DNA of 64,000 nucleotides from a virus. Positions within the stretch are counted from its first letter, which is position 1, and every line of letters begins with the position of its first letter. This document shows positions 1-64,000 of the stretch, one piece after another. The stretch lies in IMG/VR virus record IMGVR_UViG_3300023504_000004, positions 16,857 through 80,856 of that record; one strand, 5' to 3'. Made by a program: the position numbers and the translations under genes. The notes under the pieces are model-generated. The model did no database searches, was not told the DNA's origin, and worked only from the letters and a program-made list of their open reading frames with translations.

Positions 1-177
1 GCCTTAGAGTATGATCTAATTGAGATCTTCAAGATAAATAATGGTTGTTTACATGATCCGTATTCACCAAAAGGTGAAGAACTTGACAAAAAGACAACGC
101 TCGATTTTTTGAAATACAGATGTCAAGATTTGTATGGAAGAGAATGGGAGAACCATTGGAAAGAATACAATTTATAA
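1..177 (+). CDS. 3' end of a CDS truncated at the window start (C-terminus ...WENHWKEYNL*)
   Basis: Frame 1 is open from position 1 to a TAA at 175-177. Codon usage resembles neighbouring genes. No start is visible because of the window edge. Confidence 0.35.
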   Translation, partial: ALEYDLIEIFKINNGCLHDPYSPKGEELDKKTTLDFLKYRCQDLYGREWENHWKEYNL

Positions 178-224
178 GCAAAGTGTAAGGCAGTCGGAGA
201 ATAAATATCTGGCTGCCTATTTTA

Positions 225-1865
225 TTGGAAGAAAGAGAGGTTGATTTTATGAGTACCTATTATGAATATCGGGATGTAGGCGTAATGATAGCACATAAAC
301 TTATGGCAATGGACGGATGGAAAGTGTTCGGATATCATGCAGACCATAGTGACATGATGACAGATTACTACGATCCTGCTTATTGGGGTGGAATAGCTAC
401 AAAGAATGGATACACATTAGTTGTAAATCGTAGTAGTGAAGCAAAGCCAGAAGAGATACGTAAATATAATTACGATGGAACACTTCAGAATAGAAGTATT
501 TCAGAAAAGATTGCAAAGCTTGAGCAGATGACAATGGAAAGAGGAGCAAGCGAACAGGAAGAAGAATCAGCAAAGAAAATGATTGAGAAGTTACGGAGTA
601 AAGCAAACGAAACTTCTGAAAAATATATTGTAACTGGTATCATTCCTGGACATATGGCAAACCCACCTAGAATGAATTGGCATATTGAAAAAGATGGTGT
701 CTATGTAGCAAAGGGAAATGGAATCTTAAAGTTTGCACATATTGATAACTATTATAGATATGAAAGCTATATGGAAGATATGCAGAATTTCAGAACTATG
801 AAGCGAGGAGAATATAGAAATTCTTTAATATCTGAATATATGGGCAGATGGAATGATACAGAAGAAAGAGCAGCAGAACAGGCAGACAGCCATATTGAAT
901 CAATGGAAAAAGATAAAGCACTTATGGATCGGTTTGAGGCATTTATTAACAAACTTGATACAACATGTGGTGGAATGCTTGGTGAAGGTGATGGAGTTGT
1001 ATATGAAAAGGTAAAAGTTATTGAATACAAAACCGAGAACAAAGCTGTTGAAACTGAAAACGGACGTATAAAAGATGGACAGTGTTTCATTGTAAAGACT
1101 TCATTTAACTATGGACATAATAAGGGATATGTTTACAGAATCCACGAAACAGACTACAACGGAAAGAAAATGTATCATGCTTATAAGCTCAATGGAAAAC
1201 TTACAAAGGAATGTACTGGAAGAGCAAACCAAAGTAATTATTGGTATATAACAGATAACTTCACAAGATGGTTTGAAAAGGGAAGTCTTGCATGGTGTGA
1301 AATTCAGGAAGTTAAAACACCTTATGAGGTTGAAAAGGTTGTGAAGAAGGTTATTAAGTCTGATACAAATAAGACAGAAGAAAAGGCAACCGAAACTGAT
1401 GTAGATGTAAACAAATATACTTATGAAGTGACAGAAGATACAGATACACGAACAGGAGAAAAGATATATCTTGCAAAGATAATTGAGAAGTTAAGCCGTG
1501 AAGAATATATCAAGGTGAATCAGTACATCAAATCTCTTGGAGGTTATTATAGTAAATTCAAACATGCTTTCTTATTCAAAGAAAACCCATGTGAGAAATT
1601 AAATGTAATCATTAAAGAGACAGAGAATAATACAGCGAATGATACAACAGAACAGACAGAAACACAAATCACATACACTGTAACAGAGGATGTACACACA
1701 AAAACAGGTGAAAAATTATTTGTAGTAAAACCTGATACAGAGTTGTCAAAGTCAAACTTTACAGATGTAAAGCGAAAGTTGGCAACATTACAGGGATTTT
1801 ACAGTAGCTTTAAGAAGGGATTTATATTCAAATATGATCCAACTGAAAAGCTTAATACAGTATAA
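225..1865 (+). CDS. Hypothetical 546-aa protein with two C-terminal ~80-aa tandem repeats
   Basis: Long ORF with SD 'gaaagagagg' upstream. The C-terminal repeats are (Y.VTED..T.TGEK....K.....S...F.....K.L..LQG(F/Y)YS.FK..F.FK..P.EKLN) at about nt 1420-1640 and 1670-1862. No recognisable catalytic motif. Confidence 0.6.
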   Translation: MEEREVDFMSTYYEYRDVGVMIAHKLMAMDGWKVFGYHADHSDMMTDYYDPAYWGGIATKNGYTLVVNRSSEAKPEEIRKYNYDGTLQNRSISEKIAKLEQMTMERGASEQEEESAKKMIEKLRSKANETSEKYIVTGIIPGHMANPPRMNWHIEKDGVYVAKGNGILKFAHIDNYYRYESYMEDMQNFRTMKRGEYRNSLISEYMGRWNDTEERAAEQADSHIESMEKDKALMDRFEAFINKLDTTCGGMLGEGDGVVYEKVKVIEYKTENKAVETENGRIKDGQCFIVKTSFNYGHNKGYVYRIHETDYNGKKMYHAYKLNGKLTKECTGRANQSNYWYITDNFTRWFEKGSLAWCEIQEVKTPYEVEKVVKKVIKSDTNKTEEKATETDVDVNKYTYEVTEDTDTRTGEKIYLAKIIEKLSREEYIKVNQYIKSLGGYYSKFKHAFLFKENPCEKLNVIIKETENNTANDTTEQTETQITYTVTEDVHTKTGEKLFVVKPDTELSKSNFTDVKRKLATLQGFYSSFKKGFIFKYDPTEKLNTV

Positions 1866-1906
1866 AAAAGGTGGTTGAAATATACCGCCTTTTATAATGA
1901 AAGGAA

Positions 1907-3550
1907 ATGGTAAATATGTTTACAGATAACAAAGATTTCTACCCAACACCACAAAATCTTATAGATAAAATGCTTGATGGTTTGGATTGGAAAATGATAC
2001 ATACGGTTCTTGAACCATCAGCAGGTAAGGGAAATATTGTTGAAGCATTAACGAAAAAGGAAGATTTTAATAACAGATGGTACACAACAATTAAGTTAAA
2101 TATTGACTGTATAGAGAATGATATAAATTTACGAGCAGTATTAAAGGAAAAGAATTTCAGAGTTGTACATGATGATTTTTTGACATACGACACAATGAAG
2201 GAATATGACTTAATCATTATGAATCCTCCGTTCTCAAATGGATGTAAACATCTGTTAAAAGCATTGGAAATGCAACAGAGAAATGGCGGTGCTGTTATTT
2301 GCCTACTTAATGCAGAAACATTAAAAAATGAATGCAACAATGAAAGAGTAATGCTGAATAGAATGTTAGAAGAATACAATGCAGACATTCAATATATTCA
2401 AGATGCTTTCACGGACGCAGAGAGAAAAACAAGTGTTGAAATTGCATTGATAAAAGTAAAACTTCCAGAAGTCCACAGAGAATCATTCATATTTGATAAC
2501 TTAGAGAAAGCGAAAGAACATAGAGAGTATACATATAATGCGGAGAATACGCAGGTCGCAGAAAATGATTTTCTAATGGTAATTGTTGAACAATATAAAA
2601 CGGAAGTCGAAGCTGGTATAAGACTTATCAAAGAGTATTATGCAATGTCACCACATATTCTATATCAGTTTGGCAAAGACAAAAAAACAGGAGAAACAAT
2701 ACAAACTGGTGGATGCGTATTAAGTCTTAGCATTGGGAAAAATAGTGCATCGGTAAATGAATACATAAGAGAAATTCGTGGTAAATATTGGTCGGCATTA
2801 TTTAAAAATCCAAAGTTTATTGGACAGCTTACTAATAATTTGCAAAGAGAATATTACAGTAAGGTGGAGGAATTAAAAGATTATGAGTTCTCATTGCATA
2901 ATATCTATGAATTGAAGATTGATATGAGTAAAAAGGTTATTAAGGGAATTGAAGATACTATTGTTTCACTCTTTGAAGAACTTAGCAACAAATATTCATA
3001 TTATGATGAGTGTTCAAAAAACATTCATTACTTTAATGGATGGAAAACAAATAAAGCATGGATTATAAATAAAAAGGTAATCATTCCATTAAGAGGTTGG
3101 AAAGACTTGGAATATTCATGGGGTGGATTTAAGCCAACGAATTATGATGTTGTAAGCAAATTAAGAGATATAGAAAAATGTTTCAACTATCTCGATGGCG
3201 GAATGACAGAAGCAGTTGACTTAGATCAGTCATTACAGTTTGCAGAAGAATATGGTGAGTCAAAAGACATTATACTGAAGTATTTTAATGTAACCTTTTA
3301 CAAGAAGGGAACTTGTCATATTACATTCACAAATGATGAACTGTTAAAGAAATTTAATATCTTTGGAGCACAGCATAAAGGTTGGCTACCACCTTCATAT
3401 GGTAAGAAAAAATACAATGATATGTCAGCAGAAGAAAAGGCAGTTGTAAATGAATTTGAAGGCGAAGCTGAATATAACAAGGTAATGTGTAATACAAGTT
3501 ATTATCTTGCAGATACAAATTCAATGTTAATGCTGAATATGGCAGAATAG
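1907..3550 (+). CDS. SAM-dependent N6-adenine DNA methyltransferase (gamma-class order: motif I then NPPF) with a ~300-aa C-terminal extension
   Basis: Motif I-like 'LEPSAGKGNIV' followed by catalytic motif IV 'IIMNPPF'. SD 'aaaggaaatggtaaat' precedes the ATG. No adjacent restriction endonuclease gene. Confidence 0.75.
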   Translation: MVNMFTDNKDFYPTPQNLIDKMLDGLDWKMIHTVLEPSAGKGNIVEALTKKEDFNNRWYTTIKLNIDCIENDINLRAVLKEKNFRVVHDDFLTYDTMKEYDLIIMNPPFSNGCKHLLKALEMQQRNGGAVICLLNAETLKNECNNERVMLNRMLEEYNADIQYIQDAFTDAERKTSVEIALIKVKLPEVHRESFIFDNLEKAKEHREYTYNAENTQVAENDFLMVIVEQYKTEVEAGIRLIKEYYAMSPHILYQFGKDKKTGETIQTGGCVLSLSIGKNSASVNEYIREIRGKYWSALFKNPKFIGQLTNNLQREYYSKVEELKDYEFSLHNIYELKIDMSKKVIKGIEDTIVSLFEELSNKYSYYDECSKNIHYFNGWKTNKAWIINKKVIIPLRGWKDLEYSWGGFKPTNYDVVSKLRDIEKCFNYLDGGMTEAVDLDQSLQFAEEYGESKDIILKYFNVTFYKKGTCHITFTNDELLKKFNIFGAQHKGWLPPSYGKKKYNDMSAEEKAVVNEFEGEAEYNKVMCNTSYYLADTNSMLMLNMAE

Positions 3551-3767
3551 GAGCGTGATACTATGGCATATTATAGTAGTCCACGAAAATATGAGAACGA
3601 AACAGGTAAAAGATTTACAGATATATGTCCGTGTATTCATATAATCGGTAATATTAGAGGAATGGTTAAATTAGGCTTTTGGAATAAAGATAGTGATAAG
3701 GCAAGACACGGAAACTGGATTTATCAGCAGCCATTCAAATAAAATTGTAATTTCAGGAGGTAAAAAT

Positions 3768-4211
3768 ATGCGAGTTAATGAAGTAAAAGAAATGAAAGAA
3801 GTTGTTGTTAAAACAGAATACATAGCAGAGGACGGAGCTGTATTTACAGATAAAGAGCAGTGTGAAAAATGGGAGAGATCCTTTAAAGGTACACTTGCAA
3901 AAGCAATGAAGCAAATTCCACATGTCGAAACATGCGGGGAAAAAGCATATATCCCATGTGGCAATTATGATGAAAATGTATGGGTTTTAAAGCCAAGAAA
4001 TTTCGAAGACATTAAGGTAATTAATGCATATACGGAGCATTGTTGTGGCTGCAATGCAGATCTTACACAGGACGACATCGGAACGCTGCTGGCTTTAAAT
4101 TTTGGTTATGATTATGATTGGTGCGATGTTTTAAAGATCGAAAAATATCTTGCAGAGATTAAGAAAGCGTATAATGAATTCGAAATCAAAATCGACGAAA
4201 ACAACAAGTAA
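3768..4211 (+). CDS. Hypothetical protein
   Basis: Internal ATG of the listed ORF 3693-4211, chosen because 'tttcaggagg' lies 8 nt upstream (MRVNEVKEMK...). Confidence 0.55.
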   Translation: MRVNEVKEMKEVVVKTEYIAEDGAVFTDKEQCEKWERSFKGTLAKAMKQIPHVETCGEKAYIPCGNYDENVWVLKPRNFEDIKVINAYTEHCCGCNADLTQDDIGTLLALNFGYDYDWCDVLKIEKYLAEIKKAYNEFEIKIDENNK

Positions 4212-4323
4212 TACAGAGAATAATAAGGCAGATGCAGAAATGTATCTGTCTTATTTATTAGGAAGTGTGTGAGCTAATGAAAAGTTACGAAGATACAATT
4301 CTAAATTATCAGGAGGTAAATAG

Positions 4324-4644
4324 ATGGAAAGAAATTGGGTTATTACATGCAGCAATTCAGAAAACGGATACGTGGAATTTAAAAAATTCTATGGAACCGA
4401 AAGTGAAATGAAAAAGGAACTGTTTAAACTCGCCAAGAAAAGCAATATCATTCAGGATGCAATCGAAAACAATGATGATGAAGAATATACAAGCGAGGAT
4501 ATTATTGAGGATTTAGTAAGCGATTGCTATTTCGACTCTGATAACAATACATACTCAATCATGGTTCATGATGATAACAATGAAATCGACGAAGTTTATA
4601 CGGCAATCGAATTAGAGAAAATTAAAGAAACATGGAAAGGATAA
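4324..4644 (+). CDS. Hypothetical acidic protein
   Basis: ORF with SD 'caggaggtaaatag' upstream. Confidence 0.55.
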   Translation: MERNWVITCSNSENGYVEFKKFYGTESEMKKELFKLAKKSNIIQDAIENNDDEEYTSEDIIEDLVSDCYFDSDNNTYSIMVHDDNNEIDEVYTAIELEKIKETWKG

Positions 4645-4650
4645 CAGAAG

Positions 4651-4863
4651 ATGAAAATTCGGCAAAATGAAGTTTTGTGGTTGTCTAATAAAGGAAATGT
4701 AGCTGTGACATATTCACAATTTGATCTTGGCGAAAAATATAAAATATACCGAAAAGTAAATTACGGAGATAATTCCGTATGGGAATATAATAATACTTTT
4801 GGAACCCAAGGCGAAGCAATAAGTTATGCAAAACAAATTTTAGACAGGGAGGTCGAAAGATAA
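4651..4863 (+). CDS. Hypothetical protein
   Basis: ORF packed tightly against the previous stop. SD 'aaaggataacagaag'. Confidence 0.5.
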   Translation: MKIRQNEVLWLSNKGNVAVTYSQFDLGEKYKIYRKVNYGDNSVWEYNNTFGTQGEAISYAKQILDREVER

Positions 4864-4865
4864 TT

Positions 4866-5501
4866 ATGGGAATCATTTATGATAAAAATGCAAAAGAAAA
4901 AGAACTGTACTCGGCATACGGTCTCACCGTATATGGAAAAGAAAATAGATACGATTCGATTTGGTCACCGGATGTGAAATCCGTATTTATTACGTTACGG
5001 ATTTCAGACGGAGAGAAAGACCTGGTCGATGAACATCTTGGGAATAATTGCATCTTCCCAGGCACGTTTAAATCAACAATTGATAATTTCTTATGGTGGA
5101 TCAGTAACGACAAACCAGATGATTATGATGTTAAGTCACATATCCTTAAATGTCTGTGTAGTAGCAACTGTTTGTTTAATACTCAGATCGAGAACAGAAA
5201 ATGGAAAGAAGAACAGCAGAGAAAAAAAGAAGAGAGATGTAGATTAATTGAGAAAGAACGAGAAGTGAAGATATACGCTATCAAGGAATATTGTAAAAAG
5301 AACCATCTTGTTTTTGCTCGAAACTGGAAGGGGGTATATTTGTTCGAGGTTGATAATGAACGTGCAAAAGAAACGCTTGAAAGTGCTAATTCTGATCGAC
5401 TTGACAGTTATATAAGCTATATGAAAAAACACAGTGTTGTAGACGCAAGACTGGTTGCAGATGGAAGTTTAGACAAAATTTACGAATATATTCGGAGGTA
5501 A
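4866..5501 (+). CDS. Hypothetical protein
   Basis: 211-aa ORF. Start overlaps the previous stop, suggesting translational coupling. Confidence 0.55.
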   Translation: MGIIYDKNAKEKELYSAYGLTVYGKENRYDSIWSPDVKSVFITLRISDGEKDLVDEHLGNNCIFPGTFKSTIDNFLWWISNDKPDDYDVKSHILKCLCSSNCLFNTQIENRKWKEEQQRKKEERCRLIEKEREVKIYAIKEYCKKNHLVFARNWKGVYLFEVDNERAKETLESANSDRLDSYISYMKKHSVVDARLVADGSLDKIYEYIRR

Positions 5502-5507
5502 ATACAT

Positions 5508-6122
5508 ATGGCAGAAATTAGAATTAATACAACCGGTGATGGATGTTGGTGGTTATATGGAAGTTCGGAAGCTTGGAAAGATTATGTCGGCTGCGAGGAT
5601 TTTAATGAGCAGGTAGTCCTGTATGGAAACAGAGATTACAGTGGAATTAAAGAGGCATCTTGGTATCAGAAGGCAAAAGAAATCATTGACAATATCGATA
5701 TTTACGATGACTATCCAGAGGATATGTCTGAAGAAAATAAAGAAGAGATCGGAAAGATTTTGTTAAGCTCATGCAATGATGTTCTGGTGGAAGTGTTACG
5801 GATTTTATATCCTGATGACGAGTTTAAAACCGGCACTATTCGCGGCTATTCTCAGGGAGATTGGGAGTATTACATCGTTAAAGGAGACGTTGATGTAGAG
5901 CGGCTTGAAGCGTATTACTTCGGCAATGTTGTAGATATCTTTGTGAAAGACAACGAAGAAGAATATGGTGATGTTATGACCTGTGAAGAATTGTGGGACG
6001 CCGAAAGAGAAGGATATGAAAAGGCATTTAGAAAGCGATACGAAATTCCTGAAGATGAAGAGTTGAAGATCTATGTGGCTGATGGATATGTACAAACACT
6101 GAATTGGAAAATGGTGAGTTAG
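5508..6122 (+). CDS. Hypothetical acidic protein
   Basis: 204-aa ORF with SD 'cggaggtaaatacat'. Strongly acidic, as anti-restriction-like early proteins often are, but no diagnostic motif. Confidence 0.55.
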   Translation: MAEIRINTTGDGCWWLYGSSEAWKDYVGCEDFNEQVVLYGNRDYSGIKEASWYQKAKEIIDNIDIYDDYPEDMSEENKEEIGKILLSSCNDVLVEVLRILYPDDEFKTGTIRGYSQGDWEYYIVKGDVDVERLEAYYFGNVVDIFVKDNEEEYGDVMTCEELWDAEREGYEKAFRKRYEIPEDEELKIYVADGYVQTLNWKMVS

Positions 6123-6132
6123 GAGGCACGGC

Positions 6133-6453
6133 ATGAGAAGTACGATAGAATACGGAAACAGCATTGTCGATATTGTGCATGGAATTTATAAAGAACTTCC
6201 TGACTGGTATGGAATTTCAGATATTGGATTTGTGTGGCATGGAACGCAGGCCGATCCAGAAATCGAGTACAAAGGTCATCGAATTAACAGCGTGGCCATT
6301 GAGGATACGATGTGGGAAAGATGGATTTACGATAATGACGGAAACCTTCTTCCAGAAAGAGAAAATGATGATGGATTCTCTCGGTTTATGAGAGATAATG
6401 CAGATGAAGTTAGGGAATTGATTGATTTTGTGATGAAAAACGAGGGAAAATAA
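6133..6453 (+). CDS. Hypothetical protein
   Basis: ORF with SD 'ttaggaggcacggc'. Confidence 0.55.
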   Translation: MRSTIEYGNSIVDIVHGIYKELPDWYGISDIGFVWHGTQADPEIEYKGHRINSVAIEDTMWERWIYDNDGNLLPERENDDGFSRFMRDNADEVRELIDFVMKNEGK

Positions 6454-6699
6454 ATGAAAATGGAACAACTAATGGAAATCAGTGCAGGAGATATAAGCCA
6501 GAGTATTAAAAACCAGATTATTACAGTTTATGAAAGGGAAAATATTCCTGGCTTAAACGGATTCGCACTTACATGGGAAGAATTGTGTAAAGATACAGAG
6601 AAATTAGATTGGGAGATTTTAGATATTATGACACATCCACGGAAATATGCGGCGCTGTTAAAAGTGTTTGCCTATTTTCAGGGTATGATGTTGAAATAG
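6454..6699 (+). CDS. Hypothetical protein
   Basis: ORF abutting the previous stop (taaATG). Confidence 0.5.
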   Translation: MKMEQLMEISAGDISQSIKNQIITVYERENIPGLNGFALTWEELCKDTEKLDWEILDIMTHPRKYAALLKVFAYFQGMMLK

Positions 6700-6717
6700 C
6701 AATTTCGGAGGGAAATT

Positions 6718-7266
6718 ATGAAAATTATTATGGTTAGAATCGAGGATAATTCGGGAAAAATTGAAGAAATACAGACAATAAAAAACAGAACAGAAGAGTA
6801 TATTAATGAAAAAGCAAAAACAATAAAGGAATTGCAGGAAGAATGTTTTATGCAGATTTTGGTATATCTGAAATGCGCATACGAAGACTACATTGGGATT
6901 GTCGGAGAAACTACGCCTATAAATGAAGTTAGCTGGAGAGAAAATAGGCTCGATGTTTCAAATGTCACAAGATCCGTAAGGATATGTGTTAGAAAACATG
7001 ATGTAATCATTGATTTTGATTATTCCGGTACATTTAGTTGCGATCATACACCGCCAAGAATGGAAGCGGTTTTTAAGAATAATGAAATTATCATTACTAA
7101 ATCGACACCGGATGGAATCTGCGATTTAATGAATCGTTGGGAAAATATTAAGCCAGAATTCCAGAAAAAAATTGACAACGCTTATGATAAAAAGAAAAAA
7201 GAATCCGAGAGAAAGGTTTCGAATGCAGATTATATGTTAAAAATTGCAAAAGGGTTCAGAGTATGA
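6718..7266 (+). CDS. Hypothetical protein
   Basis: 182-aa ORF with SD 'tttcggagggaaatt'. Confidence 0.55.
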   Translation: MKIIMVRIEDNSGKIEEIQTIKNRTEEYINEKAKTIKELQEECFMQILVYLKCAYEDYIGIVGETTPINEVSWRENRLDVSNVTRSVRICVRKHDVIIDFDYSGTFSCDHTPPRMEAVFKNNEIIITKSTPDGICDLMNRWENIKPEFQKKIDNAYDKKKKESERKVSNADYMLKIAKGFRV

Positions 7267-7298
7267 AAAGTAGAAAAATGTTTTTTGGAGGGAAATTC

Positions 7299-7457
7299 AT
7301 GAAAAAAGAATATAGCGTCGTAGGAGAAGAATTACAGGAAATCATGGAGCTGATTTTAAACGGATATGAGTGCGAAACATTCGAGCCATATGACACTTTA
7401 TATTTGCGACTTGTAAAAGGGAACGAAAAGAAAGAATTTGAATTTATTCAGTGTTAA
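7299..7457 (+). CDS. Hypothetical small protein
   Basis: Internal ATG of ORF 7263-7457, preceded by 'ttttttggagggaaattc'. Confidence 0.45.
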   Translation: MKKEYSVVGEELQEIMELILNGYECETFEPYDTLYLRLVKGNEKKEFEFIQC

Positions 7458-7471
7458 TTTCGGAGGTCATT

Positions 7472-7723
7472 ATGAAGAAAATGATTTATACCTCGTCACG
7501 AGGCAAAAGAATTAAATTCGATTCCTGGACAGACGACAGAAAAGAAAACGGAATCTACTGGGTGAATATGTGTTCAAGTTGCCACAGAAAATACAGAGGT
7601 ATTTTAGGAAAAAGAGCAGAAAAATGCGCATGTGATGGTCTGTACTGCGAGGTGTGCGATTGTGGAAATATAGGTGCAGCATGGTATGTGGATTTTGCTC
7701 CAAACGAAGTAGTTTTTGAATGA
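7472..7723 (+). CDS. Hypothetical Cys-rich (zinc-binding?) protein
   Basis: Internal ATG of ORF 7451-7723 after 'tttcggaggtcatt'. Several CxxC/CxC pairs (CSSCHRKY...CACDGLYCEVCDC). Confidence 0.5.
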   Translation: MKKMIYTSSRGKRIKFDSWTDDRKENGIYWVNMCSSCHRKYRGILGKRAEKCACDGLYCEVCDCGNIGAAWYVDFAPNEVVFE

Positions 7724-7849
7724 ACAGTGGATCATTGGCAACATGAAAGATTCGTGGCTACGGGGTATGAGTTATTATAACGGAGCTTTAAAGGTATTGG
7801 AATTTGCCGGATATAATTGGCAGCGTGATGTGGACGGAAAACATAGATT

Positions 7850-8092
7850 GTGGAGATGATTATGAAAAGGGTAAAATGCGTTAGTATTAGAGAATTTATG
7901 CCAAAGCAAATTGAAGTTGGCAAGATTTATTACATGGACGAGAAAACAAAATGGATAGACGAAGATGGTGACGAGTATGCTATATTTTATTCCGATCAGG
8001 ATGGAATGAATAAAATTGGCAACTTGCTTCTATCACACTTTTGTATGATGGAAGATGGAAATTGCATGGCTTGTGATACATGCAATGATTAA
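7850..8092 (+). CDS. Hypothetical Cys-rich protein
   Basis: 80-aa ORF with C-terminal CMACDTCND. Confidence 0.45.
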   Translation: MEMIMKRVKCVSIREFMPKQIEVGKIYYMDEKTKWIDEDGDEYAIFYSDQDGMNKIGNLLLSHFCMMEDGNCMACDTCND

Positions 8093-8136
8093 ACTTGAAA
8101 CAAGAGTTTCAAAAAATTAAAAGGAGGATATAAACT

Positions 8137-8334
8137 ATGGCATATATTTTGGGAAGATTAATTTCACATAATATAGAATTCGAAAAAATTAATAATCATT
8201 TCGTAAAAGTATACGGAAACTTTGATGGATTTTCTATAGTAAGAGAATCAGAACAGGGAAACTTTGTTGAAGTGGATGGAAAGCTTATGAACTATGAGGA
8301 TTTTGACGATTGGTTATATGCCATTAAGCTTTGA
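8137..8334 (+). CDS. Hypothetical protein
   Basis: ORF with SD 'aaaggaggatataaact'. Confidence 0.5.
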   Translation: MAYILGRLISHNIEFEKINNHFVKVYGNFDGFSIVRESEQGNFVEVDGKLMNYEDFDDWLYAIKL

Positions 8335-8369
8335 AACGATGATTTACTTAGAAAGTGAGGAAAAACAAT

Positions 8370-8528
8370 ATGGATAAATTAGAACAAGCAATGCAAAGTG
8401 AAGACTTTTGGGTTGAACTTGCAGATACATCATTTGGTGAGGTTGTACTTCATGGTAAAAATACGAACAGTATTGCCGACAATGAGTATTATGAGGTATC
8501 AAGCGAAATTGATACTTTAAAATGGTGA
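8370..8528 (+). CDS. Hypothetical micro-protein (52 aa)
   Basis: Unlisted small ORF found by hand translation, with SD 'gtgaggaaaaacaat'. Confidence 0.35.
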   Translation: MDKLEQAMQSEDFWVELADTSFGEVVLHGKNTNSIADNEYYEVSSEIDTLKW

Positions 8529-8550
8529 TTATGGAAAGGAGAAAAAGTAA

Positions 8551-8706
8551 ATGTATGAAGAATATTACAGATTATGCAAAGAATGTGAGTATCTATATCA
8601 CTGTTTTTCAAGAGAACACGTAGAAAAGATAAGAAAAAATAATACAGAAGATATGTATTTGCGTCCTGATGTTTGTTTAAATTTTTATCCAGAGAGAAAA
8701 GAGTAA
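8551..8706 (+). CDS. Hypothetical micro-protein (51 aa, CxxC...C)
   Basis: Unlisted small ORF with SD 'aaaggagaaaaagtaa'. Confidence 0.35.
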   Translation: MYEEYYRLCKECEYLYHCFSREHVEKIRKNNTEDMYLRPDVCLNFYPERKE

Positions 8707-8771
8707 GAAAGAAGAGAATAAATAGAACAGAATTATTTTAATGAAACGGAAATTTTCTCAGAGGTGATTAC

Positions 8772-8927
8772 ATGATGACAGATGAAGAATTGATCAAAGC
8801 AAAAGAAATTTTAAAAGAAAATCATATCAATGCTTGTCCTATAGAATTTTGGGAAGGGAAAGATTATTACAAAGTTGCTTATACAACATATGCTGGAAAT
8901 TTTTATATTAAAGAATTTGGCAAGTAG
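8772..8927 (+). CDS. Hypothetical micro-protein (51 aa)
   Basis: Unlisted small ORF with SD 'cagaggtgattac' (an instance of the TTTC..GAGG motif). Confidence 0.35.
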   Translation: MMTDEELIKAKEILKENHINACPIEFWEGKDYYKVAYTTYAGNFYIKEFGK

Positions 8928-8960
8928 ATGAAAAGCACATTTTAAAAGGAGAATGATTAA

Positions 8961-9212
8961 GTGAAAAATTATACAATGTATGTTTGTGAGACATGCGGAT
9001 ATGAGAGCTTAGATGCTAAAGAAATTATGCAACATGAAGCAGATCATCTATGTCTTACAGTTAAAGAAATGGAACAATATAGAGCTTTAAAGTCTTTTGC
9101 AAATTATATGGGTTCTGTTGTATCACATACAAAAAATGAAGCAACAGATAAATCATTCGATGATGCAATTCAGAATTTATTGAATTTCGAGAAAAGGCAT
9201 GGAATTAAATGA
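8961..9212 (+). CDS. Hypothetical zinc-finger protein
   Basis: ORF with a GTG start after 'aaaggagaatgattaa'. Contains CETCG...H..DH, C2H2-like. Confidence 0.45.
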   Translation: MKNYTMYVCETCGYESLDAKEIMQHEADHLCLTVKEMEQYRALKSFANYMGSVVSHTKNEATDKSFDDAIQNLLNFEKRHGIK

Positions 9213-9238
9213 AAAATACATTTTAGGAGATATGTCTT

Positions 9239-9559
9239 ATGGATATTGTAAAAAAATGGTTCAAAGATAATGGTTATGAAGTCGATGAATATGAAGCCAC
9301 ACTACAAGCGAAAACAGATACGATTTTATTCCTGGTTGTAGAACCACACAACGGAACAAATGGAAAATGGATGTTACGAGTAGCTGCGTTGGTATCTTTT
9401 GACAGATGGGCGAATTCGACAGCCGTTGAGGAATTCTTTGATACGGAAACAGGACTATGTGATTATTTGAAAAACAATCAGCTTTACATCTACAAAGATG
9501 TGTTGAGAAATTTGTCGGAAGAATATGAGGAAATGTATAGAGTTAATTATGAAGATTGA
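9239..9559 (+). CDS. Hypothetical protein
   Basis: ORF with SD 'ttaggagatatgtcttATG'. Confidence 0.5.
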   Translation: MDIVKKWFKDNGYEVDEYEATLQAKTDTILFLVVEPHNGTNGKWMLRVAALVSFDRWANSTAVEEFFDTETGLCDYLKNNQLYIYKDVLRNLSEEYEEMYRVNYED

Positions 9560-9574
9560 TCGGAGGTAGATGAT

Positions 9575-9913
9575 ATGAATAATATATATTTTGATGAAAT
9601 GGTAAAACATAACAGGATTGGGAATTTGGGTTTTGAGTTAGTAAATACGCAACGCAAATTAGTTTGTCAGGAATATGAAATAGAAAAATTAAGAATAAAA
9701 GCAGCAATGTATCATGCATTTTTTTTTCAAAACTCTGATTTGGCGAAAAGATTACGTGATCAAAACGAGGAAAATGATAACGCATTAATAGGAGAATTCG
9801 ATGGATTTAGTTATGCAAGTTGGAGAAGAAATGCAATATTTAGAAGTCTTGAAGATATGTGTGTAGATGGATTATTAACAGAAGAAGAATACAGAGAATG
9901 TATGAACGTATGA
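9575..9913 (+). CDS. Hypothetical protein
   Basis: ORF with SD 'cggaggtagatgat'. Confidence 0.5.
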   Translation: MNNIYFDEMVKHNRIGNLGFELVNTQRKLVCQEYEIEKLRIKAAMYHAFFFQNSDLAKRLRDQNEENDNALIGEFDGFSYASWRRNAIFRSLEDMCVDGLLTEEEYRECMNV

Positions 9914-10013
9914 AAACCGCATTTTAAACTGAAAGGAGAAAGATTATGTATACTTTTGAATTTACATACGATGAAAGCGATGCAAATTACTTAATTAAAT
10001 TGGAGGATTAATC

Positions 10014-10382
10014 ATGGAAAAGAAATTGACATTACGGGAAATGGCGGAAGCTATTAATAAGAAAACTGGAAGCAGAATGTTCAGTGAAGAAATGGGAAAA
10101 CCTTGTTTGGAATTCTATTATAAAAAGATAATTGTTGATGGGTCGGATCTGATCGATGCAGATGAGATAGCACAGTTAAACACGATTATGGGATATAATC
10201 TTGACATGGAAACGGTCAGCAAACTCCGGACAGATTTGTGGGAACATGATATCGATGTTATGGAACTGAATCGAAACGAAAAAGATAGGAAGCTCATCGA
10301 GGAGTCGGCAGAAAGACGTGAAATTAAGCTGGATTGGTCAAAATGGAAAAGCGAGCCTTTTGAGGAATACGAATATTTTTAG
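10014..10382 (+). CDS. Hypothetical protein
   Basis: ORF with SD 'attggaggattaatc'. Confidence 0.5.
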   Translation: MEKKLTLREMAEAINKKTGSRMFSEEMGKPCLEFYYKKIIVDGSDLIDADEIAQLNTIMGYNLDMETVSKLRTDLWEHDIDVMELNRNEKDRKLIEESAERREIKLDWSKWKSEPFEEYEYF

Positions 10383-10387
10383 GAGGA

Positions 10388-10645
10388 ATGGCTATGACAA
10401 AACAGGAAATGGAAAAATGCGAAAAATTATTAGATGATGTGTACTTATATCTGAATAACGCCGAGCCAAATTGGGATGACTACGAGAAGGCAAAAAGAGA
10501 AAAGCGTTATGGAAATGCAGAAACAAGCTTACGGTTTTATGAAAGTAACAGAAGTTACGCAGAAGGGATTTATCAGGCATTAGTGGTTCTCGGATATAAG
10601 AGTGAAAAGATGGCGGAAATCGGTAAAAGAATTTGGGAGGAATGA
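10388..10645 (+). CDS. Hypothetical protein
   Basis: ORF with SD 'ttaggaggaatggct'. Confidence 0.5.
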   Translation: MAMTKQEMEKCEKLLDDVYLYLNNAEPNWDDYEKAKREKRYGNAETSLRFYESNRSYAEGIYQALVVLGYKSEKMAEIGKRIWEE

Positions 10646-10647
10646 TT

Positions 10648-10818
10648 ATGGAAAAAGAATTAAAGGCAGAAGTGACTATTTATTTACAGGGACGCGATGG
10701 CGAAACAGATGAAGATCTTAAGAGTCGATTCAAGGATATTCTATATGATGCTTTGAAAAATTTGGCAGATCATCATTTTGATTACTATATTTGGGAAACA
10801 GAAATCAGAGAAAATTAA
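10648..10818 (+). CDS. Hypothetical small protein
   Basis: Internal ATG of ORF 10633-10818 after 'tgggaggaatgatt'. Starts 2 nt after the previous stop. Confidence 0.45.
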   Translation: MEKELKAEVTIYLQGRDGETDEDLKSRFKDILYDALKNLADHHFDYYIWETEIREN

Positions 10819-10852
10819 GCGTGATGAAAGCAAGGTTTCAGAGGGATATTAT

Positions 10853-11221
10853 ATGGGAAGAAATAGTTATGAGCGCTTAAAAAGTATTCAGAGATCACTT
10901 ATCGAATTAGGAAATAGTCTTGAAGAACAATATACATTGATGCAAAAGGAATGTTTGGACGAGATCGTAGATGATATGAGAGAACATGCAACTCAACATA
11001 GTGAAATGAGCGCATTGTACAACAAGATTGCAAACGATTCTAACATGCGAATGACATGGATTCGCAATAAACTGCCATGGTATATCACATATTTTTTCAA
11101 AATTAGCAGTACAGAAATAATTTTAAAGGACACCAGTATTTTTATTGGTGTTAATTTTGGAAAATCTAAGAAGGCAAATTGTTACATTGAAATTACACCA
11201 TTCGATATTGGATGGAGATAA
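10853..11221 (+). CDS. Hypothetical protein
   Basis: Internal ATG of ORF 10778-11221, preceded by 'tttcagagggatattat'. Confidence 0.5.
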   Translation: MGRNSYERLKSIQRSLIELGNSLEEQYTLMQKECLDEIVDDMREHATQHSEMSALYNKIANDSNMRMTWIRNKLPWYITYFFKISSTEIILKDTSIFIGVNFGKSKKANCYIEITPFDIGWR

Positions 11222-11246
11222 AACTTTGCTTTCAGGAGGTGATTTT

Positions 11247-11429
11247 ATGGAGCCGAAAATTGTAGGAATCATGTTTGAACATAGTGACAAAACAGTAAGC
11301 TATTGGGACGGATTTAGCCTTACAGATGATGATCAAGAAACAATAGGAGCAGTGTTATCAAAGTATAATACTGAAGGTTATTCAGTGAGAGGAACATTGA
11401 ATGATGTATTAAATGAATTTATAAAATAA
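11247..11429 (+). CDS. Hypothetical small protein
   Basis: Internal ATG of ORF 11145-11429, preceded by 'ctttcaggaggtgatttt'. Confidence 0.5.
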   Translation: MEPKIVGIMFEHSDKTVSYWDGFSLTDDDQETIGAVLSKYNTEGYSVRGTLNDVLNEFIK

Positions 11430-11448
11430 AGTTTTCAGAGAGAAATAT

Positions 11449-11697
11449 ATGAATAAAAAAGAATTAATGCATAACATCATACTCTCGTTAGGACAAAATT
11501 GGTATAAAACGGGAATAGACGAGGATGGTAAAGCATTTGCATGGACCAATAGCGAAAAGGCAACCAATGCGTTGACAGAAATCCTTTGCGATATTGGTTG
11601 CATAGAAGGGTATGATGAACATCCCACAATACCAGTTTATTATAAATATGTTATTGTTACGAACAATCATTGGCGGGCAGTATTTAGAGAAGTATAG
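11449..11697 (+). CDS. Hypothetical protein
   Basis: ORF preceded by 'ttttcagagagaaatat'. Confidence 0.5.
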   Translation: MNKKELMHNIILSLGQNWYKTGIDEDGKAFAWTNSEKATNALTEILCDIGCIEGYDEHPTIPVYYKYVIVTNNHWRAVFREV

Positions 11698-11750
11698 AGT
11701 GTAGGGAAACCGGCACTCTTATTTTTATGCAAAAAAATGGAGGATTACAT

Positions 11751-12107
11751 ATGAAAGCATATAAATTATTGCGGAAGCTGTCAGATGGAAAGCTGTATCC
11801 ATTATTCATTCATAAGACACATACAACTCCATTCGGAGAATGGATGCAGGCAGAGTGTTATCCAACAAAGGGATTTGCTGTTCGGAAAGGGTGGCACTGC
11901 TGTTTCACTCCTGTAGCGCCGCATCTTTCCATGAGACTTGCAAACGGAGAACAGCGTGTCTGGGTTGAGTGTGAGGTTGAGGATTATGATACATATAATC
12001 GACCTGAAAGTCAGGGTGGAACATGGATCCTGGCACAGAGAATGAAAATCAATAGAGAGCTTAGAGAAGATGAAGTTGCGGCAATTATCGGTGGAGTGGC
12101 TGCATAA
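11751..12107 (+). CDS. Hypothetical protein
   Basis: Internal ATG of ORF 11727-12107, after 'aatggaggattacat'. Confidence 0.5.
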   Translation: MKAYKLLRKLSDGKLYPLFIHKTHTTPFGEWMQAECYPTKGFAVRKGWHCCFTPVAPHLSMRLANGEQRVWVECEVEDYDTYNRPESQGGTWILAQRMKINRELREDEVAAIIGGVAA

Positions 12108-12126
12108 AACAAAAATGGAGGAAAAT

Positions 12127-12315
12127 ATGGGAGTAGCAAGAGATTTGGTAGAAGAATTGAAAGCATCATTTCGAGAGAAAGATGTGTGGAGTATGGCTGA
12201 TTGCGAGAAATTGTGTTGGTTGGCCGGTATGGAAGATGAATGGAAACGAGCTGACGGAGAGAACTTCGAAGCAGTTTTGTACAAGGCAGCTAACAAACTT
12301 GGTGTTGAAATTTAG
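12127..12315 (+). CDS. Hypothetical small protein
   Basis: Internal ATG of ORF 12070-12315, after 'aatggaggaaaat'. Confidence 0.45.
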   Translation: MGVARDLVEELKASFREKDVWSMADCEKLCWLAGMEDEWKRADGENFEAVLYKAANKLGVEI

Positions 12316-12325
12316 GAGGTACGAT

Positions 12326-12451
12326 ATGGAAGATAACGGAGCAGTAGTAGTTTTAATTGGACTTTTTATCTTAAGTCTCTTGATGGGCATTTGCCCGCTT
12401 ATAACACTTGGAATGATTATTTACGCAGTAATCGGCTGCTTTAAGGGGTGA
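12326..12451 (+). CDS. Tiny hydrophobic (single-pass membrane) peptide, 41 aa
   Basis: Internal ATG of ORF 12182-12451 after 'ttaggaggtacgat'. Sequence MEDNGAVVVLIGLFILSLLMGICPLITLGMIIYAVIGCFKG. Confidence 0.4.
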   Translation: MEDNGAVVVLIGLFILSLLMGICPLITLGMIIYAVIGCFKG

Positions 12452-12458
12452 TGAAAAA

Positions 12459-12581
12459 ATGATTCTAACGAACTTTCAAAAGGTTTGTATTGTTGGATAT
12501 TTCCTGCTGTGGCTTATGTGTCCAGAATTATTGTTTGGAATACTTGTGGTGGCAGTTGTAATTAAATTTTTAGTGGGGTGA
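12459..12581 (+). CDS. Tiny hydrophobic peptide, 40 aa
   Basis: Unlisted ORF with SD 'aaggggtgatgaaaaa'. Sequence MILTNFQKVCIVGYFLLWLMCPELLFGILVVAVVIKFLVG. Confidence 0.35.
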   Translation: MILTNFQKVCIVGYFLLWLMCPELLFGILVVAVVIKFLVG

Positions 12582-12585
12582 TGAT

Positions 12586-12777
12586 ATGTATAAGAAGTTA
12601 GATGTGTATGTAAATGGAAAATATGAGTTTTCGACTAACCGGTACAGAACACCGAGCGAATTACGGAATCACATTAGGGCGATTAAACATCTGGAAATTG
12701 CTTCGGTTCCGAATGCAAGGTATCTGACAGTGAACGATTATGACAAAATTGTGATTAGAACAGGAGAATGGAAATGA
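12586..12777 (+). CDS. Hypothetical protein
   Basis: ORF with SD 'tagtggggtgatgat'. Confidence 0.5.
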   Translation: MYKKLDVYVNGKYEFSTNRYRTPSELRNHIRAIKHLEIASVPNARYLTVNDYDKIVIRTGEWK

Positions 12778-13022
12778 AAATTAGACGTGGAAATAGAGAA
12801 TATGTATTAACGGAAGATGAGTTATATAGAGCACATAAGGAGTTCGTTGCAAGTTTTATGATTGACAGGCTTGAGGTAGATTTCGGAGTTCCAAAGGCAT
12901 ATGCAATTGAGTATGGAGAAAAGGCATATGATCGTTATTGTGACGGAGATGGAGAGACCGAATACGAGTGCATCGAGTGGGCTGCTAAAGAATACGAAAA
13001 GAAATACGGAGAGGTGGCATGA
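12768..13022 (+). CDS. Hypothetical protein
   Basis: ORF whose start overlaps the previous stop. Confidence 0.5.
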   Translation: MEMKIRRGNREYVLTEDELYRAHKEFVASFMIDRLEVDFGVPKAYAIEYGEKAYDRYCDGDGETEYECIEWAAKEYEKKYGEVA

Positions 13023-13258
13023 AGATGAAAGCGCATGGATATGTATGGGTATGTATATACAAGGATACAACACCATTTGACGACGGTGGTGATGATAATC
13101 TTCTGGATGTTCAGGTAAAAGAAAGTGTGTTACAGAAATACATGGAAAAGAACGGATTAGGCGATGAGTGGCTGGAAACATACACGGCTGATGACACAAT
13201 GGATTTTTATGAGTTTGCGAAGAACGATATTGTTGATACGCAGCCGGTAGGATGGTAG
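13019..13258 (+). CDS. Hypothetical acidic protein
   Basis: ORF with a 4-nt overlap to the previous gene (ATGA). Confidence 0.5.
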   Translation: MKMKAHGYVWVCIYKDTTPFDDGGDDNLLDVQVKESVLQKYMEKNGLGDEWLETYTADDTMDFYEFAKNDIVDTQPVGW

Positions 13259-13270
13259 GGAGGTAAGGTT

Positions 13271-13465
13271 ATGAAATTTGAAAGGTTAAAACATATTCCC
13301 GGCGGCGAACATGATTGGTATTTTCAAATCGGAGATACTATCGGAGAAAAGGCATTTTGTATTCTGTTAAGGTATTTTACGGGAAGAGGATTTAGATTGA
13401 TAATCAATTTTTATAGAGATGAACTAATTAATTTGTTTGGTTTTCAAAGAGAAATTGGAGTTTGA
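13271..13465 (+). CDS. Hypothetical protein
   Basis: ORF with SD 'gtagggaggtaaggtt'. Confidence 0.5.
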   Translation: MKFERLKHIPGGEHDWYFQIGDTIGEKAFCILLRYFTGRGFRLIINFYRDELINLFGFQREIGV

Positions 13466-13494
13466 AAATTTTATTTCAGGAGGCAAGAAAAATT

Positions 13495-13677
13495 ATGATG
13501 ATCTATTTTTATAATGGAAAAGACAATCTATTAGCGTCTTTAGAGGCGGATGCGCGACCAGTTGTTGGAGATGGAATTGTTATTGATGGAAAAGAGTACG
13601 GAGTTGTTAAGGTAACATGGTATTTAGAGAAAGCACCGGCTCAATCAGGATTAAAAATTACGCTTCATGAGAGATGA
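13495..13677 (+). CDS. Hypothetical small protein
   Basis: Internal ATG of ORF 13462-13677, after 'tttcaggaggcaagaaaaatt'. Confidence 0.45.
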   Translation: MMIYFYNGKDNLLASLEADARPVVGDGIVIDGKEYGVVKVTWYLEKAPAQSGLKITLHER

Positions 13678-13705
13678 TGAAACACATGTTTCAGAGGAGG
13701 AAATG

Positions 13706-14032
13706 AAAATGAAATTAGTCAAAAGAATTGAAAAAAATGAGTTGCTTGCAAGTGATTGGGGAATCTATGAATTAAACGAAGAAGAGAGAAAAGCCTTTGG
13801 AAACAATTATGCTCTTTCGCAAGGAATTTTCAGAGAGTTGGCAGTAGAAAAAATGGGTCCAAATAAACTTCTTTCTGGGTTAAGAGATTATGCGTATGAG
13901 GGATTTTTTGAAACTGAAAAAGAAGCATATCTTCAGGTAAAGCTGGTGGAGATGACATGTGAAATCGATCGTTTAAAAAGCGCAATTGCAGAACTCGATG
14001 TGGTACGGAAATTAGAAACACCAATATGGTAA
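13706..14032 (+). CDS. Hypothetical protein
   Basis: Internal ATG of ORF 13667-14032, after 'tttcagaggaggaaatgaaa'. Confidence 0.5.
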   Translation, partial: KMKLVKRIEKNELLASDWGIYELNEEERKAFGNNYALSQGIFRELAVEKMGPNKLLSGLRDYAYEGFFETEKEAYLQVKLVEMTCEIDRLKSAIAELDVVRKLETPIW

Positions 14033-14059
14033 TATGGCTTATACAGAAGGAGGAAAATT

Positions 14060-14485
14060 ATGAAAATGAGTACAAGCAAATATACGGAAACTGTAGTAGA
14101 AATGACATCTGTTTTCTGGCAGATGGTCGCTAAAAAGGAAATTGAGGTTCCGGAAGATAGTCGAGATATCTGGAAAACAATTGACCAGATGGCTAAAGAG
14201 TACGAAGAGAAACACGAAGACACAGATTGGGACGATGTAAATGCAGAAGATTACTACGATTCGATTGAGGAATTCTGTTATTTCAAATTCTCAAAATATT
14301 TTGGAACAGAAGACCATGGAGTAGAGCGATTAGATACAATCGGTAGTCTGATCGACACTGTAGAGGACTTCCTCACGAAAAAAGGAATCGCATCGGAGAC
14401 AGAGGCATTTATCAAGGGTCGAGATTATAATTATCTTGCCGATCAGTTTGCAATGATTCTAAAAGAAGGAAATCTGAATGAGTAA
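14060..14485 (+). CDS. Hypothetical acidic protein
   Basis: ORF with SD 'agaaggaggaaaatt'. Confidence 0.55.
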   Translation: MKMSTSKYTETVVEMTSVFWQMVAKKEIEVPEDSRDIWKTIDQMAKEYEEKHEDTDWDDVNAEDYYDSIEEFCYFKFSKYFGTEDHGVERLDTIGSLIDTVEDFLTKKGIASETEAFIKGRDYNYLADQFAMILKEGNLNE

Positions 14486-14690
14486 ATACGAAATGAGTGT
14501 CGCCTGTCTCCTTGGTGGTTTACGGTATTTCATTGTAGAAGCAGACAGTGCAGAAGAAGCAAAGAAAAAAACAATTATGGAGCCGTGGATCCTACGGAAT
14601 CATAATCTGTTGAATCTTAGCTCTTTACGGGTTGTCAAGAAGATAAGAGAGCCAGTAGGCTCAGTTGTCAGACAAAAGGAAATGTGGTAA
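14478..14690 (+). CDS. Hypothetical protein
   Basis: ORF overlapping the previous stop. Confidence 0.45.
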   Translation: MSKYEMSVACLLGGLRYFIVEADSAEEAKKKTIMEPWILRNHNLLNLSSLRVVKKIREPVGSVVRQKEMW

Positions 14691-14706
14691 GATAATAGGA
14701 GACAAA

Positions 14707-14934
14707 ATGAACCGAAATCGAAAAGAAAGAATTAAAAAGATATGTGAAGAGCTGCGTCGTTGCCTTGATGAATTAAATGATATCCACGATGAGGAAGAGG
14801 AATACCATGACAATATTCCTGATAATCTTCAGGGATCAGAAAGAGCGGAAACGTCAGAAGAGGCAATAGAGAGCCTGGATAATGCGGCTGAAAGTATCTC
14901 AGAGGCTTGTGATTACTTGGATGCAATTATATAG
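14707..14934 (+). CDS. Hypothetical acidic protein
   Basis: Internal ATG of ORF 14665-14934, after 'taataggagacaaa'. Confidence 0.45.
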   Translation: MNRNRKERIKKICEELRRCLDELNDIHDEEEEYHDNIPDNLQGSERAETSEEAIESLDNAAESISEACDYLDAII

Positions 14935-14946
14935 GGAGGTTCGAGT

Positions 14947-15552
14947 ATGTGGTTAATGAATTTGTTATTTGGTGGAGCAGCATTAGGTAGTGCGGTAAAA
15001 TGTGGTATCGAGAATGCTGAATGCAAAAGGGATATTCAGCACTTGCCGGATGGGACTCCTTATTATTATGATCGCCAAGGGAGGAGATTCCTTCTTGACG
15101 GTCGGCAAATTTTTGGAACTGGTGATGATGTTAAGGATGCAAAGGGCAGAGTAATTTGGTCAAGAACTGATCAATGGAATACGGAAGCCGCAAATAAGAT
15201 TCCAGCCGGTCAGTATCGCTATTGTGCGCAGTATTGTGATAGAAGCATAAATCCAGTAACAACTAACTTAGATACGGGAGAGCGTATTGCTCAGATCGAA
15301 CGAAAAATCAAAAATGGAAAAACAGAATGTAGAAAATGGCGCTGGTATGATATCTATCGTGATATTTATCCAGGAAGAGATCTGACTTATACATGCAAAG
15401 TCCTTCCTAATTCTGTTAAAAACGGAGATCCTGGCATTGTAATCAGTGAGGAAGAATTTGAGGCAATCAAGAACTGCCCTGGAGTCAGAAGCAGTATCAC
15501 ATATCACTCCTGTTGGGATGATGAGGATTATTACAGAACGCATAGACGATGA
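14947..15552 (+). CDS. Cysteine-rich protein with N-terminal hydrophobic signal-like segment (putative secreted or membrane-anchored)
   Basis: ORF with SD 'tagggaggttcgagt'. N-terminus MWLMNLLFGGAALGSAVKCG followed by 10 further Cys in a 200-aa hydrophilic body. Confidence 0.55.
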   Translation: MWLMNLLFGGAALGSAVKCGIENAECKRDIQHLPDGTPYYYDRQGRRFLLDGRQIFGTGDDVKDAKGRVIWSRTDQWNTEAANKIPAGQYRYCAQYCDRSINPVTTNLDTGERIAQIERKIKNGKTECRKWRWYDIYRDIYPGRDLTYTCKVLPNSVKNGDPGIVISEEEFEAIKNCPGVRSSITYHSCWDDEDYYRTHRR

Positions 15553-15577
15553 AAGAATAGTTTCGAAAGGGATTAGC

Positions 15578-15829
15578 ATGAAACATATAAATATATTCGA
15601 AGCAAAAACGGATGATGAATTAGCTGTGTTGTATAGGCAATTTCTCGTAGCAGAAAAAGAGGCAGGATTTAAACCAGACAGTGAACTTGGAAAAATAAAG
15701 GAAGAATATATCAAGTATTTTGGCTATAATGCTACTTTTATGATTCAAATCGAGCTGACACACGTAATAGCCGATAGGTGGTATGCGGAGCATGAAGACA
15801 AAAATAGATTTAAAAGGGAAAATGTTTAG
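15578..15829 (+). CDS. Hypothetical protein
   Basis: Internal ATG of ORF 15446-15829 after 'tttcgaaagggattagc'. This avoids a 100-nt overlap with the upstream gene. Confidence 0.45.
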   Translation: MKHINIFEAKTDDELAVLYRQFLVAEKEAGFKPDSELGKIKEEYIKYFGYNATFMIQIELTHVIADRWYAEHEDKNRFKRENV

Positions 15830-15852
15830 TTGGTTTGAAAGGCAGTGATATT

Positions 15853-16038
15853 ATGTTTTCCATCACATATAAAGACAGGTTGGGGAAAGGTTTTAGTGAA
15901 ACGGAACCGTGGATCACAAATGATTTAGAAAACGATCTGATGAAATACAAGATAAAGGCAAATGAGTTGATTCGAGCTGGATATAGGGATGTTTTCATTT
16001 TCAAATATTCAGATCCAGTACCTGAAAGCATTACTTGA
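15853..16038 (+). CDS. Hypothetical small protein
   Basis: Internal ATG of ORF 15835-16038, after 'gaaaggcagtgatatt'. Confidence 0.4.
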   Translation: MFSITYKDRLGKGFSETEPWITNDLENDLMKYKIKANELIRAGYRDVFIFKYSDPVPESIT

Positions 16039-16083
16039 GATTACGTAAAGAAACATGAAATTTAATTTTCGGAAGGGAATTTT

Positions 16084-16371
16084 ATGGAATTAAAAATTGG
16101 AAGAAATATATATGATGTAGATGAAAGGAATTTACTTCTGGACAATGGGGATTGCTTTCAGTTAATTATCCCAAGCTACGGCATAGGATTAGATTCTCAG
16201 TCGTCACCACAATTAAGTAAAAAGCTTGTAAAGGATTTAAAAAAGTCGAATGCAATTTATACAAACGATAATTTGAAAATGGCGGCAGAAGCCAGATATT
16301 ATCCTGGTATGACATATTGGAAGTTTGACATTGAGAAAATGAAGCAGTTGGCCGAAGAAGAGAAAATTTAA
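16084..16371 (+). CDS. Hypothetical protein
   Basis: ORF preceded by 'ttttcggaagggaatttt'. Confidence 0.5.
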   Translation: MELKIGRNIYDVDERNLLLDNGDCFQLIIPSYGIGLDSQSSPQLSKKLVKDLKKSNAIYTNDNLKMAAEARYYPGMTYWKFDIEKMKQLAEEEKI

Positions 16372-16392
16372 CTTTCTTTTGGAGGTAATGAT

Positions 16393-16770
16393 ATGAAGAT
16401 ACTTGGAAGCTTTGTAGATTGTGTTTATGAGTCACATTTATATAAAGAGGATATTGGAAATATTAGAACAAAACTTATAAGTAGATTACCAGATAAAAGA
16501 ATCTGTGAAATGGCAAGTGTACTTATAATCGACACAAAATATGATGCATATGTTGTAAAAATACGAAGACCTGAACTGAATAGTAGTGGATGTGTTGATA
16601 TAGAAAAGACTCATAAGAAAATTTACGAAACTGATTTTATCGAAATTTCAAAAAGAGATTATGAAGGATTAGATTGGAGAGAAGCTGCTAAGAAAACGGA
16701 AGAATTAATTGAACTAGGATCGTTCGTTATTTTTAAAACAGATATTGATATAGATGTATTAATTAAATGA
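16393..16770 (+). CDS. Hypothetical protein
   Basis: ORF with SD 'tttggaggtaatgat'. Confidence 0.5.
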   Translation: MKILGSFVDCVYESHLYKEDIGNIRTKLISRLPDKRICEMASVLIIDTKYDAYVVKIRRPELNSSGCVDIEKTHKKIYETDFIEISKRDYEGLDWREAAKKTEELIELGSFVIFKTDIDIDVLIK

Positions 16771-16798
16771 AAAATTGCTTTCATAAGGAGAAATAAAT

Positions 16799-17134
16799 AT
16801 GATAAAAGTATCAAGCAAATCAGGGAAATCAATAATTGCAGAAGCAATTCAGAAATATAATGGAGCAGTAATTTATTCGTATTATGACGAACTATTACCG
16901 TTTGAAAATGGCTATCATGTCAATTCCGGCAAATATTCTGTTGATGAGTTTTGTGAGGGAATAATGATCGATATTAAAGAAAAGGTAGAAGGAAATGAAG
17001 GGTCGCCATTAAATATGGTAATCATTTATACAAATCTTTCAGATATCTCGGAAATCGATACTTTATACGCATATGCCGAAAGACTTGAAGAGGTTGAAAA
17101 ATTGGTTGGTACGGTAGTAGTAATGACACAATAA
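16799..17134 (+). CDS. Hypothetical protein
   Basis: ORF preceded by 'tttcataaggagaaataaat'. Confidence 0.5.
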   Translation: MIKVSSKSGKSIIAEAIQKYNGAVIYSYYDELLPFENGYHVNSGKYSVDEFCEGIMIDIKEKVEGNEGSPLNMVIIYTNLSDISEIDTLYAYAERLEEVEKLVGTVVVMTQ

Positions 17135-17180
17135 GCTGCGTAATAATGACGAAGTGATTGAGTAAGAGATTGTTTCGGGG

Positions 17181-17378
17181 GTGAAAATGAAAAATATTAT
17201 ATGGTGCGAAGTGTCGTGTGGTCGTTGTGGCAGAGCTGCAAATAGCTGTGATTATTATAGCCCAGACACCATACGAAGGTTAAAAGCAGAAACTAAAGAC
17301 TGGACTGACGACATAAACTATCGAGTTCTATGCCCTGTTTGTAAAAAAGAATTGGAACAAAAACAAGGTGATTTATAA
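17181..17378 (+). CDS. Hypothetical zinc-ribbon protein
   Basis: ORF preceded by 'gtttcgggggtgaaa'. Two CxxC pairs (CGRCGRAANSC ... CPVC). Confidence 0.5.
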   Translation: MKMKNIIWCEVSCGRCGRAANSCDYYSPDTIRRLKAETKDWTDDINYRVLCPVCKKELEQKQGDL

Positions 17379-17382
17379 TTAA

Positions 17383-17568
17383 ATGGAAAAGATGACATTA
17401 AAAGAATTAAATGCTTATGCTGGACTTTTACGAGAGTTACAGTTAGAATATGAAGGCAGATTAAGTCAAGGCTTAGAACCAAGTAAACGAAAGAGATTAA
17501 CAACCGTTTTAAACCTTATTATCGAAGAACGAAACAAAATAAATCGGTCGAAATATGAGATCGTATGA
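17383..17568 (+). CDS. Hypothetical small protein
   Basis: 61-aa ORF immediately after the previous stop. Confidence 0.4.
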   Translation: MEKMTLKELNAYAGLLRELQLEYEGRLSQGLEPSKRKRLTTVLNLIIEERNKINRSKYEIV

Positions 17569-17702
17569 AACCGCTCTTTCGTTCATAAAATATATTGACA
17601 AAACATTTTGTATGATACTAGAGAAATTTACTCTACAATTAGATATCTGAGAAAATACTATTAATGAAATCTGAATTTCGAGACAAGAAGGGAGATTATA
17701 AG

Positions 17703-17891
17703 ATGAGTACAGCAACATGTATTAAGGACTATGATGGTGTTGGATTCTTAAAAGAGAATAAAGACGGATGTGAAGAAGTTCATATCAAAAAAGGTGATAT
17801 AATTGAATTGGATAATCAAGGATATCTTTGGTTTGATAACATATGTTTCGGACATATGGATGCTTATCCTGGACAATATTTTAAATTTTAA
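17703..17891 (+). CDS. Hypothetical small protein
   Basis: Internal ATG of ORF 17664-17891, after 'agaagggagattataag'. A TTGACA box sits ~95 nt upstream at about 17596. Confidence 0.45.
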   Translation: MSTATCIKDYDGVGFLKENKDGCEEVHIKKGDIIELDNQGYLWFDNICFGHMDAYPGQYFKF

Positions 17892-17914
17892 TTTGATAAA
17901 TATATTTATCTTTG

Positions 17915-17947
17915 AAAAGAGCGAAAAATTTTCGCTCTTTTTCTTTT
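17915..17947 (+). terminator. Rho-independent terminator
   Basis: Perfect inverted repeat 'aaaagagcgaaaaa/tttttcgctctttt' followed by a T-run (ttcttttg), lying between 17891 and the integrase gene. Confidence 0.7.
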
Positions 17948-17986
17948 GCTCAAAATGGAGAATAACTATTGGAAAGGAGAGATCTT

Positions 17987-18742
17987 ATGGCATTGGCAGT
18001 TGTAAAAAATGAAAAACAGGACGTGATCCAGCTTAAGGTTGTAAATGGAACCGGTCGGTTTACAAAAGACGGACGATGGATCCCGAACCCACAGAGCGAA
18101 GAGCGTTGGGTTGATCCGATTAGGGATAAGGCAGATGTGGAGCGCTGCATCGAATACCTGAAGCTCAAAGTCCAGATGGCGCATAAAAAGAACGAGAAGT
18201 TTACATCGAAGAGAAACTTGATGCTGTTCGTTATAGGAATCAACATCGGATTACGAGTGTCTGATTTGTCTGCACTCAAGTGGTCAAACTTTTTCGAGAA
18301 GGACATGGAGACATTCGTGAATGCTCGAAATAAAAAGGAAAAGAAAACCGGAAAGAAAAAACTGGTGATTCCAAACGAGTCGATCCAGAATGTGATTACA
18401 TGGTACTTGAATGAAACCGAAATTCAGCCGGAATACGACGCACCGGTATTTGTGTCTTATAATACCGGGAAAGCAATTGGACGCGATCCGGTGGAGAATA
18501 TGATGAAGGACCTGCAGTATCATCTAAAGCTCAAAGGCAGCTATAACACGCATAGCTTGCGGAAAACCAATGCGTATCAGAAATATATGATGTTGGTCGA
18601 GGCGGGAGATCCATTAGCTCTTGCCAAGATTCAGCACAGTCTTAACCACCGGAATACAAGCGAAACACTTAGATATTTAGGATTGACAAGAGATGATGAT
18701 ATTAAAGACCAGTTCGCATTGGACGACTGGTGGGATATGTAA
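17987..18742 (+). CDS. Small tyrosine recombinase (phage-integrase family, catalytic domain only)
   Basis: Internal ATG of ORF 17969-18742 after 'ggaaaggagagatctt'. Motifs 'GLRVSDLSALKW' (box I Arg), 'HSLRKTNAY' (HxLR) and 'LNHRNTSETLRYLGL' (C-terminal catalytic Tyr region). Confidence 0.75.
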   Translation: MALAVVKNEKQDVIQLKVVNGTGRFTKDGRWIPNPQSEERWVDPIRDKADVERCIEYLKLKVQMAHKKNEKFTSKRNLMLFVIGINIGLRVSDLSALKWSNFFEKDMETFVNARNKKEKKTGKKKLVIPNESIQNVITWYLNETEIQPEYDAPVFVSYNTGKAIGRDPVENMMKDLQYHLKLKGSYNTHSLRKTNAYQKYMMLVEAGDPLALAKIQHSLNHRNTSETLRYLGLTRDDDIKDQFALDDWWDM

Positions 18743-18749
18743 AGGACGG

Positions 18750-18971
18750 TTATTCACCGTCCTTTGGTTTAAAAGAGATGTCTATATTGAGATTTAATGC
18801 GTTACAGATTTCCATAAGAGTTGCCAAACGGGGGCTTCCACTCTGAAAAATTTTGCTTACTGCAGCCGGTGTAGAATCCATTTTGGCGGCAAGCTCTTTT
18901 ATGAGAATATTATTTTCGAACATATATTTACGAATATCCCATAAGACATCGTTTGGAGTATTGTAAACCAT
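18750..18971 (-). CDS. XRE-family helix-turn-helix transcriptional regulator (73 aa)
   Basis: The only convincing minus-strand gene. HTH reads 'ILIKELAAKMDSTPAAVSKIFQSG'. Divergent from the MazF-like gene, with operator-like repeats in the shared intergenic region. Confidence 0.75.
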   Translation of the reverse strand: MVYNTPNDVLWDIRKYMFENNILIKELAAKMDSTPAAVSKIFQSGSPRLATLMEICNALNLNIDISFKPKDGE

Positions 18972-19050
18972 AAGTCCCTCCTTCTATATCCTAAGTATAA
19001 AACAAAAAGGTTGATAAAACAATAAAAAAGTAAATAATAAGAGGAAAAGG

Positions 19051-19079
19051 TTGACAAAAAGATAAAAAGGTTGTATAGT
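19051..19079 (+). promoter_or_regulatory. Sigma-A-type promoter TTGACA-N17-TATAGT for the toxin gene, with 3 'AAAGGTTG' repeats
   Basis: TTGACA at 19051-56, a 17-nt spacer, then TATAGT at 19074-79. Operator-like repeats are 'aaaaggttgataaaac', 'aaaaggttgacaaaaag' and 'aaaaaggttgtatagtt' across 19005-19080. Confidence 0.6.
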
Positions 19080-19113
19080 TAGAGTATCAAAAGAAAGGAG
19101 AGGAAGTGAGAAT

Positions 19114-19473
19114 ATGGAAATGGAGCTTAAAAAATACGATATTGTGATAGCAGACTTTGGCGAAGATGAATTTGCTGGTGAACAGGCCGGTATTCGTCCA
19201 TGTGTTATTATTCAAAACAACACAGGAAATAAACATAGTTGCACAACAATCGTGATGGCGCTTACAACCAAAATTAAAAAGCTCAGACAGCCTACTCACT
19301 TCCTGCTGATTCCCGGAAGCGATAATGGCCTACGACAGGAATCGATGGTTCTTGGAGAATGTATAAGGCAGATTTCAAAAGAGAGAATCATTGGTAAGAT
19401 TGGTTCTGTTGAGAATACAGATGACAGATCAGAAATCAAGCGCGTCTACGACGCGAACTTCGGGGAGGATTAA
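19114..19473 (+). CDS. MazF/PemK-family toxin (mRNA interferase-like)
   Basis: N-terminus 'KKYDIVIADFGEDEFAGEQAGIRPCVIIQNN' matches the MazF/PemK signature (GDIv.vdF.p..G.EQ.G.RP.vvv). SD 'aaaggagaggaagtgagaat'. 119 aa. Confidence 0.7.
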   Translation: MEMELKKYDIVIADFGEDEFAGEQAGIRPCVIIQNNTGNKHSCTTIVMALTTKIKKLRQPTHFLLIPGSDNGLRQESMVLGECIRQISKERIIGKIGSVENTDDRSEIKRVYDANFGED

Positions 19474-19476
19474 AGA

Positions 19477-19746
19477 ATGGAAGGCTATGTTACGATGACG
19501 GCAAAGGAAGCTATGGAGTTAGTTGGAGAGGATTCTATCGTTTTAGTTTCAGTCCAGGATCTTACAAAGAAAAATACCCTCGCCAAGTTTTGTAAAAAGA
19601 AGGGTAGAGATTGCCAGAATTTTATTGACGAGGCAAAGTTAATTGCAAAGATCGAATGTGAACTCAGGGTTTTTAGCGAAAAGCAGCCAGACCCGATAGA
19701 CTTTGAACCAAGAGGATTTCTAAGAACGGTACTCTTAAGAGATTAA
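19477..19746 (+). CDS. Hypothetical protein, possibly a downstream-encoded antitoxin or partner
   Basis: 89-aa ORF starting 3 nt after the toxin stop (translationally coupled). No recognisable motif. Confidence 0.45.
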   Translation: MEGYVTMTAKEAMELVGEDSIVLVSVQDLTKKNTLAKFCKKKGRDCQNFIDEAKLIAKIECELRVFSEKQPDPIDFEPRGFLRTVLLRD

Positions 19747-19786
19747 TTGTCAAAATAATAACACGAACAGGCGTTCGAAAAAACTA

Positions 19787-19815
19787 TTGACAGAACAAGC
19801 GTTCGGGTATATAGT
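19787..19815 (+). promoter_or_regulatory. Sigma-A-type promoter TTGACA-N17-TATAGT upstream of the tRNA cluster
   Basis: TTGACA at 19787-92, 17-nt spacer, TATAGT at 19810-15. Flanked by the direct repeat 'caggcgttcgaaaaa' / 'caagcgttcgggtat'. Confidence 0.55.
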
Positions 19816-20015
19816 AAATATTGCCAGAAGGAAATAGGCAAATAAACCAAAAGAGCCTCTACACTGGGTTGCCGCCCATTGTGTAAAAGGCTCTTAGGTG
19901 CAAAAGCGGTCACCACAACTGCCATTGCGATATCATTATACATATTTTTTTCGAAAATCGCAAGGCATATCGCCAACTATTTCCAATTATTACCAATTTA
20001 ATAGAGAAAATATAT

Positions 20016-20087
20016 TGGGCCATCGCCAAAAGGTAAGGCACAGCACTTTGACTGCTGTATTTGCCGGTTCGAATCCGGCTGACCCAG
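20016..20087 (+). tRNA. tRNA, anticodon loop 'cTTTGac' giving UUG (Gln). One C·A mismatch in the acceptor stem.
   Basis: Hand-folded cloverleaf: acceptor tgggcca/tgaccca, D-arm gcc-aaaaggtaa-ggc, anticodon stem cagca/tgctg, T-arm gccgg-TTCGAAT-ccggc, discriminator g. Confidence 0.55.
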
Positions 20088-20256
20088 TGCGCTCGGACTT
20101 ATGTCCGGGTGTCCTAACGGTCGGCGTTAGGTTACATAAGTAGAGTACAAGCTGCTCTAGGTGTGTTTAGTGCGCGCAAAATACATTCACTTGTACAGGT
20201 TTGCCTTCTAATAGGTGTACCCATCATCGATTCCCGTCAGTCTCGGTGATGGTAAA

Positions 20257-20337
20257 GCTCCAATGGCGGAAAGGAAGACGCAGTGGACTCAAAATCCACC
20301 GATTTATATCGTGTGAGTTCGAATCTCACTTGGAGCA
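20257..20337 (+). tRNA. tRNA-Leu (anticodon CAA), type II with long variable arm
   Basis: Acceptor gctccaa/ttggagc, U8, 3-bp D-stem, anticodon stem gtgga/tccac with loop cTCAAaa, variable arm cgatttatatcgt, T-arm gtgag-TTCGAAT-ctcac, discriminator a. Confidence 0.65.
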
Positions 20338-20377
20338 TTCCTTTTTGGAGAATAAATAAGCGAAAGGAGTGAAGAAA

Positions 20378-20998
20378 ATGGATTACGAGATAGTAAGTGG
20401 TAACCAAAAGATTTATGTCAAATTGGATTCTGGTGGTCGGCCAGTAACATGTGGGAAATTTGAAAGAGGAAGATTTGAGATGAGTAAGGCAAAAAATATT
20501 ATAAAAAACCTTCCAAAACCTCTTCAAAAATTTCACTTCCGAATTGAGGCAATACCGGAAATTCCGAAAAAAGAAGATTCAACCACAAAACCAAAAGTAA
20601 TTGAAAATGTAGGTTATGTCCCGTCGAGCAATGTAACTCAATGGATAGAAAAGTTCGGTCAATGTGGAGATATTTTAAATGCTGCTATTGAAAGGCATTC
20701 CGAACTGGTAAAAAATCTTTCAGATCTGGATAAAGGTCTGACTGATCTTTTACATAGTGTTGAGTTAGAACGACCAAAGGATCTGTTTAAGGCTTGGATT
20801 ATTTACACGGATATCCGGACAAACAGACGGAAGAGAAGAGATGTTAAAGATGAGCTTCGAATTATAAGAGATGTGATTCATGGTGTTGATCCGGCTGTTT
20901 TACAAAGAGAGCATATAAAAAAATCAGTTGATGACTTAGTGAATCGAAAATACATATACAGAATCATCGAAGACGACGAAGAAAAAGAGAATAAGTAG
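20378..20998 (+). CDS. Hypothetical protein
   Basis: ATG 8 nt after 'aaaggag'. The listed GTG at 20369 abuts the SD. 206 aa. Confidence 0.55.
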   Translation: MDYEIVSGNQKIYVKLDSGGRPVTCGKFERGRFEMSKAKNIIKNLPKPLQKFHFRIEAIPEIPKKEDSTTKPKVIENVGYVPSSNVTQWIEKFGQCGDILNAAIERHSELVKNLSDLDKGLTDLLHSVELERPKDLFKAWIIYTDIRTNRRKRRDVKDELRIIRDVIHGVDPAVLQREHIKKSVDDLVNRKYIYRIIEDDEEKENK

Positions 20999-21015
20999 AT
21001 TGGAGGTGATCTGAC

Positions 21016-21675
21016 ATGGAAAACAAAAATCAAGACAAGAAAACGGTGGAATTCACACCGGAACAGATGAAGCTTGCAGAAGAGTATTGTGAACATGATA
21101 TGGCAAAGTTAAAAGCCACATGTTACAAAATTTTCGTAAAGAAAATTGGCGGTATAGACAAATGGGAATATGATGACCTTTATTCGTTAGGGTTAAATGT
21201 TCTGTGCAACAGTATTATAAAGTATAGTGCAGATAAAGGTTGTAAATTCCATACATATTTGTGCGGAAATCTTTCCAGAAGATGCGATTCATACAAGCGA
21301 GATAAAAACAAAGATAAGCGTTCAAATATTCAGGAAGACGAAGACGGAAATAAAGTCTTCTTGAAGAACGAGTCTTTTGACATGGTAAAGCAGAATGGAC
21401 AAGCATTAGAGGAATGCCTGGACTCAGGTAGTAGGATTGATGACAGCCTTGAAGAATGCTTCAATTCTCTTTATATGTCGGAAAATGTGGAAGAATACCT
21501 GCAGAGATTATCACGGAAACAGAGACAGATTGTGCTGTTGCTGGCCAACGGATATGATCGTAAGGCAATTATGATGCAGTTACGGATTAGTGCAAATGAG
21601 TATAAAGAACATATGGCGTGGATCCGTTCAGACTGTAATACAAGATATTTATACAAAAAAAGAAAGGGAGATTAA
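21016..21675 (+). CDS. Putative sigma-70-family-like transcription factor (region-4-type HTH)
   Basis: C-terminal 'LSRKQRQIVLLLANGYDRKAIMMQLRISANEYKEHMAWIRSD' resembles the sigma region 4 / LuxR HTH. SD 'ttggaggtgatctgac'. Confidence 0.4.
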   Translation: MENKNQDKKTVEFTPEQMKLAEEYCEHDMAKLKATCYKIFVKKIGGIDKWEYDDLYSLGLNVLCNSIIKYSADKGCKFHTYLCGNLSRRCDSYKRDKNKDKRSNIQEDEDGNKVFLKNESFDMVKQNGQALEECLDSGSRIDDSLEECFNSLYMSENVEEYLQRLSRKQRQIVLLLANGYDRKAIMMQLRISANEYKEHMAWIRSDCNTRYLYKKRKGD

Positions 21676-21677
21676 TC

Positions 21678-23174
21678 ATGAAGAGAAAAGTTATTGAAGA
21701 AGCTGTGTCGGTAGAGTCTTACTTAAGCGATATCTCAAACGAAACGATTAGCGACAATCAGGACGTACAGAGAAATTTCTGTTCGACAGAAGAATTTGAG
21801 GATGGAATTATTTTAACCGTACTTACTGGTGATTATCTTCCTTCCTTAATTATCGGAGAAATTAATTCCGGAGGAATTACGAGAAAATATCTTATCGACG
21901 GAATGCAGAGAACATCGGCACTGAGAAGATTTAAAAATGGCGCTCATAAAATTAGAAAGAAATGCGAAGACAGCGTTGTTGAATATCAGACGAAGAAGCT
22001 CGATAAAAACGGAGTTGTTGTTCGAGACGAGAATGGAGAGCCGGTTTGGGAGATTGCAACATTCGATGTTAAGGGAAAGGGATACGAAGATCTTCCTGAA
22101 GAATTGAAAAGAGAGTTTGATAAATTCCAGGTAAAGCTTGCAACATTAACAGGTTACAAAACAATGTCGGAAGTCAGCAAAAAGATTAGACAGTTCAATA
22201 TGAATACAGGAATGAATACCAATCAGAAGAGTTTTACTTACCTTGATATGTACGCCAGAAAGGTAAAAGCAATTGGATCTAAAGGCTTTTTCAAGGAATC
22301 AACTGCACTTAAGAGCAAACAGAATGATAAAGGAGCTTGCGAGAGCATGATTCTCAGGTCGATTATGACTGTATTCCACTTAGATTCTTATAAGAAAAAT
22401 GCAAAAGACGTAGCTATTTTTCTCAATACAAATGCAAGTGACGCTGAGTTTAACTTATTTCAGCATCTTGCAGATAGTCTGTGCGATGTAGTCGGCGATG
22501 CATATAAGGAATTGTTCACTCAGAAAAATGTCCCGATTTGGTTTCCAGCATATAATCATTTCTTAGAGTTAGGCATTGAGGAAAAAGAATTCAGAAGATT
22601 TCTTGATGCTTTTAAAGAGAATTTACATACGAGCACGGTTAAATGTGATTACGAACAGAAAGATCTTAACGGAGATATTACTTGGGACAAACTCGATGGA
22701 TTGCGTGGAACAACTGACAATGGTCTTGTAAAGGCAAAAATCGATACGCTCTGCCAGTTAATTGACGATTTTTTTGGAATTAAAGCTGAAGAAAAAACCG
22801 AAATCGAGGCGGTAGAAGAAGAGAATAATAATGAAGTAGTGGAAACAAATGAAGTAGAGATTGATCCGGTATTAAAGTTTGCACAGGACAACGTAAGAGA
22901 AACTATTGAACCAGAAGACATTGCATTATATAAGGATTTTTTGAGCGATTTTGTAAAAGATGATTCACATATTTATGAAGCAGGAGAAGAAACGGTAATT
23001 GCTTTAATGGCATATGCATCTGATATTGAAAAAGATACAGAATTCAGCGAATGGATAGACAGAGAAAATTCCAAAAATAATACATATAGTCCAAGTCACA
23101 AAACAAACTTTACATATTTAAAACGTGATTTTGATGAGTTTTTAGAGAAGAGAAATGGAGGTAAAGCAGCATGA
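21678..23174 (+). CDS. DUF262 / ParB-like nuclease-domain protein (GmrSD N-terminal-domain-like), 498 aa
   Basis: Motif 'YLIDGMQRTSALRRF' resembles the DGQQR signature of DUF262/ParB-like NTPase domains. SD 'aaagggagattaatc'. Confidence 0.45.
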   Translation: MKRKVIEEAVSVESYLSDISNETISDNQDVQRNFCSTEEFEDGIILTVLTGDYLPSLIIGEINSGGITRKYLIDGMQRTSALRRFKNGAHKIRKKCEDSVVEYQTKKLDKNGVVVRDENGEPVWEIATFDVKGKGYEDLPEELKREFDKFQVKLATLTGYKTMSEVSKKIRQFNMNTGMNTNQKSFTYLDMYARKVKAIGSKGFFKESTALKSKQNDKGACESMILRSIMTVFHLDSYKKNAKDVAIFLNTNASDAEFNLFQHLADSLCDVVGDAYKELFTQKNVPIWFPAYNHFLELGIEEKEFRRFLDAFKENLHTSTVKCDYEQKDLNGDITWDKLDGLRGTTDNGLVKAKIDTLCQLIDDFFGIKAEEKTEIEAVEEENNNEVVETNEVEIDPVLKFAQDNVRETIEPEDIALYKDFLSDFVKDDSHIYEAGEETVIALMAYASDIEKDTEFSEWIDRENSKNNTYSPSHKTNFTYLKRDFDEFLEKRNGGKAA

Positions 23175-23959
23175 GCAAGTACAGAGTAGGCGACCGTGTA
23201 GTTGTTGTCTCTAAGGAGAAGGTAAAAGATTTAAAGAAAAAGTTTCTGTTTTTTTCTGACATGAGATCGTTTTGTGGAGAGACGGTTACTATAAAAGAAG
23301 CAGATAATAGGGATGGAAATTATAGAATTAAGGAATGTGGTTGTTGGTGGTACGATGAATTCTTTGAAGGATTGGAAGAAGATGTACATCTAAAAGAAAG
23401 ACCATTTGGGTATAGGGAAACAATTCAAGCATCATCTTGTTTTGTAGACACAGATGCAATACAGGACATGATTAACAGTTTCCGTATTGAGGATGAAGCG
23501 TTTAAAAATATTTTTTCAATTAAAAAGGAGAATAAAACCATGAACAAAAAAGACATTTTAGTAGTAAGAAACCATAACGACCGTGCGATGGTGATGCAGT
23601 TCAATAAGAAAGACAAGAACGGTAAAAATATTCAGACCAGAGCCGAAGTCCATGATGGTGATACATTCGATCTGGATAACGGAATTCGGATTTGTCTTCT
23701 TAAATATCTTCTTGGCGGTCATAAGGAATATATGGCAATTATGGATGCCGCGAGAAAAGCTTATAAGAAAACCATTAAGGAAGATGAGAAAAAAGTTGCA
23801 GAGAAGTATAAAAAAGCACTCGCACTTGTTAGAGAAAAGACTAAAAAAATGGAAGAAAAAGAAAGGCGTGATAAGGAAATGGAGGAACTTATTGAAAAAG
23901 CAATCAAGAAAGCGTTAGCTGAAACAGGAGAAAGCGAAAATAAAATTGTAGAGGGATAA
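23171..23959 (+). CDS. Hypothetical protein with a Lys/Glu-rich C-terminal tail
   Basis: ORF with SD 'aatggaggtaaagcagc'. A highly basic alt-frame ORF at 23652-23918 is an artefact of the AAG/AAA-rich tail. Confidence 0.55.
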   Translation: MSKYRVGDRVVVVSKEKVKDLKKKFLFFSDMRSFCGETVTIKEADNRDGNYRIKECGCWWYDEFFEGLEEDVHLKERPFGYRETIQASSCFVDTDAIQDMINSFRIEDEAFKNIFSIKKENKTMNKKDILVVRNHNDRAMVMQFNKKDKNGKNIQTRAEVHDGDTFDLDNGIRICLLKYLLGGHKEYMAIMDAARKAYKKTIKEDEKKVAEKYKKALALVREKTKKMEEKERRDKEMEELIEKAIKKALAETGESENKIVEG

Positions 23960-24002
23960 ACTTTCATTCGCCAAGGCAAATAATAAGAAGAGAGGTAGAA
24001 AA

Positions 24003-24410
24003 ATGGCAAGTAAAGGATTAAGCGGATACTACGAGGTGGCAGAAACAAAACAGGGATACGGAACATACTATTATGCTATTTTCAACGATGGAAATACATA
24101 TAAAAAAGGCGATAAAATCCTTGTTTCAGGAGCCAACAACGAGGTTTTAGAAATTACGGATATTCTGACACCAGAAGAAGCAAAGAGAAAAAGCAGCAAG
24201 GCGATCACAGCAGAGGTAATCGGCAAGGTTGTAGTGGATACTTCGGCGTATGAAGCGCGTGTTGAGAAGAGAAGAGTGACTGAAAAGCTCAAAAAAGAGC
24301 TAAATCAGAAAATGAGGCAGCTTGACGAAGTTCAGAAATACGAGTATTTTGCAAAGATCGACCCTGAGTTTGCAAAGCTGGTAGACGAGTATAAAAAAGT
24401 AACTGAATAA
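24003..24410 (+). CDS. Hypothetical protein
   Basis: ORF with SD 'agagaggtagaaaa'. Confidence 0.5.
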   Translation: MASKGLSGYYEVAETKQGYGTYYYAIFNDGNTYKKGDKILVSGANNEVLEITDILTPEEAKRKSSKAITAEVIGKVVVDTSAYEARVEKRRVTEKLKKELNQKMRQLDEVQKYEYFAKIDPEFAKLVDEYKKVTE

Positions 24411-24540
24411 CAAAAAAATGGACTGACCAGGAAACTTGACGGGTATTCTGGTCAGCCACAGGAATAAGAGTAAGAACGTGGGATTCTTACCAAATACATA
24501 ATAACACAGAAATGACAGAATGTCTACGGAGAAGAGAATT

Positions 24541-25002
24541 ATGAAATATAAGGTTGGAGATAAAGTCAGGGTAAGAGAAGATTTGTTTGCATGGAAAGAA
24601 TATGATGGTTGTTATATCGTTCCTTCAATGATTGTATTTTTAAGGAAAACTGTAACAATTCACAAAGTTCTCGAGGATATCAATCGGTATATAATCGAAG
24701 AAGATTATGGAACATGGAATTGGACTGATAGTATGTTTGAGCCATTAGAAAGCGAAAATTCGACAGATGAAACTAATGTTTCAGAGGAGTGGGTTTTATG
24801 TAAAGATGATACAGAAATCCATGCAGACGCCGTAGGAGCTGCTGAGAGTGCCGATTGTCTGTTGAAATTAAAATTCAAAGAAGCAGTAAGGAAAATCACG
24901 CCAGATGACCTTAAGATGATCCTTATGAAAAAGATCGAGGATTCTGTCAAAAATATGAGCGACGACGTGATTCAGGATATTTTAGCAGAGGCATTGTGTT
25001 AG
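24541..25002 (+). CDS. Hypothetical protein
   Basis: Internal ATG of ORF 24520-25002, after 'acggagaagagaatt'. Confidence 0.5.
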   Translation: MKYKVGDKVRVREDLFAWKEYDGCYIVPSMIVFLRKTVTIHKVLEDINRYIIEEDYGTWNWTDSMFEPLESENSTDETNVSEEWVLCKDDTEIHADAVGAAESADCLLKLKFKEAVRKITPDDLKMILMKKIEDSVKNMSDDVIQDILAEALC

Positions 25003-25016
25003 AGGGATAGATACAT

Positions 25017-25292
25017 ATGAATCAGAAAGAGAAAGTTAAATTTATGATCAGTTCGTTACAGGTGGCGCTGGATGAGTTGGAATATGCTGAAAAATATGAG
25101 ACAGTATATAACAGACTAAAGGCGGAGGAAAAAGCGACCGGCAAATGGAATTGGTACGAACTTGGCGCTCACAGAACTCCAAATGGAACACTAATTAGAG
25201 AGTCATTAAAAAATGTGGCTCGACTTGCACCACTGGTTGCCCACGAGGTAGTGTTTGCTGATGGTCGGATTCAGGTATATAGAGATAAATAA
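25017..25292 (+). CDS. Hypothetical protein
   Basis: ORF with SD 'tagagggatagatacat'. Confidence 0.5.
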   Translation: MNQKEKVKFMISSLQVALDELEYAEKYETVYNRLKAEEKATGKWNWYELGAHRTPNGTLIRESLKNVARLAPLVAHEVVFADGRIQVYRDK

Positions 25293-25310
25293 AAGAATGG
25301 GAGAATGACA

Positions 25311-27374
25311 ATGGAAGATTTTATGAAATTCAAAAAGGCATTACAGGATCGTTTTTCTAAAATGCAGAAGGTTGCAGACCATTTATACGAGATGGATGTA
25401 GATAAGGACATTTTATGGAATACATATTTAGACAGTTTTCCTGCAGGAACAAACAAAATGTTCCGCCAGAGAAGAGAATATGATTGTAGCTGTTGCAGAC
25501 AGTTTATTAAAAATATTGGTGCGGTCATCGCAATTAAGGATGGCAGGATTTATACGCTCTGGGAAGAAGTTACTGATGATGCGGTATATAGACCGGTGTG
25601 TGAGGCGCTTAACACATATGTAAAAGCGCAGAAGGTTAAGGATATTTATATCAGTAAGTTTTCTAAAATCGGAACTGATCATAACTTTGAAGACATTGAC
25701 GGGAAAGCACATCGTTGGGATCACTTTTTCTTAGAGCTTCCAAGCAAATATGTGAATTGTTCCTGTGACTCGAATGAAGAAATTAAAGGACAGTACAGAG
25801 ATACGAAAAATGTATTTAAGAGATCACTCGACGAAATTACCATGGATGCAGTTGATACGGTTCTGGAGTTGATCAATTCAAACACTCTTTACAAGGGCGC
25901 AGAGTGGAAAGCTGCCTTAACAGAGTTTAAGAAATACAAAAAAGAATATGCAAATCTTTCTACTGACAACGAAAAGGATCTGTATGTGTGGGAAAAATCA
26001 GCAACAGCAGGTATGGCAGTTGGTAGAATTAGAAATCATTCTATTGGTGTTCTGCTAACTAATATCAGCGAAGATATGGATCTTGATCTCGCAGTTAAAA
26101 AGTATGAGCAGATTGTTGCGCCAGCGAATTACAAACGTCCAAGGGCGATTTTTACAAAGAAAATGCTTGAAAACGCAAAGAAGACAATTACAGAACTTGG
26201 ATACATGGATTCTTTACAGCGTCGCTTTGCAACATTAAGAGATATCACAGTAAACAATGTTTTGTTTTCCAACAAATCTGCAGTTCGAAAAATGGTTGGG
26301 GCAGATGATATTTTTGGAGAGATGGAAAAGGATGTTGCAATTAGCCCAAAGAGATTTTCTAAAGTAGAAGAGATTTCTGCGCAGGATTTTATCGACAAGG
26401 TACTTCCGACCGCAAAAGAAATCGAAGCCTTCGTAGAGAATAAACACGAGAAGAATTTTGTATCCTTGATTGCTCCTGCGAATCCGGATGCTAAGTCAAT
26501 GTTTAAATGGAACAACGGCCTGAGCTGGGCATATACCGGAAATATTACGGATTCAGATATGAAACAGAATGTAAAGGCAGCCGGTGGAAACGTAGACGGC
26601 GTTCTGAGATTTTCTATTCAGTGGAATGATGATCAGAACGATAATAGCGACTTAGATGCTCATTGTATTGAACCGGATAAAAATGAAATTTATTTTGGTC
26701 ATTGTAGAAAACCCGCAGTATCTCGTATGGGTGGCCAGCTTGATGTTGATATTACTCAACCGATGGGACAGAGACCAGGACAGCCAGCAGTAGAAAATAT
26801 TACCTGGACAGATATGTCTAAGATGAAGCCCGGGGTATATCGGTTTTTTGTAAATCAATACCTTGCAAGAGGTAGTAAAGGCTTTAAGGCAGAGATTGAA
26901 TTTAACGGAGAAATCCATGCTTTTGAATACAACAAGCCTGTGTCTGGTAATGTCGTTGTCGCAGAAGTTACGCTTGACAATGGTGGAACTTTCTCCATTA
27001 AAGATATTTTAAATGGATCGTCTTCGGTATCAAGCAGATCAATTTGGGGAGTTCAAACAAATCAGTTTGTTCCGGTATCTGTAATTAGTTACAGCCCAAA
27101 TTATTTTGATGAGCAGAAAGGAATTGGGCATAAACATCTTATGTTTTTCCTTAAAGATTGTATAAATGGTGAAGAACCGAATGGCTGGTATAATGAATTT
27201 CTAAAAAATGATTTAGAAAAACATAAGAGAGTATTTGAGGCTCTTGGAGCAAAATGCCATGTGGCAAGTGTGGATGATCAGCTTTCTGGAATCGGTTTTT
27301 CTATGACAAAGAGAGCGGATCTTGTAGTAAAAGTTAAAGGCGCGACAGAACGTATCATGAAGATTAAATTTTAA
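25311..27374 (+). CDS. Large orphan protein (~687 aa), function unknown
   Basis: ORF with SD 'aatgggagaatgaca'. N-terminal 'YDCSCCRQF' Cys cluster and a Gly/Asn-rich C-terminal half. No P-loop, no glycyl-radical motif (RVxGY), no rSAM motif. Confidence 0.6.
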   Translation: MEDFMKFKKALQDRFSKMQKVADHLYEMDVDKDILWNTYLDSFPAGTNKMFRQRREYDCSCCRQFIKNIGAVIAIKDGRIYTLWEEVTDDAVYRPVCEALNTYVKAQKVKDIYISKFSKIGTDHNFEDIDGKAHRWDHFFLELPSKYVNCSCDSNEEIKGQYRDTKNVFKRSLDEITMDAVDTVLELINSNTLYKGAEWKAALTEFKKYKKEYANLSTDNEKDLYVWEKSATAGMAVGRIRNHSIGVLLTNISEDMDLDLAVKKYEQIVAPANYKRPRAIFTKKMLENAKKTITELGYMDSLQRRFATLRDITVNNVLFSNKSAVRKMVGADDIFGEMEKDVAISPKRFSKVEEISAQDFIDKVLPTAKEIEAFVENKHEKNFVSLIAPANPDAKSMFKWNNGLSWAYTGNITDSDMKQNVKAAGGNVDGVLRFSIQWNDDQNDNSDLDAHCIEPDKNEIYFGHCRKPAVSRMGGQLDVDITQPMGQRPGQPAVENITWTDMSKMKPGVYRFFVNQYLARGSKGFKAEIEFNGEIHAFEYNKPVSGNVVVAEVTLDNGGTFSIKDILNGSSSVSSRSIWGVQTNQFVPVSVISYSPNYFDEQKGIGHKHLMFFLKDCINGEEPNGWYNEFLKNDLEKHKRVFEALGAKCHVASVDDQLSGIGFSMTKRADLVVKVKGATERIMKIKF

Positions 27375-27392
27375 AGGACAAAGGAGAATTAT

Positions 27393-27779
27393 ATGACAGC
27401 AGCAGAATTATTTATCGAGGCAACAAAGAAAAACTATCAGTTCCCGTTCAGAGGAATGATCAACGTCATTGATTTATGGGAGCTTTCCGTTCAGAATCTG
27501 GATCTGGTCTTCAAGAGTTTGAACGCAGATTACAAAAAATCCGAGGAGGAAAGCCTTCTTTCCGCTCAGACAAAAGAGAGTGAAGAGCTTTCCGAAAAGA
27601 TTGAGATTGTAAAGTATATCGTCAATGAGAAACTGGCCGAAAAGAAAGCGAAAGAGGACGCAAAGAAAAATAGAGAAATGAAGCAGCGTCTTCTCGAAAT
27701 CAAGGCAAAGAGACAGGATGCAGCATTAGAAGGTTTATCTGATGCAGAACTGGATAAAATGATTCAGGCAATGGAGTAA
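27393..27779 (+). CDS. Hypothetical coiled-coil (K/E-rich) protein
   Basis: ORF with SD 'aaaggagaattat'. Confidence 0.5.
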   Translation: MTAAELFIEATKKNYQFPFRGMINVIDLWELSVQNLDLVFKSLNADYKKSEEESLLSAQTKESEELSEKIEIVKYIVNEKLAEKKAKEDAKKNREMKQRLLEIKAKRQDAALEGLSDAELDKMIQAME

Positions 27780-27849
27780 AAGTAAATGTAAGGGATTGGT
27801 TAGATTACTGATCAATCCCTTAAAATCGAAATTTCGAGGTGAGAAAATC

Positions 27850-28578
27850 ATGAAAAGACAGATCCGAAGAGGTGTTTTTGAAACAAATTCTTCCAGTCAG
27901 CATTCGCTTTGCATCATGAAAAACAACAGTCATTATACCCCAGACGAAATCCTTAAGGAATTTTGTTTGTGGGACGACAAAGAGACTGGTGAAGAGGATT
28001 GTATATGGCATGTTGATGATGATGATCTGGAATTCGGAAGAAGTCCATTTAGAGCGTTAGGAACTTTTTATGACAAGTGGTTGTATGCTTGTGCCTCATT
28101 AGTTTTGGAATATAACGATGATAAGTATAAAGAGCTTGAAGCACTTGCATTAAAATATGTTCCTGGTTTAAAAAAGATTGTAATGCCAATGATTTTAGAC
28201 TCTGTTCCTAATAAAGATTTTCCTGGAAATAAAAATAGTGACTATGTACAGAAATATGGAAAAACAGAAGATGAGTTCAATGAATGGATTGACCAAAAAG
28301 AGGTAGCTTGGGGAATAGATACAATTGAATATTGGGAAAACGACAGAGGGTATTTTGTTTTTGAAAGACCATATGTGGGATATGTGGATGAAGATATGCT
28401 TAGTGGTTTTCTTAAAAGAGAAAAAGTATCGTTAGAAGAATACCTGACGAATAAAAAGTATATTGTTATTCAAGATGGAGATGAAACATGTTACTGGTCT
28501 GATATGAAAAATTTAGGATTAGTCAATATGGATGTTATTGATCATGAATATCCAGTAAACAATGGAACGGAGGATTAA
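27850..28578 (+). CDS. Hypothetical protein, paralog A with N-terminal 'MKRQIRRGVFETNSSSQHSL'
   Basis: Internal ATG of ORF 27796-28578 after 'tttcgaggtgagaaaatc'. The first ~20 aa are nearly identical to the next gene. Confidence 0.55.
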   Translation: MKRQIRRGVFETNSSSQHSLCIMKNNSHYTPDEILKEFCLWDDKETGEEDCIWHVDDDDLEFGRSPFRALGTFYDKWLYACASLVLEYNDDKYKELEALALKYVPGLKKIVMPMILDSVPNKDFPGNKNSDYVQKYGKTEDEFNEWIDQKEVAWGIDTIEYWENDRGYFVFERPYVGYVDEDMLSGFLKREKVSLEEYLTNKKYIVIQDGDETCYWSDMKNLGLVNMDVIDHEYPVNNGTED

Positions 28579-28580
28579 AT

Positions 28581-28952
28581 ATGAAAAGACAAATTAGAAA
28601 AGGCGTATTCGAAACAAATTCATCTAGTGTCCATGCATTGGCAATGTGTACAGAGAGTGAGTTCGACCGATGGGAAAATGGAGAATTATTATTCTGGGAA
28701 CATAAGAATAAATTCGGGACTAGAGAAGAACTTATTGAGGAATTAAAAAAGTACACTGGTTGGAATGGAAAACTTTGGTATCGCGATACTGACTGGGATG
28801 ATGAGGATCGAGTTGCGGAAATCTTTGAGGACGAAAATATTAAAACATGCGATCAATTTTTTGATAATGAATGGTATGAAACGTATTCAGAAAGATACAC
28901 AACACCAGGCGGTGAGACCATTGTAGCTTTCGGCTATTACGGTCACGATTAA
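28581..28952 (+). CDS. Hypothetical protein, paralog B with N-terminal 'MKRQIRKGVFETNSSSVHAL'
   Basis: ORF starting 2 nt after the previous stop, with SD 'acggaggattaaat'. Shares the N-terminal motif with 27850-28578. Confidence 0.55.
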   Translation: MKRQIRKGVFETNSSSVHALAMCTESEFDRWENGELLFWEHKNKFGTREELIEELKKYTGWNGKLWYRDTDWDDEDRVAEIFEDENIKTCDQFFDNEWYETYSERYTTPGGETIVAFGYYGHD

Positions 28953-28970
28953 GCAAAGGAGAATGTAGAA

Positions 28971-29861
28971 ATGGAATTATTAGGAAGATATAAAAACGGC
29001 AATTTCCGAGTTGTCATTCTTGATGACGGCACAAAAATTAGAGAAACAAACGACGATGAGTTTGTGCCGGATTTTGCAGAAAATATGGATATAAAAATCT
29101 GTAACGTATGCGACGTTCTTTGTCCCTTTTGTCATGAGGGAAGCACAAAAAACGGAAAACTCGGAGATATCTTAAATGAGAAGTTTATTGATACTCTTCA
29201 CCCATATCAAGAGGTTGCAATCGGTGGAGGCGACGTAACAAGTCATCCTGATTTGATTCCATTTCTGCAGAAACTCAAAGAGAAAAAAGTTATTGCAAAT
29301 ATCACAGTTAATCAGATTCACTTTGAGAGAAAACAGGAGCTTATTAAGAAACTTGTTGATGAAAAACTTATCTATGGTCTTGGCGTTTCTCTCGTAAATC
29401 CAACGGAACACTTCCTTGATCTTATCAAACAATACCCTAATGCGGTAATTCATGTAATCAACGGAATTTTATCCGAATCTGATGTGAAAAAATTAGAGAA
29501 TAACGATTTGAAAATGCTTATTCTTGGATATAAGCATTTGAGAAGAGGCAACGAGTATTTCGAGGTCGATCAGACAGAAATCGAGAACAAGCAGCATTGG
29601 CTGTATGAGAATTTAGAAAGCCTTGTTGATAGGTTCAAAGTAGTAAGCTTTGACAATCTCGCAATTGAGCAGTTGCAAGTTAAACGACTATTGACCGATG
29701 AAGAATGGAACGAATTTTATATGGGCGATGATTCCGAATTTACGTATTATATCGATATGGTGGAAAGAAAATTTGCAAAGAATTCGACTGCCCCGATGGA
29801 TCAGAGATATGATTTGTTAAATTCGACCGATGATATGTTTAATAAAATCAGAAAGCGTTGA
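28971..29861 (+). CDS. Radical SAM enzyme (CxxxCxxC), 296 aa
   Basis: 'ICNVCDVLCPFCHEG' carries the canonical CX3CX2C motif. A later 'AIGGGDVTSHPD' is a GGE-like SAM-binding motif. SD 'aaaggagaatgtagaa'. Confidence 0.65.
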   Translation: MELLGRYKNGNFRVVILDDGTKIRETNDDEFVPDFAENMDIKICNVCDVLCPFCHEGSTKNGKLGDILNEKFIDTLHPYQEVAIGGGDVTSHPDLIPFLQKLKEKKVIANITVNQIHFERKQELIKKLVDEKLIYGLGVSLVNPTEHFLDLIKQYPNAVIHVINGILSESDVKKLENNDLKMLILGYKHLRRGNEYFEVDQTEIENKQHWLYENLESLVDRFKVVSFDNLAIEQLQVKRLLTDEEWNEFYMGDDSEFTYYIDMVERKFAKNSTAPMDQRYDLLNSTDDMFNKIRKR

Positions 29862-29895
29862 AACCGATATTTCAAGGTAACATATGAGGTAACAT

Positions 29896-30090
29896 ATGAG
29901 AGAACAGAAATTATATATTTGTGATTATTGCGGTACGCAGTACAAAGAAAAAGTCAGGTGTGCTGAATGCGAAAAGTCACATATTGGAATTACAAAAATC
30001 AGAGATATAAACTATCATGCATGTGGGAAATACCCTGATCGTGTAGAGATAGTTTTCGATGATGGAAGTTTTGCATATTACAAGAGGTAA
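29896..30090 (+). CDS. Zinc-ribbon protein (64 aa)
   Basis: Two CxxC pairs (CDYCGTQ...CAECEKSH) plus H..C. Sits between the two radical SAM genes. Confidence 0.5.
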   Translation: MREQKLYICDYCGTQYKEKVRCAECEKSHIGITKIRDINYHACGKYPDRVEIVFDDGSFAYYKR

Positions 30091-30114
30091 AATGCACGTT
30101 TCAAAAGGAGAAAA

Positions 30115-30762
30115 ATGGATAAATATATAAGCGTGATCACAAACTTTGGATGCCATTATTCGTGTCCATATTGTATCGTGAAGAACAATGATTTACATAT
30201 TCCGAAGAGTACAGTAGAAGGATTAGATTCATTAATTTCGGAAGCTGAAAGGGCCGGTTGTAACTGGATCTCGTTATCCGGTGGTGGCGATCCATTGTGG
30301 GAGTATCAGAACCACAAAGATTGGTACGGAAAATTTTTTGATATCGCAACAGATTATAAGATCGAACTACATACAAGTATTCCAAACGTAAAAACATTCC
30401 CATATTTCTTCTTCAATCGAGTTGTATATCACTTGCACAGTTATGATCAGTTGAAAACTATTAAGCGAGACGGCAACGAAATTGTTCGTGTAGTATTTGT
30501 CGTTACAGAGAATTTTACAGAAGGGTTAATTGATAAAATCGCAACATTTTGCCAGGAATCTTCTGAGATTGATGAGCTGAGTTTCCGGCAGATGGTTGAC
30601 GATCATTATCAAGACACTTATTACTGCCAGAAGTATCTGAGAGAAGGCCATCAGAAGCGTTGGTGGTACATCGAACAGTGTGATTATAATCTGTATTATT
30701 GCGAGAATAAAGTATATACAGAATATAAAAACATCGGGGTCGATCAAGAAAAAGTAATTTAA
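30115..30762 (+). CDS. Radical SAM enzyme (CxxxCxxC), 215 aa, organic-radical-activase/QueE-like size
   Basis: 'NFGCHYSCPYCIV' carries CX3CX2C very near the N-terminus. 'LSGGGDPL' is GGE-like. SD 'tttcaaaaggagaaaa'. Confidence 0.65.
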   Translation: MDKYISVITNFGCHYSCPYCIVKNNDLHIPKSTVEGLDSLISEAERAGCNWISLSGGGDPLWEYQNHKDWYGKFFDIATDYKIELHTSIPNVKTFPYFFFNRVVYHLHSYDQLKTIKRDGNEIVRVVFVVTENFTEGLIDKIATFCQESSEIDELSFRQMVDDHYQDTYYCQKYLREGHQKRWWYIEQCDYNLYYCENKVYTEYKNIGVDQEKVI

Positions 30763-30788
30763 CGCACGTTTCAAGGGAGAAAACAAAT

Positions 30789-31052
30789 ATGGATAAACAA
30801 ACATTTGATTACGTATCATTAAAACCAATTGCAGATAGATTTAGAAAAGCGGCTGGGACAATTTCTGATTACGAAATCAGAGATATTATCAAAGATCAGA
30901 TTGCCCAAAATGTGAAGGAGCAATTGGAAGATAGTTATTTTTCGTTGGAACAGATCATCGAAGACTGGTTTGATGATAACGATAATATTGAGTGGATTAA
31001 TAAAACTCTGAAAGCCTCAATTGAAAACAAATTATTTGATAAAATTAGATAG
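30789..31052 (+). CDS. Hypothetical acidic protein
   Basis: ORF preceded by 'gcacgtttcaagggagaaaac', near-identical to the leader of 30115. Confidence 0.5.
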   Translation: MDKQTFDYVSLKPIADRFRKAAGTISDYEIRDIIKDQIAQNVKEQLEDSYFSLEQIIEDWFDDNDNIEWINKTLKASIENKLFDKIR

Positions 31053-31066
31053 GGGAATAAAAATAT

Positions 31067-31654
31067 ATGGGAGGTTTTGCACCTAAAAAAGTTGAGAAAT
31101 TAACCGATGAGCAAAGACAACTTGTAGAAGATAACCATAACTTAATTTACAAGGTTTTGTACGACAAGCATCTTGATATAGATGAATGGTATGATATTGC
31201 AGCAATTGCATTGTGCAACGCAGCTAAATTGTATGACGCAAACAGAGATATTCAATTTAGTACATATGCGTATATATCAATCTTTAATGGAATTTGTAGG
31301 GAATATGCATTAAGCTTGGCAAATAGAAAAATCCCTAAAGATAAAATTTATTCCTTAGATTACGAATTTGGAGATGGAAATGAAACATACACAATTAAAG
31401 ATTATTATGTGGATGGATATTCATTTGAGAACGATGTTGTAACGAAAGAACGTTTTTTAAGTGGTTTAAAACAGATGCCGAGTCAAAGAGATAGGGAAAT
31501 AATTGTATTGATATCAGAAGGATATACATATGAAAAAGTAGGAAAAATATATAACATTTCGCGAGAACGAGTTAGACAAATTATTCAAAGGTATGCGTGT
31601 TATATAAACCACAAGATAAAAAAGAATAAAGGATATAATAGGAGTGTTGCATGA
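31067..31654 (+). CDS. Sigma-70-family RNA polymerase sigma factor (regions 2 and 4)
   Basis: Region-2-like 'DIAAIALCNAAKLYDANRDIQFSTYAYISIFNGICRE' and region-4 HTH 'YEKVGKIYNISRERVRQIIQR'. SD 'taggggaataaaaatat'. Confidence 0.65.
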   Translation: MGGFAPKKVEKLTDEQRQLVEDNHNLIYKVLYDKHLDIDEWYDIAAIALCNAAKLYDANRDIQFSTYAYISIFNGICREYALSLANRKIPKDKIYSLDYEFGDGNETYTIKDYYVDGYSFENDVVTKERFLSGLKQMPSQRDREIIVLISEGYTYEKVGKIYNISRERVRQIIQRYACYINHKIKKNKGYNRSVA

Positions 31655-32079
31655 CAAAATACATTCTGATTTTAGTGACCTTCTGTGTGGTCCTGTGGGC
31701 TTGGTTAATACATCACCAACGACAATTTCCACGATACGAATGGTACAAACCTTTCAGAAGGCGTCTGAGGGCTTCAGTAGACGAATATTGTAAGGTAAGT
31801 AAAAATCTTCGCTCAGTTAAAACTCTGATTTCAAAGACCGAAAATGATCTAAGTGTGTTCGATATCACATCAGCTCGTCGGATAATCATCCAAGAAAATC
31901 TCGATAAATTAAAAGAAAAGTGCAAAGATTTAGAGAATAAATATTATGAAATCTCTAATGAAATTATATTGCTCTATAACGAACATGAGATGGAAATTGA
32001 GAGCGAGGAAAATATGTTAAATCCTCAGATGTTGGAGCTAAGAGATTTGTGGCGTATTTACACAGAGAATAAATTATAG
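31651..32079 (+). CDS. Hypothetical protein with N-terminal transmembrane helix
   Basis: ORF with a 4-nt overlap to the sigma factor gene. N-terminus MTKYILILVTFCVVLWAWLI. Confidence 0.5.
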   Translation: MTKYILILVTFCVVLWAWLIHHQRQFPRYEWYKPFRRRLRASVDEYCKVSKNLRSVKTLISKTENDLSVFDITSARRIIIQENLDKLKEKCKDLENKYYEISNEIILLYNEHEMEIESEENMLNPQMLELRDLWRIYTENKL

Positions 32080-32107
32080 GGGGTGATGTTATATAAAAAG
32101 AATAGAT

Positions 32108-32926
32108 ATGATAGGGAGGACTTTCGGGCTTCTAACAGTAAAAAGTGTATCTGAAAGGTCTACATCAAAACGTCTTATATATGTATGTGACTGTAAATGC
32201 GGCACAAAGGATGTAGAGGTGTCTGGCGATAAATTAAGAAGTGGGTGGACAAAAAGTTGTGGCTGTTTGGTGAAAAAAAGAGCGAGTGAAATTCATAAAA
32301 AAATTAATACATATGATATCACTGGTCCATATGGTATTGGAATATGTTCAAATAGTGACACAAAATTTTTCTTTGATCTGCAAGATTATGAAAAGATTAA
32401 AGATTATTGTTGGATGGAATTGAGGAATGGATATATAGCAACATCTTTGAATGATGGAAGATTTATATATTTACATCGATTAGTCATGAATGCAACAAGT
32501 GGACAAATTGTCGATCATGTGCAGCATAATCTTTATGATTGTAGAAAAGAAGAATTACGTATTGGAACACAAAGTAATAATATGATGAATTTATCTATGC
32601 GAATAGATAATACATCTGGAACCACTGGAGTTTGGTTGGATAAAAGGAACAATAATTGGGTCGCTGAAATTAAGGTAAACAAGGAGAAAATAAATTTGGG
32701 ATCTTTTGTTAATAAAAATGATGCTATAAAAGCGCGTAGAAATGCAGAAGAGAAATATTTTAACAATTGGTCATATAAAAATTCTACTGGTCTTTACAAT
32801 AATGAAAATTTGGAGGTCACAACGAAGTGTCCGTATTGTAACTACATTCCGGATTGTGATGAGTATACCTGCGATGGATGCGAAGTCTATGAAGATTTCT
32901 TGGATGATATAAATGATTTTTATTGA
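32108..32926 (+). CDS. HNH homing endonuclease with AP2-type DNA-binding domain
   Basis: 'IDHVQHN...R.ELR..T.S.N' HNH core, and 'TTGVWLDKRNNNWVAEIKVNKEKINLGSFVNKNDAIKARRNAEEKYF', an AP2-like domain typical of phage HNH endonucleases. Confidence 0.7.
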   Translation: MIGRTFGLLTVKSVSERSTSKRLIYVCDCKCGTKDVEVSGDKLRSGWTKSCGCLVKKRASEIHKKINTYDITGPYGIGICSNSDTKFFFDLQDYEKIKDYCWMELRNGYIATSLNDGRFIYLHRLVMNATSGQIVDHVQHNLYDCRKEELRIGTQSNNMMNLSMRIDNTSGTTGVWLDKRNNNWVAEIKVNKEKINLGSFVNKNDAIKARRNAEEKYFNNWSYKNSTGLYNNENLEVTTKCPYCNYIPDCDEYTCDGCEVYEDFLDDINDFY

Positions 32927-32980
32927 GAATTAAGAGATTTATACTGTATTCACAGGGAATAAATTAGAGGAGGCGATGCT

Positions 32981-33145
32981 ATGAATCCAATTTTAATAGG
33001 AGGAATTTTATTATTGGCGGTCGGATTATGGTTCTTGCTGGCATTTGCATTTAAACCAATTGGTGCTTTTATTGAGCATATATGGGGAGATGCAATCGAT
33101 GCCATGAATGATAAAAATAACAAAGAAGAGGAGAAAAAGAAATGA
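32981..33145 (+). CDS. Small membrane protein (54 aa)
   Basis: Unlisted ORF with SD 'ttagaggaggcgatgct'. Hydrophobic N-terminus, K/E-rich tail. 4-nt overlap with the SPFH gene. Confidence 0.4.
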   Translation: MNPILIGGILLLAVGLWFLLAFAFKPIGAFIEHIWGDAIDAMNDKNNKEEEKKK

Positions 33146-34074
33146 GTAAAAGAGGATTATTAGGCGGAGTTACATTAGGCGTATTAATTATCGGATCAGT
33201 AGCAGTTGGGCTTGCTTGTACAGAAAAGATCCCAGCCGGTTATGTTGGGGTTGTATACAACGGTTTATCTGGCGGAGTAGATGGAGAAGTGCTTACTCAG
33301 GGATGGCACTTTGTCGCACCGACCAAGAAAGTTACTAATTATTCCATTGGAATTGAACAGTCGTATCTTACATCTGAAGATAAAGGAGATTCACCAGAGG
33401 ACGAGAGTTTTTCGACTCCAACATCTGACGGCAAATCTTTAAAGGTCGATCTGGAGTTTTCTTATAAATTCGATGCAGACAAGATTGCAGATACATTCGT
33501 AATGTTCAAAGGTCAGTCTGGGAAATCTATTAAGGACACCTTCATTAAGCCGAAAATGAGAGCATGGACTCAGGAAGTTACTGCGAAGTATCCGGTGACG
33601 GATGTATTTGGTGATAAAAGACAGGAACTTAATGAGGCTCTGGATGTATATCTGAAACAGAAATTTGAACCGTATGGCATTATCATTGACACTGTGAACT
33701 TTACAAATATTTCCACTGATACCGAGACATCTGCAGCAATCCAGAAGAAAGTAACTGCGCAGCAGGAACTTGAACTCGCAAACATTGAAGCAAAAACGGC
33801 GAAAGTTCAGGCCGATAAGGATAAGGAAGTTGCCCTGATTGCGGCAGAGCAGGAAAAAGAAAAGGCAGCTATCGTTGCCGAACAGAAGAAGATCCAGGCA
33901 GAAGGTGAAGCCGAAGCTACAAGAATTAAGGCACAGGCAGAAGCTGAAGCGAACCAGAAGATTGCAGCATCTCTTACACCGGAATTGATTCAGAAGCAGA
34001 AATATGAAAAATGGAATGGCGCACTTCCAGATGTTATGGGGAATAACACTCCAATCATTAATATGGGAGAGTAG
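33142..34074 (+). CDS. SPFH/band-7 (prohibitin/stomatin/HflC-like) membrane protein
   Basis: N-terminal TM helix (LLGGVTLGVLIIGSVAVGLA), an SPFH body, and a C-terminal Ala/Glu/Gln/Lys-rich coiled coil (AQQELELANIEAKTAKVQADKDKEVALIAAEQEKEKAAIVAEQKKIQAEGEAEA). Confidence 0.7.
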   Translation: MSKRGLLGGVTLGVLIIGSVAVGLACTEKIPAGYVGVVYNGLSGGVDGEVLTQGWHFVAPTKKVTNYSIGIEQSYLTSEDKGDSPEDESFSTPTSDGKSLKVDLEFSYKFDADKIADTFVMFKGQSGKSIKDTFIKPKMRAWTQEVTAKYPVTDVFGDKRQELNEALDVYLKQKFEPYGIIIDTVNFTNISTDTETSAAIQKKVTAQQELELANIEAKTAKVQADKDKEVALIAAEQEKEKAAIVAEQKKIQAEGEAEATRIKAQAEAEANQKIAASLTPELIQKQKYEKWNGALPDVMGNNTPIINMGE

Positions 34075-34081
34075 TGATTAA

Positions 34082-34234
34082 ATGTTTGAAAATATTTTAA
34101 CTTGGCTCTTACTTGCTGTGATAACATTTGCAGTAATAATTTTAATATCGTGGGTGAGTATATACACGATTCTTGATATTGTTTCTCGTTTGAAGAAATA
34201 TAAGAGCGGAGACAATTGGAGAATAAAACTTTAG
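34082..34234 (+). CDS. Small membrane protein (50 aa), possible NfeD-like partner of the SPFH protein
   Basis: Unlisted ORF 8 nt after the SPFH stop. Sequence MFENILTWLLLAVITFAVIILISWVSIYTILD... Confidence 0.35.
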   Translation: MFENILTWLLLAVITFAVIILISWVSIYTILDIVSRLKKYKSGDNWRIKL

Positions 34235-34306
34235 GTTTTCGATTTTTGCTATTCGTGGTGTCACATCCACGGATAGTATTCCAGAAAATATAAGAGGAGG
34301 AATGAT

Positions 34307-34495
34307 ATGCCGCCACAGACTATTTACACACTTGAGGATAACAAAGAAATTCTTGAGTGTGGACCATTTAAGATCGAAAGAGATAACTTACATAGTGCTG
34401 ATTGGATCGAATTACTGACAATACTTGGTGTTCAGGTTACATGTAATTACAGTGTTAAAGAGGCAAAATTCAAAGAGGTGAAAGAGGATGCTTAG
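34307..34495 (+). CDS. Hypothetical small protein
   Basis: ORF with SD 'taagaggaggaatgat'. Confidence 0.5.
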   Translation: MPPQTIYTLEDNKEILECGPFKIERDNLHSADWIELLTILGVQVTCNYSVKEAKFKEVKEDA

Positions 34496-34709
34496 AATCG
34501 ATTTATGTCAAGCTACTATGCTGGATGACTATGCAAATCTTATTGTAAAAGTGATCCAAAAAGATATCGAAGTAAAGCGTAATAAAATTATTAAGGCACT
34601 AATCGAGGTCGGGTTTTATAGATTAGCATTATGTATGCCGGAAGCGGTGTTACATGACGGTTATGAGGATTGGGTTGAGTTAGTAAAGTTGGTGATTCAA
34701 GATGATTGA
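34488..34709 (+). CDS. Hypothetical small protein
   Basis: ORF overlapping the previous stop. Confidence 0.45.
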   Translation: MLRIDLCQATMLDDYANLIVKVIQKDIEVKRNKIIKALIEVGFYRLALCMPEAVLHDGYEDWVELVKLVIQDD

Positions 34710-34875
34710 AGCGTTTGTAAAAGCACTTACAGTAAATCTGGCAGTTACAGCCATATGGTATGCATCAGAGTGGATGCAATTCGGAGAATTACAATTCAAT
34801 AGGGAGTGCGATAACATCGTAAACACTATTTATCTGTTTGTTTTGTGGTACTTATTTTATAAAAAAGAACGATGA
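34702..34875 (+). CDS. Small membrane protein (57 aa)
   Basis: Unlisted ORF overlapping the previous stop. Two hydrophobic segments. Confidence 0.3.
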   Translation: MIEAFVKALTVNLAVTAIWYASEWMQFGELQFNRECDNIVNTIYLFVLWYLFYKKER

Positions 34876-34902
34876 AATCGATCTTTCGTAGGAGGTGAAA
34901 AT

Positions 34903-35193
34903 TTGGAGTATAAGATTGCAAGGATTCAGCATTCTGGCACATGCGGAGAACGCTGGACTGACCGTGAAGACGGAAGATATATACATAGAGTAGGACGAAC
35001 AGTAGAGCTTGACGTGGAGAATATAGAGGTAGGGATACCGATGATTCTGCATTATGTAAAAGATCAGGATGGTAGTGATTATAGCAGTTTTATTCTTGCA
35101 ACAAGTCGTGTAAAAAGAGTTTCAGTTCCTGATGATAATACGGTTATTGTTGAGACAAGAAATAGTATTTTTAGATTTGAGAAATGTAAGTAA
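34903..35193 (+). CDS. Hypothetical protein
   Basis: ORF with SD 'gtaggaggtgaaaat'. Confidence 0.5.
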   Translation: MEYKIARIQHSGTCGERWTDREDGRYIHRVGRTVELDVENIEVGIPMILHYVKDQDGSDYSSFILATSRVKRVSVPDDNTVIVETRNSIFRFEKCK

Positions 35194-35292
35194 GATAAGA
35201 TTTCATGGGCAGATCGCCCAGATTTCCTCATTAAATTCGAAAGGAGTAAAGAGATTTGCTGCAGCATAAATCCGGATTTGCTCCAAATATGA

Positions 35293-36042
35293 ATGTTAGA
35301 AATTAATAAAATTTACAATCAAGATTGTCTGGATGGTATGAAATTACTTGACGATCATTCTATTGATCTAATTTGTACGGATCTCCCTTATGGTGTTACA
35401 CAAAATAAATCAGATATCGAGATTCCGTTTGAGCCACTATGGGAGCAATACGAGAGAATTATTAAGGAGAACGGCGCAATTGTTTTGTTTGGTCAGGGTA
35501 TGTTTTACATTGATCTTGTGGACTCCAATCGCAAGCTGTTTCGATACGACCTGGTTTGGGACAAGATTCTCACGACAGGATTTCTGAACGCTAAGAAGAT
35601 GCCATTAAGACAACATGAGCAGATTGCTGTGTTCTATAAGAAACCGCCAATATATAATCCTCAGTTTACTGTTGGAAAGCCACTACATAGTCAGGGTAAA
35701 GCTTGTGCTGGCGATGAGATTGTAAACAATAATTATGGAAAATTTGATCGGAATAATAACGGTCGTGCCGGAAGTACGGAGAAATATCCAACCAGTATTA
35801 TTCGAATTCAGAAGCCACATTCCAGTAAAGCAAAGCATAGAACTGCAAAACCAGTTGAACTAATTGAATGGATTATCAAGACATATACAAACCCAGGTGA
35901 GATTGTGTTAGATTCCTGCGCTGGAAGTGGAACTACGGCTATCGCAGCTATGTGCACAGGAAGAAACTGGATCTGTTTCGAGAACGATAAAGACATATAT
36001 GAGGTGGCGAAAGAGAGAATTAAAGAGTATCAGCAGCGATGA
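35293..36042 (+). CDS. DNA methyltransferase, beta-class (N6-adenine or N4-cytosine; motif IV before motif I)
   Basis: 'DLICTDLPYGV' is a D/SPPY-type catalytic motif. The later 'LDSCAGSGTTAIAA' is the SAM-binding motif I. ~249 aa. No partner endonuclease. Confidence 0.7.
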   Translation: MLEINKIYNQDCLDGMKLLDDHSIDLICTDLPYGVTQNKSDIEIPFEPLWEQYERIIKENGAIVLFGQGMFYIDLVDSNRKLFRYDLVWDKILTTGFLNAKKMPLRQHEQIAVFYKKPPIYNPQFTVGKPLHSQGKACAGDEIVNNNYGKFDRNNNGRAGSTEKYPTSIIRIQKPHSSKAKHRTAKPVELIEWIIKTYTNPGEIVLDSCAGSGTTAIAAMCTGRNWICFENDKDIYEVAKERIKEYQQR

Positions 36043-36068
36043 ATTTTTAGTTTCAAAAGGAGATTTAG

Positions 36069-36524
36069 ATGTTAAACAAAGAAAAATTTGCAAAAGAAAT
36101 CATGGAATTAGCTTTGAATCATGAGACTGTCTCGATTACAACTGATGGAAAATTAATCCCATGCGGACAAGTTCCTTGCGATTATTGCAAACTTTATGGT
36201 CATTACGACTGGAGTAGCAGCCCTTCTATTAGGAACAAATGTAAAGGTGCTTTTGTTAGATGGGCAAACTCCGAATATAAAGAGCCAGAAATTGATTGGA
36301 CGAAGGTTCCAGTAGATACACCGGTATTAGTTTGGGACTTTGAGAAAGATAAAGACGAAGCTGAAAGAGTATATTTTTCACGTTACGTAGAAGTTGCAGA
36401 TTATCCTTATGAAGTATTTGACGACGGACGAACCAGTTGGTCGTCAGACGACTATGAAGTGAGTACATGGAGATGTTGCGAACTTGCCAGGGAAGAGGAT
36501 GTTGAGAAATACAGAAAGAGGTAG
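36069..36524 (+). CDS. Hypothetical protein
   Basis: ORF preceded by 'tttcaaaaggagatttag'. Confidence 0.5.
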   Translation: MLNKEKFAKEIMELALNHETVSITTDGKLIPCGQVPCDYCKLYGHYDWSSSPSIRNKCKGAFVRWANSEYKEPEIDWTKVPVDTPVLVWDFEKDKDEAERVYFSRYVEVADYPYEVFDDGRTSWSSDDYEVSTWRCCELAREEDVEKYRKR

Positions 36525-36527
36525 TAT

Positions 36528-36821
36528 ATGGCGAATTATAAACCGTTGACTTGCCAAAGTTTGGAGTGTGATTTCCGGAAATTATGCAGAGCGTTTGGTG
36601 ATATAAATGAGAAAGATTGTGCTCATTATATCCCTCTAAAGTCTGATCCAGCTCCAATCAAATGGGAGAAAGAATATTCAGATTCTACTCTTATGAGTTT
36701 TACAAAAAAACAGCTTATTGAGTATATTCATTGTCTTGTACATAATAACAATGTTTTGCAGGAGACAGTAAATGAGCAAGCTGATATGATGATAAAGATG
36801 TCAAATACACAAAGTAAATAA
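36528..36821 (+). CDS. Hypothetical protein
   Basis: ORF immediately after the previous stop. Confidence 0.5.
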   Translation: MANYKPLTCQSLECDFRKLCRAFGDINEKDCAHYIPLKSDPAPIKWEKEYSDSTLMSFTKKQLIEYIHCLVHNNNVLQETVNEQADMMIKMSNTQSK

Positions 36822-36833
36822 AGAGGAATAAAA

Positions 36834-37205
36834 ATGGAATTTGTAAAACATTATTATCCACCTTTGAAAACACATGTCGAGGCAACAGAGTATCTCAGTA
36901 TAGATGCAAATATAAAATTCGATAACGAGGAAGCATTTTGCGGTAAGCCTCGAATTATCTTAAAAGCTATGTATGATAAACCATTTTTTTCATGGTCTAA
37001 ATATGAAATCGGCGTAGGGATACGAGACGATGATGATTTTGACATTGGATATATTTACAAGCCAACAAAAGAGCAGTTTTTTGACGTTTTGCATGAGCTA
37101 ATTAACTGGATTCATGACCTTGAAATGGGATGCTGCTGTTGGGACGAATTCATCGAAGATCCGAATTTCTTTCCAAATTTGGACTGTGAAAGAGAAAAGT
37201 GGTAA
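36834..37205 (+). CDS. Hypothetical protein
   Basis: ORF with SD 'aagaggaataaaa'. Confidence 0.5.
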   Translation: MEFVKHYYPPLKTHVEATEYLSIDANIKFDNEEAFCGKPRIILKAMYDKPFFSWSKYEIGVGIRDDDDFDIGYIYKPTKEQFFDVLHELINWIHDLEMGCCCWDEFIEDPNFFPNLDCEREKW

Positions 37206-37207
37206 TA

Positions 37208-37606
37208 ATGAAAAAATTATATAGTGTTAGTACGGAGCAATTCTTTTCATACACTACACATCCAGGCATATTTAGTAAAAATAAAGAACCAAAAGTAGAA
37301 AAATATTGGGTGTTAAGAAACAAAAAAATCATTTATGCCGAAAGCGAAAAGATTGCAGAAGAGAAGTACAGTGCGTGGTTTAAAAAGACATATACCGGCG
37401 TGACTCGTGGTTGGGGAGACTGGTATACATGGTCCGATGGAGTGAGCTATAACATGGACGAGGACTGTATCGAAGTTCTCTCAGAGGAATTATTTGCTTC
37501 AGATCTGATTTATGAAAATATTGAAGAACTAAAGAAAAAAATGCAAGCCGAAAATTTCCGAGAATGGTGGTTTGGAGAGAATTACGAACAAAAGAGTGAA
37601 AAATGA
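37208..37606 (+). CDS. Hypothetical protein
   Basis: First non-overlapping ATG of ORF 37199-37606. Confidence 0.5.
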   Translation: MKKLYSVSTEQFFSYTTHPGIFSKNKEPKVEKYWVLRNKKIIYAESEKIAEEKYSAWFKKTYTGVTRGWGDWYTWSDGVSYNMDEDCIEVLSEELFASDLIYENIEELKKKMQAENFREWWFGENYEQKSEK

Positions 37607-37659
37607 AATGATTATTGATGCACTTCAGGAACAACTAAATAAATTGGAGGATTAAAATT

Positions 37660-38520
37660 ATGCCAGTACATGATGATCTTGGTCTTCGCATGAAGACTTT
37701 TTATGAAGAAATTCCAAAAACAAAATTAATGCGGCGCTGCCCTGTTGCGATCAGAATTGACGGAAAAGCTTTTCACACGTTTACGCGCAAATTCCAGAAG
37801 CCATTTGACGAGATCTTGATCGAATCTATGCAGGAAACTATGAAATACCTGTGTGAAAATATCCAGGGATGCGTCTTAGGCTATACCCAGTCTGATGAGA
37901 TCACATTGATCTTGGTTGATTATAAGAAGCTGACATCTGTAGCCTGGTTCGACTATGAAGTTCAGAAGGTTTGTAGTATTGCGGCTTCCATGGCAACTAT
38001 GGCATTTAATAGAAATTTTAGAGATACAATTGATTTAGCTTACGATCAGGAATTTCGTGATTTAGGCTTAAATAAAGAACCAGATAAGAGTCAGGAAGAT
38101 GATTATAATAAAAAGTTTGAAGTATTAGAGAAAAAGTATGACAAGTATTATTCTCAAATCGATAAGGCGATGTTTGACGCCCGTTGCTTTAGCATTCCAA
38201 AAGAAGAAGTAGCAAACCTGATCTATTGGCGGCAGCTTGACGCCACACGCAACTCTATTCAAATGGTTGGACAAGCCAATTTCTCACATAAGGAACTTCA
38301 GAATAAGTCTTGTAACCAGATTCAGGATATGTTAATGGTTCAGAAAAGCATTAATTGGAATAATTTCCCGACTTATCAGAAGAGAGGAAGCTGTTGTATT
38401 AAAGAGGAGAAAATGATTGAAGACCAGATGAGAAGTAGTTGGATTATCGATACAGAAATTCCAATCTTTAAGGGTATTGATAGGGATTATGTTGAGAAAC
38501 GAATTCTTATTGGAGAATGA
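37660..38520 (+). CDS. Thg1-like protein (tRNA-His guanylyltransferase family 3'-5' nucleotidyltransferase)
   Basis: N-terminal 'CPVAIRIDGKAFHTFTRKF' matches the Thg1 signature (RxDGrxFxxFt). Total size matches Thg1/TLP. SD 'aaattggaggattaaaatt'. Confidence 0.6.
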   Translation: MPVHDDLGLRMKTFYEEIPKTKLMRRCPVAIRIDGKAFHTFTRKFQKPFDEILIESMQETMKYLCENIQGCVLGYTQSDEITLILVDYKKLTSVAWFDYEVQKVCSIAASMATMAFNRNFRDTIDLAYDQEFRDLGLNKEPDKSQEDDYNKKFEVLEKKYDKYYSQIDKAMFDARCFSIPKEEVANLIYWRQLDATRNSIQMVGQANFSHKELQNKSCNQIQDMLMVQKSINWNNFPTYQKRGSCCIKEEKMIEDQMRSSWIIDTEIPIFKGIDRDYVEKRILIGE

Positions 38521-38552
38521 TAAAATTACGCTTTCAACAGGAGAATATATAA

Positions 38553-38888
38553 ATGGCAACATATGAAAGACTGTACAATGAGAAGGGTGAGTTGGCAGTA
38601 TTGTATGGAAGTTTTTGGAGTACCGACGATGCTGAATTGCACAATTTAAAAGGTGAAGAAGCGTATCGGCTGGCTCTGGATAAAAGAGTTATAGAGTTCT
38701 GGCAGTCCAACAAAGATTTCTACGACATGTTGGACTTCTTAAAAAGTATTGGATACAACTGGCCAAGTGGAGAACCGGATAGACAAAAATTAGCTTGGAT
38801 TCCCAAAGGGACACCATTTTATATTCATACATATGACGGTGATGAAACAATTGAGACACCAGAAAGTTGCAACATGATTATAGCGTAG
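38553..38888 (+). CDS. Hypothetical protein
   Basis: ORF preceded by 'ctttcaacaggagaatatataa'. Confidence 0.5.
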   Translation: MATYERLYNEKGELAVLYGSFWSTDDAELHNLKGEEAYRLALDKRVIEFWQSNKDFYDMLDFLKSIGYNWPSGEPDRQKLAWIPKGTPFYIHTYDGDETIETPESCNMIIA

Positions 38889-38898
38889 GAGTAGAAAC

Positions 38899-39081
38899 AT
38901 GATATATATAGCATATGCTGTAGCATGGATTGCCACCGCTGTAGCAGTAATTTTCGGAATTAAATTAACAGGGTCAGCATGGTGTTTATGGGCTTTCTTT
39001 TTTCCGGCTGGCATTAGTTTATCTCACAACAAAAAAACTGATAATAACGATGAGGCGGACAGACATGATAAAGATGAATAA
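38899..39081 (+). CDS. Small membrane protein (60 aa)
   Basis: Two hydrophobic helices (IYIAYAVAWIATAVAVIFGI ... WCLWAFFFPAGISL). SD 'gtaggagtagaaac'. Confidence 0.45.
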   Translation: MIYIAYAVAWIATAVAVIFGIKLTGSAWCLWAFFFPAGISLSHNKKTDNNDEADRHDKDE

Positions 39082-39282
39082 AATAAGCATTTCAGGAGGT
39101 GTAACAGCACGAAAGTAATTCAAAACAATTATAAAAAAGAAGAGAATAAAAGAGTAGAGAAAAATACTTTTATTACATATTGTGACCAGTGTAATTCTGA
39201 GCTTGAAATCACAAAAGAAGATACTCATATTGGTTGGCTCGGTGCTCGATTTGTAACCTGTCCATGCTGTGGAGAAGAATCT

Positions 39283-39648
39283 ATGGTTGAAGAGCTGCAA
39301 GGCATTACTCTTACAAAAGATAATATCCAGTTTCCTGCGCATTTTTACAGAACAAAAACAGGGAAAATTGGTGTTAAGGAGGTTACAAATCAGAAAGTCG
39401 TAGATGAAATAAAGCGAGGAATTGAGTGGCTACGGAGTGAAAAGAATGAATATTATTGGTTTACAAAATATGGAGACCTCTTTCTAATTATATTTAAACA
39501 CGATGGAGGCGGAAAATATAACGTGTTGGTTACGAGGGACTGGTATGAAACAGATATCCCATTCGAAGAAGATGATTACAAATGGGATGAGAAAAGGCTT
39601 TCAGAAGATGATGACGACATGGGGTGGGGAGGAGATGATAATTTATGA
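39283..39648 (+). CDS. Hypothetical protein. The ORF is open upstream to 39082 and there encodes a zinc ribbon, but no canonical start codon is present.
   Basis: Listed ORF from the first ATG. The in-frame upstream stretch (39082-39282) encodes ...YCDQCNSELEITKEDTHIGWLGARFVTCPCCGEES... It follows the SD 'tttcaggaggtg' (39088-39099) but contains no ATG, GTG or TTG. Confidence 0.45.
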   Translation: MVEELQGITLTKDNIQFPAHFYRTKTGKIGVKEVTNQKVVDEIKRGIEWLRSEKNEYYWFTKYGDLFLIIFKHDGGGKYNVLVTRDWYETDIPFEEDDYKWDEKRLSEDDDDMGWGGDDNL

Positions 39649-41258
39649 CGGATTTAGAAACTTGGTTCCTTGATTTTGGCGATGATCATATTTTCAGATT
39701 ATACGATCCATTTTCAATTCGCGTAGTGGAAAAAGTGCGAATTAATAATATGATTGAACTTCCAAACAAAGATGTACTAATTGAATATTCGGAAGTTAAT
39801 AGCGAAGAAGATTTTAATGCAGAATGGGGTAAAGCACCTTTATGTTATAAAAACTCAGTGAGATCAAATTGGAGTATCATCCGCATGATAATCAATTTTG
39901 TTCAAATGCAACTGCCTTACCAGCAACCGAGTAAAGGAGAAAAAATGAGTTGGAATCCTGTGCTGAATAAATTTATTGAAATAAAAAATACATATAAAAA
40001 TAAAATTGGCGAACCAACCTATTCTTATAAATCTGGCTATACAGATGAATCAAAAACATGTCTCGAGCGATGGGTTGAAGAGTTAATTGAAAAATTCCCA
40101 GATAAGCAATTCCAGCAGTACGAAGAACTTCTTTCTTGCTTGGAAATGAATCAATGGAATCAGTTTTTGATAATTAGATATGCCAGATATAGTAATGTAT
40201 ATGACGGTGAGGTCGAGTCTTCTGGCGAAGATTTTTGGGACAGATATAGCGGATTTTATAGAGAATGCAGGAGTGTTGTTATTGACGTTGTAAATGATAA
40301 AATTGTATTAGCACCATTTAAGAAATTTTTTAACATCAATGAACTTGAAGAAACTCGTCTGGAGAATGTAGAACGCAGAATTGCTACCGCGACAAATGTT
40401 GAATTTTCTAATAAACTTGATGGCTCAATGCAATCGGCAACGTGGTATGATGGTCGGATTATTATGGCTGGAAGTCAGGCAATTGATCCAAGTAATTCAT
40501 GGAGATTGCAGGAAGGTTATAGAATGCTTGATTTGCGTCCAGGTTATAAGAGAATGCTGACCGAACACCCTGGTCTGACTTTTATTTTTGAATATATTTC
40601 GCTTAAAGACGCTCATGTTGTTAAATATAAAAAAGAGCAAGAGGGACTATATTTGATTGGCGTGAGAAACAATAATGACGGCAGAGAGTTACCGTACCGT
40701 TCTGTTTTAGATGTCGCATATGTTTATAATATTCCAACAACGGAGATTTTTGATAAAACATTAGACCAGGTAATGGCAGAACTTGATGAAAAATCTTCTG
40801 ATGAAGCAGAAGGGTTTGTCATTAACATTGATGGATATAAGGTTAAAGTCAAGTACAATGACTACGTTCATATCCATAAAGCTTTATCTAAATCATCCTC
40901 AATAAATCTAATCATTAAGTCTATTGCAGACGATACGTTCGACGACCTTCTTTCGAAACTTCCAGAAGCTTATCATGACAATGTAAAAAGAGTTGCAAAT
41001 ATTGTTTTTAATTATATTTGTGACACTGAGAATATCATTAGAAAATATTATAACGAAGCGCCAAAGAACGATAAAAAGAAATTTATGATTTGGGTCAATT
41101 CTAATGTTCCCAAAAAATATCGCGGATTCTGTCGATCTTTGTATCTCGGAGATCCAATTAATGTATTAAAAAAACATAATGGTTCTGGCTATTTAAAACT
41201 TAAAGATATGGGTATCGAGGATTATGGAAAACTATTTGTAAACAATGAGAACGAATAA
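39645..41258 (+). CDS. ATP-dependent RNA ligase (Rnl-type nucleotidyltransferase)
   Basis: Motif I 'SNKLDGSMQSA' (KxDG). Motif IV/V 'EGFVINIDGYKVKVKYNDY' (EGxV...KxK). 537 aa. Start overlaps the upstream stop (ATGA). Confidence 0.65.
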   Translation: MTDLETWFLDFGDDHIFRLYDPFSIRVVEKVRINNMIELPNKDVLIEYSEVNSEEDFNAEWGKAPLCYKNSVRSNWSIIRMIINFVQMQLPYQQPSKGEKMSWNPVLNKFIEIKNTYKNKIGEPTYSYKSGYTDESKTCLERWVEELIEKFPDKQFQQYEELLSCLEMNQWNQFLIIRYARYSNVYDGEVESSGEDFWDRYSGFYRECRSVVIDVVNDKIVLAPFKKFFNINELEETRLENVERRIATATNVEFSNKLDGSMQSATWYDGRIIMAGSQAIDPSNSWRLQEGYRMLDLRPGYKRMLTEHPGLTFIFEYISLKDAHVVKYKKEQEGLYLIGVRNNNDGRELPYRSVLDVAYVYNIPTTEIFDKTLDQVMAELDEKSSDEAEGFVINIDGYKVKVKYNDYVHIHKALSKSSSINLIIKSIADDTFDDLLSKLPEAYHDNVKRVANIVFNYICDTENIIRKYYNEAPKNDKKKFMIWVNSNVPKKYRGFCRSLYLGDPINVLKKHNGSGYLKLKDMGIEDYGKLFVNNENE

Positions 41259-41285
41259 CAGGGAACAAGAAAAAACGAGGTAAAA

Positions 41286-42215
41286 ATGACAATCAAAGAC
41301 ATTGAAACAAAACTTTCGCCTAAACCATCACTCTATGTTATGTGCGGGCTTTCCGGAAGTGGAAAATCCACCATTGCAAAAGAGTATCAGAAAAAGATTC
41401 CTGGTAGCGTGATTATCTCTTCTGATGAGATTAGAGAGGAATTGTGTGACGGAAACCGTGCGGATCAGAGTAAGAACGACGAAGTGTTTAGAGTATTTCA
41501 CGATAGAATCCGAAAAAATTTGGAGAAACATAAGAGTGTAATCGTAGATGCAACCAATATTACAATGAAGTCCCGTAGAGCTATTCTGGGCAAAGTAAAC
41601 GGTCTGGATATTAACAAGATTTGCCTGATCGTTCCGAAACCATACGAGCAATGCCTGGTTGACAACAAACAGCGTGAGTGGCCGGTTCCTGATGAGGTGA
41701 TTGAACACCAGCGCAGTCGGTTCCAGATTCCATTCAAGGAGGAAGGTTGGACGGAGATTAGAATTGAGAGTGGATTTAAGGATCGGCCATATAGATTCGA
41801 TGAGATGATGAAAGGGTATGATCAGAAAAGTCCATATCATGCCTTTACTTTAGACGAGCATTGTCAACTTGCGGCTGACATGTTCTTCGACATCAAAGGG
41901 TATAGACAGCCATGGTATGCTGGAGCACTACTGCATGATGTCGGAAAACTGTTTACGCAGACTATCGATGAAAACGGTGTAGCTCATTACTACTCGCATG
42001 AAAACGTCGGCGCATATGAGATTCTATCATTAAAGCCGAATGAAGAGGATATTGTAGACATTTGTTTCCTGATTAATTATCACATGCTACCGTTCAGTTG
42101 GAATCTTAATTGGCGCGAGCCGACGAGAACTATGAAGAGATGGCAGCGTAGGTTTGGAGAAGAGAAGTATCAAATGTTGTTAGACTTCCATGAGTGTGAT
42201 ATGGCTATGGCGTAG
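41286..42215 (+). CDS. Polynucleotide kinase (P-loop) fused to an HD phosphohydrolase domain
   Basis: Walker A 'CGLSGSGKST', Walker B-like 'VIVDATN'. C-terminal HD motifs 'LDEH', 'LLHDVGK', 'YSHEN', 'INYHM'. SD 'aaaacgaggtaaaa'. Confidence 0.65.
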   Translation: MTIKDIETKLSPKPSLYVMCGLSGSGKSTIAKEYQKKIPGSVIISSDEIREELCDGNRADQSKNDEVFRVFHDRIRKNLEKHKSVIVDATNITMKSRRAILGKVNGLDINKICLIVPKPYEQCLVDNKQREWPVPDEVIEHQRSRFQIPFKEEGWTEIRIESGFKDRPYRFDEMMKGYDQKSPYHAFTLDEHCQLAADMFFDIKGYRQPWYAGALLHDVGKLFTQTIDENGVAHYYSHENVGAYEILSLKPNEEDIVDICFLINYHMLPFSWNLNWREPTRTMKRWQRRFGEEKYQMLLDFHECDMAMA

Positions 42216-42227
42216 GAGAATAATCAT

Positions 42228-42617
42228 ATGGAATATACAAAGTGGGAAGACGGCAAAGTTAAGCATGTGCTCGATTTTGATAGATGCATCGAGTCTCTGA
42301 TGGAAAGAAATGCTGATCAGGACAAGCGAATCAAAAGCCTTGTGGAAGAAAATAAACGTCTCAAAAGTGAGCATTATAAAGACACAGAATTGCAGAATTT
42401 ACAACAAAAATATGACGAACTGAAGAAGGATGCTTACAGAGGTTTCACTATCACCGAAGAAGAAAGTAAGCATATCTATGAGTGGAAATATAAGCACGAG
42501 ATGCAGGAACACCTAAGAGCAAGTTACACCTATATTTTCGCACCTACCGCATTAGGGTTGGTTGGTAGAATTAAATGCTCATGCGGTGCAGAATTTGATT
42601 TTAGGAAACTGGAATAG
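42228..42617 (+). CDS. Hypothetical protein
   Basis: ORF preceded by 'gtaggagaataatcatATG'. Confidence 0.5.
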   Translation: MEYTKWEDGKVKHVLDFDRCIESLMERNADQDKRIKSLVEENKRLKSEHYKDTELQNLQQKYDELKKDAYRGFTITEEESKHIYEWKYKHEMQEHLRASYTYIFAPTALGLVGRIKCSCGAEFDFRKLE

Positions 42618-42629
42618 GAGAATAATACT

Positions 42630-43022
42630 ATGGTTGATCGTTTGAAAATTATGTGCAATAAAAACTCGTATGGCAATTTAGTCGAAGAAATTATTATGAT
42701 TGCAATTGAAAGTGCGTTAGAGGAAATTTCTGAAAAAATGCGTACTCGGCTGGAATGTAGATATAATTGGTTGGGAGATACGGACGGCTTATACCATTCG
42801 AATGGGTCTACGGAATTTTTGAGTATTCACTTAAAGGAATATCGTATTGCATTAAGCGATTGTCAATATAAAAATATTTATACGCTTATTGAAAATATTT
42901 TACAAGAGAAACTATACGATAGAGAAGATACAGATAGCAATACAGCAGTTGTTTATTTACATAATTGCATTTTGGATGGATCCGATATTGTCGTTAGTTT
43001 AAACATTGTAATGTTGAAATAA
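42630..43022 (+). CDS. Hypothetical protein
   Basis: ORF preceded by 'ataggagaataatactATG'. Confidence 0.5.
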   Translation: MVDRLKIMCNKNSYGNLVEEIIMIAIESALEEISEKMRTRLECRYNWLGDTDGLYHSNGSTEFLSIHLKEYRIALSDCQYKNIYTLIENILQEKLYDREDTDSNTAVVYLHNCILDGSDIVVSLNIVMLK

Positions 43023-43060
43023 ATCTTTCAAATGAATAAAAAAGGAGCAACAAAAAAAAT

Positions 43061-43525
43061 ATGAAATTCAAAGGCAATATCATTATTACAGACCCATGTT
43101 ATATTATTCGCAAAAATAGTGACGATTGGACTAAGTGTGGTTGTGGTGATTTTATGGAGAATCTGGGAATTAAGAATTATTTATGTAGAGATACAATTTA
43201 CGGTGATTGGTCTTGTACTACTTTTAATTTAGACACAAAAAAAGAAATTGGAGAATTCTGTGCCGATGCTGGTCTGGTCGCAGTGTTCTTACTTGATGAG
43301 GTATTAGCATACAATCCAGATTTTGATTGGTATGAATCCAAACCTTGGACGACGACGTTAATCAGAGATTTTGATGGTGACATTGAGATGAAGGTCATTC
43401 ATATAGAAGGTATTTATGATGAAGATACTGAATGGTATGAAAAAGGTGAAAAATGGACAGACGATTTCTTAAGTGTTGTCGGCACAGGTAATATCAATTT
43501 TGAAACACACCAGACGAGATTTTAA
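43061..43525 (+). CDS. Hypothetical protein
   Basis: ORF with SD 'aaaggagcaacaaaaaaaat'. Confidence 0.5.
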   Translation: MKFKGNIIITDPCYIIRKNSDDWTKCGCGDFMENLGIKNYLCRDTIYGDWSCTTFNLDTKKEIGEFCADAGLVAVFLLDEVLAYNPDFDWYESKPWTTTLIRDFDGDIEMKVIHIEGIYDEDTEWYEKGEKWTDDFLSVVGTGNINFETHQTRF

Positions 43526-43557
43526 AGACGTTAAAATGTGTTTTTCAGAGGATAATT

Positions 43558-43755
43558 ATGATTAGAGAAATATGTGATGTTTGTAAGAAAAATGATGCTG
43601 ATGAGAAATATTGTTTTCAAAAGTCAACAAGAATTAAATATCAAAATACTTCGCGAGGAATTGGACTTTTTCGTCTACCAGATTGGACGACTTATGAAAC
43701 GATCATGATTTGCCACGAGTGTGCCGAGAAGTTATTTGAAATTAAAAATGGCTGA
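43558..43755 (+). CDS. Zinc-ribbon protein
   Basis: CDVC...CHEC pairs. Preceded by 'ttttcagaggataatt'. Confidence 0.45.
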   Translation: MIREICDVCKKNDADEKYCFQKSTRIKYQNTSRGIGLFRLPDWTTYETIMICHECAEKLFEIKNG

Positions 43756-43772
43756 AATAAAGAGGGTAACTT

Positions 43773-43937
43773 ATGTATTGTTTAGATTATGAATTAACAG
43801 AGTGTGGAGTAAAATTATGTTGCTATGATTGTAACAATAAGCAATGTAATAAAAAATGCGAACTCGAAAAAGATATATGCGATTGCCTGTGGTTATTAGA
43901 ACCAAATCCAACTGATGAGCAATACACACAAGACTAA
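43773..43937 (+). CDS. Cys-rich micro-protein (54 aa, 10 Cys)
   Basis: Unlisted ORF with SD 'aaagagggtaactt'. Sequence MYCLDYELTECGVKLCCYDCNNKQCNKKCELEKDICDC... Confidence 0.35.
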   Translation: MYCLDYELTECGVKLCCYDCNNKQCNKKCELEKDICDCLWLLEPNPTDEQYTQD

Positions 43938-43966
43938 AACCTGCGTTTCAAAAGGAGAAAGAACAA

Positions 43967-44197
43967 ATGAAAATTAAGAGAAAAAATAGTGAAAAAGTGG
44001 AAGTTTCAACACTTGACATTGGTGATTGTTTTGAGTTTGCAAATGAATTATTTTTAGTAATAAAAAATAATTTCGATGAGATAGTCGTCGATAAGCCAAT
44101 GCATGTTTTGGTAGTAAATTTAGGAGAAAACGAGCTGGATGATTTTACCCCAAGTACACATGTAAAAAAAGTAAATGCTAAAATTGTTGCCGAGTAA
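43967..44197 (+). CDS. Hypothetical small protein, paralog 1 (C-terminal ...VNAKIVAE)
   Basis: ORF preceded by 'tttcaaaaggagaaagaac'. Shares its C-terminal motif and length with 44258-44479. Confidence 0.5.
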   Translation: MKIKRKNSEKVEVSTLDIGDCFEFANELFLVIKNNFDEIVVDKPMHVLVVNLGENELDDFTPSTHVKKVNAKIVAE

Positions 44198-44257
44198 GAG
44201 GTTCAGTATGTTTTTTACATGGTATAAGAATAGAATCGAAAAAAGGAGAAGAAATAA

Positions 44258-44479
44258 GTGAAGATCATAAACAATTATGGCGGGAAAAGAAAATTAATTA
44301 AGGATGTTTTAGTAGGACAGTGCTTCATGTATAGTGATCGGTTATGCATGAAAGTAAAGTCCAACACATCAGACGAATACTATAATAATAAAATCGTAGA
44401 TTTTGAAAACAATGAAATAAATGCAATTGCAGATTCGGCAGAAGTTTTGGTTATTAATGCAAAAATTGTTATTGAGTAA
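44258..44479 (+). CDS. Hypothetical small protein, paralog 2 (C-terminal ...INAKIVIE)
   Basis: ORF with SD 'aaaaggagaagaaataaGTG' (a GTG start is shown in the listed ORF). Confidence 0.45.
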   Translation: MKIINNYGGKRKLIKDVLVGQCFMYSDRLCMKVKSNTSDEYYNNKIVDFENNEINAIADSAEVLVINAKIVIE

Positions 44480-44516
44480 CCGATGAAATTTTGCTTTCGA
44501 AGGGAGAATAAGGTGC

Positions 44517-44771
44517 ATGGCTAAAAATCCGACTTCAGTTCTTATTGGAGAAAACTGGGAATATCCACTGGACATGGAAGACTGCATAGAATTGGTCAAA
44601 AAGTATTTCAATGACAATCTCGCTGGAGCTATTGAATATTTTTACGCATTGAAGATTAATGAGTTAAGTTCCGAAATTGACAGTTTACATGACGAGATCG
44701 AAGATCTCGAAGAAGAAGTAGATATGCTTAGAGATCTGGAAGTAGATCCAGTAGAAACCTGGGATTATTAA
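44517..44771 (+). CDS. Hypothetical acidic protein
   Basis: ORF preceded by 'ctttcgaagggagaataaggtgc'. Confidence 0.5.
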   Translation: MAKNPTSVLIGENWEYPLDMEDCIELVKKYFNDNLAGAIEYFYALKINELSSEIDSLHDEIEDLEEEVDMLRDLEVDPVETWDY

Positions 44772-44784
44772 GGAGAATAAACAT

Positions 44785-45150
44785 ATGATTCAGAAGTGTA
44801 GAAAATGCGGATCTTTATCATTATTTACTGAACAGAAGGGTTCGAATATTGGTCTGTACTGTAGGTCTTGTGGATCATGGCAGAAATGGCTAAATAAAAA
44901 CGAGGCGCGATTATTTTCGGAGAATAATAAAGTAGAAGGATCGTGTATTCAGGTCGACGATGTACTCAGAGATAGGTTGGAAGAGTTTGTAAAGGCACTC
45001 GATGAAATGATTAACAAAGAATTCTCAAAAGAACCTATTAGCGATATGGATGCTATGCGTAAATCGGCATATTGTCTCGCATTAGAACGCGATAAGAATT
45101 CTATTATTAATATTCTCGAAGGAAGAAAATACTGGGAGATGGGAGAATAA
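44785..45150 (+). CDS. Zinc-ribbon protein
   Basis: CRKCGS...CRSCGS. Preceded by 'aaggagaataaacatATG'. Confidence 0.5.
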   Translation: MIQKCRKCGSLSLFTEQKGSNIGLYCRSCGSWQKWLNKNEARLFSENNKVEGSCIQVDDVLRDRLEEFVKALDEMINKEFSKEPISDMDAMRKSAYCLALERDKNSIINILEGRKYWEMGE

Positions 45151-45154
45151 ATAT

Positions 45155-45541
45155 ATGGAAGATTTAGACCTTAAGCCTTTACATGGTCAAATCAAAAAAG
45201 TTGAAATGACATCTATATCTGGCTACATAAAAAATCAAAAAATATATTTAGAGTTATATATAAAAGCAGAAACGGAGACAAAAATTTATAAATTTAAAAT
45301 TGCTGGGTTTGATACCGGAATCAAGTTTGTAAATGCGTATTTTGATGAAACGCAATCAATAAAAGATTGTGGAGAGCACTTACCGCCTATTAAAACGATT
45401 GAAAAGAAATTAGAGTTAAACGGGAAACAGTATTCAATTGATGATATTACGTTTATGGGAGCCGAAAGCAAACCTAAAGAAGTGACCATGGCTGATATCG
45501 AAGAAAAATTTGGTTGCAAAGTTAAGATTATAGGAGAATAA
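45155..45541 (+). CDS. Hypothetical protein
   Basis: ORF preceded by 'gggagaataaatatATG'. Confidence 0.5.
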   Translation: MEDLDLKPLHGQIKKVEMTSISGYIKNQKIYLELYIKAETETKIYKFKIAGFDTGIKFVNAYFDETQSIKDCGEHLPPIKTIEKKLELNGKQYSIDDITFMGAESKPKEVTMADIEEKFGCKVKIIGE

Positions 45542-45545
45542 ACGT

Positions 45546-46367
45546 ATGACATTATTAGATGGAAAAGCGGCAGCTCAGGAAGTAAAAGACTATTTAAAGA
45601 AGATTGTTGACTTAGGAGTTCATCGGAAACTTGTGATCGTGCAGGTGGGTGATAATCCGGCATCGAATACATATATCAAAAATAAGGTTAAAGCCTGTGA
45701 ATATGTCGGCGTAGAATGCGAGGTAAAACACTTCGAAGAGAGCATTACAGAAGAAAAATTACTCGATGAAATCGATGTTTTAAACGATGACAATTCTGTT
45801 GATGGCATTATCGTTCAGTTGCCACTTCCAGAGCATATCGTTGAAGGACGAGTTACCAATGGGATTAAACCCATTAAAGACGTTGATGGATTCACAAATA
45901 TCAATGCAGGACGATTAATGCATGGTGGTTGTCTCTTTTTTCCAGCTACACCGCTTGGTATTGCAACGTTGCTTGAGAAATACAACATCGAGACAGACGG
46001 CAAGGAATGCGTAATTGTTGGGAGAAGTAATATTGTAGGAAAACCAATGGCTCTCCTGATGCTCGACAAGAATGCGACAGTTACGATTACCCATTCCTAT
46101 ACCAAGAACCTTAAGGAAGTATGCAAGAGGGCTGATATCCTAATCGTCGCAATCGGCAAACCTAAGATGATTAATAGAGAATATATTAAAGAGGGAGCTG
46201 TTGTAATCGATGTAGGAATCAACCAAGACGAGAACGGTAAGCTTTGCGGAGATGTGGATTTTGATGATGTAAAAGAAATCGTATCAGCGATCACACCGGT
46301 TCCTGGCGGTGTCGGTCCAATGACAGTGGCAATGTTACTGAACAATGTGGTAGGAGGAAGAAAATAA
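45546..46367 (+). CDS. folD: Bifunctional 5,10-methylene-tetrahydrofolate dehydrogenase / methenyl-THF cyclohydrolase
   Basis: Co-linear FolD signatures: 'LDGKAAA', 'LVIVQVGDNPASNTYIKNK', 'DGIIVQLPLP', 'DVDGF', 'PATPLG', 'GRSNIVGKPMALLM', 'ITPVPGGVGPMT'. 273 aa. Confidence 0.85.
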   Translation: MTLLDGKAAAQEVKDYLKKIVDLGVHRKLVIVQVGDNPASNTYIKNKVKACEYVGVECEVKHFEESITEEKLLDEIDVLNDDNSVDGIIVQLPLPEHIVEGRVTNGIKPIKDVDGFTNINAGRLMHGGCLFFPATPLGIATLLEKYNIETDGKECVIVGRSNIVGKPMALLMLDKNATVTITHSYTKNLKEVCKRADILIVAIGKPKMINREYIKEGAVVIDVGINQDENGKLCGDVDFDDVKEIVSAITPVPGGVGPMTVAMLLNNVVGGRK

Positions 46368-46428
46368 ACAATATGGTGTGGTGCTGGATTTCGATTCAGT
46401 GCTACACCAGAAAAGAGAATAAATATAT

Positions 46429-46500
46429 AGCGGATTAGTGTAATGGTTAGCACGGGAGACTTTGGATCTCCAGACGTGAGTTCGAATCTCACATCCGCCG
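46429..46500 (+). tRNA. tRNA, anticodon loop 'cTTTGga' giving UUG (Gln-like). A1·C72 mismatch.
   Basis: Hand-folded: acceptor agcggat/atccgcc, U8, D-arm gtgt-aatggtta-gcac, anticodon stem ggaga/tctcc, variable agac, T-arm gtgag-TTCGAAT-ctcac, discriminator g. Confidence 0.55.
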
Positions 46501-46564
46501 TTAATAAATACAATTTGGGAGGTAGATACTTATTTATAGCGATTGGAAAAACGAATATAAAGAT

Positions 46565-47431
46565 ATGGGAGATTATTATATTGGATATACTCCTAAAAAC
46601 AAAACTGAATACTATTTTGACAAAGAATGTTTTGATGTTGTGAAACAGTATAAATGGAGAGTCAACAGCGATTTATATCCAATAACATTTGTTGATGGAA
46701 AAGAAATTTCTATGGTTACATTACTTTTTGGAAATAGTCCTCATACCTATAAAAATGGTAAGAAGAATGATTTACGAAAAGAGAATATATGTAATATAAA
46801 AGGATTTAAAGATAAAGGACGTGTTTTCCTTAATGGATATGTGTCAATTTATATGCCAGAACATAAACGAGCATTTGATAATGGATGCGTATATGAACAT
46901 ATCCTTGTAGCAGAACGAACGTTGGGCAGAGAATTGAAGCCTGATGAATGTGTTCATCACAAAGACCAAAACAGAACAAATAACTCACCAGAAAATTTAA
47001 TGGTCTTCGCGACAAATAATGATCACGTAGCTTTTCACGGAGGAGCAAAAGCGATTCTTACTGACGAAGGAAATTATAAAACAGAAAGATTGGGAATTCC
47101 TGTATATATTTATAGAAATAGAACCGCCAAAGATATAAAAAACAACATTAAAGATACTGGCAGTGTTTATGTTCCAGGATACAATTTATGCCCTTGCTGT
47201 AACGAAAATATTAAATCAAGCGATGCAAAAATGTGCTTAGAGTGTTACAGAAAATTACGAGTAAAAAATATTCCCAAAAAGGAAGAATTAGAAGCGTTGA
47301 TCTATCAAGAATCTTTTGAAGAAATTGGGAGAATGTATAAAGTGTCTGGAAAGGCTGTAACAAAATGGTGTAAAAAATATGGTTTACCATCTCGACGTTC
47401 AGAAATAAATAAAATTTTAGCGACAAAATAA
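46565..47431 (+). CDS. HNH homing endonuclease
   Basis: 'CVHHKDQNRTNNSPENLMVFATNNDHVAFH' is an HNH core. C-terminal 'CPCC...CLECY' zinc finger and an HTH-like tail. Lies between two tRNA genes. Confidence 0.7.
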   Translation: MGDYYIGYTPKNKTEYYFDKECFDVVKQYKWRVNSDLYPITFVDGKEISMVTLLFGNSPHTYKNGKKNDLRKENICNIKGFKDKGRVFLNGYVSIYMPEHKRAFDNGCVYEHILVAERTLGRELKPDECVHHKDQNRTNNSPENLMVFATNNDHVAFHGGAKAILTDEGNYKTERLGIPVYIYRNRTAKDIKNNIKDTGSVYVPGYNLCPCCNENIKSSDAKMCLECYRKLRVKNIPKKEELEALIYQESFEEIGRMYKVSGKAVTKWCKKYGLPSRRSEINKILATK

Positions 47432-47442
47432 AGTCGCTATAT

Positions 47443-47531
47443 GCGAACTTAACTCAACTGGTAAGAGTCACGGCCTTATAAGCCGTATGCCCTGGCAAGG
47501 TTTAAACTCGGTTCGACTCCGAGAGTTCGCA
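47443..47531 (+). tRNA. Type II (long variable arm) tRNA, apparent anticodon UAU (loop cTTATaa), 89 nt
   Basis: Acceptor gcgaact/agttcgc, D-arm actc-aactggtaa-gagt, anticodon stem acggc/gccgt, ~20-nt variable arm with internal tgcc/ggca stem, T-arm ctcgg-TTCGACT-ccgag, discriminator a. Confidence 0.55.
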
Positions 47532-47574
47532 CTGCAGCAATGCAAATATAATATTTTAAAGGAGGATTTCTATT

Positions 47575-47703
47575 ATGGGAATCACATGTAAAATGACAGA
47601 ACTTAAAGGCGTTATGAGAAAAATGGCAAATCAGCAGGAAAAAGAAAAGGCTGAAAGAGTCAACGCAAAGAAGAAAAAAGAGGAGAAGAAGAGTGAAAAG
47701 TAA
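47575..47703 (+). CDS. Lys-rich micro-protein (42 aa)
   Basis: Unlisted ORF with SD 'aaaggaggatttctatt'. Confidence 0.3.
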   Translation: MGITCKMTELKGVMRKMANQQEKEKAERVNAKKKKEEKKSEK

Positions 47704-47896
47704 TATTACTCTTGGTATTTTCTGGATCGGATTAATTTTAGCTCTATATGTGGGTGGCTGGATGATAATCGCAAGATCCATTATTGGAACAATGGTGCTG
47801 TTTTCAGCAGGAAATGGTTCATTTTTGACGATAATCTTGACTATTCTTAAATGTTTTGGCGGGCTTATTGCCGGTTGCCTCATTACATTTGTTTGA
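47693..47896 (+). CDS. Small membrane protein (2 TM helices)
   Basis: Listed ORF with a GTG start. Hydrophobic throughout (ITLGIFWIGLILALYVGGWMIIARSIIGTMVLF...). Confidence 0.4.
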   Translation: MKSNITLGIFWIGLILALYVGGWMIIARSIIGTMVLFSAGNGSFLTIILTILKCFGGLIAGCLITFV

Positions 47897-47936
47897 TATA
47901 TCATCGCAGCTATTATCAGTTAGGAGAATAATACAT

Positions 47937-48197
47937 ATGAAGGTTACAGAGATTACGACAGACAAAGGTACGTACCGATTCAATCAACTTGTGTGTAGCA
48001 ATGGTGGCGTTTTCGATGCTGAAGGTAGTTACAATTACTGTATGGCGATTGGTCCGCACTCAGATGTATTCAGAAAGGTTCAAGCAAGTAAGCTCATCAA
48101 CATGGGTGTAAAAGTGTCAGACAAAGCCGTAAGTAACACCGAATGGTATAAGAATCGGCATAACTTTAGAGATGTAGAAACGGAGGATGAAAGATGA
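47937..48197 (+). CDS. Hypothetical protein
   Basis: Internal ATG of ORF 47856-48197, after 'ttaggagaataatacatATG'. Confidence 0.5.
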   Translation: MKVTEITTDKGTYRFNQLVCSNGGVFDAEGSYNYCMAIGPHSDVFRKVQASKLINMGVKVSDKAVSNTEWYKNRHNFRDVETEDER

Positions 48198-48532
48198 ATT
48201 TCAACATGAATGATGAAATAACAAAAGCACTTGTAAATGTAACCAAAGAGGATTCTATGATGGCAGTAGAAGTCGTAAGACAGGTAATTGATTTATACAA
48301 ACCAGCTGTGTATGGTATCCTGCATGAACTTCTGGGAGTCTATAAAGACTATGCGAACAATACAGAATTCCCAGAAACCAAAGCGAGAGTATCTAAGAAC
48401 GCCTATGATGCATATATGAATGTAGGTTTTACAGCAGATCAGGCAATGGCACTTCTTATTAATGATAACCTGCGACTGATGGAAGCAGCTAAAACATCTT
48501 CTAAAAGTAAAAAGAAAACAGAGAATAACTAA
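48194..48532 (+). CDS. Hypothetical protein
   Basis: ORF with a 4-nt overlap to the previous gene. Confidence 0.5.
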   Translation: MNFNMNDEITKALVNVTKEDSMMAVEVVRQVIDLYKPAVYGILHELLGVYKDYANNTEFPETKARVSKNAYDAYMNVGFTADQAMALLINDNLRLMEAAKTSSKSKKKTENN

Positions 48533-48779
48533 TTAGGCTTTCTATTTGTTCCTGATCCGGTTCGGATCAAAATTCAAAAAAATAAAACATAATATCAAAT
48601 TTCGGTAGGGTGAAAATAGCGCACCCTTGGGTTTTTGTACCCCAAAATCGCTATTTTAGATAGATTTTTACATATTAGCGGTTTGATGATCCGCTTGTAT
48701 CGGTGAGATGCGGGCGTTGAGATAGATTGTTTTTATTAACAATAATTCAAATAAATTAAATTTTTAGGAGGTCCATTTA

Positions 48780-49817
48780 ATGGCAGAAAACACAAAGAAA
48801 AAAGGTTTAGATCTTCCACAGACAAGAGGTACTTTCCAGGTTCGTGGCAAGGTTACTGGTACAGAAAGAGATAGTTTCTATACAGAAAAGATTACCAAAA
48901 CTGGCAAGCCATGGAGAAGTGTAAATTTTGGAGTTCAGTTTAAACCGGAGGCAACCCTTTCCGTAGGTCTTAATGGCATGGAAAAGGAGAATGTGTATTT
49001 TACAAAAAGAGGAGAAAATGGAGGGAAGTCTGAGACTAAAACAATTCCGTGGAAGGATCGTTTTAATTTTGCAGAGGATGGATTTTCTCTTATCGGTGTA
49101 AATGTTGGGGTTACAAAGACAAAGGATGCAAAGGGTAATGACGTAAACGATAAAAAGCATTTAACTGACTATGATGCTTGTCTTGAGGTCTCCAACAATC
49201 TTGTCGATGAAAAGACCGTGTTCATCAAAGGAAATATTGAATACAGCTCTTATCAGGACGGTGAAACATCCAAGCACTCCACTAAGTTTGTTCCTAACCA
49301 GATTTCTCTTGGAAAGGATATTGATTTTACAGCAGAAGATTTCAAGCCGAACGCAAAGTTTACCCAGACTATTGTATATACCGGAATTGAAAAAACAGAG
49401 GACGGAAGATTTGCTCTTTCTGCAAAAATTGTAAACTACAACTCTATTGAAGATGTTGAATTCATTGTTGTTGATGCGAGTCTTGCAAATACCTTTAGAA
49501 AGCAGTTAAAACCGTATACTTCTATCAACGTATGGGGAGATATTTCCGTAGAGAAAGATGTCACAGAAGTAGAATCCACAGACGTATGGGGTCAGAAAAA
49601 CGATATGAAGCGTGTAAATAATCCAACAAAGCGTGAGCTGATTATTACTGGCGCTGATCCTGAAACCATTGATACAAATACATATTCTGAGGCGGAAATT
49701 GATAAAGCAATCGAAATGATTAAAGCGTCTAAAGCAGCAGAGAATGACTTCGGAAAACAGACTGATGGTTGGGGGTCCGGAAAATTAGAAGATGAAGATG
49801 AGGAGGCAGGCTGGTAA
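48780..49817 (+). CDS. Putative ssDNA-binding / recombination-associated protein with acidic C-terminal tail (...EDEDEEAGW)
   Basis: First gene after a 250-nt structured intergenic region. The acidic C-terminal tail resembles SSB-type interaction tails. No other diagnostic motif. SD 'tttaggaggtccattta'. Confidence 0.3.
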   Translation: MAENTKKKGLDLPQTRGTFQVRGKVTGTERDSFYTEKITKTGKPWRSVNFGVQFKPEATLSVGLNGMEKENVYFTKRGENGGKSETKTIPWKDRFNFAEDGFSLIGVNVGVTKTKDAKGNDVNDKKHLTDYDACLEVSNNLVDEKTVFIKGNIEYSSYQDGETSKHSTKFVPNQISLGKDIDFTAEDFKPNAKFTQTIVYTGIEKTEDGRFALSAKIVNYNSIEDVEFIVVDASLANTFRKQLKPYTSINVWGDISVEKDVTEVESTDVWGQKNDMKRVNNPTKRELIITGADPETIDTNTYSEAEIDKAIEMIKASKAAENDFGKQTDGWGSGKLEDEDEEAGW

Positions 49818-49878
49818 ATCCAGTTCTGCTTCAACAAACAGTAATTTAGAAAATCATATAATACGGAGGAAATAATAA

Positions 49879-51048
49879 ATGGCTACAGGACGTGGTGGAA
49901 ATAAAATCAAGACAAGATTAGGCTTTTTACTTTACGGTGATTATGGTACATGGAAGTCCAGTTTTTGTCTTGAGTCTATGAAATTAGTAAACGAGGAAGG
50001 TCGTCCGTTTAGAGTTCTTTTTATTGATCCAGAGAACGGCGGCGTTGATACATATCTTGATAAATACGAAGAGGAAGGTTATGACCTCAGAAATATTTAT
50101 ATCGTATATACTCAGTCTCTTACAGAAGTGGAAGAATTCATTAAAAAAGCAAAAAACAATGAAGACTTCTATGAGTTTGATGAGGACGGCAATGAAACCG
50201 ATGAAGTATATCTTGATGCTGATGGTCAGCCGTTCAGACCAGATATGATTGTTGTTGATGGCGCAACACTTCTGTATACGGCAAAACAGCAAAGTATCAT
50301 TGAATTTTCAAAAAAGAGAGCGACAGTAAAAGCTAAGAGAAATGAACTTACTGGAATGGATAAAGAGGTTGCAATCGAAGGGGCCGGAATGGAATTAAAA
50401 GATTGGAACACTTTAAAGTTTGATGGTCAGAATCTTATCCTTGATCTTCTTGCTTGCGGTAAGCATTTTGCTGTAACAGCCAGAGAGAAAGCAGAGACGG
50501 ATTCTTCCAGAGATAAAGATGGTTCCATTAAGATGGTCAGAACTGGTAGATTTGTTCCTGATGGATTTAAAGATGTTGGGTACAATTGTAAAACTGTAAT
50601 CCGTATGTTCAAGGATACAGATGGAATTATTAAAGGTCTCATTGATAATAAGGACAGAACGCTTGTACATCAGCAGAATGAAATTATTGTCGAGCCATCT
50701 ATTCTGGATTGGCAGTCTGCTATTACAAAAAACAAAGGCAAGAAAGATTTTGTGGTTCAGAATAATATGGATGCAGCTATTTCCAAGGAGCTTAAGGAAG
50801 TAGAGAAGGATAATGCGAAATTCGACTCTGAGTATGAAGACAACAAGGCTATTGGTGCAGATTCTGTTTCTGGTCCGAAAACAGCAACAGACTATCAGGA
50901 AGCTATTAAGACAGCAATTACTAATCTTCCACAGGTAGAAAAGAGTAAGAAACAGACGGCAATTGTCGAAGCTGGTCTTCCGAAAGCATATCAGAAGATT
51001 ACAGATATCGATACATTAAAGAAGTATTACGAAATCGTAACTCGATAA
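49879..51048 (+). CDS. RecA-like / P-loop NTPase (Sak4-like or helicase-loader candidate) with deviant Walker A
   Basis: 'GFLLYGDYGTWKSSF' is Walker A-like. 'MIVVDGATLLY' is Walker B-like. Position next to DnaB. SD 'aatacggaggaaataataa'. Confidence 0.4.
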   Translation: MATGRGGNKIKTRLGFLLYGDYGTWKSSFCLESMKLVNEEGRPFRVLFIDPENGGVDTYLDKYEEEGYDLRNIYIVYTQSLTEVEEFIKKAKNNEDFYEFDEDGNETDEVYLDADGQPFRPDMIVVDGATLLYTAKQQSIIEFSKKRATVKAKRNELTGMDKEVAIEGAGMELKDWNTLKFDGQNLILDLLACGKHFAVTAREKAETDSSRDKDGSIKMVRTGRFVPDGFKDVGYNCKTVIRMFKDTDGIIKGLIDNKDRTLVHQQNEIIVEPSILDWQSAITKNKGKKDFVVQNNMDAAISKELKEVEKDNAKFDSEYEDNKAIGADSVSGPKTATDYQEAIKTAITNLPQVEKSKKQTAIVEAGLPKAYQKITDIDTLKKYYEIVTR

Positions 51049-51097
51049 CAAGATTTCACGCTATGCTGGGGATTTCCCAGCATAGCTTTATAAAAAT

Positions 51098-51766
51098 ATG
51101 GCAAAGAAAATAAGAAAATGCTTCTTTTGTAAAAAAGACATAGATACCTCAATAGCGTCAAATGATTATTTCTTTTTTGAAAAAGCAAAGACGAGAGTGT
51201 GCGCTCATAAAGATTGCTATATCGGTTATTACACATCAAATGAGAGAAGAAGCCCTATGACAATAGAGCAATGTCAGAAATTTATCTCAGAAGAAGAGAA
51301 GAAACCAGAACCAGTAGTAAAACCAAGAAAAAAAACCGCCACAAGCGAGCTATATGATTTTATTTCTGATATGTATGGTCTTACATATTTTCCAAAATAT
51401 TTCTTTTCGTTTATGGCATCCGTTTACAAAGGAACATATAAAAATCTGAATCGGCCAGTGCCACCGGAAGACCTTCTGGATATGTGGAAACAGAAAAAGA
51501 AATATCTTTTACGACAGGCTGAAAATAACAGAAAAAAAGGAAAAGATATAAACGGTATTAGCTTGGTATATTATGATCTTGCAATACTATTGGGGAAATA
51601 TGACGCTTATCTCAAATGGAAAGAACAACAAAAACTTGCTCAAGCAGATGCAGAAGAGCAGCAGGTAAAAAATATTGAGTTTGTTGGATATAGAGATGTG
51701 TTGCCGCAACGACAAAAGAAAGAGAATAACACAGTAGACATCAGTTCGATGCTGGATGAAATTTAA
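51098..51766 (+). CDS. Hypothetical protein with N-terminal zinc finger
   Basis: CFFC...CAHKDC. 222 aa. Confidence 0.5.
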   Translation: MAKKIRKCFFCKKDIDTSIASNDYFFFEKAKTRVCAHKDCYIGYYTSNERRSPMTIEQCQKFISEEEKKPEPVVKPRKKTATSELYDFISDMYGLTYFPKYFFSFMASVYKGTYKNLNRPVPPEDLLDMWKQKKKYLLRQAENNRKKGKDINGISLVYYDLAILLGKYDAYLKWKEQQKLAQADAEEQQVKNIEFVGYRDVLPQRQKKENNTVDISSMLDEI

Positions 51767-51781
51767 TAAGGCGGTGCGATT

Positions 51782-53302
51782 TTGGATGTAGTATCTAATA
51801 TTACAAATGAAATTCTGGTTGTGGGAAGTATTTACAAATCACCAGATTTATTTATTGAGAATGGTCATAACATTCGTTCAAAATATGATTTTCACGATGA
51901 GTCAACAAGGTTCTTTTACGACAACGCTGAAATAATTTATCAAACAAGAAGTCAAAATTTTAATCGAAGCATCATAAGCACTTATATGGCAGAAGATGAA
52001 GAACGTTTGTCGTTATATAAAAAATATGGCGGTTGGAAGCTTATTGAAAGCTGGATGAGTTTGGCTGTTCCAGAAAATTTCGCCGGATATTATGAGGTCC
52101 TTAAAAAGTATTCGTTACTGAGAGAATATCAAAAAAATGGATTTGATGTTGAGAAAATTATGACACATCCTAAATTTGAATTGCTCTCAGCAATGGATAT
52201 TTATCGCTTGATTCGGTCAAAAGCAGATAGAATTCACACAGTAATTTTAACAAATGAGGAAGCAGAAATCTTAAATTCTAATATTCAATCTACATTGCTT
52301 CATTGCATGGAAACCCCTGATCTTGGTATTCCTATTCCTTTTCCCATTATGAACGACATGATTCGAGGTTTAAAAACAGAATCTACGATGGCAGTAGGTA
52401 TGCTGAGCAATGCCGGAAAAAGTCGTTATATGACTAAGTTGATTGCTTATATCACATTGGTTTTAAAAGAAAAAGTATATGTATTACTTAACGAGATGAG
52501 TATTCAGGAAATTAGATATGCATTGATTACAACAGTTATTAATAATCCTGAGTTTCAAGCATTGTACAGATTAAAGCTTCAGAAAAAGGAGAAAGAATTA
52601 ACACTGGGTCTTTACAGGGATAAAAATGGTGAATTCCTTTACCCTAAAAAGGATGAGTGGGGAGATGTGATCGAACCAATCGAAGACTATGTAAAGCGTG
52701 TTTCTGAAACCTCAGAAGAATATCAGAAAACTATGTCTATCGCAAAATGGATCGAAGAAGAAACACAGGGACTTATTTTTACAGAAGATATCTCTACTGC
52801 ATATGATGATAAAACGTTAGAGTTTAAAATCCGAAAAGCAAATCTTACATATGGGATAAAGTATTTCTTTTATGACACATTTAAAAATGATTTAGCGACA
52901 ACCGGAGATTGGGCTGCCATGAAAGTTACAGCAACAAAACTTACAGAACTGGCAAAAGAACTAAAGATGTTTGGATATCTTTCCATTCAGCTTACTGATG
53001 ATGCTAATTTTGTTAAACCTGACGAATTAACTTCGAGCAATATTGCAAACTGTAAAGCTATTAAGCACGTATTGCATACTCTGTTTCTATTTAAAGAAAT
53101 TCAAAAGGGAGAATTTCATAAATACGGCTATGTTTCTACCAGTGATTGGGGTACAAAGACAGTTCATAACCTTGATGAGAATAAACGCTATTACTGTTGT
53201 GTGTGTGATAAAAATAGATTTGGCAGACGATGTAAATTACTTTTTGAAGTAGATCTTGATTTAAACGTGTGGATGGAAATAGGAGAATTGGTAAAAAAAT
53301 AA
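51782..53302 (+). CDS. DnaB-like replicative DNA helicase
   Basis: N-terminal DnaB-N-like 'EILVVGSIYKSPDLF'. Walker A region 'MAVGMLSNAGKSRYMTKLIAYI' in DnaB arrangement. 506 aa. Confidence 0.65.
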   Translation: MDVVSNITNEILVVGSIYKSPDLFIENGHNIRSKYDFHDESTRFFYDNAEIIYQTRSQNFNRSIISTYMAEDEERLSLYKKYGGWKLIESWMSLAVPENFAGYYEVLKKYSLLREYQKNGFDVEKIMTHPKFELLSAMDIYRLIRSKADRIHTVILTNEEAEILNSNIQSTLLHCMETPDLGIPIPFPIMNDMIRGLKTESTMAVGMLSNAGKSRYMTKLIAYITLVLKEKVYVLLNEMSIQEIRYALITTVINNPEFQALYRLKLQKKEKELTLGLYRDKNGEFLYPKKDEWGDVIEPIEDYVKRVSETSEEYQKTMSIAKWIEEETQGLIFTEDISTAYDDKTLEFKIRKANLTYGIKYFFYDTFKNDLATTGDWAAMKVTATKLTELAKELKMFGYLSIQLTDDANFVKPDELTSSNIANCKAIKHVLHTLFLFKEIQKGEFHKYGYVSTSDWGTKTVHNLDENKRYYCCVCDKNRFGRRCKLLFEVDLDLNVWMEIGELVKK

Positions 53303-53322
53303 TGAGAGGATGGTAGTTATAA

Positions 53323-54348
53323 ATGGACATCGAGGATTTAAAAGAGCACATCTTGGAGAATGATCTAATTGAAAAAATTCTCGAAGGGTTGGGGTGTCAT
53401 CACATCAGAAAAAGAGATGGCTTTATACAAGCTGCTAATCCAGATGGTGATAATACGACAGCCGTATGTGTTTATGAGAATACAAATCTAACTACCATCA
53501 ATTATACGAGGGATATAACAAATGGTAGAAAATCATCGGATATTATATCCCTCGTTGAATTTTATAAAAAAGAATCGTTCCCATATGCAGTTAAATGGAT
53601 CTGCGATGAACTGGATATTGATTATTATTCAAATTTCGATGAAGATCTTCCAGAAAGTATACGGATAACAAAAATGCTATTACAGATGCAGGTATCAGAT
53701 GATATATCTGGAGAAGAAGAAAAACCGTTAAAACCGATATCTGAAAAAATCTTGAATTACTTTGAACCTTATGTGAACGAGATGTTCAATGAAGACCATG
53801 TAGGATATGAAACTCAACGTGAGTTCGAAGTTGGATACGATGAAATGTCTGATAGAATTATCATTCCAATCAGAGATGATTTGGGCAATTTAGTGGGCGT
53901 TAAAGGAAGATACTTTTATAGGGATGTTCCAGAAAATGTACAGAAATTTATTTACTTAGAAAAATGTGCGAGATCACAAATTTTATATGGGCTATATAAA
54001 ACAATGCCATATATAAGAAATAGAAGACGCGCATTTGTTGTGGAAGCAGAAAAGGGGGTTATGCAGTTATGGGAAGCTGGTTATTGCGAAGCTGTTGCGA
54101 CAGGCGGAAAGAAGATTTCTAAATGTCAAATAGACAAGCTTACCAGACTGTGTGTACCGCTTTATTTTGTTTTTGATAAAGATGTTCAACAAGAAGAATT
54201 AAAAGAAATTGCAGACCGTTTTATCGACGAAGTAGAAGTATATGCACTAATAGATAAAGACGGAACTCTTAATGAAAAAGAATCTCCGACAGATGAGATA
54301 GAGAAATTTGAAAAGTTACTATTAAACAATGTGTACAGATTAAAATAG
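53323..54348 (+). CDS. DnaG-like DNA primase (TOPRIM)
   Basis: 'IIIPIRDDLGNLVGVKGRYF' and 'AFVVEAEKGVMQLWEAGY' (TOPRIM E...D motifs), and 'YFVFDKD'. 341 aa. Confidence 0.6.
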   Translation: MDIEDLKEHILENDLIEKILEGLGCHHIRKRDGFIQAANPDGDNTTAVCVYENTNLTTINYTRDITNGRKSSDIISLVEFYKKESFPYAVKWICDELDIDYYSNFDEDLPESIRITKMLLQMQVSDDISGEEEKPLKPISEKILNYFEPYVNEMFNEDHVGYETQREFEVGYDEMSDRIIIPIRDDLGNLVGVKGRYFYRDVPENVQKFIYLEKCARSQILYGLYKTMPYIRNRRRAFVVEAEKGVMQLWEAGYCEAVATGGKKISKCQIDKLTRLCVPLYFVFDKDVQQEELKEIADRFIDEVEVYALIDKDGTLNEKESPTDEIEKFEKLLLNNVYRLK

Positions 54349-54358
54349 AGGTGCTTTC

Positions 54359-56098
54359 TTGAGATATAAATTAATTGAAGGATCGTTAAACGATGAATGT
54401 AATGTAGAAGTCACAATCCTAAAAAACAGAGGAATCAAGAATATAAATAGGTTTTTAGCTCCTGGCGAAAGCGATACTTATTCATACAGTTTATTAGATA
54501 ATATCGACGAAGCAGTAAAATGTGCAGAAAAGCATATTCAAAATAAAGATCGGATTCATATTTTAGTAGACTGCGATGTTGATGGATATGTCTCTGGAAG
54601 TATGATTTATCGCGCTTTTAAGAAAATTGATCCGAATCTTAATATTACATATTCGCTTCATACAAAAAAACAGCATGGGCTATCGAAGGATATTACAATT
54701 CCCGATGATTGCAAACTACTTATTATTCCTGATGCTGGTAGCAATGATGTAGAGCAGTGCAGAGAATTAAAGGATAAAGGTATGGATATTATTATTCTGG
54801 ATCATCATATTTGCGACGTTGAAAATGATTATGCAATTGTTGTGAATAACCAGATGTGTAGATATCCAAACAAAAACTTTTGTGGTGCGGGAATCGTATA
54901 TAAATTTCTTGAAGCATTAGACGAGGAGCTTTGGGAAGATACGGCTATGGATATGATGGATATGTGTGCATTAGCCAATATTTCTGATGTTATGGACATG
55001 CGAGAATTAGAGACAAGATATTATGTCACACATGGTCTTAACAGAATTAGAAGTAAATTATTTAAGGCATTGATTGATAAACAGTCTTATTCTATGAACG
55101 GTATTGTAAATATTACTTCTATACAGTTTTACATCACCCCAGTCTTAAACGCCATGATCCGTATTGGCGATCAGGACGAAAAGGATTTGTTATTTAGAGC
55201 CTTTATTGAAACTGACGAAGTGTTCAAATACAAGAAGCGCGGTGAAACCGAAGAGGTTGATGAATCCATCTACGATAGAGCGGCGCGGCTGTGCTCCAAT
55301 GCCAAGGCTCGACAAACAAAAGAAGTTACAAAGGAAGTAACAGAAGTTGAACGCCTTATTTCCGACAAACGCCTTGATGAAAATAAAGCAATTTTTGCGA
55401 ACGTAACTGGAATTCTCGGAGAAACATTAACTGGATTAGTAGCTATTAAGATTGCAGAAAAGTATAATCTTCCGACATTATTGTTGAGACGACAAGCACC
55501 GAGAGAGAATGGAGAGCTATTCTACGGAGGTTCTTGTAGAAACTTTGATAACAGTCCTATTGAGAGCTTAAAAAAAGAGCTGTTGAATACCGGATTATTT
55601 GAGTTCGTACAAGGACATGATAATGCTGCAGGTTTTAGTATTGCAAGAGAAAATGTACAAGCTGCAATTTCTTGCATTAATAATAATTGGAAAGATATTG
55701 ATTTCCAAGCAATTTGGCAGGTCGATTTTGACAAAAATGCAGAGGATGTTGATGTTGCTTTTATTAAAGCGATTGACGATATGAAAGATATGTTTGGTCA
55801 AGGCGTGGAAGAACCTCTGGTTCATATTTCACATATTCCAGTATACAAAGAATCCACAATGATTATGGGTAAGAATTTAAATACATGGAAAACCATTTTT
55901 AATGATGAACTTGCTTTTGTAATGTTTAGTGTAGACCGAGACAAAGACCAGATTATTCAGGAATATGAGAATGAAGAAGAAACATTTGATTCTTTATTGG
56001 GATATATGGATGTGGTCGGAAAGGCTACTTTAAATAATTATAAAGGTATTCTTACACCACAGATTATTGTTAAAGACTATGAGTTCACCAAAGCATAG
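54359..56098 (+). CDS. DHH-family phosphoesterase (RecJ-like exonuclease core)
   Basis: 'ILVDCDVDGYVSG' (DxD motif) and 'IILDHHI' (DHH motif). TTG start in the listed ORF. 579 aa. Confidence 0.65.
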   Translation: MRYKLIEGSLNDECNVEVTILKNRGIKNINRFLAPGESDTYSYSLLDNIDEAVKCAEKHIQNKDRIHILVDCDVDGYVSGSMIYRAFKKIDPNLNITYSLHTKKQHGLSKDITIPDDCKLLIIPDAGSNDVEQCRELKDKGMDIIILDHHICDVENDYAIVVNNQMCRYPNKNFCGAGIVYKFLEALDEELWEDTAMDMMDMCALANISDVMDMRELETRYYVTHGLNRIRSKLFKALIDKQSYSMNGIVNITSIQFYITPVLNAMIRIGDQDEKDLLFRAFIETDEVFKYKKRGETEEVDESIYDRAARLCSNAKARQTKEVTKEVTEVERLISDKRLDENKAIFANVTGILGETLTGLVAIKIAEKYNLPTLLLRRQAPRENGELFYGGSCRNFDNSPIESLKKELLNTGLFEFVQGHDNAAGFSIARENVQAAISCINNNWKDIDFQAIWQVDFDKNAEDVDVAFIKAIDDMKDMFGQGVEEPLVHISHIPVYKESTMIMGKNLNTWKTIFNDELAFVMFSVDRDKDQIIQEYENEEETFDSLLGYMDVVGKATLNNYKGILTPQIIVKDYEFTKA

Positions 56099-56112
56099 AA
56101 AGGCGAAATAAG

Positions 56113-59100
56113 ATGTCAAGTTCTTTACACAATCACTCTGAATATTCTGTTCTCGATGGGTTTTCTCATCCGGAAGAATATTTAAAAAGAGCAAAAGAAT
56201 TAGGAATTCATGCATTTGCTATAACTGAGCACGGAAATCAATATTCCTGGGCATATTTTGATAAGTTAAAAAAGAAATATCCAGAAGTCAAAATGATTTA
56301 TGGCGTTGAATTATACGAGTGTTTTGACATTAAGGTTCAGGACCCTGACAGCAAGTATTTTCATTTGGTAGCCTTGGCCAAGAATGAAAAGGGCAGAATT
56401 GCTCTTAATGAAATTGTTACAAAAAGCAACTTTGAAGGATTTTATTACAAACCCCGTGTTGACCTGAAAATGATAAAGCCATACGCGGAAGATTTGATTA
56501 TTATGTCCGCGTGTCTTGCGTCAAAGATATCTCGTGAGAGGGATTATAACAAGTGTATCGAATACATAAAAGAGTATAAAGAAATCTTTCCATATTTCTT
56601 TTTAGAAATGCAAAGTCACAGCTCAGAAGCTCAAGCTGAGTATAACAAAAAGATTCTTCAATTATCGCAAGACACTAATACGCTATTTACAATCACGACA
56701 GATAGCCATGCCGCGACAAAAGAAGATCTCTATTATCAAGCAAAGCATGTTCAAATCGCCAGAGACAGCGATACAATTGGAGAAACCTATGAAGACTGCT
56801 ATATGCAGTCTGACAACGAGATCCATGAAATCATGGATACTCAAATTGGTAAAGAAAACGTAGCTCTTGGGCTGGAAAACTCAGACATGATTGCGGATAT
56901 GATTGAAGAAGTAAACATGCCATTTCAGTCCCCGCAGTTACCGACGTTTCCTCTTCCAGAAGGTTTTAATACAAACTATGATTATTTAAAGCATCTTTGT
57001 GAAGAGGGCTGGCATAGAAGGAATATTGATAAAATGTCATCGGAAGATCAAAAAGTTCGTAGAGATCGTCTTAATTATGAACTTGGAATCATCCACCAGA
57101 TGGGGTTTGATGGGTATTTCTTGATTGTATGGGATTTTATTAAATGGGCAAAAAGCCATGGTGTTGCTGTTGGTCCAGGGCGTGGATCCGGCGGTGGAGC
57201 GATTGTCGATTATCTTCTTGGAATATCTGAACTTGACCCAATTTCTTATGGACTAATTTTTGAGCGTTTCTTAAATCCAGAACGAGTATCAATGCCAGAT
57301 ATTGACAGTGACTTTTCGGATCGTGAAAAAGTAGTAGAGTATCTGATGAAAAAGTATGGCGAAGACAGAGTATGCCAGGTCATAAACTTTTCATATATTA
57401 CCCCTGTTGTTGCAATTAAAGATGTTGGTAGGATCCTTGGTATTCCATATAAAATTTGCGACAAGATTAGTAAGAAATTTACTTATCCGACTTTTGAAGA
57501 ATGTGTAGAGAATAATCCAACGTTATATGAGGAATACGCTGATTACAAAGAATTATTCGATATCGCCGGGAAAATCAGTGGCAGGGTTCGGCAGACATCA
57601 GTTCATGCTGGTGGTGTTGGAATCGTAGATACAAAGATCACAGACTATATGGCGATGAAGCTTGGATCGAAGGGCGAACACGTCATTCAAGTTGATAAAA
57701 AGATCATTGAAGAGATTGGAATCATCAAATTCGACTGTCTTGGTCTTGCAGATACTCTGAATACCATTAAAGAATGCATGGAATATGCGCATATAGATCC
57801 ATATGAAATCGATGTAAATAATCCTGAATTCTTAAAGAACAAAGACATGTATAAGCTTTTGTGTTCAGCCGATACAAATGGCGTGTTCCAGGTTGAGTCA
57901 CAGGGCATGAAAGATCTTTTATTAAGACTTCAACCGTCCAACCTCGAAGATGTGTCTGCTGTGCTGGCACTATACCGTCCTGATAGTATGGGAGCACTTG
58001 ATGAATACATTGAGTGTAAACACGGAAGGAAAAAGGTTCATTATATTCATCCTGATATGGAGCCAATTTTAAAAGATACTTACGGTTGTTTAATTTACCA
58101 AGAATCGGTTATGGAAGTTGTTAGAAAATTTGGTGGTCGTACATACGGCGGAGCGGACAAGTTTCGTAAGGCCATTGGAAAAAAGAATCTTGAAATGATT
58201 AAACAGGAATCAGAGAAGCTTTATCAAGAGATTATTGATAATGGTTACAGTGAAGATATCGCGAGACAGATTAGCGATGAATTATCGTCTAAGGGAGGAT
58301 ATTGCTTTAACCGATCTCACAGTGCGTTATATGCAATTCTCACCCTTCAAACAGCATATCTTAAAGAAAAATATCCCACTGAATTTTTCTGTGGTCTTCT
58401 AAACCAGAAACGTGATGATTATGGTGCTATAAATAAATACATTATAGATTCCAAAAACTTTAATGTTAAGATTCTTCCTCCCCATATCAATCGCTCTGAT
58501 AGAATTTTTTCAGTCTATAATGAAAAAATTTTATTTGGTCTTGAGGCAATAAAGGGTGTGGGAGAAAAATTTGTTGATGCTTTGATCGATGAACGCTCTG
58601 TTCGCAAATTCGATAATTTCGATGATTTCTACGAGCGTATGTCTCCATCTATTTCTATTGTTATCAGTCTTACAAAAGCTGGAGCTATTCCATGTAAAAA
58701 TAAAAAAGAGTTTCTATTATCTTTTGCTAAATCCCAGTTTAAGAATAAAGAGTATACACCAGTTTCTACTTTACCAAAACTATCTGTGCTAAAAGAGAAG
58801 TATGGTATAGATGGTGAAGTTATTAAAGCAAAAGAAGATCGGTTGAAGCTTTATAACACTGCAAAAATGAAAGAATTTTATCAGACTCAGGACGAAAAAA
58901 ACAAAAAAGCAATCTCGGAATTTGTGGAGAAATATTTAAAAAACGAGGATCTATGGGAATTTGAAGCATTATCGGTGTTTCTTACATACAATCCTTTCGA
59001 AAAAGCATACGAATTTATTGAGATGCCATTTGAAAGTGTCGATGACGGTGGGAAGGGCATTGTTGTTGGTGTTATTGCAAACATTCAAAAAAAGAAAGAC

Positions 59101-59322
59101 CGAACTGGGAAACAATTTGCGTTTATTTGGATGTATTCGGCTTTTGGATTGATTGAAGCAACATGTTGGCATACACAGCTTAAACAGTATGAGGATTTAA
59201 TCAAACGTGGAACCCAGGTTGCAATGCTTTGCGCGAAAAGCGACGATAAAGCAATTGTCAAGGAAATGAAAAGCTATGATCAATGGCTTGAAGATCGGCA
59301 GTTAAAACAGAGAATATCATAG
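56113..59322 (+). CDS. DNA polymerase III alpha subunit (DnaE/PolC-type, PHP + polymerase core)
   Basis: N-terminal PHP 'LHNHSEYSVLDGF...ITEHGN', 'GPGRGSGGGAIVDYLLGISELDP', 'PDIDSDF'. 1069 aa. Confidence 0.85.
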   Translation: MSSSLHNHSEYSVLDGFSHPEEYLKRAKELGIHAFAITEHGNQYSWAYFDKLKKKYPEVKMIYGVELYECFDIKVQDPDSKYFHLVALAKNEKGRIALNEIVTKSNFEGFYYKPRVDLKMIKPYAEDLIIMSACLASKISRERDYNKCIEYIKEYKEIFPYFFLEMQSHSSEAQAEYNKKILQLSQDTNTLFTITTDSHAATKEDLYYQAKHVQIARDSDTIGETYEDCYMQSDNEIHEIMDTQIGKENVALGLENSDMIADMIEEVNMPFQSPQLPTFPLPEGFNTNYDYLKHLCEEGWHRRNIDKMSSEDQKVRRDRLNYELGIIHQMGFDGYFLIVWDFIKWAKSHGVAVGPGRGSGGGAIVDYLLGISELDPISYGLIFERFLNPERVSMPDIDSDFSDREKVVEYLMKKYGEDRVCQVINFSYITPVVAIKDVGRILGIPYKICDKISKKFTYPTFEECVENNPTLYEEYADYKELFDIAGKISGRVRQTSVHAGGVGIVDTKITDYMAMKLGSKGEHVIQVDKKIIEEIGIIKFDCLGLADTLNTIKECMEYAHIDPYEIDVNNPEFLKNKDMYKLLCSADTNGVFQVESQGMKDLLLRLQPSNLEDVSAVLALYRPDSMGALDEYIECKHGRKKVHYIHPDMEPILKDTYGCLIYQESVMEVVRKFGGRTYGGADKFRKAIGKKNLEMIKQESEKLYQEIIDNGYSEDIARQISDELSSKGGYCFNRSHSALYAILTLQTAYLKEKYPTEFFCGLLNQKRDDYGAINKYIIDSKNFNVKILPPHINRSDRIFSVYNEKILFGLEAIKGVGEKFVDALIDERSVRKFDNFDDFYERMSPSISIVISLTKAGAIPCKNKKEFLLSFAKSQFKNKEYTPVSTLPKLSVLKEKYGIDGEVIKAKEDRLKLYNTAKMKEFYQTQDEKNKKAISEFVEKYLKNEDLWEFEALSVFLTYNPFEKAYEFIEMPFESVDDGGKGIVVGVIANIQKKKDRTGKQFAFIWMYSAFGLIEATCWHTQLKQYEDLIKRGTQVAMLCAKSDDKAIVKEMKSYDQWLEDRQLKQRIS

Positions 59323-59357
59323 TGAGGAGTCAAATCCTCACTATGATTTTATGAGAG

Positions 59358-61622
59358 GTGAAAAACTTGGAAGAAATTAGGTTTAAATGTATACCGGTAA
59401 CACAACGTTATTACTCGGAGGATTCTAATTATGGCGTTTTTGTATTTCATACAAAAGATGATATTCCTAAATACGATGCAGTTCCACAGGATCCTTTCGG
59501 CGGGTATGTGGATGAAGATTTAAAAATGTCAATTCTTGCTGGGAATATGCAGCAATTATATATTGGGTCAGAATATGAAGTGACAGCAACATTGGACTAT
59601 AACAATAAATACAAGAACTATCAGTATAAACCAAAGTCAGTTGTGTCTGTTGCGCCGAAAACAGAAGAACAGCAGAAAATGTTTCTTGAATCCATTGTTA
59701 CGAAAAGACAGGCAGAGACTTTAATCGAAAAATATCCGAATATTGTACAGGATATTATCGACGGAACAGATAATGTTGATTTGGCAAATCTTAAAGGTAT
59801 TGGAGAACATACCTATAACTTGATCAAAGAAAAAGTCCTGAGTAATTATGTTATTTCCGACATTTTGGTCATGTTACAGCCTTTAGGAGTTACATACAAT
59901 AAAATCAAAAAATTAATTTCCAACGAACCGAACCCAACTCTGTTAAAGGAAAAATTGACAGAAAACCCATATATTATGCTTCAAATCAAAGGCTTTGGTT
60001 TTAAAACAGTAGACCAATTGGCATTAAAGATTAACCCACAGATTCGAGTTTCTGCAAAACGAGTTTATGCCTTCATAGAGAATTACCTCGAAGAGCTTGG
60101 GAATAGTAGCGGTCATACATGGGTAAATATCAATACTCTTGAAAATGCAGTAAGAGATAACCTTTTCGATTGTATGGATATATACAAAACGATTATGGAT
60201 AACGAATGCAATAATGAGTTAGTATTTCATATTGAACGTGATATGGAGAAAAACAGAATTGGACTAAAAAGATATTATGAAAAAGAAAAGTCAATTCTTG
60301 ATATTCTGAAAAAACTTAACAGTTATGACACTTTAGAAGTTTCTAATGATGATATTAAAGCTGGTATTTCTAAGTCAGAATCGGATCAAGGGTTCTTTTT
60401 AACAGAAGAACAGCGTTCAGTTGTAGAGAATAGTATTAATAGCAATGTTGTTATTATTACAGGAAAGGCAGGAAGTGGTAAAACTTCAATTTCTCGCGCA
60501 ATCTTAAACGTTTACAAAAAGGCAGGATATTCAATTTCATGTTGTGCATTATCAGCGATGGCGGCACAAAGAATCACAGAAGCGACTGGATTTCCAGCGT
60601 GTACGATCCATAGACTGTTAGGATATACTCCCAAAGGATTTTCATTTAATCATATCGACCCTCTTCCTTCTGATGTAATTCTTGTCGATGAATGCTCGAT
60701 GATCAATGTCGGAATTTTTCATGCAATTCTTGACGCAGTTCAAGAGGGAAAGAAAATCATCATGTGTGGTGACAACAGACAGCTTCCACCAATCGGATAT
60801 GGAAATGTGTTTGGCGATCTTTTAGAATTCAAAAATGAATTTGCAATTTACAGACTTACAAAAGTTTTAAGACAAGCAGAAAAGTCTGGTATTTTAATGG
60901 ACGCGAATAAAATTAGAGGAGGAATTTATCCAATTAATGGACCAGAACTCCGTATTGTAAATGGAGAATTGCAAGATATGATTTACATGTTCAGAGAATC
61001 CAGAGAAGCATTACAGAATATCGCCATTAAAACATATATGAAAACGGTCGAGCAAGAAGGCATGGACAGCGCCGTGATTATTACCCCAAGACGTGAAAAG
61101 TGCGGAAACAGCGCATTGGAAATCAACAAAAGGATTACTGATCTGCTGTTTAAACCATCTGAAAAGCATGTTCAATATGGAGAAAGAACATATTATGTAG
61201 GGTCAAAGGTGATGCAAACCGATAATGATTATGAAAAAAATGTGTTTAATGGAGAAATCGGATATATAAAAAATATTTCTGATGTTGAAGTTGATGGAAA
61301 AAAGTCAATGCAGCTTGAAATCGAATTTAAATTAGGCGACCAGAAAAAAATGGTTCTTTATGATAAAAGCGAACTTGATCAATTGGATTTGGCATACGCG
61401 GCCACATGCCATAAATTGCAAGGAAGTGGCATTAAAAATGTCATCATTATTATTGATATGACGCATTATACACTACTTGATACTTGTATGCTCTACACAG
61501 CAATCACGAGAGCAAAAAAGAGATGTCTTTTATTGGCAGAACCGGCAGCGTTTAAAATGTGCATGACAAACAATAAAAGCGTTTCCAGACATACCTGGTT
61601 ATCGCTTCAGGAAGGAGAATAA
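59358..61622 (+). CDS. RecD-like (exonuclease V alpha / PIF1-family) helicase with N-terminal helix-hairpin-helix repeats
   Basis: Walker A 'ITGKAGSGKTS', Walker B 'ILVDECSMI', C-terminal 'YAATCHKLQGSGIKNVIII' (motif V/VI-like). HhH-like 'LKGIGEHTYNLIKE' and 'IKGFGFKTVDQLAL'. Confidence 0.7.
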   Translation: MKNLEEIRFKCIPVTQRYYSEDSNYGVFVFHTKDDIPKYDAVPQDPFGGYVDEDLKMSILAGNMQQLYIGSEYEVTATLDYNNKYKNYQYKPKSVVSVAPKTEEQQKMFLESIVTKRQAETLIEKYPNIVQDIIDGTDNVDLANLKGIGEHTYNLIKEKVLSNYVISDILVMLQPLGVTYNKIKKLISNEPNPTLLKEKLTENPYIMLQIKGFGFKTVDQLALKINPQIRVSAKRVYAFIENYLEELGNSSGHTWVNINTLENAVRDNLFDCMDIYKTIMDNECNNELVFHIERDMEKNRIGLKRYYEKEKSILDILKKLNSYDTLEVSNDDIKAGISKSESDQGFFLTEEQRSVVENSINSNVVIITGKAGSGKTSISRAILNVYKKAGYSISCCALSAMAAQRITEATGFPACTIHRLLGYTPKGFSFNHIDPLPSDVILVDECSMINVGIFHAILDAVQEGKKIIMCGDNRQLPPIGYGNVFGDLLEFKNEFAIYRLTKVLRQAEKSGILMDANKIRGGIYPINGPELRIVNGELQDMIYMFRESREALQNIAIKTYMKTVEQEGMDSAVIITPRREKCGNSALEINKRITDLLFKPSEKHVQYGERTYYVGSKVMQTDNDYEKNVFNGEIGYIKNISDVEVDGKKSMQLEIEFKLGDQKKMVLYDKSELDQLDLAYAATCHKLQGSGIKNVIIIIDMTHYTLLDTCMLYTAITRAKKRCLLLAEPAAFKMCMTNNKSVSRHTWLSLQEGE

Positions 61623-61626
61623 ATCT

Positions 61627-62043
61627 ATGACATTTGGTACAGCTACATTAGATATGCCGACCGGCTATAAAATACTTGCTCCTCAAATGGAGCTTACATA
61701 CCTTAATGTGCAGCCTCTGACGATCCACAGAGACTTTATATACGTCGTTATGATGTGTGAACGCATGGGAGTCAAAAATTTCTTCCCAGACTTCGGTTCA
61801 AGCCGTCTGGTGGGCTGGTACGGCTCCTATGAAACGGCAGTTTCAGCCGTTATGGAAAACTGGTGCGGAATCAATGAGTGCTGTTATGATTATGCTTTAA
61901 TCGAGAAAATCGAGGAAGGTCTGTATAAACCAGCCAATAGTAGCGAGCGTTGGTGGTTCAAATATGATCAGGTGACTGATACATATGCTCCAGTAGAAGA
62001 ACCGAAAGAATACGAACATTACAGTGGTTTTACCATCGGATAG
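61627..62043 (+). CDS. Hypothetical protein
   Basis: ORF preceded by 'ggaaggagaataaatctATG'. Confidence 0.5.
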   Translation: MTFGTATLDMPTGYKILAPQMELTYLNVQPLTIHRDFIYVVMMCERMGVKNFFPDFGSSRLVGWYGSYETAVSAVMENWCGINECCYDYALIEKIEEGLYKPANSSERWWFKYDQVTDTYAPVEEPKEYEHYSGFTIG

Positions 62044-62055
62044 GAGAATAATAAA

Positions 62056-62205
62056 ATGAGAACATTTAAAAAGGGCTTAGGGACTTGTGGACTTATACTA
62101 TTTATAACGTGTTTAGTAGCATTAAATGAAAAATTTGGGTCTACGGCATGGCTACTTGGACTTGGTTGTGGAGCAGGAGCAACTATATCAAATCTATTGG
62201 ATTAG
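62056..62205 (+). CDS. Small membrane protein (49 aa)
   Basis: Unlisted ORF after 'taggagaataataaaATG'. Sequence MRTFKKGLGTCGLILFITCLVALNEKFGSTAWLLGLGCGAGA... Confidence 0.35.
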   Translation: MRTFKKGLGTCGLILFITCLVALNEKFGSTAWLLGLGCGAGATISNLLD

Positions 62206-62215
62206 CGGAGGTTGT

Positions 62216-62650
62216 ATGATTTACAGAGAACGAAAAGAAGTTTGGAAATTAATTGAGTCGCATAAAAATAAACCTATCTGGGCGTGTGCTTATGAACTGC
62301 AAGGGAATAAAAACAAAAATGGCCTTATTCAAAAACCGGTACAAGGTGAGATTTATGAAAATGGTTATAGAACTTATTTTGCTCCGTATAAAAAAGGTTC
62401 AAAGAGTCTCGCAAAATCCAAAGAAGTCTTGGCCGATTTAAGTCGTTATTATGCCGATACATATAAGGAATGCGCAGAACTTTACAATTCTCTTGTCGAT
62501 GATACAATTAAGTATTTCTGGCAGAGAATGAGAGACTGTGCGAAAGATAGAATTGAGGACATCGATATTATTTGTAATAACCCCGAAGATCAGCAGTTAT
62601 TTGACATTTTTATAAATTATGATCCGGAGGTCTCAAATGAACTTAGTTAA
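62216..62650 (+). CDS. Hypothetical protein
   Basis: Internal ATG of ORF 62126-62650, after 'tagcggaggttgt'. Confidence 0.5.
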   Translation: MIYRERKEVWKLIESHKNKPIWACAYELQGNKNKNGLIQKPVQGEIYENGYRTYFAPYKKGSKSLAKSKEVLADLSRYYADTYKECAELYNSLVDDTIKYFWQRMRDCAKDRIEDIDIICNNPEDQQLFDIFINYDPEVSNELS

Positions 62651-63035
62651 AATTATCGATGAGTTTAAGCTACAGAAATGCGGTGCTTTTATCTGTAAAA
62701 AATGTGATGCTAACATTCCCAACATCAGGAAATATAAATACATAGACATATGCGAATATTGGTACGGTGATGAAGACTGTATGGGTGAAAATCCATGGAT
62801 CGATGTTGAAGGCATAGGATATGGTTCTATTTGGTGCAGTAACTGGCTACGTTGTCATTCAAAATTCCTGCAACGCAGAGCAATCAGGAAATACGCACGG
62901 CGGTTTATAGAATTAATGCGCGAAAACACTCTGGTGCTCACATATAAATTTGATGGTGCTGAGTGCTTCGGATTTATGTTTGGTGATAGCTGTTATGTAC
63001 AGGTTCGAGTGAGCAATAAAGAACTGAATATATAG
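62637..63035 (+). CDS. Hypothetical Cys-rich protein
   Basis: Internal ATG of ORF 62619-63035, after 'ccggaggtctcaa'. Confidence 0.45.
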   Translation: MNLVKIIDEFKLQKCGAFICKKCDANIPNIRKYKYIDICEYWYGDEDCMGENPWIDVEGIGYGSIWCSNWLRCHSKFLQRRAIRKYARRFIELMRENTLVLTYKFDGAECFGFMFGDSCYVQVRVSNKELNI

Positions 63036-63043
63036 GAGAACAC

Positions 63044-63286
63044 ATGGAAGAAGAGAGTGAAGTTAAAACCGTTTTAGTAAAAATGAAATGTGATAAATGC
63101 AAAAAAGGATTCATGGAGAAAGACGGAAATGTTATATTTCCATCATTTCCTCCTCAATTTCCACACAAATGTAATAATTGCGCACATATCGAGAATTATA
63201 TAAAACAGTATCCGTATGTAAAATATGTGACTACAATACACGATGGTGATTATTTAGACAAGGATATGTCAGCAACCAGTTTTTAG
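63044..63286 (+). CDS. Zinc-ribbon protein
   Basis: CDKC...CNNC pairs. Preceded by 'tataggagaacacATG'. Confidence 0.5.
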   Translation: MEEESEVKTVLVKMKCDKCKKGFMEKDGNVIFPSFPPQFPHKCNNCAHIENYIKQYPYVKYVTTIHDGDYLDKDMSATSF

Positions 63287-63298
63287 AAGGAGAAATAG

Positions 63299-63535
63299 AT
63301 GGGATTAATTAAATTTCATATTGCATTTTCGTTATTATGTCTGATTACATTTTATGGCTTTGCAAAAGTATTTTATAACAACATTAAAAAGAATGGTTAT
63401 ATTAATGATGATCCAGTGACATTAAATCTTGGGATATGGTCATTTTTCATTCCAATCATGAATGTGCTTCTTGTAGTCGCAGTGTTTGTGATGATTTTTA
63501 TCAAGAAAGACGATTTGCTAAAATTTGGAGAATAA
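63299..63535 (+). CDS. Small membrane protein (2 TM helices)
   Basis: Hydrophobic segments 'IAFSLLCLITFYGF' and 'LGIWSFFIPIMNVLLVVAVFVMIFI'. SD 'tagaaggagaaatag'. Confidence 0.5.
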   Translation: MGLIKFHIAFSLLCLITFYGFAKVFYNNIKKNGYINDDPVTLNLGIWSFFIPIMNVLLVVAVFVMIFIKKDDLLKFGE

Positions 63536-63574
63536 TAATAGTAACAAATAAAACCGTTGTTTCAGGAGGAAGAA

Positions 63575-63766
63575 ATGTTAAAGAGAGTTTCGGTATGCCA
63601 AGTTACATTGAATCCTCAATTTTGTACAATTAAAGATTATAAAACCCTTGAGAATCTCGGTTTTAATGTGGCTTGGATGGATGATAATGGAGATAATTCA
63701 TACGAAATAGTAACCATATGTGAAGAGTTCTTGACAGAAGAATCAGAGGACTGGAATTTAAATTAA
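63575..63766 (+). CDS. Hypothetical acidic protein
   Basis: Internal ATG of ORF 63557-63766, after 'gtttcaggaggaagaaATG'. Confidence 0.45.
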   Translation: MLKRVSVCQVTLNPQFCTIKDYKTLENLGFNVAWMDDNGDNSYEIVTICEEFLTEESEDWNLN

Positions 63767-63818
63767 TTGCAAATATTAACAAAAGAATATTCAGTAGATT
63801 TAAATAGGAGAATTTTAA

Positions 63819-63959
63819 ATGAAGAACACAAATTGGAAAGTACCTGTTATTACCAGAGTAGGAATTTTTGCTATTGTATTAATGATTGTATTTGGTATCC
63901 AGGGAGCACAGAACAAAGCGATTGCATATGAAGAACAGGTCTATACTGCTGATTCAGAT
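63819..63959 (+). CDS. 5' part of a membrane-protein CDS, truncated. The reading frame runs into adapter sequence.
   Basis: ATG after 'aataggagaatttta'. MKNTNWKVPVITRVGIFAIVLMIVFGIQGAQNK... The genuine sequence ends where the Illumina adapter begins at 63960. Confidence 0.4.
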
Positions 63960-63992
63960 AGATCGGAAGAGCGTCGTGTAGGGAAAGAGTGT
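63960..63992. other. Illumina TruSeq adapter sequence (sequencing or assembly artefact)
   Basis: Exact 33-nt match to AGATCGGAAGAGCGTCGTGTAGGGAAAGAGTGT at the 3' end of the window. Confidence 0.9.
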
Positions 63993-64000
63993 CTTCGCCT

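Follow-up and report, generated by a model that had tools for sequence, protein, structure and literature searches.

Five open reading frames, all on the + strand, occupy positions 27850–30762 of the window, the 64-kb stretch of viral DNA that was analysed, and the ORF list places them where the original prediction had put them. Genes A (242 aa, 27850–28578) and B (123 aa, 28581–28952) open with the same N-terminal segment, here called the FETNSSS tag, on A-type and B-type bodies, respectively. They are followed by gene C (296 aa, 28971–29861), a radical-SAM (rSAM) gene matched by Pfam PF04055, gene D (64 aa, 29896–30090), encoding a CxxC..CxxC protein, and gene E (215 aa, 30115–30762), an rSAM-like member of phrog_17662. 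The mechanical ORF start of gene A is a TTG at 27796; the ATG at 27850 is preceded by a GAGGTGA ribosome-binding site and agrees with the starts of all homologues. AG-rich stretches resembling ribosome-binding sites lie directly 5′ of C, D and E, and the sole predicted terminator-like hairpin (30147–30168) falls within gene E, with hairpins no more numerous than in shuffled sequence. In the window, the cassette region is surrounded by genes for replication and accessory functions rather than by structural genes, and a megablast search with the region as query returned zero nucleotide matches among 50,697 phage genomes.

When the products of A and B were compared by BLASTP, they were alike only over residues 1–22 (27850–27915 + in A, MKRQIRRGVFETNSSSQHSLCI; 28581–28646 + in B, MKRQIRKGVFETNSSSVHALAM), with 17/22 identities and E=2e-9 for this single comparison, and beyond this segment no match was better than E≥0.36. 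At 9 of the 17 identical positions the codons differ synonymously, and the motif heads thousands of other proteins; the shared segment is therefore not a duplication or assembly artefact. Tagged genes are also present in related genomes. These data bear out the claim that the near-identical N-termini represent a real conserved segment carried on different bodies, and the codon pattern indicates that the tag is under purifying selection at the peptide level.

The tag consensus comprises 18 residues, M-K-x-Q-I-R-x-x-h-[FY]-E-[TS]-N-S-S-S-x-H, and both A and B contain R-x4-E-[TS]-N-S-S-S-x-H inside their first 20 residues. In a logo of 118 unique N-termini, R6, E11, N13, S14, S15 and H18 were 100% conserved and S16 was essentially invariant, with the strongest conservation across residues 11–18; the preceding tail is basic, with hydrophobic anchors at I5, V9 and F10. 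The motif heads ~3,800 protein clusters (3,798), and in nearly all of the best 150 matches among these it lay within residues 1–32. AlphaFold models of two body types (A and T5) have confident bodies (pLDDT 84–88) and residues 1–13/15 at pLDDT <50, a low value that may reflect only the shallow alignments (26–32 sequences) on which the models were built. The models suggest that the tag is probably flexible. In both of them the first β-strand begins at residues 16–17, so that S16 and H18 are part of the fold.

Behind the tag, at least seven types of body were distinguished, all of them acidic, in proteins of 97–282 aa. The acidic body of A (pI 4.35) carries the motifs KWLYACA, IQDGDE and IDHEYP, while B, for which 856 homologues were found, has a variable acidic/aromatic middle followed by a conserved C-terminal ..TTPxGExVAFGYYGHD. 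Profile–profile comparison of the tag-less bodies (hhalign) gave probabilities of ≤4% and hence no similarity. By eye, however, A and the core type (~165–195 aa) share the motif order FG, KxxY helix, GYVDE and hhhh-DGDE, and the statement that A and B diverge completely goes too far. The core type (T3/T5) has additional invariant polar residues (K56, S58, Y59, D117, H118 and D151). By alignment, B has nothing but the tag in common with the core type, and the same holds for several Lak paralogues. In PHROG, the core type corresponds to phrog_28997 over its full length (E=5.8e-22), and this family also covers types 3 and 4 in their N-terminal half; it matches A (E=4e-4) and B (E=2.7e-3) over the N-terminus only. 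The paralogue pair first noticed is real, but A and B are two among seven or more body types rather than a simple pair.

No matches were obtained for A or B in Pfam, NCBIfam or PADLOC, no credible match came from a Pfam search of four further body types and 10 longer proteins with the tag, the core-type profile found nothing significant among PDB sequences, and fold searches matched no known catalytic fold. The tagged proteins are apparently acidic proteins of novel fold, and they could serve as host-takeover or anti-defence effectors. The AFGYYG near the C-terminus of B was considered as a glycyl-radical motif and rejected, since the first Gly is followed by a variable residue (Y/K/E/R/Q) and is not preceded by an Arg. 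Resemblances noted by eye to Toprim (E ... DxD), DEDD exonuclease (DxETTG), RNase-H-like, metallophosphoesterase and pyruvoyl (E-S-H) proteins were unsupported by the fold searches.

Gene C encodes the cluster motif C47-x3-C51-x2-C54 together with AIGGGD, and passes the Pfam Radical_SAM model (PF04055) at 30.6 bits against a cutoff of 29.5. The cluster cysteines are invariant in 13 homologues, and these three are the only invariant cysteines. Pfam gave no SPASM or Fer4 match, leaving C without a SPASM/twitch auxiliary cluster, and no PqqD or RiPP recognition element (RRE) was matched in C or its neighbours in Pfam or NCBIfam. From these motifs, C is predicted to be a single-cluster rSAM enzyme that binds a [4Fe-4S] cluster and cleaves SAM reductively. 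A 40-aa extension at its N-terminus is conserved, its C-terminal domain (SFDNLAIEQL..FYMGDDG..YIDMV) is unique, and the protein belongs to phrog_16999 (‘Fe-S oxidoreductase’, E=4.3e-45). Neither profile searches of the PDB nor NCBIfam returned a specific relative: the best NCBIfam match was a weak one to NrdG2 (TIGR02495, 24.0 bits against a cutoff of 131), and QueE in the PDB reached only E=0.55. For E the TIGR02495 score was 26.5 bits, and no NCBIfam QueE family matched C or E. NrdD, NrdG and the glycyl-radical motif R-[IVT]-[CSA]-G-[YF] were absent from the 64-kb window, as judged from the large ORFs, tblastn with the NrdD/NrdG of a related phage and a six-frame motif scan, and no QueC, QueD, FolE or TGT partner was found among the annotated window ORFs. 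With both proteins far below the TIGR02495 cutoff and no partners, the original view that anaerobic ribonucleotide reductase activation and QueE chemistry do not fit is upheld, and C is, by these comparisons, outside the known small-molecule rSAM families.

The relation between C and the tagged genes was assessed in related loci, which in IMG/VR were found with an alignment as the query, the single sequence of A giving no matches. C has homologues among the Lak megaphages (50%) and among the Microcystis phages (40%), and 311 C loci were found in IMG/VR and 43 in the genome collection. The A–B–C trio was retained in ~78 of 80 A-seeded IMG/VR loci, with varying flanking genes. Among C-seeded viral loci, 75/77 had a B-type gene directly upstream (–300 to –470 nt), making this type the most constant neighbour of C, with A or T3/T5 types optional. 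Similarly, one to five tagged ORFs adjoined C in 36 of the 37 genome-collection loci with both flanks, while the identity of C across loci bearing tagged genes spanned 81–41%. Every one of the 24 Lak and Microcystis phage records with either a tagged gene or C had both (24/24); in the 162-kb Microcystis phage Ma-LMM01 the pair of tagged protein and C consists of gp130 and gp128, and in Lak-A2 the rSAM gene is followed by five tagged paralogues, so that a single C can accompany an array of up to five. Phages of Firmicutes (gut), Bacteroidota (the 541-kb Lak megaphage) and Cyanobacteria carry the cassette, and the tag is identical across the Lak, Microcystis and Firmicutes phages. Loci judged from their phage-like neighbours to be putative prophages were seen in assemblies of the cultured hosts Eubacterium plexicaudatum ASF492, Lachnospiraceae MD308 and Acetivibrio ethanolgignens. 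The co-occurrence of tag and C is near-obligate, and the tag is invariant and strictly N-terminal. Judged from gene neighbourhoods, the conserved unit is a two-component cassette, an array of one to five FETNSSS proteins plus the rSAM gene C, and these patterns support a functional tie between the tagged genes and C.

Genes D and E are, on the same distributional evidence, outside this cassette. The original prediction had joined all five genes in one module, whose joint role could be, for instance, a novel route of nucleotide or DNA modification with two rSAM enzymes; in the window, A–E do lie close together and run in the same direction. The product of D contains two CxxC pairs, and its zinc-ribbon matches are weak (E=0.013). 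No D homologue lay beside C in the A-seeded loci, which held none at all, or in 166 related loci, and weak matches were seen in five loci only, ~6 kb from C. E has the cluster motif GCHYSCPYC and GGGDPL expected of the second rSAM enzyme that had been proposed, but its PF04055 score of 19.1 bits is below the cutoff of 29.5, so that E is rSAM-like by motif only. It matches the unannotated phrog_17662 (E=1.5e-68), had no relative in the PDB and gave nothing specific in family libraries. An E homologue lay within 7–10 kb of the cassette in 30/166 loci, in varying positions and in some (L090, L093 and L124) directly upstream of the array; most loci have the cassette without E, and no match to E was found in cassette-bearing Lak or Microcystis phage records. 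Conversely, Listeria P70-like phages and the faecal phage MT835485 have E without A, B or C. With no nucleotide-metabolism partner adjacent either, the five-gene reading appears largely refuted by its distribution, and we regard it as very improbable; of the neighbourhood conservation looked for, the part linking A and B with C is kept and that involving D and E is not. A gene with a ‘GHRP’ N-terminus, presumably DUF1273/SLOG-like, follows E in some gut phages and was rejected as a constant partner of E, since neither the window nor Listeria phage P70 has it.

We tentatively propose, by analogy with anSME and the sulfatases or with an activase and its glycyl-radical enzymes, that C is one maturase serving many tagged clients. 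This is the reading that we favour and consider quite possible, and with it the radical modification of the shared segment suggested originally is plausible. The flexible basic N-terminal tail of an otherwise acidic client would dock in C, which would reductively cleave SAM; the 5′-deoxyadenosyl radical would then take a hydrogen from an invariant tag residue, most likely among Ser14–16, and the resulting post-translational change (an oxidation, epimerisation or cross-link) would be needed for client activity. We infer the contact of the tag with C, the radical chemistry on the tag and the type of modification from the linkage of the two components, the arrays of several paralogues per C, the resemblance of the tag to a linear motif and the placement of C in no known small-molecule family. 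Several observations weigh against a maturase. C lacks a SPASM/twitch auxiliary cluster, nor was a RiPP recognition element detected in it, whereas the Ser-oxidising and peptide-cross-linking rSAM enzymes known to us have auxiliary clusters. The low pLDDT of the tag may stem from the alignments of 26–32 sequences, and two A-bearing loci (L003 and L073) have no C within 8–10 kb. Moreover, S16 and H18 sit in the fold, and the tag could be part of an ordinary active site, because the core type has further invariant polar residues and A keeps the motif order.

In the main rival reading, which is possible, if somewhat doubtful, these last features have a different meaning, with FETNSSS an intrinsic catalytic motif that forms the active site's first strand and loop in a new, probably metal-dependent, enzyme superfamily. 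The site would then comprise E11, N13, S14–16 and H18 plus K56, S58/Y59, D117–H118 and D151 of the core type, and the tagged enzymes and C would act sequentially on a common non-protein substrate (a nucleotide, nucleic acid or small metabolite), C leaving the tag unmodified. Enzyme superfamilies, HAD and the metallophosphoesterases among them, commonly have catalytic motifs at the N-terminal strand 1, and the extent of phrog_28997 over the full core type and half of types 3 and 4, together with the single cluster of C, is in keeping with such a motif. By contrast, the B-type and several Lak paralogues have only the tag in common with the core type, and at least nine contiguous invariant residues, including R6 in the low-confidence tail, exceed the conservation usual for a catalytic motif in bodies whose relationship is no longer detectable; it is also unusual for pathway enzymes to form arrays of as many as five paralogues per partner, and no known catalytic fold was matched.

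The linkage and tag conservation that favour a maturase would equally suit a docking adaptor, in which the tag binds C while remaining chemically unchanged and the bodies act as interchangeable subunits, for specificity or regulation, that steer one rSAM subunit to different targets. The basic, hydrophobically anchored and low-confidence tail could act as such a handle, and the conserved non-core N- and C-terminal regions of C could bind it; but the invariant small polar residues N13 and S14–S16 fit chemistry better than docking alone, and we know of no precedent among rSAM enzymes. An adaptor seems distinctly improbable. The N-terminus might instead be a virion/capsid-targeting or secretion signal with a protease site, next to a functionally unrelated rSAM gene: residues 9–11 are hydrophobic-x-Glu, and V-F-E before T resembles the L/I-x-E site of T4, whose internal-protein loci combine a conserved N-terminal peptide with polymorphic tandem genes. 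Conservation is nonetheless strongest from T12 to H18, past the putative cleavage point, the tag is identical in a 541-kb Lak megaphage, a 162-kb cyanophage and Firmicutes phages, whose head-assembly machinery would be expected to differ, and the cassette in the window sits among replication and accessory rather than structural genes. Since such a signal would also leave the near-obligate adjacency to C unexplained, we think it highly unlikely.

Returning to the maturase reading, its closest counterpart is anSME/AtsB with the sulfatases, where one rSAM enzyme serves many paralogous clients with the same short linear motif, the target is a Ser or Cys near the N-terminus (as proposed here), and the motif serves for recognition and later becomes part of the active site, as may be the case for the clients of C. 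However, the SPASM domain of anSME carries two auxiliary clusters where C has the SAM cluster alone, the sulfatase motif is C/S-x-P-x-R rather than E-T-N-S-S-S-x-H, and sulfatases share one alkaline-phosphatase fold, whereas the tagged clients have several bodies and no PDB relative. Glycyl-radical activases (PflA, NrdG) resemble C as small single-cluster rSAM enzymes of ~250–300 aa encoded beside the protein they act on (for C, the proposed arrangement), but R-V-x-G-[YF] is absent from the tagged clients and the window, C is far from NrdG2 in score (24 against 131 bits), and their target is a C-terminal Gly loop instead of an N-terminal Ser-rich segment. RiPP systems with an rSAM maturase likewise combine tandem paralogues, a conserved N-terminal segment, a variable remainder and a single rSAM enzyme. 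The tagged clients, unlike RiPP precursors, are not short peptides, because the two modelled types fold at pLDDT 84–88; C has no RRE/PqqD or SPASM domain, and no protease or exporter gene is associated with the cassette. The T4 internal-protein loci share the arrangement of a short conserved N-terminal peptide on unrelated, rapidly exchanging tandem bodies, but here the tag is kept across phages of three host phyla, its conservation continues past every plausible point of cleavage, and it goes together with an rSAM gene.

Few rSAM enzymes act on whole proteins (glycyl-radical activases, anSME, QhpD and a handful more), and each of them gave rise to a field of chemistry. The present rSAM enzyme is compact, and gene-neighbourhood evidence about as strong as such evidence gets links it to ~3,800 clusters, a family for which we found no Pfam domain, structural relative or publication. 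If the tag is modified, the cassette would provide a novel modification of proteins and a novel rule of recognition by an rSAM enzyme without auxiliary clusters; if it is catalytic instead, a new enzyme superfamily would partner rSAM chemistry. A more far-reaching version of the maturase reading, which we judge rather unlikely, is that an rSAM enzyme free of auxiliary clusters adds a new modification to E-T-N-S-S-S-x-H and so activates polymorphic acidic effectors of novel fold, swapped as cassettes among phages of Firmicutes, Bacteroidota and Cyanobacteria for purposes such as host takeover or anti-defence, with the tag as a portable “modify-me” handle.

The two-part system of tagged proteins and C is previously undescribed, a literature search having found no paper on the tag motif, the phage cassette or the link between phrog_28997-like proteins and phrog_16999. 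PHROG, in which core clients, C and E are filed as phrog_28997, phrog_16999 and phrog_17662, respectively, gives no function for phrog_28997 or phrog_17662 and does not record the occurrence of the tag across body types or the link of phrog_28997-like proteins to phrog_16999. The main text of the Ma-LMM01 transcriptome paper makes no mention of gp128–130. This cyanophage, in which the cassette is present, is cultivable, with Microcystis as its host.

Five tightly packed, co-directional ORFs were identified on the plus strand at 27850–30762: A (27850–28578, 242 aa), B (28581–28952, 123 aa), C (28971–29861, 296 aa), D (29896–30090, 64 aa, with two CxxC pairs) and E (30115–30762, 215 aa). GAGG/GGAGG occurs upstream of A and B, and an RBS-like AG-rich stretch lies just 5' of each of C, D and E; promoter and terminator scans gave counts not above those of shuffled controls. 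The original prediction that the N-termini of A and B are near-identical was confirmed, with 17 of the first 22 residues identical (MKRQIRRGVFETNSSSQHSLCI versus MKRQIRKGVFETNSSSVHALAM; BLASTP E=2e-9) and no similarity found by BLASTP beyond them. Among the codons for these 17 residues, nine differ synonymously, and the shared peptide (the tag) is therefore maintained by purifying selection. The same differences rule out recent duplication, gene conversion or an assembly artefact as its source.

Across 118 unique N-termini, R6, E11, N13, S14, S15 and H18 were present in all and S16 in 117, with variation at positions 5 (I/V), 10 (F/Y) and 12 (T/S). A profile of the A and B N-termini matched 3,798 clusters (50% identity) among 1.84 billion representatives, and in nearly all of the best 150 of these the match lay at residues 1–32. 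These data show the tag to be an invariant linear segment, confined strictly to the N-terminus and kept by purifying selection. Its first ten residues carry a charge of ~+3.5, in contrast to the remainder (body) of the tagged proteins, which is acidic in every type (median pI 4.3–4.5). Two database proteins, P0366 (288 aa) and P0425 (395 aa), contain two tag copies each, the second internal and with a Met of its own before it; each has the appearance of two tandem paralogues merged into a single gene call, through a lost stop or stop-codon recoding. Stop-codon recoding has been described for Lak-type phages.

When the first 24 residues were removed before clustering, the tagged proteins fell into at least seven body clusters: a B-type (97–138 aa, with a conserved C-terminal ..TTPxGExVAFGxYG[YH]D), an A-type (~225–280 aa), a core type (T3/T5, 145–200 aa, matching phrog_28997 over its full length), a T4-like type and three Lak singletons. 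A core-type profile matched 3,760 clusters in a second database. Profile–profile comparison among the bodies gave probabilities of at most 4%; by eye, A follows the core-type motif order (FG, a K-x-x-Y helix, G-Y-V-D, a hydrophobic strand, DGDE/GNDN/DNDN), and the core type has the additional invariant polar residues K56, S58, Y59, D117, H118 and D151. AlphaFold2 models of A (pLDDT 83.7, pTM 0.81) and of a core-type protein (pLDDT 87.6, pTM 0.85) were confident except in the tag, where pLDDT fell below 50 (residues 1–15 and 1–13, respectively), the first strand starting at residues 16–17 in both. Fold searches against the PDB gave no relative for the clients. In four related viral loci (L004–L007; 8751–9299 in L004), which have A and C and no B-type gene, the tag and the body of the T4-type gene lie on separate ORFs of 46 and 119 aa, versus an intact 182-aa version in L079; the split marks either a pseudogene or a frameshift, the latter being a sequencing error or programmed.

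The enzyme encoded by C carries C47-x3-C51-x2-C54, scores just over the PF04055 threshold and is, judged from these features, a bona fide radical-SAM (rSAM) protein. It has only three invariant cysteines, and therefore no auxiliary cluster. The 40 residues that extend its N-terminus are conserved, and its C-terminal domain is unique. Even the best scores against specific families were far under cutoff (NrdG2, 24 versus 131 bits; MoaA, 21 versus 231). A profile of the C-terminal domain (residues 209–289, ..FDNLAIEQL..YYIDMV..) had as its best PDB match the soluble domain of phage T4 holin T (6pxe_T), a weak likeness (E=0.006, 81 aligned positions) that could reflect chance or an old shared domain.

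To assess which genes travel together, IMG/VR was seeded with an alignment of A homologues and the window proteins were compared by BLAST with the 80 loci so obtained. In ~78 of these, A (58–79% identity to window A) stayed with a B-like gene and C (61–81% to window C), while the flanks mostly differed. C was then used as the seed to remove bias towards A, giving 311 C loci in IMG/VR; in 75 of the 77 fetched, a B-type gene lay 300–470 nt upstream of C, in the architectures B-C (26), A-B-C (21), T-B-C (19) and T-T-B-C (7), where T denotes another tagged body type. A further 43 C loci came from the GTDB genome collection, mostly gut Firmicutes MAGs but including Bacteroidota and Saccharibacteria bins and the isolates Lachnospiraceae MD308, Eubacterium plexicaudatum ASF492 and Acetivibrio ethanolgignens. 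An HMM built on the tag detected one to five tagged ORFs adjoining C in 36 of the 37 GTDB loci with both flanks, at C identities down to 41%. Among curated phages, C homologues (at least 39% identity) and tagged proteins occurred in an identical set of 24 records, 15 from Lak megaphages and nine from Microcystis phages; Ma-LMM01 has the order gp130 (tagged, 166 aa), gp129, gp128 (rSAM), and in Lak-A2 the rSAM gene is followed by five tagged paralogues (165, 226, 118, 186 and 101 aa). Taken together, these searches show that a cassette of rSAM C and one to five tagged proteins is co-inherited across phages of three host phyla as its surroundings change, and strongly support the predicted tie of the two paralogues to the first rSAM gene. 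Since deep-branching C homologues usually have one partner, most often core-type, the ancestral pair seems to have been a core client and the rSAM enzyme, with B and A added later. In five loci (L024, L025, L026, L038 and L048; ~10780–11500 in locus coordinates) an HNH endonuclease gene, 41–43% identical to the window HNH gene at 32108–32926, lies between the A-type and B-type genes, which suggests insertion of a putative homing endonuclease within the cassette.

The link of A and B to C is the part of the proposed A–E module that stood; D and E did not hold as members. No homologue of D was found in the 80 A-seeded loci, and E was present in only 10, at variable positions. E, which has a cysteine motif and GGGDPL with a Pfam score below cutoff, also occurs (as phrog_17662) without A, B or C in Listeria P70-like phages and faecal phage MT835485, and no constant neighbour of it was found. 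A functional unit of all five genes is accordingly very improbable. In L090, L093, L124 and others, two more rSAM-like genes lie directly upstream of the tagged array (~3700–6100, locus coordinates), one E-like (243–250 aa, ~30% identical to E) and one of 326–337 aa with CPQHCQFC, in the order [E-like][326-aa rSAM][T5][T3][B][C], so that a single region of such phages encodes three or four proteins of rSAM type.

In its workings the cassette would most resemble anSME/sulfatase or activase/glycyl-radical-enzyme pairs, and its likeness to RiPP leaders is superficial. It differs from each: SPASM clusters, which define anSME, are missing from C; the NrdG score and glycyl-radical motif that define activase pairs are both lacking, as are the short precursors and RRE that define RiPP systems. 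It is quite possible, and our tentative reading, that C would act on the tag, one maturase serving many clients as anSME serves sulfatases. This reading is suggested by the paralogue arrays adjoining a single enzyme, by bodies that have only the tag in common, by the low-confidence basic tail with its hydrophobic anchor residues, and by the failure of C to match any small-molecule rSAM family. What speaks against it is that auxiliary clusters, which are typical of enzymes that oxidise Ser or form cross-links, are missing from C.

The core type, moreover, has the look of an enzyme, and the tag could be no more than one element of its catalytic site; that the tag is part of the clients' own active site is the main rival, conceivable though on the unlikely side. 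The two readings are compatible: the residue on which the sulfatase maturase acts also serves in catalysis. A docking-adaptor model is improbable, and a role of the tag in targeting or processing, such as the capsid-targeting sequence of T4 internal proteins has, is more improbable still, given that tag conservation peaks past the putative V-F-E| site and that the tag spans very different phages. The cassette proteins belong only to unannotated PHROG clusters, and a literature search found no publication on the cassette. Enzymes of the rSAM superfamily with dedicated protein partners are already known. That the cassette is a categorically new modification system is doubtful. This pairing of an rSAM enzyme with clients is widespread and undescribed, and its chemistry is open to direct test.

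The window is a replication/accessory region of a large phage, with genes for Pol III alpha, RecJ, RecD2, RNA ligase and a sigma factor, a single coding strand for all genes and a GC content of ~36%. A gut clostridial bacterium is the probable host, since Clostridium sp. Marseille-P7770 has an annotated protein nearly identical to B (93%). Upstream of the cassette, a 689-aa protein (phrog_1735; one homologue has DUF8224) is followed by a 128-aa protein (phrog_2018) at 25305–27779, a conserved pair also found near the cassette in L003, L046, L056, L058, L062, L070 and L087, at varying distance and order. The prophage-like contig L003 additionally carries (11498–12586) a 190-aa ORF resembling a short NrdD C-terminal fragment, with the glycyl-radical motif FRVCGYIG, and then a 170-aa NrdG-type activase, neither with a counterpart in the window. 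A 498-aa protein at 21678–23174, with a GmrSD N-terminal (DUF262-type) domain below the Pfam cutoff (E=5e-6) and a PADLOC NsnA match (E=1.7e-10), is a predicted phage-encoded type-IV-restriction or defence-like protein. At 1907–3550, a 547-aa protein combining an N6-adenine-methyltransferase-like N-terminus (MTS and Dam matches) with DUF4942 (E=1.7e-34) is probably a phage DNA methyltransferase.

Follow-up and report, generated by a model that had tools for sequence, protein, structure and literature searches.

A prohibitin-like SPFH protein and its co-inherited membrane microprotein: a candidate two-gene membrane cassette in a large gut phage

Introduction

Two kinds of described system lie closest to the phage locus presented in this work. 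In NfeD-SPFH operons, an SPFH gene is paired with a gene encoding a membrane protein of the NfeD family, which is defined by an OB-fold domain of roughly 60-90 residues and whose short members have a multi-pass N-terminal part. In the prohibitin PHB1/PHB2 and HflK/HflC cages, the SPFH scaffold is built from two paralogous subunits, and we know of no microprotein partner for either of them. A further point of reference is provided by phage proteins such as T4 Imm/Sp, T5 Llp, TP-J34 Ltp and lactococcal Sie2009, which are encoded by small membrane-protein or lipoprotein genes outside structural and lysis modules, act at the host envelope and, to our knowledge, in no case include an SPFH scaffold.

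At least 705 of the deposited phage genomes also carry an SPFH gene, among them those of the well-studied N4, the Kayvirus therapy phages and AR9, and a 2026 paper states that the reason for their occurrence in phage genomes "remains unclear" (PMC13239085). Our searches of the openly searchable literature returned no functional study of phage SPFH or phrog_200 proteins; what they returned was genome-annotation remarks and one speculation on the Sec-dependent secretion of Tgl. Here we describe an SPFH gene of a large gut phage that lies between two genes for very small membrane proteins, and examine which parts of this arrangement are retained across phages and what they may do.

Results

Locus organization and genomic setting

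The window, by which we mean the whole stretch of 64,000 nucleotides analysed (positions 16,857 to 80,856 of IMG/VR record IMGVR_UViG_3300023504_000004), derives from a large gut phage and represents its replication and nucleotide-metabolism region, with genes for a sigma factor, a methyltransferase, a DNA polymerase, a helicase and a primase. Within it, three co-directional ORFs of 54, 310 and 50 aa occupy positions 32981-34234 of the + strand, confirming the arrangement and coordinates given in the initial annotation:

32981..33145, + strand: upstream microprotein, 54 aa, single-pass membrane protein (ORF call)
33142..34074, + strand: SPFH/Band_7 protein, prohibitin-like, 310 aa (Pfam, PHROG, AF2, Foldseek)
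34082..34234, + strand: downstream single-pass membrane protein, 50 aa (ORF call)

The first two ORFs share four nucleotides (ATGA, 33142-33145), in which the TGA of the 54-aa ORF overlaps the ATG of the SPFH ORF, suggesting that microprotein and SPFH protein are translated together; the gap from the SPFH stop to the start of the 50-aa ORF is 7 nt. SD-like purine-rich stretches precede the 54-aa ORF (aGAGGAGG) and the SPFH ORF (GAGGAG), with a weaker one (GGGAGAG) before the 50-aa ORF. The pair lies on the same strand as its neighbouring genes, which include one for an HNH endonuclease. Promoter and terminator sites were no commoner than in shuffled sequence, with none flanking the module on the + strand; we regard the module as belonging to a long run of co-directional genes and not as an insulated moron. 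No DNA-level relatives of the module were found by blastn against 50,697 phage records, and the informative similarity searches are those at the protein level only. Relatives lie on IMG/VR contigs of 65-216 kb which, together with the gene content of the window, bears out that the SPFH protein is phage-encoded.

The SPFH protein

The middle ORF encodes a prohibitin-like SPFH scaffold of 310 aa. The protein matches Pfam Band_7 (PF01145), the profile proposed in the initial annotation as a check, over residues 29-221 (E=4.8e-24, 85.8 bits against a cut-off of 23.6), as well as phrog_200 over residues 5-308 (E=1.1e-65, 223 bits). In the AF2 model of the monomer (pLDDT 78.5), a TM helix (residues 3-25) is followed by an SPFH core (27-191), after which comes an 84-residue helix rich in A/E/Q/K (194-277), so that the reading of an SPFH/band-7 protein with a TM anchor, an SPFH core and a long AEQK-rich coiled coil holds by Pfam, AF2 and Foldseek alike. 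The C-terminus carries an EKWNGxxP tail, and the low confidence of the model over residues 294-310 would fit a segment that becomes ordered only in an oligomer. The best PDB sequence matches are to prohibitin 1 and 2 (E=5e-6 to 2e-4), and the top Foldseek match of the model is likewise a prohibitin (8rrh, E=2.7e-14), with further matches to erlin1/2, HflK/C, stomatin and QmcA over approximately 300 aligned columns; flotillin was also found. Homologues are numerous (4988 in the protein database at E<=1e-10), while no protein of a deposited phage is more than 43% identical; relative to the related locus L002, dN/dS is 0.037/0.39.

The sequence around the end of the anchor (...V-G-L-A-C26) does not fit the lipobox pattern [LVI][ASTVI][GAS]C, and true lipoboxes (LTSC, LTGC, AAGC) are confined to family members from Gram-negative phages (N4, Ro1, Maja and phiE125). 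Two K/R residues precede the TM helix of the window protein and the net charge after it is 0; SPFH N-termini are K/R-rich, and the distant Gram-negative phage homologues are periplasmic lipoproteins. The partner microproteins, by comparison, have K/R-rich stretches after the TM helix. By the positive-inside rule and the lipoboxes of distant homologues, the predicted orientation is N-in/C-out for the SPFH protein and N-out/C-in for the microprotein.

The flanking microproteins

The upstream 54-aa protein has a short uncharged N-terminus and one hydrophobic helix at approximately residues 4-22 (mean Kyte-Doolittle 2.7), followed by an amphipathic helix and a tail of mixed charge (K/E), and carries the motif W-F-L-L...F-x-P-I-G. 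It matches no family in Pfam, PHROG or NCBIfam and is represented by 8 unnamed clusters in a database of 5.8 billion proteins. Its pattern of conservation is that of a real gene under purifying selection: dN/dS relative to L002 is 0.15/1.02, indels are in-frame, and the reading frame, the TM helix and a W-x-L...F-x-P-x-G motif are kept across 32 distinct nucleotide sequences. The ORF is conserved in some 84 related loci of its clade, where it always adjoins the SPFH gene, and is present also in L003-L005, in which the downstream gene differs. Furthermore, hhalign shows the protein to be homologous to its counterparts in the MT835474 clade (98%, E=2e-13), which in turn link it to Bacillus phage AR9 g180 and to the B4 BCB4_0202 family. 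On the strength of these comparisons, the 54-aa protein is best described as a dedicated, co-inherited partner of the SPFH protein.

The 50-aa protein, which has a single hydrophobic helix and ends in a basic tail (SRLKKYKSGDNWRIKL), is common only to the window, L001 and L002, among which the TM helix and a C-terminal SRLKKYK..D.WRIK are conserved (dN/dS relative to L002, 0.47/2.09). The same slot downstream of the SPFH gene holds an unrelated 63-aa TM protein in L003-5 (dN/dS between L003 and L005, 0.014/0.164), a 209-aa lipoprotein in L006-16 and a 564-aa protein in L017-79. The position of the ORF is not unusual, since such a downstream ORF lies beside 14% of control genes, and a downstream small ORF as a general feature was rejected, being found in 1 of 14 SPFH clusters against that same proportion of controls. 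Judged by its conservation, the 50-aa gene is real, but a lineage-specific accessory in a variable slot. The two mini-ORFs were initially seen as bracketing the SPFH gene; both are genes, and the hydrophobic ORF overlapping the SPFH start is a conserved companion, whereas the downstream one is not.

As a separate observation, the 50-aa protein and the downstream ORF of Enterococcus phage ECP3 both have a terminal ...DNW... motif. BLASTP returned no alignment between them, and the idea that they are related was dropped despite this common ending.

Pairing across phages

Within the clade of 84 loci, partner and SPFH gene always occur together, while the preceding gene belongs to 18 families and the following gene to 11, and the pairwise identities of partner and SPFH protein are correlated (Spearman 0.81). 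Beyond this clade, a hydrophobic ORF of 20-120 aa ending at or overlapping the SPFH start was found in 11/14 SPFH clusters compared to 26/255 control genes (binomial P=3e-9), where clusters were defined at 60% identity within lineages of our own choosing and are phylogenetically non-independent. Annotated examples with the partner upstream of the SPFH gene are:

N4: gp19-gp20
AR9: g180-g181
Kayvirus: MbpV-MbpS
B4: BCB4_0202-0201
B13: gp44-45
phiST1: 34-33
Maja: 114-113
phiE125: gp44-43
SEP9: 045-044

In Enterococcus phage ECP3 and haloarchaeal HCTV-10 the partner is instead located downstream of the SPFH gene, and it is missing from several streptococcal temperate phages (L200, L206, L208) as well as from L211 and L089; in these phages the SPFH protein is evidently able to work alone. 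On this sequence evidence, most of the 19 sampled phage lineages have the microprotein gene as a conserved partner of the SPFH gene.

The partners do not, however, form a single family. While hhalign shows the partner families of Firmicutes phages to be homologous to each other, it detected no homology between these and the partners from Gram-negative phages, which have two TM helices (the N4 gp19 family). One partner family for all lineages was accordingly rejected, and the term "partner" may cover different things.

The surroundings of the pair also vary. It lies among replication or nucleotide-metabolism genes also in B4, B13, AR9, ECP3 and phiST1, for example near genes for dUTPase and RecU in B13 and for DNA polymerase in B4. 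Envelope-type neighbours are found as well: in relatives, the downstream genes encode a lipoprotein or small TM proteins, and the neighbourhood in Maja and Ro1 includes membrane or secreted proteins. In Kayvirus and SEP9 the pair adjoins the endolysin gene. In N4, the gene adjoining gp19-gp20, gp18, is annotated "superinfection exclusion". Carriers of the SPFH family include strictly virulent phages (N4, Herelleviridae, AR9) and also haloarchaeal tailed viruses.

Discussion

Alternative explanations

That the mini-ORFs on either side arose by chance in AT-rich DNA, or act as mere translational leaders, and are devoid of protein function, would agree with the frequency of small hydrophobic ORFs beside control genes (10% upstream, 14% downstream) and with the lack of a match between the window mini-proteins and any described family. 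We nevertheless regard it as highly improbable: the upstream ORF shows the constraint described above, its profile homology extends to Bacillus phages and gene callers have called it in 8 independent clusters, while the downstream frame and C-terminal motif are kept in L002 despite saturated synonymous sites. As little can be said for a classical SPFH-NfeD operon, in which the mini-proteins would be degenerate NfeD proteins acting with a stomatin/QmcA-type scaffold. The initial annotation had called the arrangement NfeD-like, and in gene order the likeness stands, as both mini-genes adjoin the SPFH gene in the same orientation and a membrane protein is encoded immediately upstream, overlapping the SPFH start; Foldseek also finds QmcA of the QmcA-YbbJ (SPFH-NfeD) complex (8z5g, E=8e-10). 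Membership of the NfeD family is refuted, however, by the profile search that the same annotation had proposed: PF01957 matches neither window mini-protein (E<=0.1), and 10 proteins encoded at the equivalent position in other phages likewise gave no match (E<=1). Moreover, only some 30 residues follow the TM helix, so that the OB-fold domain cannot fit; each mini-protein has a single hydrophobic segment, as opposed to the multi-pass part of short NfeD proteins; and the best structural matches of the scaffold are prohibitin, erlin and HflK/C rather than stomatin or QmcA. We give this explanation a very small probability.

Explanations that accept the pair as a viral device carry more weight. 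An HflK/C-like cage might enclose host FtsH or another membrane protease and alter its choice of host or phage substrates, with the microprotein serving as adaptor or inhibitor in the way that lambda CIII inhibits FtsH. The fold and the predicted extracytoplasmic topology agree with those of HflK/C and prohibitin, which cage AAA+ proteases; homologues are labelled "HflC" or "high frequency of lysogenization" in their sources; and since many Firmicutes lack HflK/C, a phage copy could supply the function in such a host. Yet the "Hfl" names are transferred annotations rather than tests, and identity with HflC was rejected, as the protein scores 13.9 bits on the NCBIfam HflC equivalog (TIGR01932) against a cut-off of 134.4. 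No second SPFH paralogue was found in the window or in the ORF listings and annotation tables of the loci read individually, where HflK/C and PHB1/2 are hetero-oligomers of two paralogues. The family is, in addition, common in strictly virulent phages, for which no lysogeny decision exists, and occurs in haloarchaeal tailed viruses, whose hosts, as far as we know, lack FtsH. A specific action on FtsH is in our view the less likely course, and we consider this explanation rather unlikely. Lysis timing would have the mini-proteins act as holin- or antiholin-like proteins that an SPFH ring corrals, or have the ring corral the true holin, and so set the time of permeabilization. Both mini-proteins are holin-like in layout (a small TM protein with a charged, predicted cytoplasmic tail), N4 gp19 resembles a two-TM class II holin in size and topology, and the endolysin gene beside the pair in Kayvirus and SEP9 points to lysis rather than to protection or exclusion; for MbpV, a holin-like layout was remarked on by the authors who described it (PMC7150955). 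Against this, no endolysin, holin or structural gene lies near the module, whose neighbours encode a sigma factor, an HNH endonuclease, a methyltransferase and replication proteins, and no endolysin was found among the scanned window genes; in B4, B13, AR9, ECP3 and phiST1, too, the pair is placed among replication or nucleotide-metabolism genes. Neither window mini-protein matches a holin family in Pfam or PHROG, and the best match overall, that of N4 gp19 alone to Phage_holin_3_6, is not significant (E=0.038). Lysis timing is, in our judgement, distinctly unlikely.

A proposed membrane cassette

We favour, and rate at slightly better than an even chance, the explanation that two genes of the locus make up a phage membrane cassette, to which the lineage-specific gene is an addition, and that their products form an SPFH-microprotein cage that conditions the host membrane in the early or middle phase of infection. 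Like prohibitin, erlin and HflK/C, the SPFH protein would build an oligomeric ring or cage, here on the outer side of the host's cytoplasmic membrane. The TM helix of the microprotein would lie against the SPFH anchors or within the ring that they form, and its charged tail would provide the complex with a cytoplasmic face, absent from the SPFH protein itself. The two proteins may be in contact, of which their adjacency and co-inheritance are indirect signs. Expression would be early or middle, which is favoured because of the replication and nucleotide-metabolism context in the window, B13 and B4. More speculatively, the cage may fence off patches of host membrane at this stage and thereby protect or condition the envelope, either by blocking the entry of DNA from later phages or by preserving the seal and the energised state of the membrane up to programmed lysis. 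The 50-aa protein would be one of several interchangeable envelope proteins encoded beside the cassette.

As to function, membrane protection or superinfection exclusion seems to us somewhat more probable than control of FtsH or of lysis timing. A role in defence or counter-defence, raised in the initial annotation, finds no support: PADLOC-DB returned 0 defence families at E<=0.1 for all three proteins, and membership of a known defence system was rejected. The initial interpretation is upheld in part, for the SPFH identity and the reality of the mini-ORFs, and set aside for the NfeD and defence proposals. A broader proposal, which we advance tentatively and consider unlikely, is that the pair represents a self-contained viral membrane cage distinct from both NfeD-SPFH and HflK/C-FtsH, with the microprotein as obligate co-subunit or client, serving tailed viruses of Gram-positive, Gram-negative and haloarchaeal hosts as a general and hitherto unrecognised guard or seal of the infected-cell membrane, for example through exclusion or through integrity until lysis.

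An SPFH protein with a non-NfeD microprotein offers a concrete two-component unit for study in tractable phages, and enlarges the set of described SPFH assemblies by a form with a microprotein partner. Should superinfection exclusion, membrane integrity or lysis timing prove to be under the control of the pair, this would bear on phage therapy cocktails, because Kayvirus and Enterococcus phages carry the pair, and also on how SPFH cages in general select their contents.

Comparison with known systems

With the exclusion and envelope proteins T4 Imm/Sp, T5 Llp, TP-J34 Ltp and lactococcal Sie2009, the module shares no sequence relation; the likeness is that of small membrane-protein genes lying outside structural and lysis modules, and an exclusion activity would here be hypothetical. 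The resemblance to NfeD-SPFH operons (Pyrococcus PH1510-PH1511, B. subtilis YuaF-FloT and E. coli QmcA-YbbJ; 8z5g) is one of operon plan, an SPFH gene being paired with a membrane-protein gene in both, in the window with overlapping start and stop codons. The NfeD partners are roughly 140-450 aa in length, whereas the window partner has 54 aa, one TM helix and neither an OB-fold nor a ClpP-like protease domain, and the window SPFH protein is of the prohibitin/HflK type rather than the stomatin type of those operons.

PHB1/PHB2 and HflK/HflC provide the best sequence and fold matches over the full length of the protein (TM anchor, SPFH domain and coiled-coil helix), and the type-II topology predicted for it, with a non-cytoplasmic SPFH domain, would fit theirs. 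Unlike these two-subunit cages, the window has a single SPFH gene, whose product is presumably a homo-oligomer, and the predicted cytoplasmic N-terminus is only some 5-9 residues long before the TM helix. The phage SPFH protein has, in addition, an obligate-looking microprotein partner, which is known to us for neither prohibitin nor HflK/C. The closest relationship is with phrog_200 (N4 gp20, Kayvirus MbpS, Bacillus phage B4 BCB4_0201 and AR9 g181), variously annotated "lipoprotein", "band 7", "prohibitin family" or "HflK/C". The first of these names implies a lipoprotein, whereas the window protein has a signal anchor (G-L-A-C) without a true lipobox, and its partner microprotein, unlike the SPFH protein itself, belongs to no PHROG. 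By HMM, the window protein is nonetheless a direct member of phrog_200, with equal length, equal domain order and a common C-terminal (E/N)KW(N/D)GxxP motif, and the SPFH genes of both carry a small membrane-protein gene at their 5' end.

Results

Three co-directional ORFs are present at 32981-34234, as the initial annotation described, and were delimited in the ORF listing as follows:

32981-33145, + strand: ORF-a, upstream microprotein of 54 aa, the partner (sequence MNPILIGGILLLAVGLWFLLAFAFKPIGAFIEHIWGDAIDAMNDKNNKEEEKKK)
33142-34074, + strand: ORF-b, SPFH protein of 310 aa
34082-34234, + strand: ORF-c, downstream protein of 50 aa, a single hydrophobic helix plus a basic tail

The stop codon of ORF-a (TGA) and the start codon of ORF-b (ATG) share an ATGA overlap, and 7 nt separate the ORF-b stop codon from the start of ORF-c. 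Purine-rich Shine-Dalgarno-like stretches lie ahead of ORF-a and ORF-b, with a weaker one ahead of ORF-c. Scanning the + strand for consensus sites turned up nothing resembling a promoter or terminator that would bracket these genes, which therefore appear to belong to a long array of genes on one strand.

The SPFH identity of ORF-b was upheld by Pfam (Band_7, E=4.8e-24; score 85.8 bits, cut-off 23.6), and profile searching placed it in the phage SPFH family phrog_200 (E=1.1e-65). Among proteins of solved structure, prohibitin 1 and 2 come nearest in sequence (E=5e-6 to 2e-4), followed by QmcA. The AlphaFold2 model (pLDDT 78.5) bears out the proposed anchor, core and long helix: residues 3-25 form a TM helix, 27-191 the SPFH domain and 194-277 a helix of 84 residues, after which come a short helix (280-289) and a disordered C-terminus. 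In Foldseek this model aligned over ~300 columns with full-length cage subunits, best with prohibitin 8rrh (E=2.7e-14), then erlin1/2, HflK/C, stomatin and QmcA-YbbJ. ORF-b matched no PADLOC defence model, and is a typical representative of a phage family that is large and already known, though unexplained.

Two sequence features of this family were also observed. Cys26 (33217-33219), where the TM helix meets the ectodomain, is almost invariant across the clade of close SPFH relatives and has counterparts in Kayvirus MbpS, SEP9_044 and Enterococcus ECP3, where the lipobox is non-canonical; this cysteine may be the remnant of a lipidation site or serve as a functional thiol. A C-terminal (E/N)KW(N/D/K)G-x-x-P motif (34003-34032, residues 288-297) recurs in the B4, AR9, Kayvirus, SEP9, N4, Ro1, Maja and phiE125 homologues, while phiST1, ECP3 and vB_BcoS-136 end instead in KHGW(V/I) and the MT835474 protein in GWVTV. 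These differing motifs suggest that the presumed cage-closing tail may come in two subtypes.

Both mini-ORFs flanking the SPFH gene proved to be real genes, of which the upstream one is conserved across the clade and the downstream one is lineage-specific. In ORF-a a single hydrophobic helix leads into an amphipathic stretch and then a tail rich in K/E; the gene is present at every non-truncated locus of the clade. Across its 32 distinct nucleotide versions the reading frame is preserved, as is the motif M-N-P...W-[FL]-L-[LSC]...F-x-P-[ILVF]-G, with length varying through in-frame indels in the tail only. Against L002, a related locus with 95% SPFH identity, dN/dS was 0.15/1.02 for ORF-a and 0.037/0.39 for the SPFH gene. 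The two genes are adjacent in 84/84 loci, preceded by 18 and followed by 11 unrelated families, and their pairwise identities are correlated (Spearman 0.81); within mosaic surroundings, the two behave like a single cassette. A database of 5.8 billion proteins holds ORF-a in 8 unnamed clusters. ORF-a falls in no PHROGs family, and the small partner proteins of other phages are split there over separate families of unknown function.

The NfeD-like character attributed to these neighbours was not borne out: PF01957 matched neither window mini-protein at E<=0.1 (0/2) and none of 10 positional counterparts from other phages at E<=1. With ~30 residues after the TM helix, the mini-proteins are too short for the OB-fold domain that defines NfeD.

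ORF-c is a genuine, lineage-specific gene that the window shares with L001 and L002 only, with its TM helix and SRLKKYK..D.WRIK tail kept (dN/dS 0.47/2.09). At other loci its slot holds an unrelated 63-aa TM protein (dN/dS 0.014/0.164 between L003 and L005), a 209-aa lipoprotein or a 564-aa protein.

The window comes from a large phage and represents its region for replication and nucleotide metabolism, encoding a DNA polymerase, DnaB-like helicase, primase, RecJ-like exonuclease, exonuclease V/Dda-like helicase and methyltransferases; no structural or lysis proteins were found among ~30 window proteins scanned. Further genes are:

17969-18742, + strand: integrase-like tyrosine recombinase (phrog_216, E=5e-35)
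31067-31654, + strand: sigma-70-family factor, 1.3 kb upstream of the cassette (Sigma70_r4, E=2e-8; phrog_351, E=2e-21)
32108-32926, + strand: HNH endonuclease (phrog_99, E=1.7e-33)
34702-34875, + strand: 57-aa ORF, hydrophobic in parts, ~0.5 kb downstream of the cassette (phrog_20526, E=1.3e-4)
37660-38520, + strand: Thg1-like tRNA-His guanylyltransferase (phrog_4717, E=1e-88)
39645-41258, + strand: RNA ligase
41286-42215, + strand: polynucleotide kinase/ATPase

The HNH gene has a 142-aa gene (31651-32079) on its upstream side and the microprotein gene on its downstream side; because a homologue of the 142-aa gene directly precedes the microprotein gene in L002, the HNH gene appears to be a mobile homing endonuclease inserted next to the cassette. 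The last three genes form an RNA-repair-like cluster (37660-42215, + strand) that may counter host tRNA-cleaving defences. The 57-aa ORF may be a further small membrane protein of the same array, and the tyrosine recombinase is a hint that this large phage may be temperate or plasmid-like.

No DNA-level similarity to deposited phages was found. At the protein level ORF-b homologues occur in 705 phage records, every one below 60% identity, including phages of Staphylococcus, Bacillus, Enterococcus, Klebsiella, Escherichia (N4 among them) and Burkholderia, and haloarchaeal viruses. Gut metagenomes yielded 4988 matches at E<=1e-10, with close relatives (74-96% identity) abundant, and IMG/VR viral contigs carrying close relatives reach 216 kb. 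A few of these relatives occur in genomes or MAGs of Clostridia (Clostridium sp. AF27-2AA, Blautia, Christensenella). In the cultured Clostridium isolate (L087 4838-5772, NZ_QUFI01000001.1) a 56-aa partner gene is intact and the SPFH gene is broken into 103-aa and 216-aa fragments; this copy looks like a decaying prophage and points to Clostridia as hosts.

The partner survey covered 277 viral loci with an SPFH gene, for which five non-randomly chosen phage lineages served as seeds; the SPFH proteins were clustered at 60% identity into 14 clusters. A partner was defined, using a crude hydropathy measure, as a 20-120-aa hydrophobic ORF ending at or overlapping the SPFH start. Most members had one in 11/14 clusters, against 26/255 other genes of the same loci (10%; binomial P=3e-9, the clusters not being phylogenetically independent). 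Small hydrophobic ORFs downstream were not enriched (1/14 clusters versus 14% of controls).

Annotated phage genomes with a like arrangement: partner and SPFH proteins
N4: gp19, 68 aa, 2 TM; SPFH gp20
Bacillus AR9: g180, 50 aa; SPFH g181
Kayvirus A3R: MbpV, 102 aa; SPFH MbpS
Bacillus B4: BCB4_0202, 44 aa; SPFH BCB4_0201
Bacillus B13 (temperate): gp44, 46 aa; SPFH gp45
Streptococcus phiST1: 34, 58 aa; SPFH 33
Burkholderia Maja: 114, 71 aa; SPFH 113
Burkholderia phiE125: gp44, 49 aa; SPFH gp43
Staphylococcus SEP9: 045, 91 aa; SPFH 044

In Raoultella phage Ro1 an N4-gp19-like protein lies two genes upstream of SPFH, and in Enterococcus ECP3 and haloarchaeal HCTV-10 a 44-49-aa TM protein lies directly downstream, not upstream. 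Several streptococcal temperate phages, L211 and L089 (a proteobacterial MAG locus) have no partner at all. Profile-profile comparison related the window-clade partners to the MT835474 clade (98%, E=2e-13), and the latter to AR9 g180 (97%, E=1e-10) and the B4 clade (92.7%, E=4e-7). A single partner family extending to N4 was rejected, the 2-TM N4 family being unrelated in this comparison.

Discussion

The window carries a prohibitin-like SPFH protein and a co-inherited, non-NfeD microprotein whose stop overlaps the SPFH start, placed among early or middle-type genes. In all lineages examined 1-4 K/R residues precede the SPFH helix, and genuine lipoboxes (LTSC, LTGC, AAGC), found only in Gram-negative phage homologues, indicate that those homologues are periplasmic. 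Partner proteins have uncharged N-termini of 0-3 residues and usually several K/R just past the helix. From these sequence signals we infer N-in/C-out for the SPFH protein and N-out/C-in for the partner, which would make the microprotein tail the sole sizeable cytoplasmic segment of the putative complex. The SPFH protein would assemble as a ring or cage on the outer surface of the host membrane, and the partner helix would pack against or inside the ring of SPFH anchors.

We favour, speculatively, a role in protecting or conditioning the infected cell's membrane, whether by superinfection exclusion or by sealing until lysis. Virulent as well as temperate phages carry the module, and their hosts include Gram-positive bacteria, Gram-negative bacteria and archaea; in most lineages it is found apart from lysis cassettes, and often other envelope proteins surround it. 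These are the grounds for our preference. Three findings weaken the main rival, control of FtsH by the phage SPFH protein: the design has a single subunit, ORF-b fails the HflC equivalog model (13.9 versus 134.4 bits), and the family is present in strictly lytic phages and haloarchaeal viruses. A part in lysis timing is likewise speculative; the small proteins are holin-like in shape, and its only other support is that the pair adjoins the endolysin gene in Kayvirus and SEP9.

In N4 (L097 1374-2798, gp18-gp20) the gene directly upstream of gp19-gp20 is annotated 'superinfection exclusion, similar to P22 gp17', an annotation consistent with an envelope or exclusion role of the neighbourhood.

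In the open-access literature searched, phage SPFH genes appear only in annotation tables or brief remarks. They are mentioned in the T4-like phages 44RR, Aeh1 and RB43 (PMC1524935) and in Vi01-like phages (PMC10892097); in an N4-like phage the reason for their presence 'remains unclear' (PMC13239085), and Kayvirus MbpS and MbpV were noted as membrane proteins of adjacent genes, along with a speculation on Sec-dependent secretion (PMC7150955). The observation behind the initial annotation is confirmed and its interpretation partly supported; the element of which we found no earlier description in that literature is the conserved non-NfeD microprotein partner of phage SPFH proteins. The pair offers a clean handle for experiments. 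Its likeness to NfeD-SPFH systems is one of operon layout only. The N-in/C-out orientation predicted for the phage SPFH protein is that of HflK/C, prohibitin and erlin.

Follow-up and report, generated by a model that had tools for sequence, protein, structure and literature searches.

Three genes within 4.6 kb of a phage genome look like parts of an RNA repair pathway, which raises the question of whether they form one cassette and whether their combination is new. They lie in a window of 64,000 nucleotides (IMG/VR record IMGVR_UViG_3300023504_000004, positions 16,857 to 80,856), whose source is a large phage of Lachnospiraceae (gut bacteria) carrying a tRNA/RNA repair gene cluster. A sequence-only reading had proposed a Thg1-like polymerase, an RNA ligase and a kinase fused to an HD phosphohydrolase. 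ORF calling on the window places all three genes on the + strand where that reading had put them, with every quoted motif, and the profile, catalytic-residue and fold evidence upholds each family assignment: PF04446, RNA ligase, AAA_33 kinase and HD PF01966 all matched, with profile scores well above what chance would give. What the analysis establishes in silico is the family of each protein, the conservation of its catalytic residues, its predicted fold, and the linkage and indel history of the genes. The window is a new example of an already described RNA-repair toolkit, not a new kind of system. We favour, with a probability of roughly 0.7, a reading of the region as an RNA (mainly tRNA) break-repair island, with a ligase/Pnk-HD core and the Thg1-like protein (TLP) as a separately mobile 5'-end repair accessory.

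The predicted bifunctional Pnk-HD end-healing enzyme has 309 aa (41286..42215, + strand), with a 5'-OH polynucleotide kinase domain at the N-terminus (aa ~14-160; CGLSGSGKST at aa 20-29; AAA_33, 3e-22) and an HD phosphoesterase domain at the C-terminus (aa ~180-309; LLHDVGK at aa 215-221; PF01966, 8e-6, 26.6 bits; cutoff 22). Both domains of the proposed fusion are thus matched by profile, and the phosphatase is of the HD rather than the T4 HAD type, as had been suggested. The kinase also matches the kinase part of TIGR04075 (bacterial Pnkp; 2e-17) and is, as judged from its sequence, of the CthPnkp type.

Upstream lies an ATP-dependent, Rnl1-like RNA ligase of 437 aa (39945..41258, + strand; PF09511 RNA_lig_T4_1, 9e-25), for which the earlier Rnl-type call holds: KLDGS is at aa 157-161, EGFVI at aa 289-293 and KVKVK at aa 299-303. 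In fold it is nearest to T4 Rnl1 and fungal tRNA ligase. We set the length at 437 aa because the homologues, which all begin MSWNPVLNKF, and a Shine-Dalgarno sequence (AAAGGAG, 6 nt upstream) both fit a start at 39945. A 537-aa ORF was rejected, as its extra 100 codons come from a small upstream gene through a frameshift artefact. This is the frameshifted remnant of a 96-101-aa gene (39645..39944, + strand), whose counterpart in the related loci L186, L193 and L196 is a gene of its own that ends at or overlaps the ligase start. The window has an A5 run at 39849-39853 where its closest relative, L186, has A6, and the small gene therefore reads into the ligase frame.

Among the kinase-HD loci in related viral contigs with sufficient upstream DNA, 77 of 78 have an RNA ligase immediately upstream (36 OB+PF09414, 25 Rnl1 and 16 short PF09414), and the pair also occurs in cultured Bacillus phages and Lachnospiraceae genomes. 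The conserved unit is the RNA ligase plus Pnk-HD, with the ligase drawn from any of three families. One constant healing enzyme with interchangeable sealing enzymes is the pattern predicted by a functional partnership, and the healing-and-sealing pair proposed from the motifs is thus very strongly linked. An 83%-identical nucleotide block common to the window and L087 (39934-42638) begins at the ligase RBS, at 39934, which marks the module boundary. In 24 of the 25 Rnl1-type loci an RlaP-like gene stands between ligase and kinase-HD, and in L189-L196 this is a clear PF10127 (RlaP) gene. The window retains a deletion scar at this place: the first 11 codons of its kinase-HD gene (MTIKDIETKLS; 41286..41318, + strand) are identical to the first 11 of the L190 RlaP gene, and the spacer and RBS upstream are likewise common to both. 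L190, L193 and L196 have 1013 nt extra at the scar position, and the 11 residues have low pLDDT in the predicted structure of Pnk-HD. This comparison shows that the ancestral module included an RlaP nucleotidyltransferase, predicted in the literature to restore the nucleotide lost at the break, and that the window lost it by in-frame deletion.

The third gene (37660..38520, + strand) encodes a bacterial-type TLP of 286 aa, a predicted 3'-5' template-dependent nucleotidyltransferase with RIDGKAFHTFT at aa 32-42. It matches PF04446 (7e-29, 100.8 bits; cutoff 29.2) and phrog_4717 (1e-88), and its best solved relative is the B. thuringiensis enzyme, BtTLP (PDB 4kgk; 8e-65, compared with 3e-8 for human Thg1). 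All catalytic and nucleotide-binding residues of BtTLP recur in the phage protein, D30/D75/E76 as D34/D79/E80 and R28, K43, S74, K99 and R131 as R32, K47, S78, K103 and R175 (residue map with PMC3701042). Unlike BtTLP, the phage TLP has an insertion of ~42 aa between its two halves (aa 123-164), which differs among relatives. Its active site is intact and 3'-5' activity is predicted, the Thg1-like call being borne out by both the PF04446 match and these residues; BtTLP itself repairs 5'-truncated tRNAs in vitro (PMC3701042).

Whether TLP belongs with the other two is a separate matter. Relative to L189/L190, Thg1 is a single-gene indel (window 37613-38516): the equally close relatives L186, L189 and L190, with flanks 82-96% identical, lack the gene at this place, and Thg1 was not detected anywhere in the DNA examined of L087, L186, L187 and L189-L192. 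Of 80 kinase-HD loci, only 3 have a Thg1 gene no more than 10 kb away, and 66 of the 80 Thg1-anchored loci are without ligase or kinase-HD within 8 kb. In the wider clade Thg1 and kinase-HD usually lie 7-23 kb apart, on 14 contigs in the order opposite to the window, and many cultured phages have Thg1 without kinase-HD among the matches listed. The gene for TLP is an insertion of its own, gained or lost independently, and not an obligate module component. Of the proposed three-gene cassette, what stands is the adjacency in the window's sub-lineage, as Thg1 occupies the same position just upstream of the module in L193-L196, four other samples in which the physical clustering is seen again. TLP could hence act apart from ligase and Pnk-HD, for example in host or phage tRNA 5'-end quality control or maturation, and share only a hotspot with them, to which we give somewhat less than an even chance. 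However, Thg1-module proximity arose in several configurations (window type, L090/L091, L008/L140 and L049; in L090/L091 the order is Thg1, 3.8 kb, ligase, RlaP-like gene, kinase-HD), Thg1-PNK and ligase-Thg1 operons occur in bacteria, and TLP acts on 5'-phosphate ends, which are what the kinase produces. A scan of the window and of 38 related loci gave no tRNA-His gene, which disfavours tRNA-His maturation as the role of TLP.

The three-gene combination had been taken as undescribed, which the literature contradicts. Anantharaman, Iyer & Aravind described Thg1-PNK and RNA ligase-Thg1-Macro neighbourhoods in 2010 (PMC2904730), HD-type phosphatases, RlaP and Thg1 are named as phage RNA-repair components in PMC7824862, and a ligase and 'polynucleotide kinase' pair is already annotated in cultured Bacillus phages and interpreted as PrrC-type counter-defence. 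The 2010 neighbourhoods follow the same predicted logic, with a kinase-made 5'-phosphate used by Thg1, but are recorded as bacterial and with another gene order, whereas the context here is a phage. One of these neighbourhoods, in Coprococcus eutactus, reads RNA_ligase->Thg1->Thg1_C->Macro and has an HD gene close by. Over 110 aa its Thg1 shares 80% identity with that of the window; the window cluster lacks a Macro domain. The characterised Runella slithyformis HD-Pnk (Munir & Shuman 2017, as described in PMC6097658) likewise combines an HD 2',3'-phosphoesterase with a P-loop 5'-OH polynucleotide kinase, and its gene adjoins and overlaps an ATP-dependent ligase gene. By that description its HD domain is N-terminal, whereas in the window the kinase is, and the Runella cluster is bacterial and also contains Tpt1 and an MTase-HIT protein. 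The ligase-RlaP-kinase/phosphatase operons of Burroughs & Aravind 2016, as outlined in PMC7824862 and PMC12776372, resemble L189-L196, in which the order is exactly ligase - RlaP (PF10127) - Pnk-HD; relative to that outline, the window is without RlaP and its family resides not in jumbo phages but in Lachnospiraceae phage contigs of ~90-220 kb.

Tsamsa/Thrax-like (Tyrovirus) Bacillus phages, likewise large, temperate and with their own Pol III alpha, carry an Rnl1-family ligase followed by kinase-HD with the domain order of the window, but this kinase-HD is a distant relative (26-30% identity, 81-96% coverage) and the pair has no Thg1 neighbour, the gene lying elsewhere in the genomes of PK-3 and FADO. 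The pair was interpreted by its authors as T4-like tRNA repair (PMC9703825). T4 itself differs in several respects: T4 Pnkp has a DxDxT HAD acylphosphatase where the window has an HD metal-dependent domain, the window kinase is nearer to the Clostridium thermocellum Pnkp clade, the window ligase scores only 62 bits where the T4 RnlA equivalog cutoff is 242, and the ligase and kinase-HD genes are adjacent in the window.

For the break-repair island that we favour, we infer substrates, reaction order and a counter-defence role as follows. A host or competitor ribonuclease would cut tRNA to leave 2',3'-cyclic-phosphate (or 3'-phosphate) and 5'-OH ends, the HD domain of Pnk-HD would take off the 3'-terminal phosphate, the N-terminal kinase domain would phosphorylate the 5'-OH, and the Rnl1-like ligase would reseal the 3'-OH/5'-PO4 nick via Lys157 adenylylation. 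TLP, encoded 1.4 kb upstream, would rebuild missing 5' nucleotides of the tRNA acceptor stem with the 3' strand as template, and the Pnk domain could provide the 5'-phosphate that it needs. One alignment result counts against this explanation: the position of T4 Rnl1 Lys119, which we take to be an important residue, is Gln in the window's ligase family. As precedents, T4 Pnkp/Rnl1 acts against the anticodon nuclease PrrC, according to work cited in PMC7824862 and PMC9703825, and Thg1-PNK coupling was already predicted in PMC2904730. The module might instead mainly benefit the lysogen, by repairing tRNA or rRNA cut by competitors' colicin-like, contact-dependent-inhibition or toxin-antitoxin ribonucleases rather than by an abortive-infection nuclease. 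We consider this unlikely as the main role, although the two are not mutually exclusive. The window encodes a tyrosine recombinase, relatives are found within 3-5 Mb bacterial contigs and Lachnospiraceae isolate genomes, and PMC9703825 describes the comparable Bacillus phages as temperate. However, the repair genes are located in a co-directional early/replication arm amid phage metabolic genes, and the exchange of ligases, RlaP and TLP in varying combinations resembles that of an arms-race locus, a pattern compatible with both scenarios.

It is improbable that the HD domain acts on a nucleotide or signalling molecule, or as an HD-type oxygenase, instead of on RNA 3' ends, and that the P-loop domain phosphorylates some other substrate. 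The HD half is structurally most similar to PhnZ, TmpB and MIOX and has a modest Pfam score, and KTI12/PSTK-type tRNA kinases are among the matches of the P-loop domain. However, the closest sequences to the HD half are the HD domains of the 3wfo-3wfs chains, deposited as 'Poly A polymerase' or 'tRNA processing enzyme', there is a weak NCBIfam match to CCA tRNA nucleotidyltransferase, and the kinase keeps acceptor-site residues that are specific to 5'-OH polynucleotide kinases (the Asp general base and the Arg41 and Thr80 equivalents). Such functions would also leave the near-universal ligase adjacency without an obvious rationale, and the Runella HD-Pnk, as PMC6097658 describes it, is a precedent for a Pnk-fused HD 2',3'-phosphoesterase. 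Mending of DNA rather than RNA ends is very improbable: CthPnk crystals contained DNA oligonucleotides, the Runella enzyme is termed a DNA/RNA end-healing enzyme in that description (PMC6097658) and a DNA ligase lies near the pair in Bacillus phages, but the partner ligases come from three families, each of them of RNA ligases (PF09511, PF09414), the folds nearest to the window's ligase are those of RNA ligases, T4 Rnl1 and fungal tRNA ligase, and RlaP is a nucleotidyltransferase associated with RNA repair that had RNAs as substrates.

Three small genes and the frameshifted remnant separate Thg1 from the ligase. The small protein o111 (38553..38888, + strand; without Pfam, PHROG or PADLOC match) follows Thg1 in L193-L196, its slot being taken by a 117-aa ORF in L197, and is also present in the Thg1-less L186, L189 and L190. 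The next ORF, o60 (38899..39081, + strand), encodes a small hydrophobic, membrane-like protein without a Pfam or PHROG family match and is kept in L186. A zinc-ribbon-like gene (39112..39648, + strand) extends the mechanical ORF o121 (39283-39648) upstream: homology with ~200-aa proteins of L158 (58% identity) and L088 (49%) continues ahead of the ATG to 39112 and includes a CxxC...CxxC motif. AGGAGG precedes it at 39094, no canonical start codon was found downstream of the stop at 39079, and its own stop overlaps the start of the next ORF. Downstream of Pnk-HD, two small genes, o129 and o130 (42228..43022, + strand; without Pfam, PHROG or PADLOC match), accompany the module in close relatives: the 129-aa ORF follows kinase-HD in L087, L189, L190, L192, L193, L195 and L196, and is itself followed by a ~130-aa ORF in L193, L195 and L196 and by a 149-aa ORF in L087. 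The accessory-gene hotspot is flanked by Band_7/methyltransferase genes on one side and FolD on the other.

The three open reading frames flagged in the sequence-only reading all lie on the forward strand at the positions reported there, with every quoted motif present: a Thg1-like protein (TLP, 37660-38520), an RNA ligase (39945-41258) and a kinase–HD fusion (Pnk–HD, 41286-42215). The proposed joining of a P-loop kinase to an HD domain is confirmed by profiles (AAA_33, 3e-22; HD PF01966, 8e-6), which place the kinase at aa 16-149 and the HD domain at aa 208-276, and the predicted structure of the protein is confident (pLDDT 90). TIGR04075 (bacterial Pnkp) matches over its kinase part at 2e-17, and the modelled fold agrees with 5'-OH polynucleotide kinases of the CthPnkp or T4 Pnk type. 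K27, S28, D47, R50, T90 and R130 correspond to K21, S22, D38, R41, T80 and R120 of the Clostridium thermocellum Pnkp kinase domain: K27 and S28 sit in the P-loop, D47 is the general-base aspartate, R50 and T90 bind the acceptor and R130 is the lid arginine. D47, R50 and T90 lie in the acceptor site and are specific to kinases that act on polynucleotide 5'-OH ends; among 26 homologues D47 is kept in at least 90% and R50 in 100%. T4 Pnkp carries a C-terminal DxDxT (HAD) 3'-phosphatase, whereas the window protein gives no HAD match and its C-terminal half is an HD domain, as had been proposed. This half adopts an all-helical HD fold with the H...HD...D metal-ligand motif, and H185, HD217-218, H234, H238, H266 and D305 are invariant in the homologue alignment. 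Among solved structures, those closest to it in sequence are the HD regions of the 'Poly A polymerase' and 'tRNA processing enzyme' chains 3wfo-3wfs, the nearest folds include PhnZ-type HD proteins, and a weak match from NCBIfam to CCA tRNA nucleotidyltransferase covers the HD stretch. The likeness to 3wfo-3wfs and the weak CCA match, together with the linkage to a ligase and the precedent of the Runella enzyme discussed below, suggest that the HD domain would act on RNA 2',3'-cyclic phosphate or 3'-phosphate ends. No experimental characterisation of any Pnk–HD family member was found in the literature searched.

The ligase falls in the Rnl-type family to which it had been assigned (PF09511 RNA_lig_T4_1, 9e-25) and is similar to T4 Rnl1 by profile and fold. 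Lys157 of motif I, E216, E289 and K301/K303 are kept, the Rnl1-type N-terminal residues R109, K127 and F128 correspond to T4 R54, K75 and F76, and all of these are invariant in 22/22 homologues. Against the T4 RnlA equivalog model TIGR02308 the protein scores 62.2 bits, below the cutoff of 242, and hence its sequence places it in a divergent Rnl1-like clade and not as an RnlA orthologue; the C-terminal domain seen here is not firmly equated with the Rnl1-specific one, by which the clade is defined and tRNA specificity conferred (PMC6379707). The length is 437 aa, not 537, given that all 120 listed homologues (~430-450 aa, one 98% identical) start MSWNPVLNKF and that the ATG at 39945 has a strong AAAGGAG just before it. 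The upstream 100 codons form a separate 96-101-aa gene in relatives (window 39645-39944), which in the window is shifted into the ligase frame by a run of five A at 39849-39853, against six in the closest relative, L186, so that the 537-aa frame is an artefact of fusion. The frameshift could be a true mutation or an assembly error, and the idea that the ligase bears a novel N-terminal domain is dismissed, since the extension is the frameshifted upstream gene.

Evidence that these two enzymes work together comes from related loci. An alignment-based scan of viral contigs found the kinase–HD gene in 323 IMG/VR contigs, and 80 loci were fetched; an RNA ligase lies immediately upstream in 77 of the 78 fetched loci with enough upstream DNA, which strongly supports the healing-sealing pair proposed from sequence. 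The upstream ligase is of the OB(PHA02142)+PF09414 type in 36 of these 77 loci, Rnl1 in 25 and a short PF09414 protein in 16, and an RlaP-like nucleotidyltransferase stands between the Rnl1-type ligase and kinase–HD in 24/25. A constant healing enzyme next to interchangeable sealing enzymes of three families is strong contextual evidence that Pnk–HD readies RNA ends for the ligase. The pair is also present in cultured Tsamsa/Thrax-like and other Bacillus phages and in Lachnospiraceae genomes, where a scan of a genome collection reached only close homologues. Roughly 30 kinase–HD loci without a ligase, as counted in a first tblastn tally, proved to carry the third ligase family, which is invisible to BLAST with the other two.

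Three unrelated RNA-ligase families occupy one slot upstream of a conserved Pnk–HD (related loci L092-L171 and L189-L196). The ligase gene of one related locus (L164) is interrupted by a TnpB/IS605 OrfB transposase, and another locus (L192) has RlaP and Pnk–HD but lacks a ligase immediately before them.

The evidence best supports a reading in which tRNA cut by a nuclease is healed and then sealed in a T4-like pathway. The HD domain would take off the 2',3'-cyclic or 3'-phosphate at the cut end, the Pnk domain would phosphorylate the 5'-OH, and the Rnl1-like ligase would seal the nick after healing. The classic pair, T4 Pnkp/Rnl1, which counters PrrC, is the one well-studied example of phage-encoded tRNA repair. 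Defences that target tRNA, such as PrrC/RloC and Cas13a collateral cleavage, renew the relevance of the T4 example, and retron- and PARIS-type systems are further defences of this kind. The family, residue, fold and linkage evidence was obtained in silico, and we infer the substrates, the reaction order and a role in counter-defence.

The Thg1-like family call was also upheld by profile (PF04446, 7e-29, 100.8 bits against a cutoff of 29.2), with a phrog_4717 match at 1e-88. The protein is closest in structure searches to the TLP of Bacillus thuringiensis (BtTLP, PDB 4kgk) at 8e-65, with human Thg1 at just 3e-8, and hence by sequence similarity it is assigned to the bacterial-type TLPs (repair-type clade) and not to the tRNA-His-specific eukaryotic Thg1. 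Several BtTLP residues have been highlighted (PMC3701042), and by alignment the metal-binding carboxylates D30, D75 and E76 are D34, D79 and E80 in the phage TLP, and the activation and NTP-binding residues R28, K43, S74, K99 and R131 are R32, K47, S78, K103 and R175. The Thg1 C-terminal domain (PF14413) reaches 16.8 bits against a cutoff of 26.3, and the BtTLP alignment extends to residue 238/245. Between the two conserved halves lies an insertion of ~42 aa relative to BtTLP (aa 123-164, window 38026-38151), which is variable and the least conserved part of the TLP among related phages. BtTLP repairs 5'-truncated tRNAs in vitro (PMC3701042), and the phage TLP is predicted to perform template-dependent 3'-5' addition on such tRNAs; no experimental characterisation of any phage TLP was found in the literature searched. 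A function in tRNA-His maturation is rejected, given that neither the window nor 38 related loci scanned hold a tRNA-His gene.

The TLP does not share the tight linkage of the other two genes. Among the top 80 Thg1-anchored loci (61-72% identity) a ligase or kinase–HD is found within 8 kb in 14, Thg1 lies within 10 kb of kinase–HD in 3/80 kinase–HD loci, and the 14 contigs present in both top-80 lists have kinase–HD 7-23 kb upstream of Thg1. The claimed three-gene cassette hence holds for the ligase/kinase–HD module, and Thg1 is a loosely linked accessory, not part of the core.

Comparison of near-identical loci shows that the window arrangement derives from a four-gene cluster by deletion of RlaP. 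Over 34241-43029 the window runs collinear with L196 (89-92% nucleotide identity) save for the missing 1,013-nt gene of the nucleotidyltransferase RlaP (PF10127), which is absent from the window and present in L189-L196. Kinase–HD starts with MTIKDIETKLS, the first 11 RlaP codons, joined in frame to the kinase–HD core (41286-41318; compare L190:7407-7438), and these codons are the scar of an in-frame RlaP deletion that removed ~1 kb. In L193, L194 and L196 the TLP is 94-96% identical to that of the window, and the order is Thg1, o111, small open reading frames, Rnl1 ligase, RlaP, Pnk–HD, o129 and o130; L195 has the same layout but an OB/PF09414 ligase. With this layout plus RlaP in L193-L196, the trio is not unique to the window. 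L186 shares 95% nucleotide identity from o111 to kinase–HD and lacks window 36064-38517, Thg1 included, and L189 and L190 keep both flanks with ~600 nt of other sequence exactly at the Thg1 site (37613-38516). Near-identical genomes have or lack the TLP and RlaP and carry a ligase of type A, type B or none, with Pnk–HD constant. The window has the TLP without RlaP, L196 has both, L190 has RlaP without the TLP, and L186 has neither. The block common to the related locus L087 has its left boundary at the ligase ribosome-binding site, 39934.

A small open reading frame upstream of the ligase, o121, belongs to a ~200-aa zinc-ribbon (CxxC...CxxC) family (window 39082-39648), with homology that reaches back beyond its ATG to 39112. 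The AGGAGG at 39094 is strong, yet no ATG, GTG or TTG follows it, and the gene must either be truncated at its 5' end or start at a non-canonical codon. Homologues of o121 adjoin kinase–HD in L158 and lie a few kb away in L088 and L057.

Plausibly, the TLP would be a 5'-end rebuilding accessory able to use the Pnk product, following the coupling logic proposed in 2010 (PMC2904730). A fuller version makes it a working partner of the Pnk–HD/ligase module in this phage lineage, which we consider doubtful, with roughly one chance in five of being right. Pnk would then phosphorylate the 5'-OH ends produced when a host nuclease trims tRNA 5' nucleotides, and the TLP would rebuild the lost nucleotides on the 3'-strand template, as a second, ligase-independent repair route. 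In RlaP-deleted genomes the TLP would be the sole remaining activity restoring lost nucleotides, and the whole would form a combinatorial counter-defence island (TLP present or absent, one of three ligase families, RlaP present or absent, and the same Pnk–HD), matched to whichever tRNA-targeting nucleases the various Lachnospiraceae hosts carry.

The combination had not been recognised as a described phage module; that it is undescribed is not supported by the literature, where Thg1–PNK and ligase–Thg1–Macro associations, HD-type healing and phage repair toolkits are already published. Thg1–PNK and RNA ligase–Thg1–Macro neighbourhoods were reported in 2010 (PMC2904730), and the Thg1 of one example, Coprococcus eutactus, is 80% identical to that of the window (over 110 aa). 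PMC6097658 describes Runella HD-Pnk as a characterised HD and Pnk healing enzyme encoded beside a ligase, with an N-terminal HD and a C-terminal Pnk domain; the window protein has the opposite order and would work like it in a different architecture. Ligase–RlaP–kinase/phosphatase operons have been surveyed, and phage RNA-repair toolkits with HD-like phosphatases, and likewise Thg1, are covered in PMC7824862 and PMC12776372; in such operons RlaP stands beside the ligase, whereas the window retains only the 11-codon scar. A ligase/'polynucleotide kinase' pair of Tyroviruses was read as T4-like repair (PMC9703825). This is hence a known kind of system, and what is new is the Lachnospiraceae cluster in a phage context, the way in which the other genes of the island vary in combination around an unchanging Pnk(N)–HD(C) enzyme, and the RlaP deletion scar. 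Abundant human-gut Lachnospiraceae phages bear a healing enzyme other than that of T4, Pnk–HD, that stays constant while the ligase family, RlaP and the Thg1-like enzyme are swapped between near-identical genomes. The island variants form a natural isogenic-like set for asking what each accessory enzyme adds and what a phage TLP does in vivo. Since comparative genomics has already described the components and predicted their logic, the value lies in a good starting point for experiments and not in a new principle.

The tRNA genes noted earlier in the window number four. Phage tRNAs with 8-bp acceptor stems are rejected as TLP substrates, given that ARAGORN over-extends the stems; Rfam sets each end one base further in. 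Taken as 7 bp, the stems have U1-A72 or a mismatched A1·C72 together with G73, features typical of tRNA-Gln, and after this correction they are ordinary. tRNA-Gln(UUG) occurs twice in the window (46428-46501 and 20015-20088) and is the most recurrent tRNA across related phage loci (L022, L046, L064, L067, L073, L090 and L186). The tRNA-Ile(UAU) at 47443-47532 spans 90 nt and has a long variable arm, which is uncommon in tRNA-Ile, and an HNH endonuclease gene (46565-47431) lies between two window tRNA genes.

The window, part of a large phage genome, has a GC content of 36%, a positive GC skew throughout and co-directional genes, among them Pol III alpha, a RecD-like helicase, RecJ, a primase-like protein, FolD, a sigma factor, methyltransferases, a Band_7 protein and a tyrosine recombinase. 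Megablast of the 6-kb region against GenBank phages returned zero matches, and a promoter and terminator scan gave results no better than shuffled sequence. PADLOC yielded only a weak P-loop match for the kinase–HD protein (VakA, 4.5e-5, aa 18-85) and no defence-system match for nine other proteins, and the island is therefore not taken for a known anti-phage defence system. The tyrosine recombinase gene (17969-18742) lies ~1.3 kb upstream of a tRNA-Gln/tRNA-Leu pair, and relatives of the phage are embedded in a metagenome contig of 4.99 Mb and in a Konateibacter massiliensis contig of 3.04 Mb (L090, L173), which together suggest a large temperate phage of Lachnospiraceae. In the Fusobacterium phages Fnu1/FNU2/FNU3, a 47% identical Thg1 lies amid DNA adenine methyltransferase, FolD and prohibitin/Band_7 genes (window 33142-46367 against L006, phage FNU3), and this similar gene set hints at distant kinship or a common accessory region. 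Near the island, relatives carry a Macro domain and a PARP-like ADP-ribosyltransferase downstream, and NAPRTase and NAD synthase upstream (L192:10314-11978; L193:1-2027; L090:1-2452). These NAD-related neighbours, of which none was seen among the window open reading frames scanned, are possibly further counter-defence functions. The upstream part of the window itself encodes a weakly matching GmrSD_N-like protein (21678-23174), a radical-SAM protein (28971-29861) and a DUF4942-containing methyltransferase (1907-3550).
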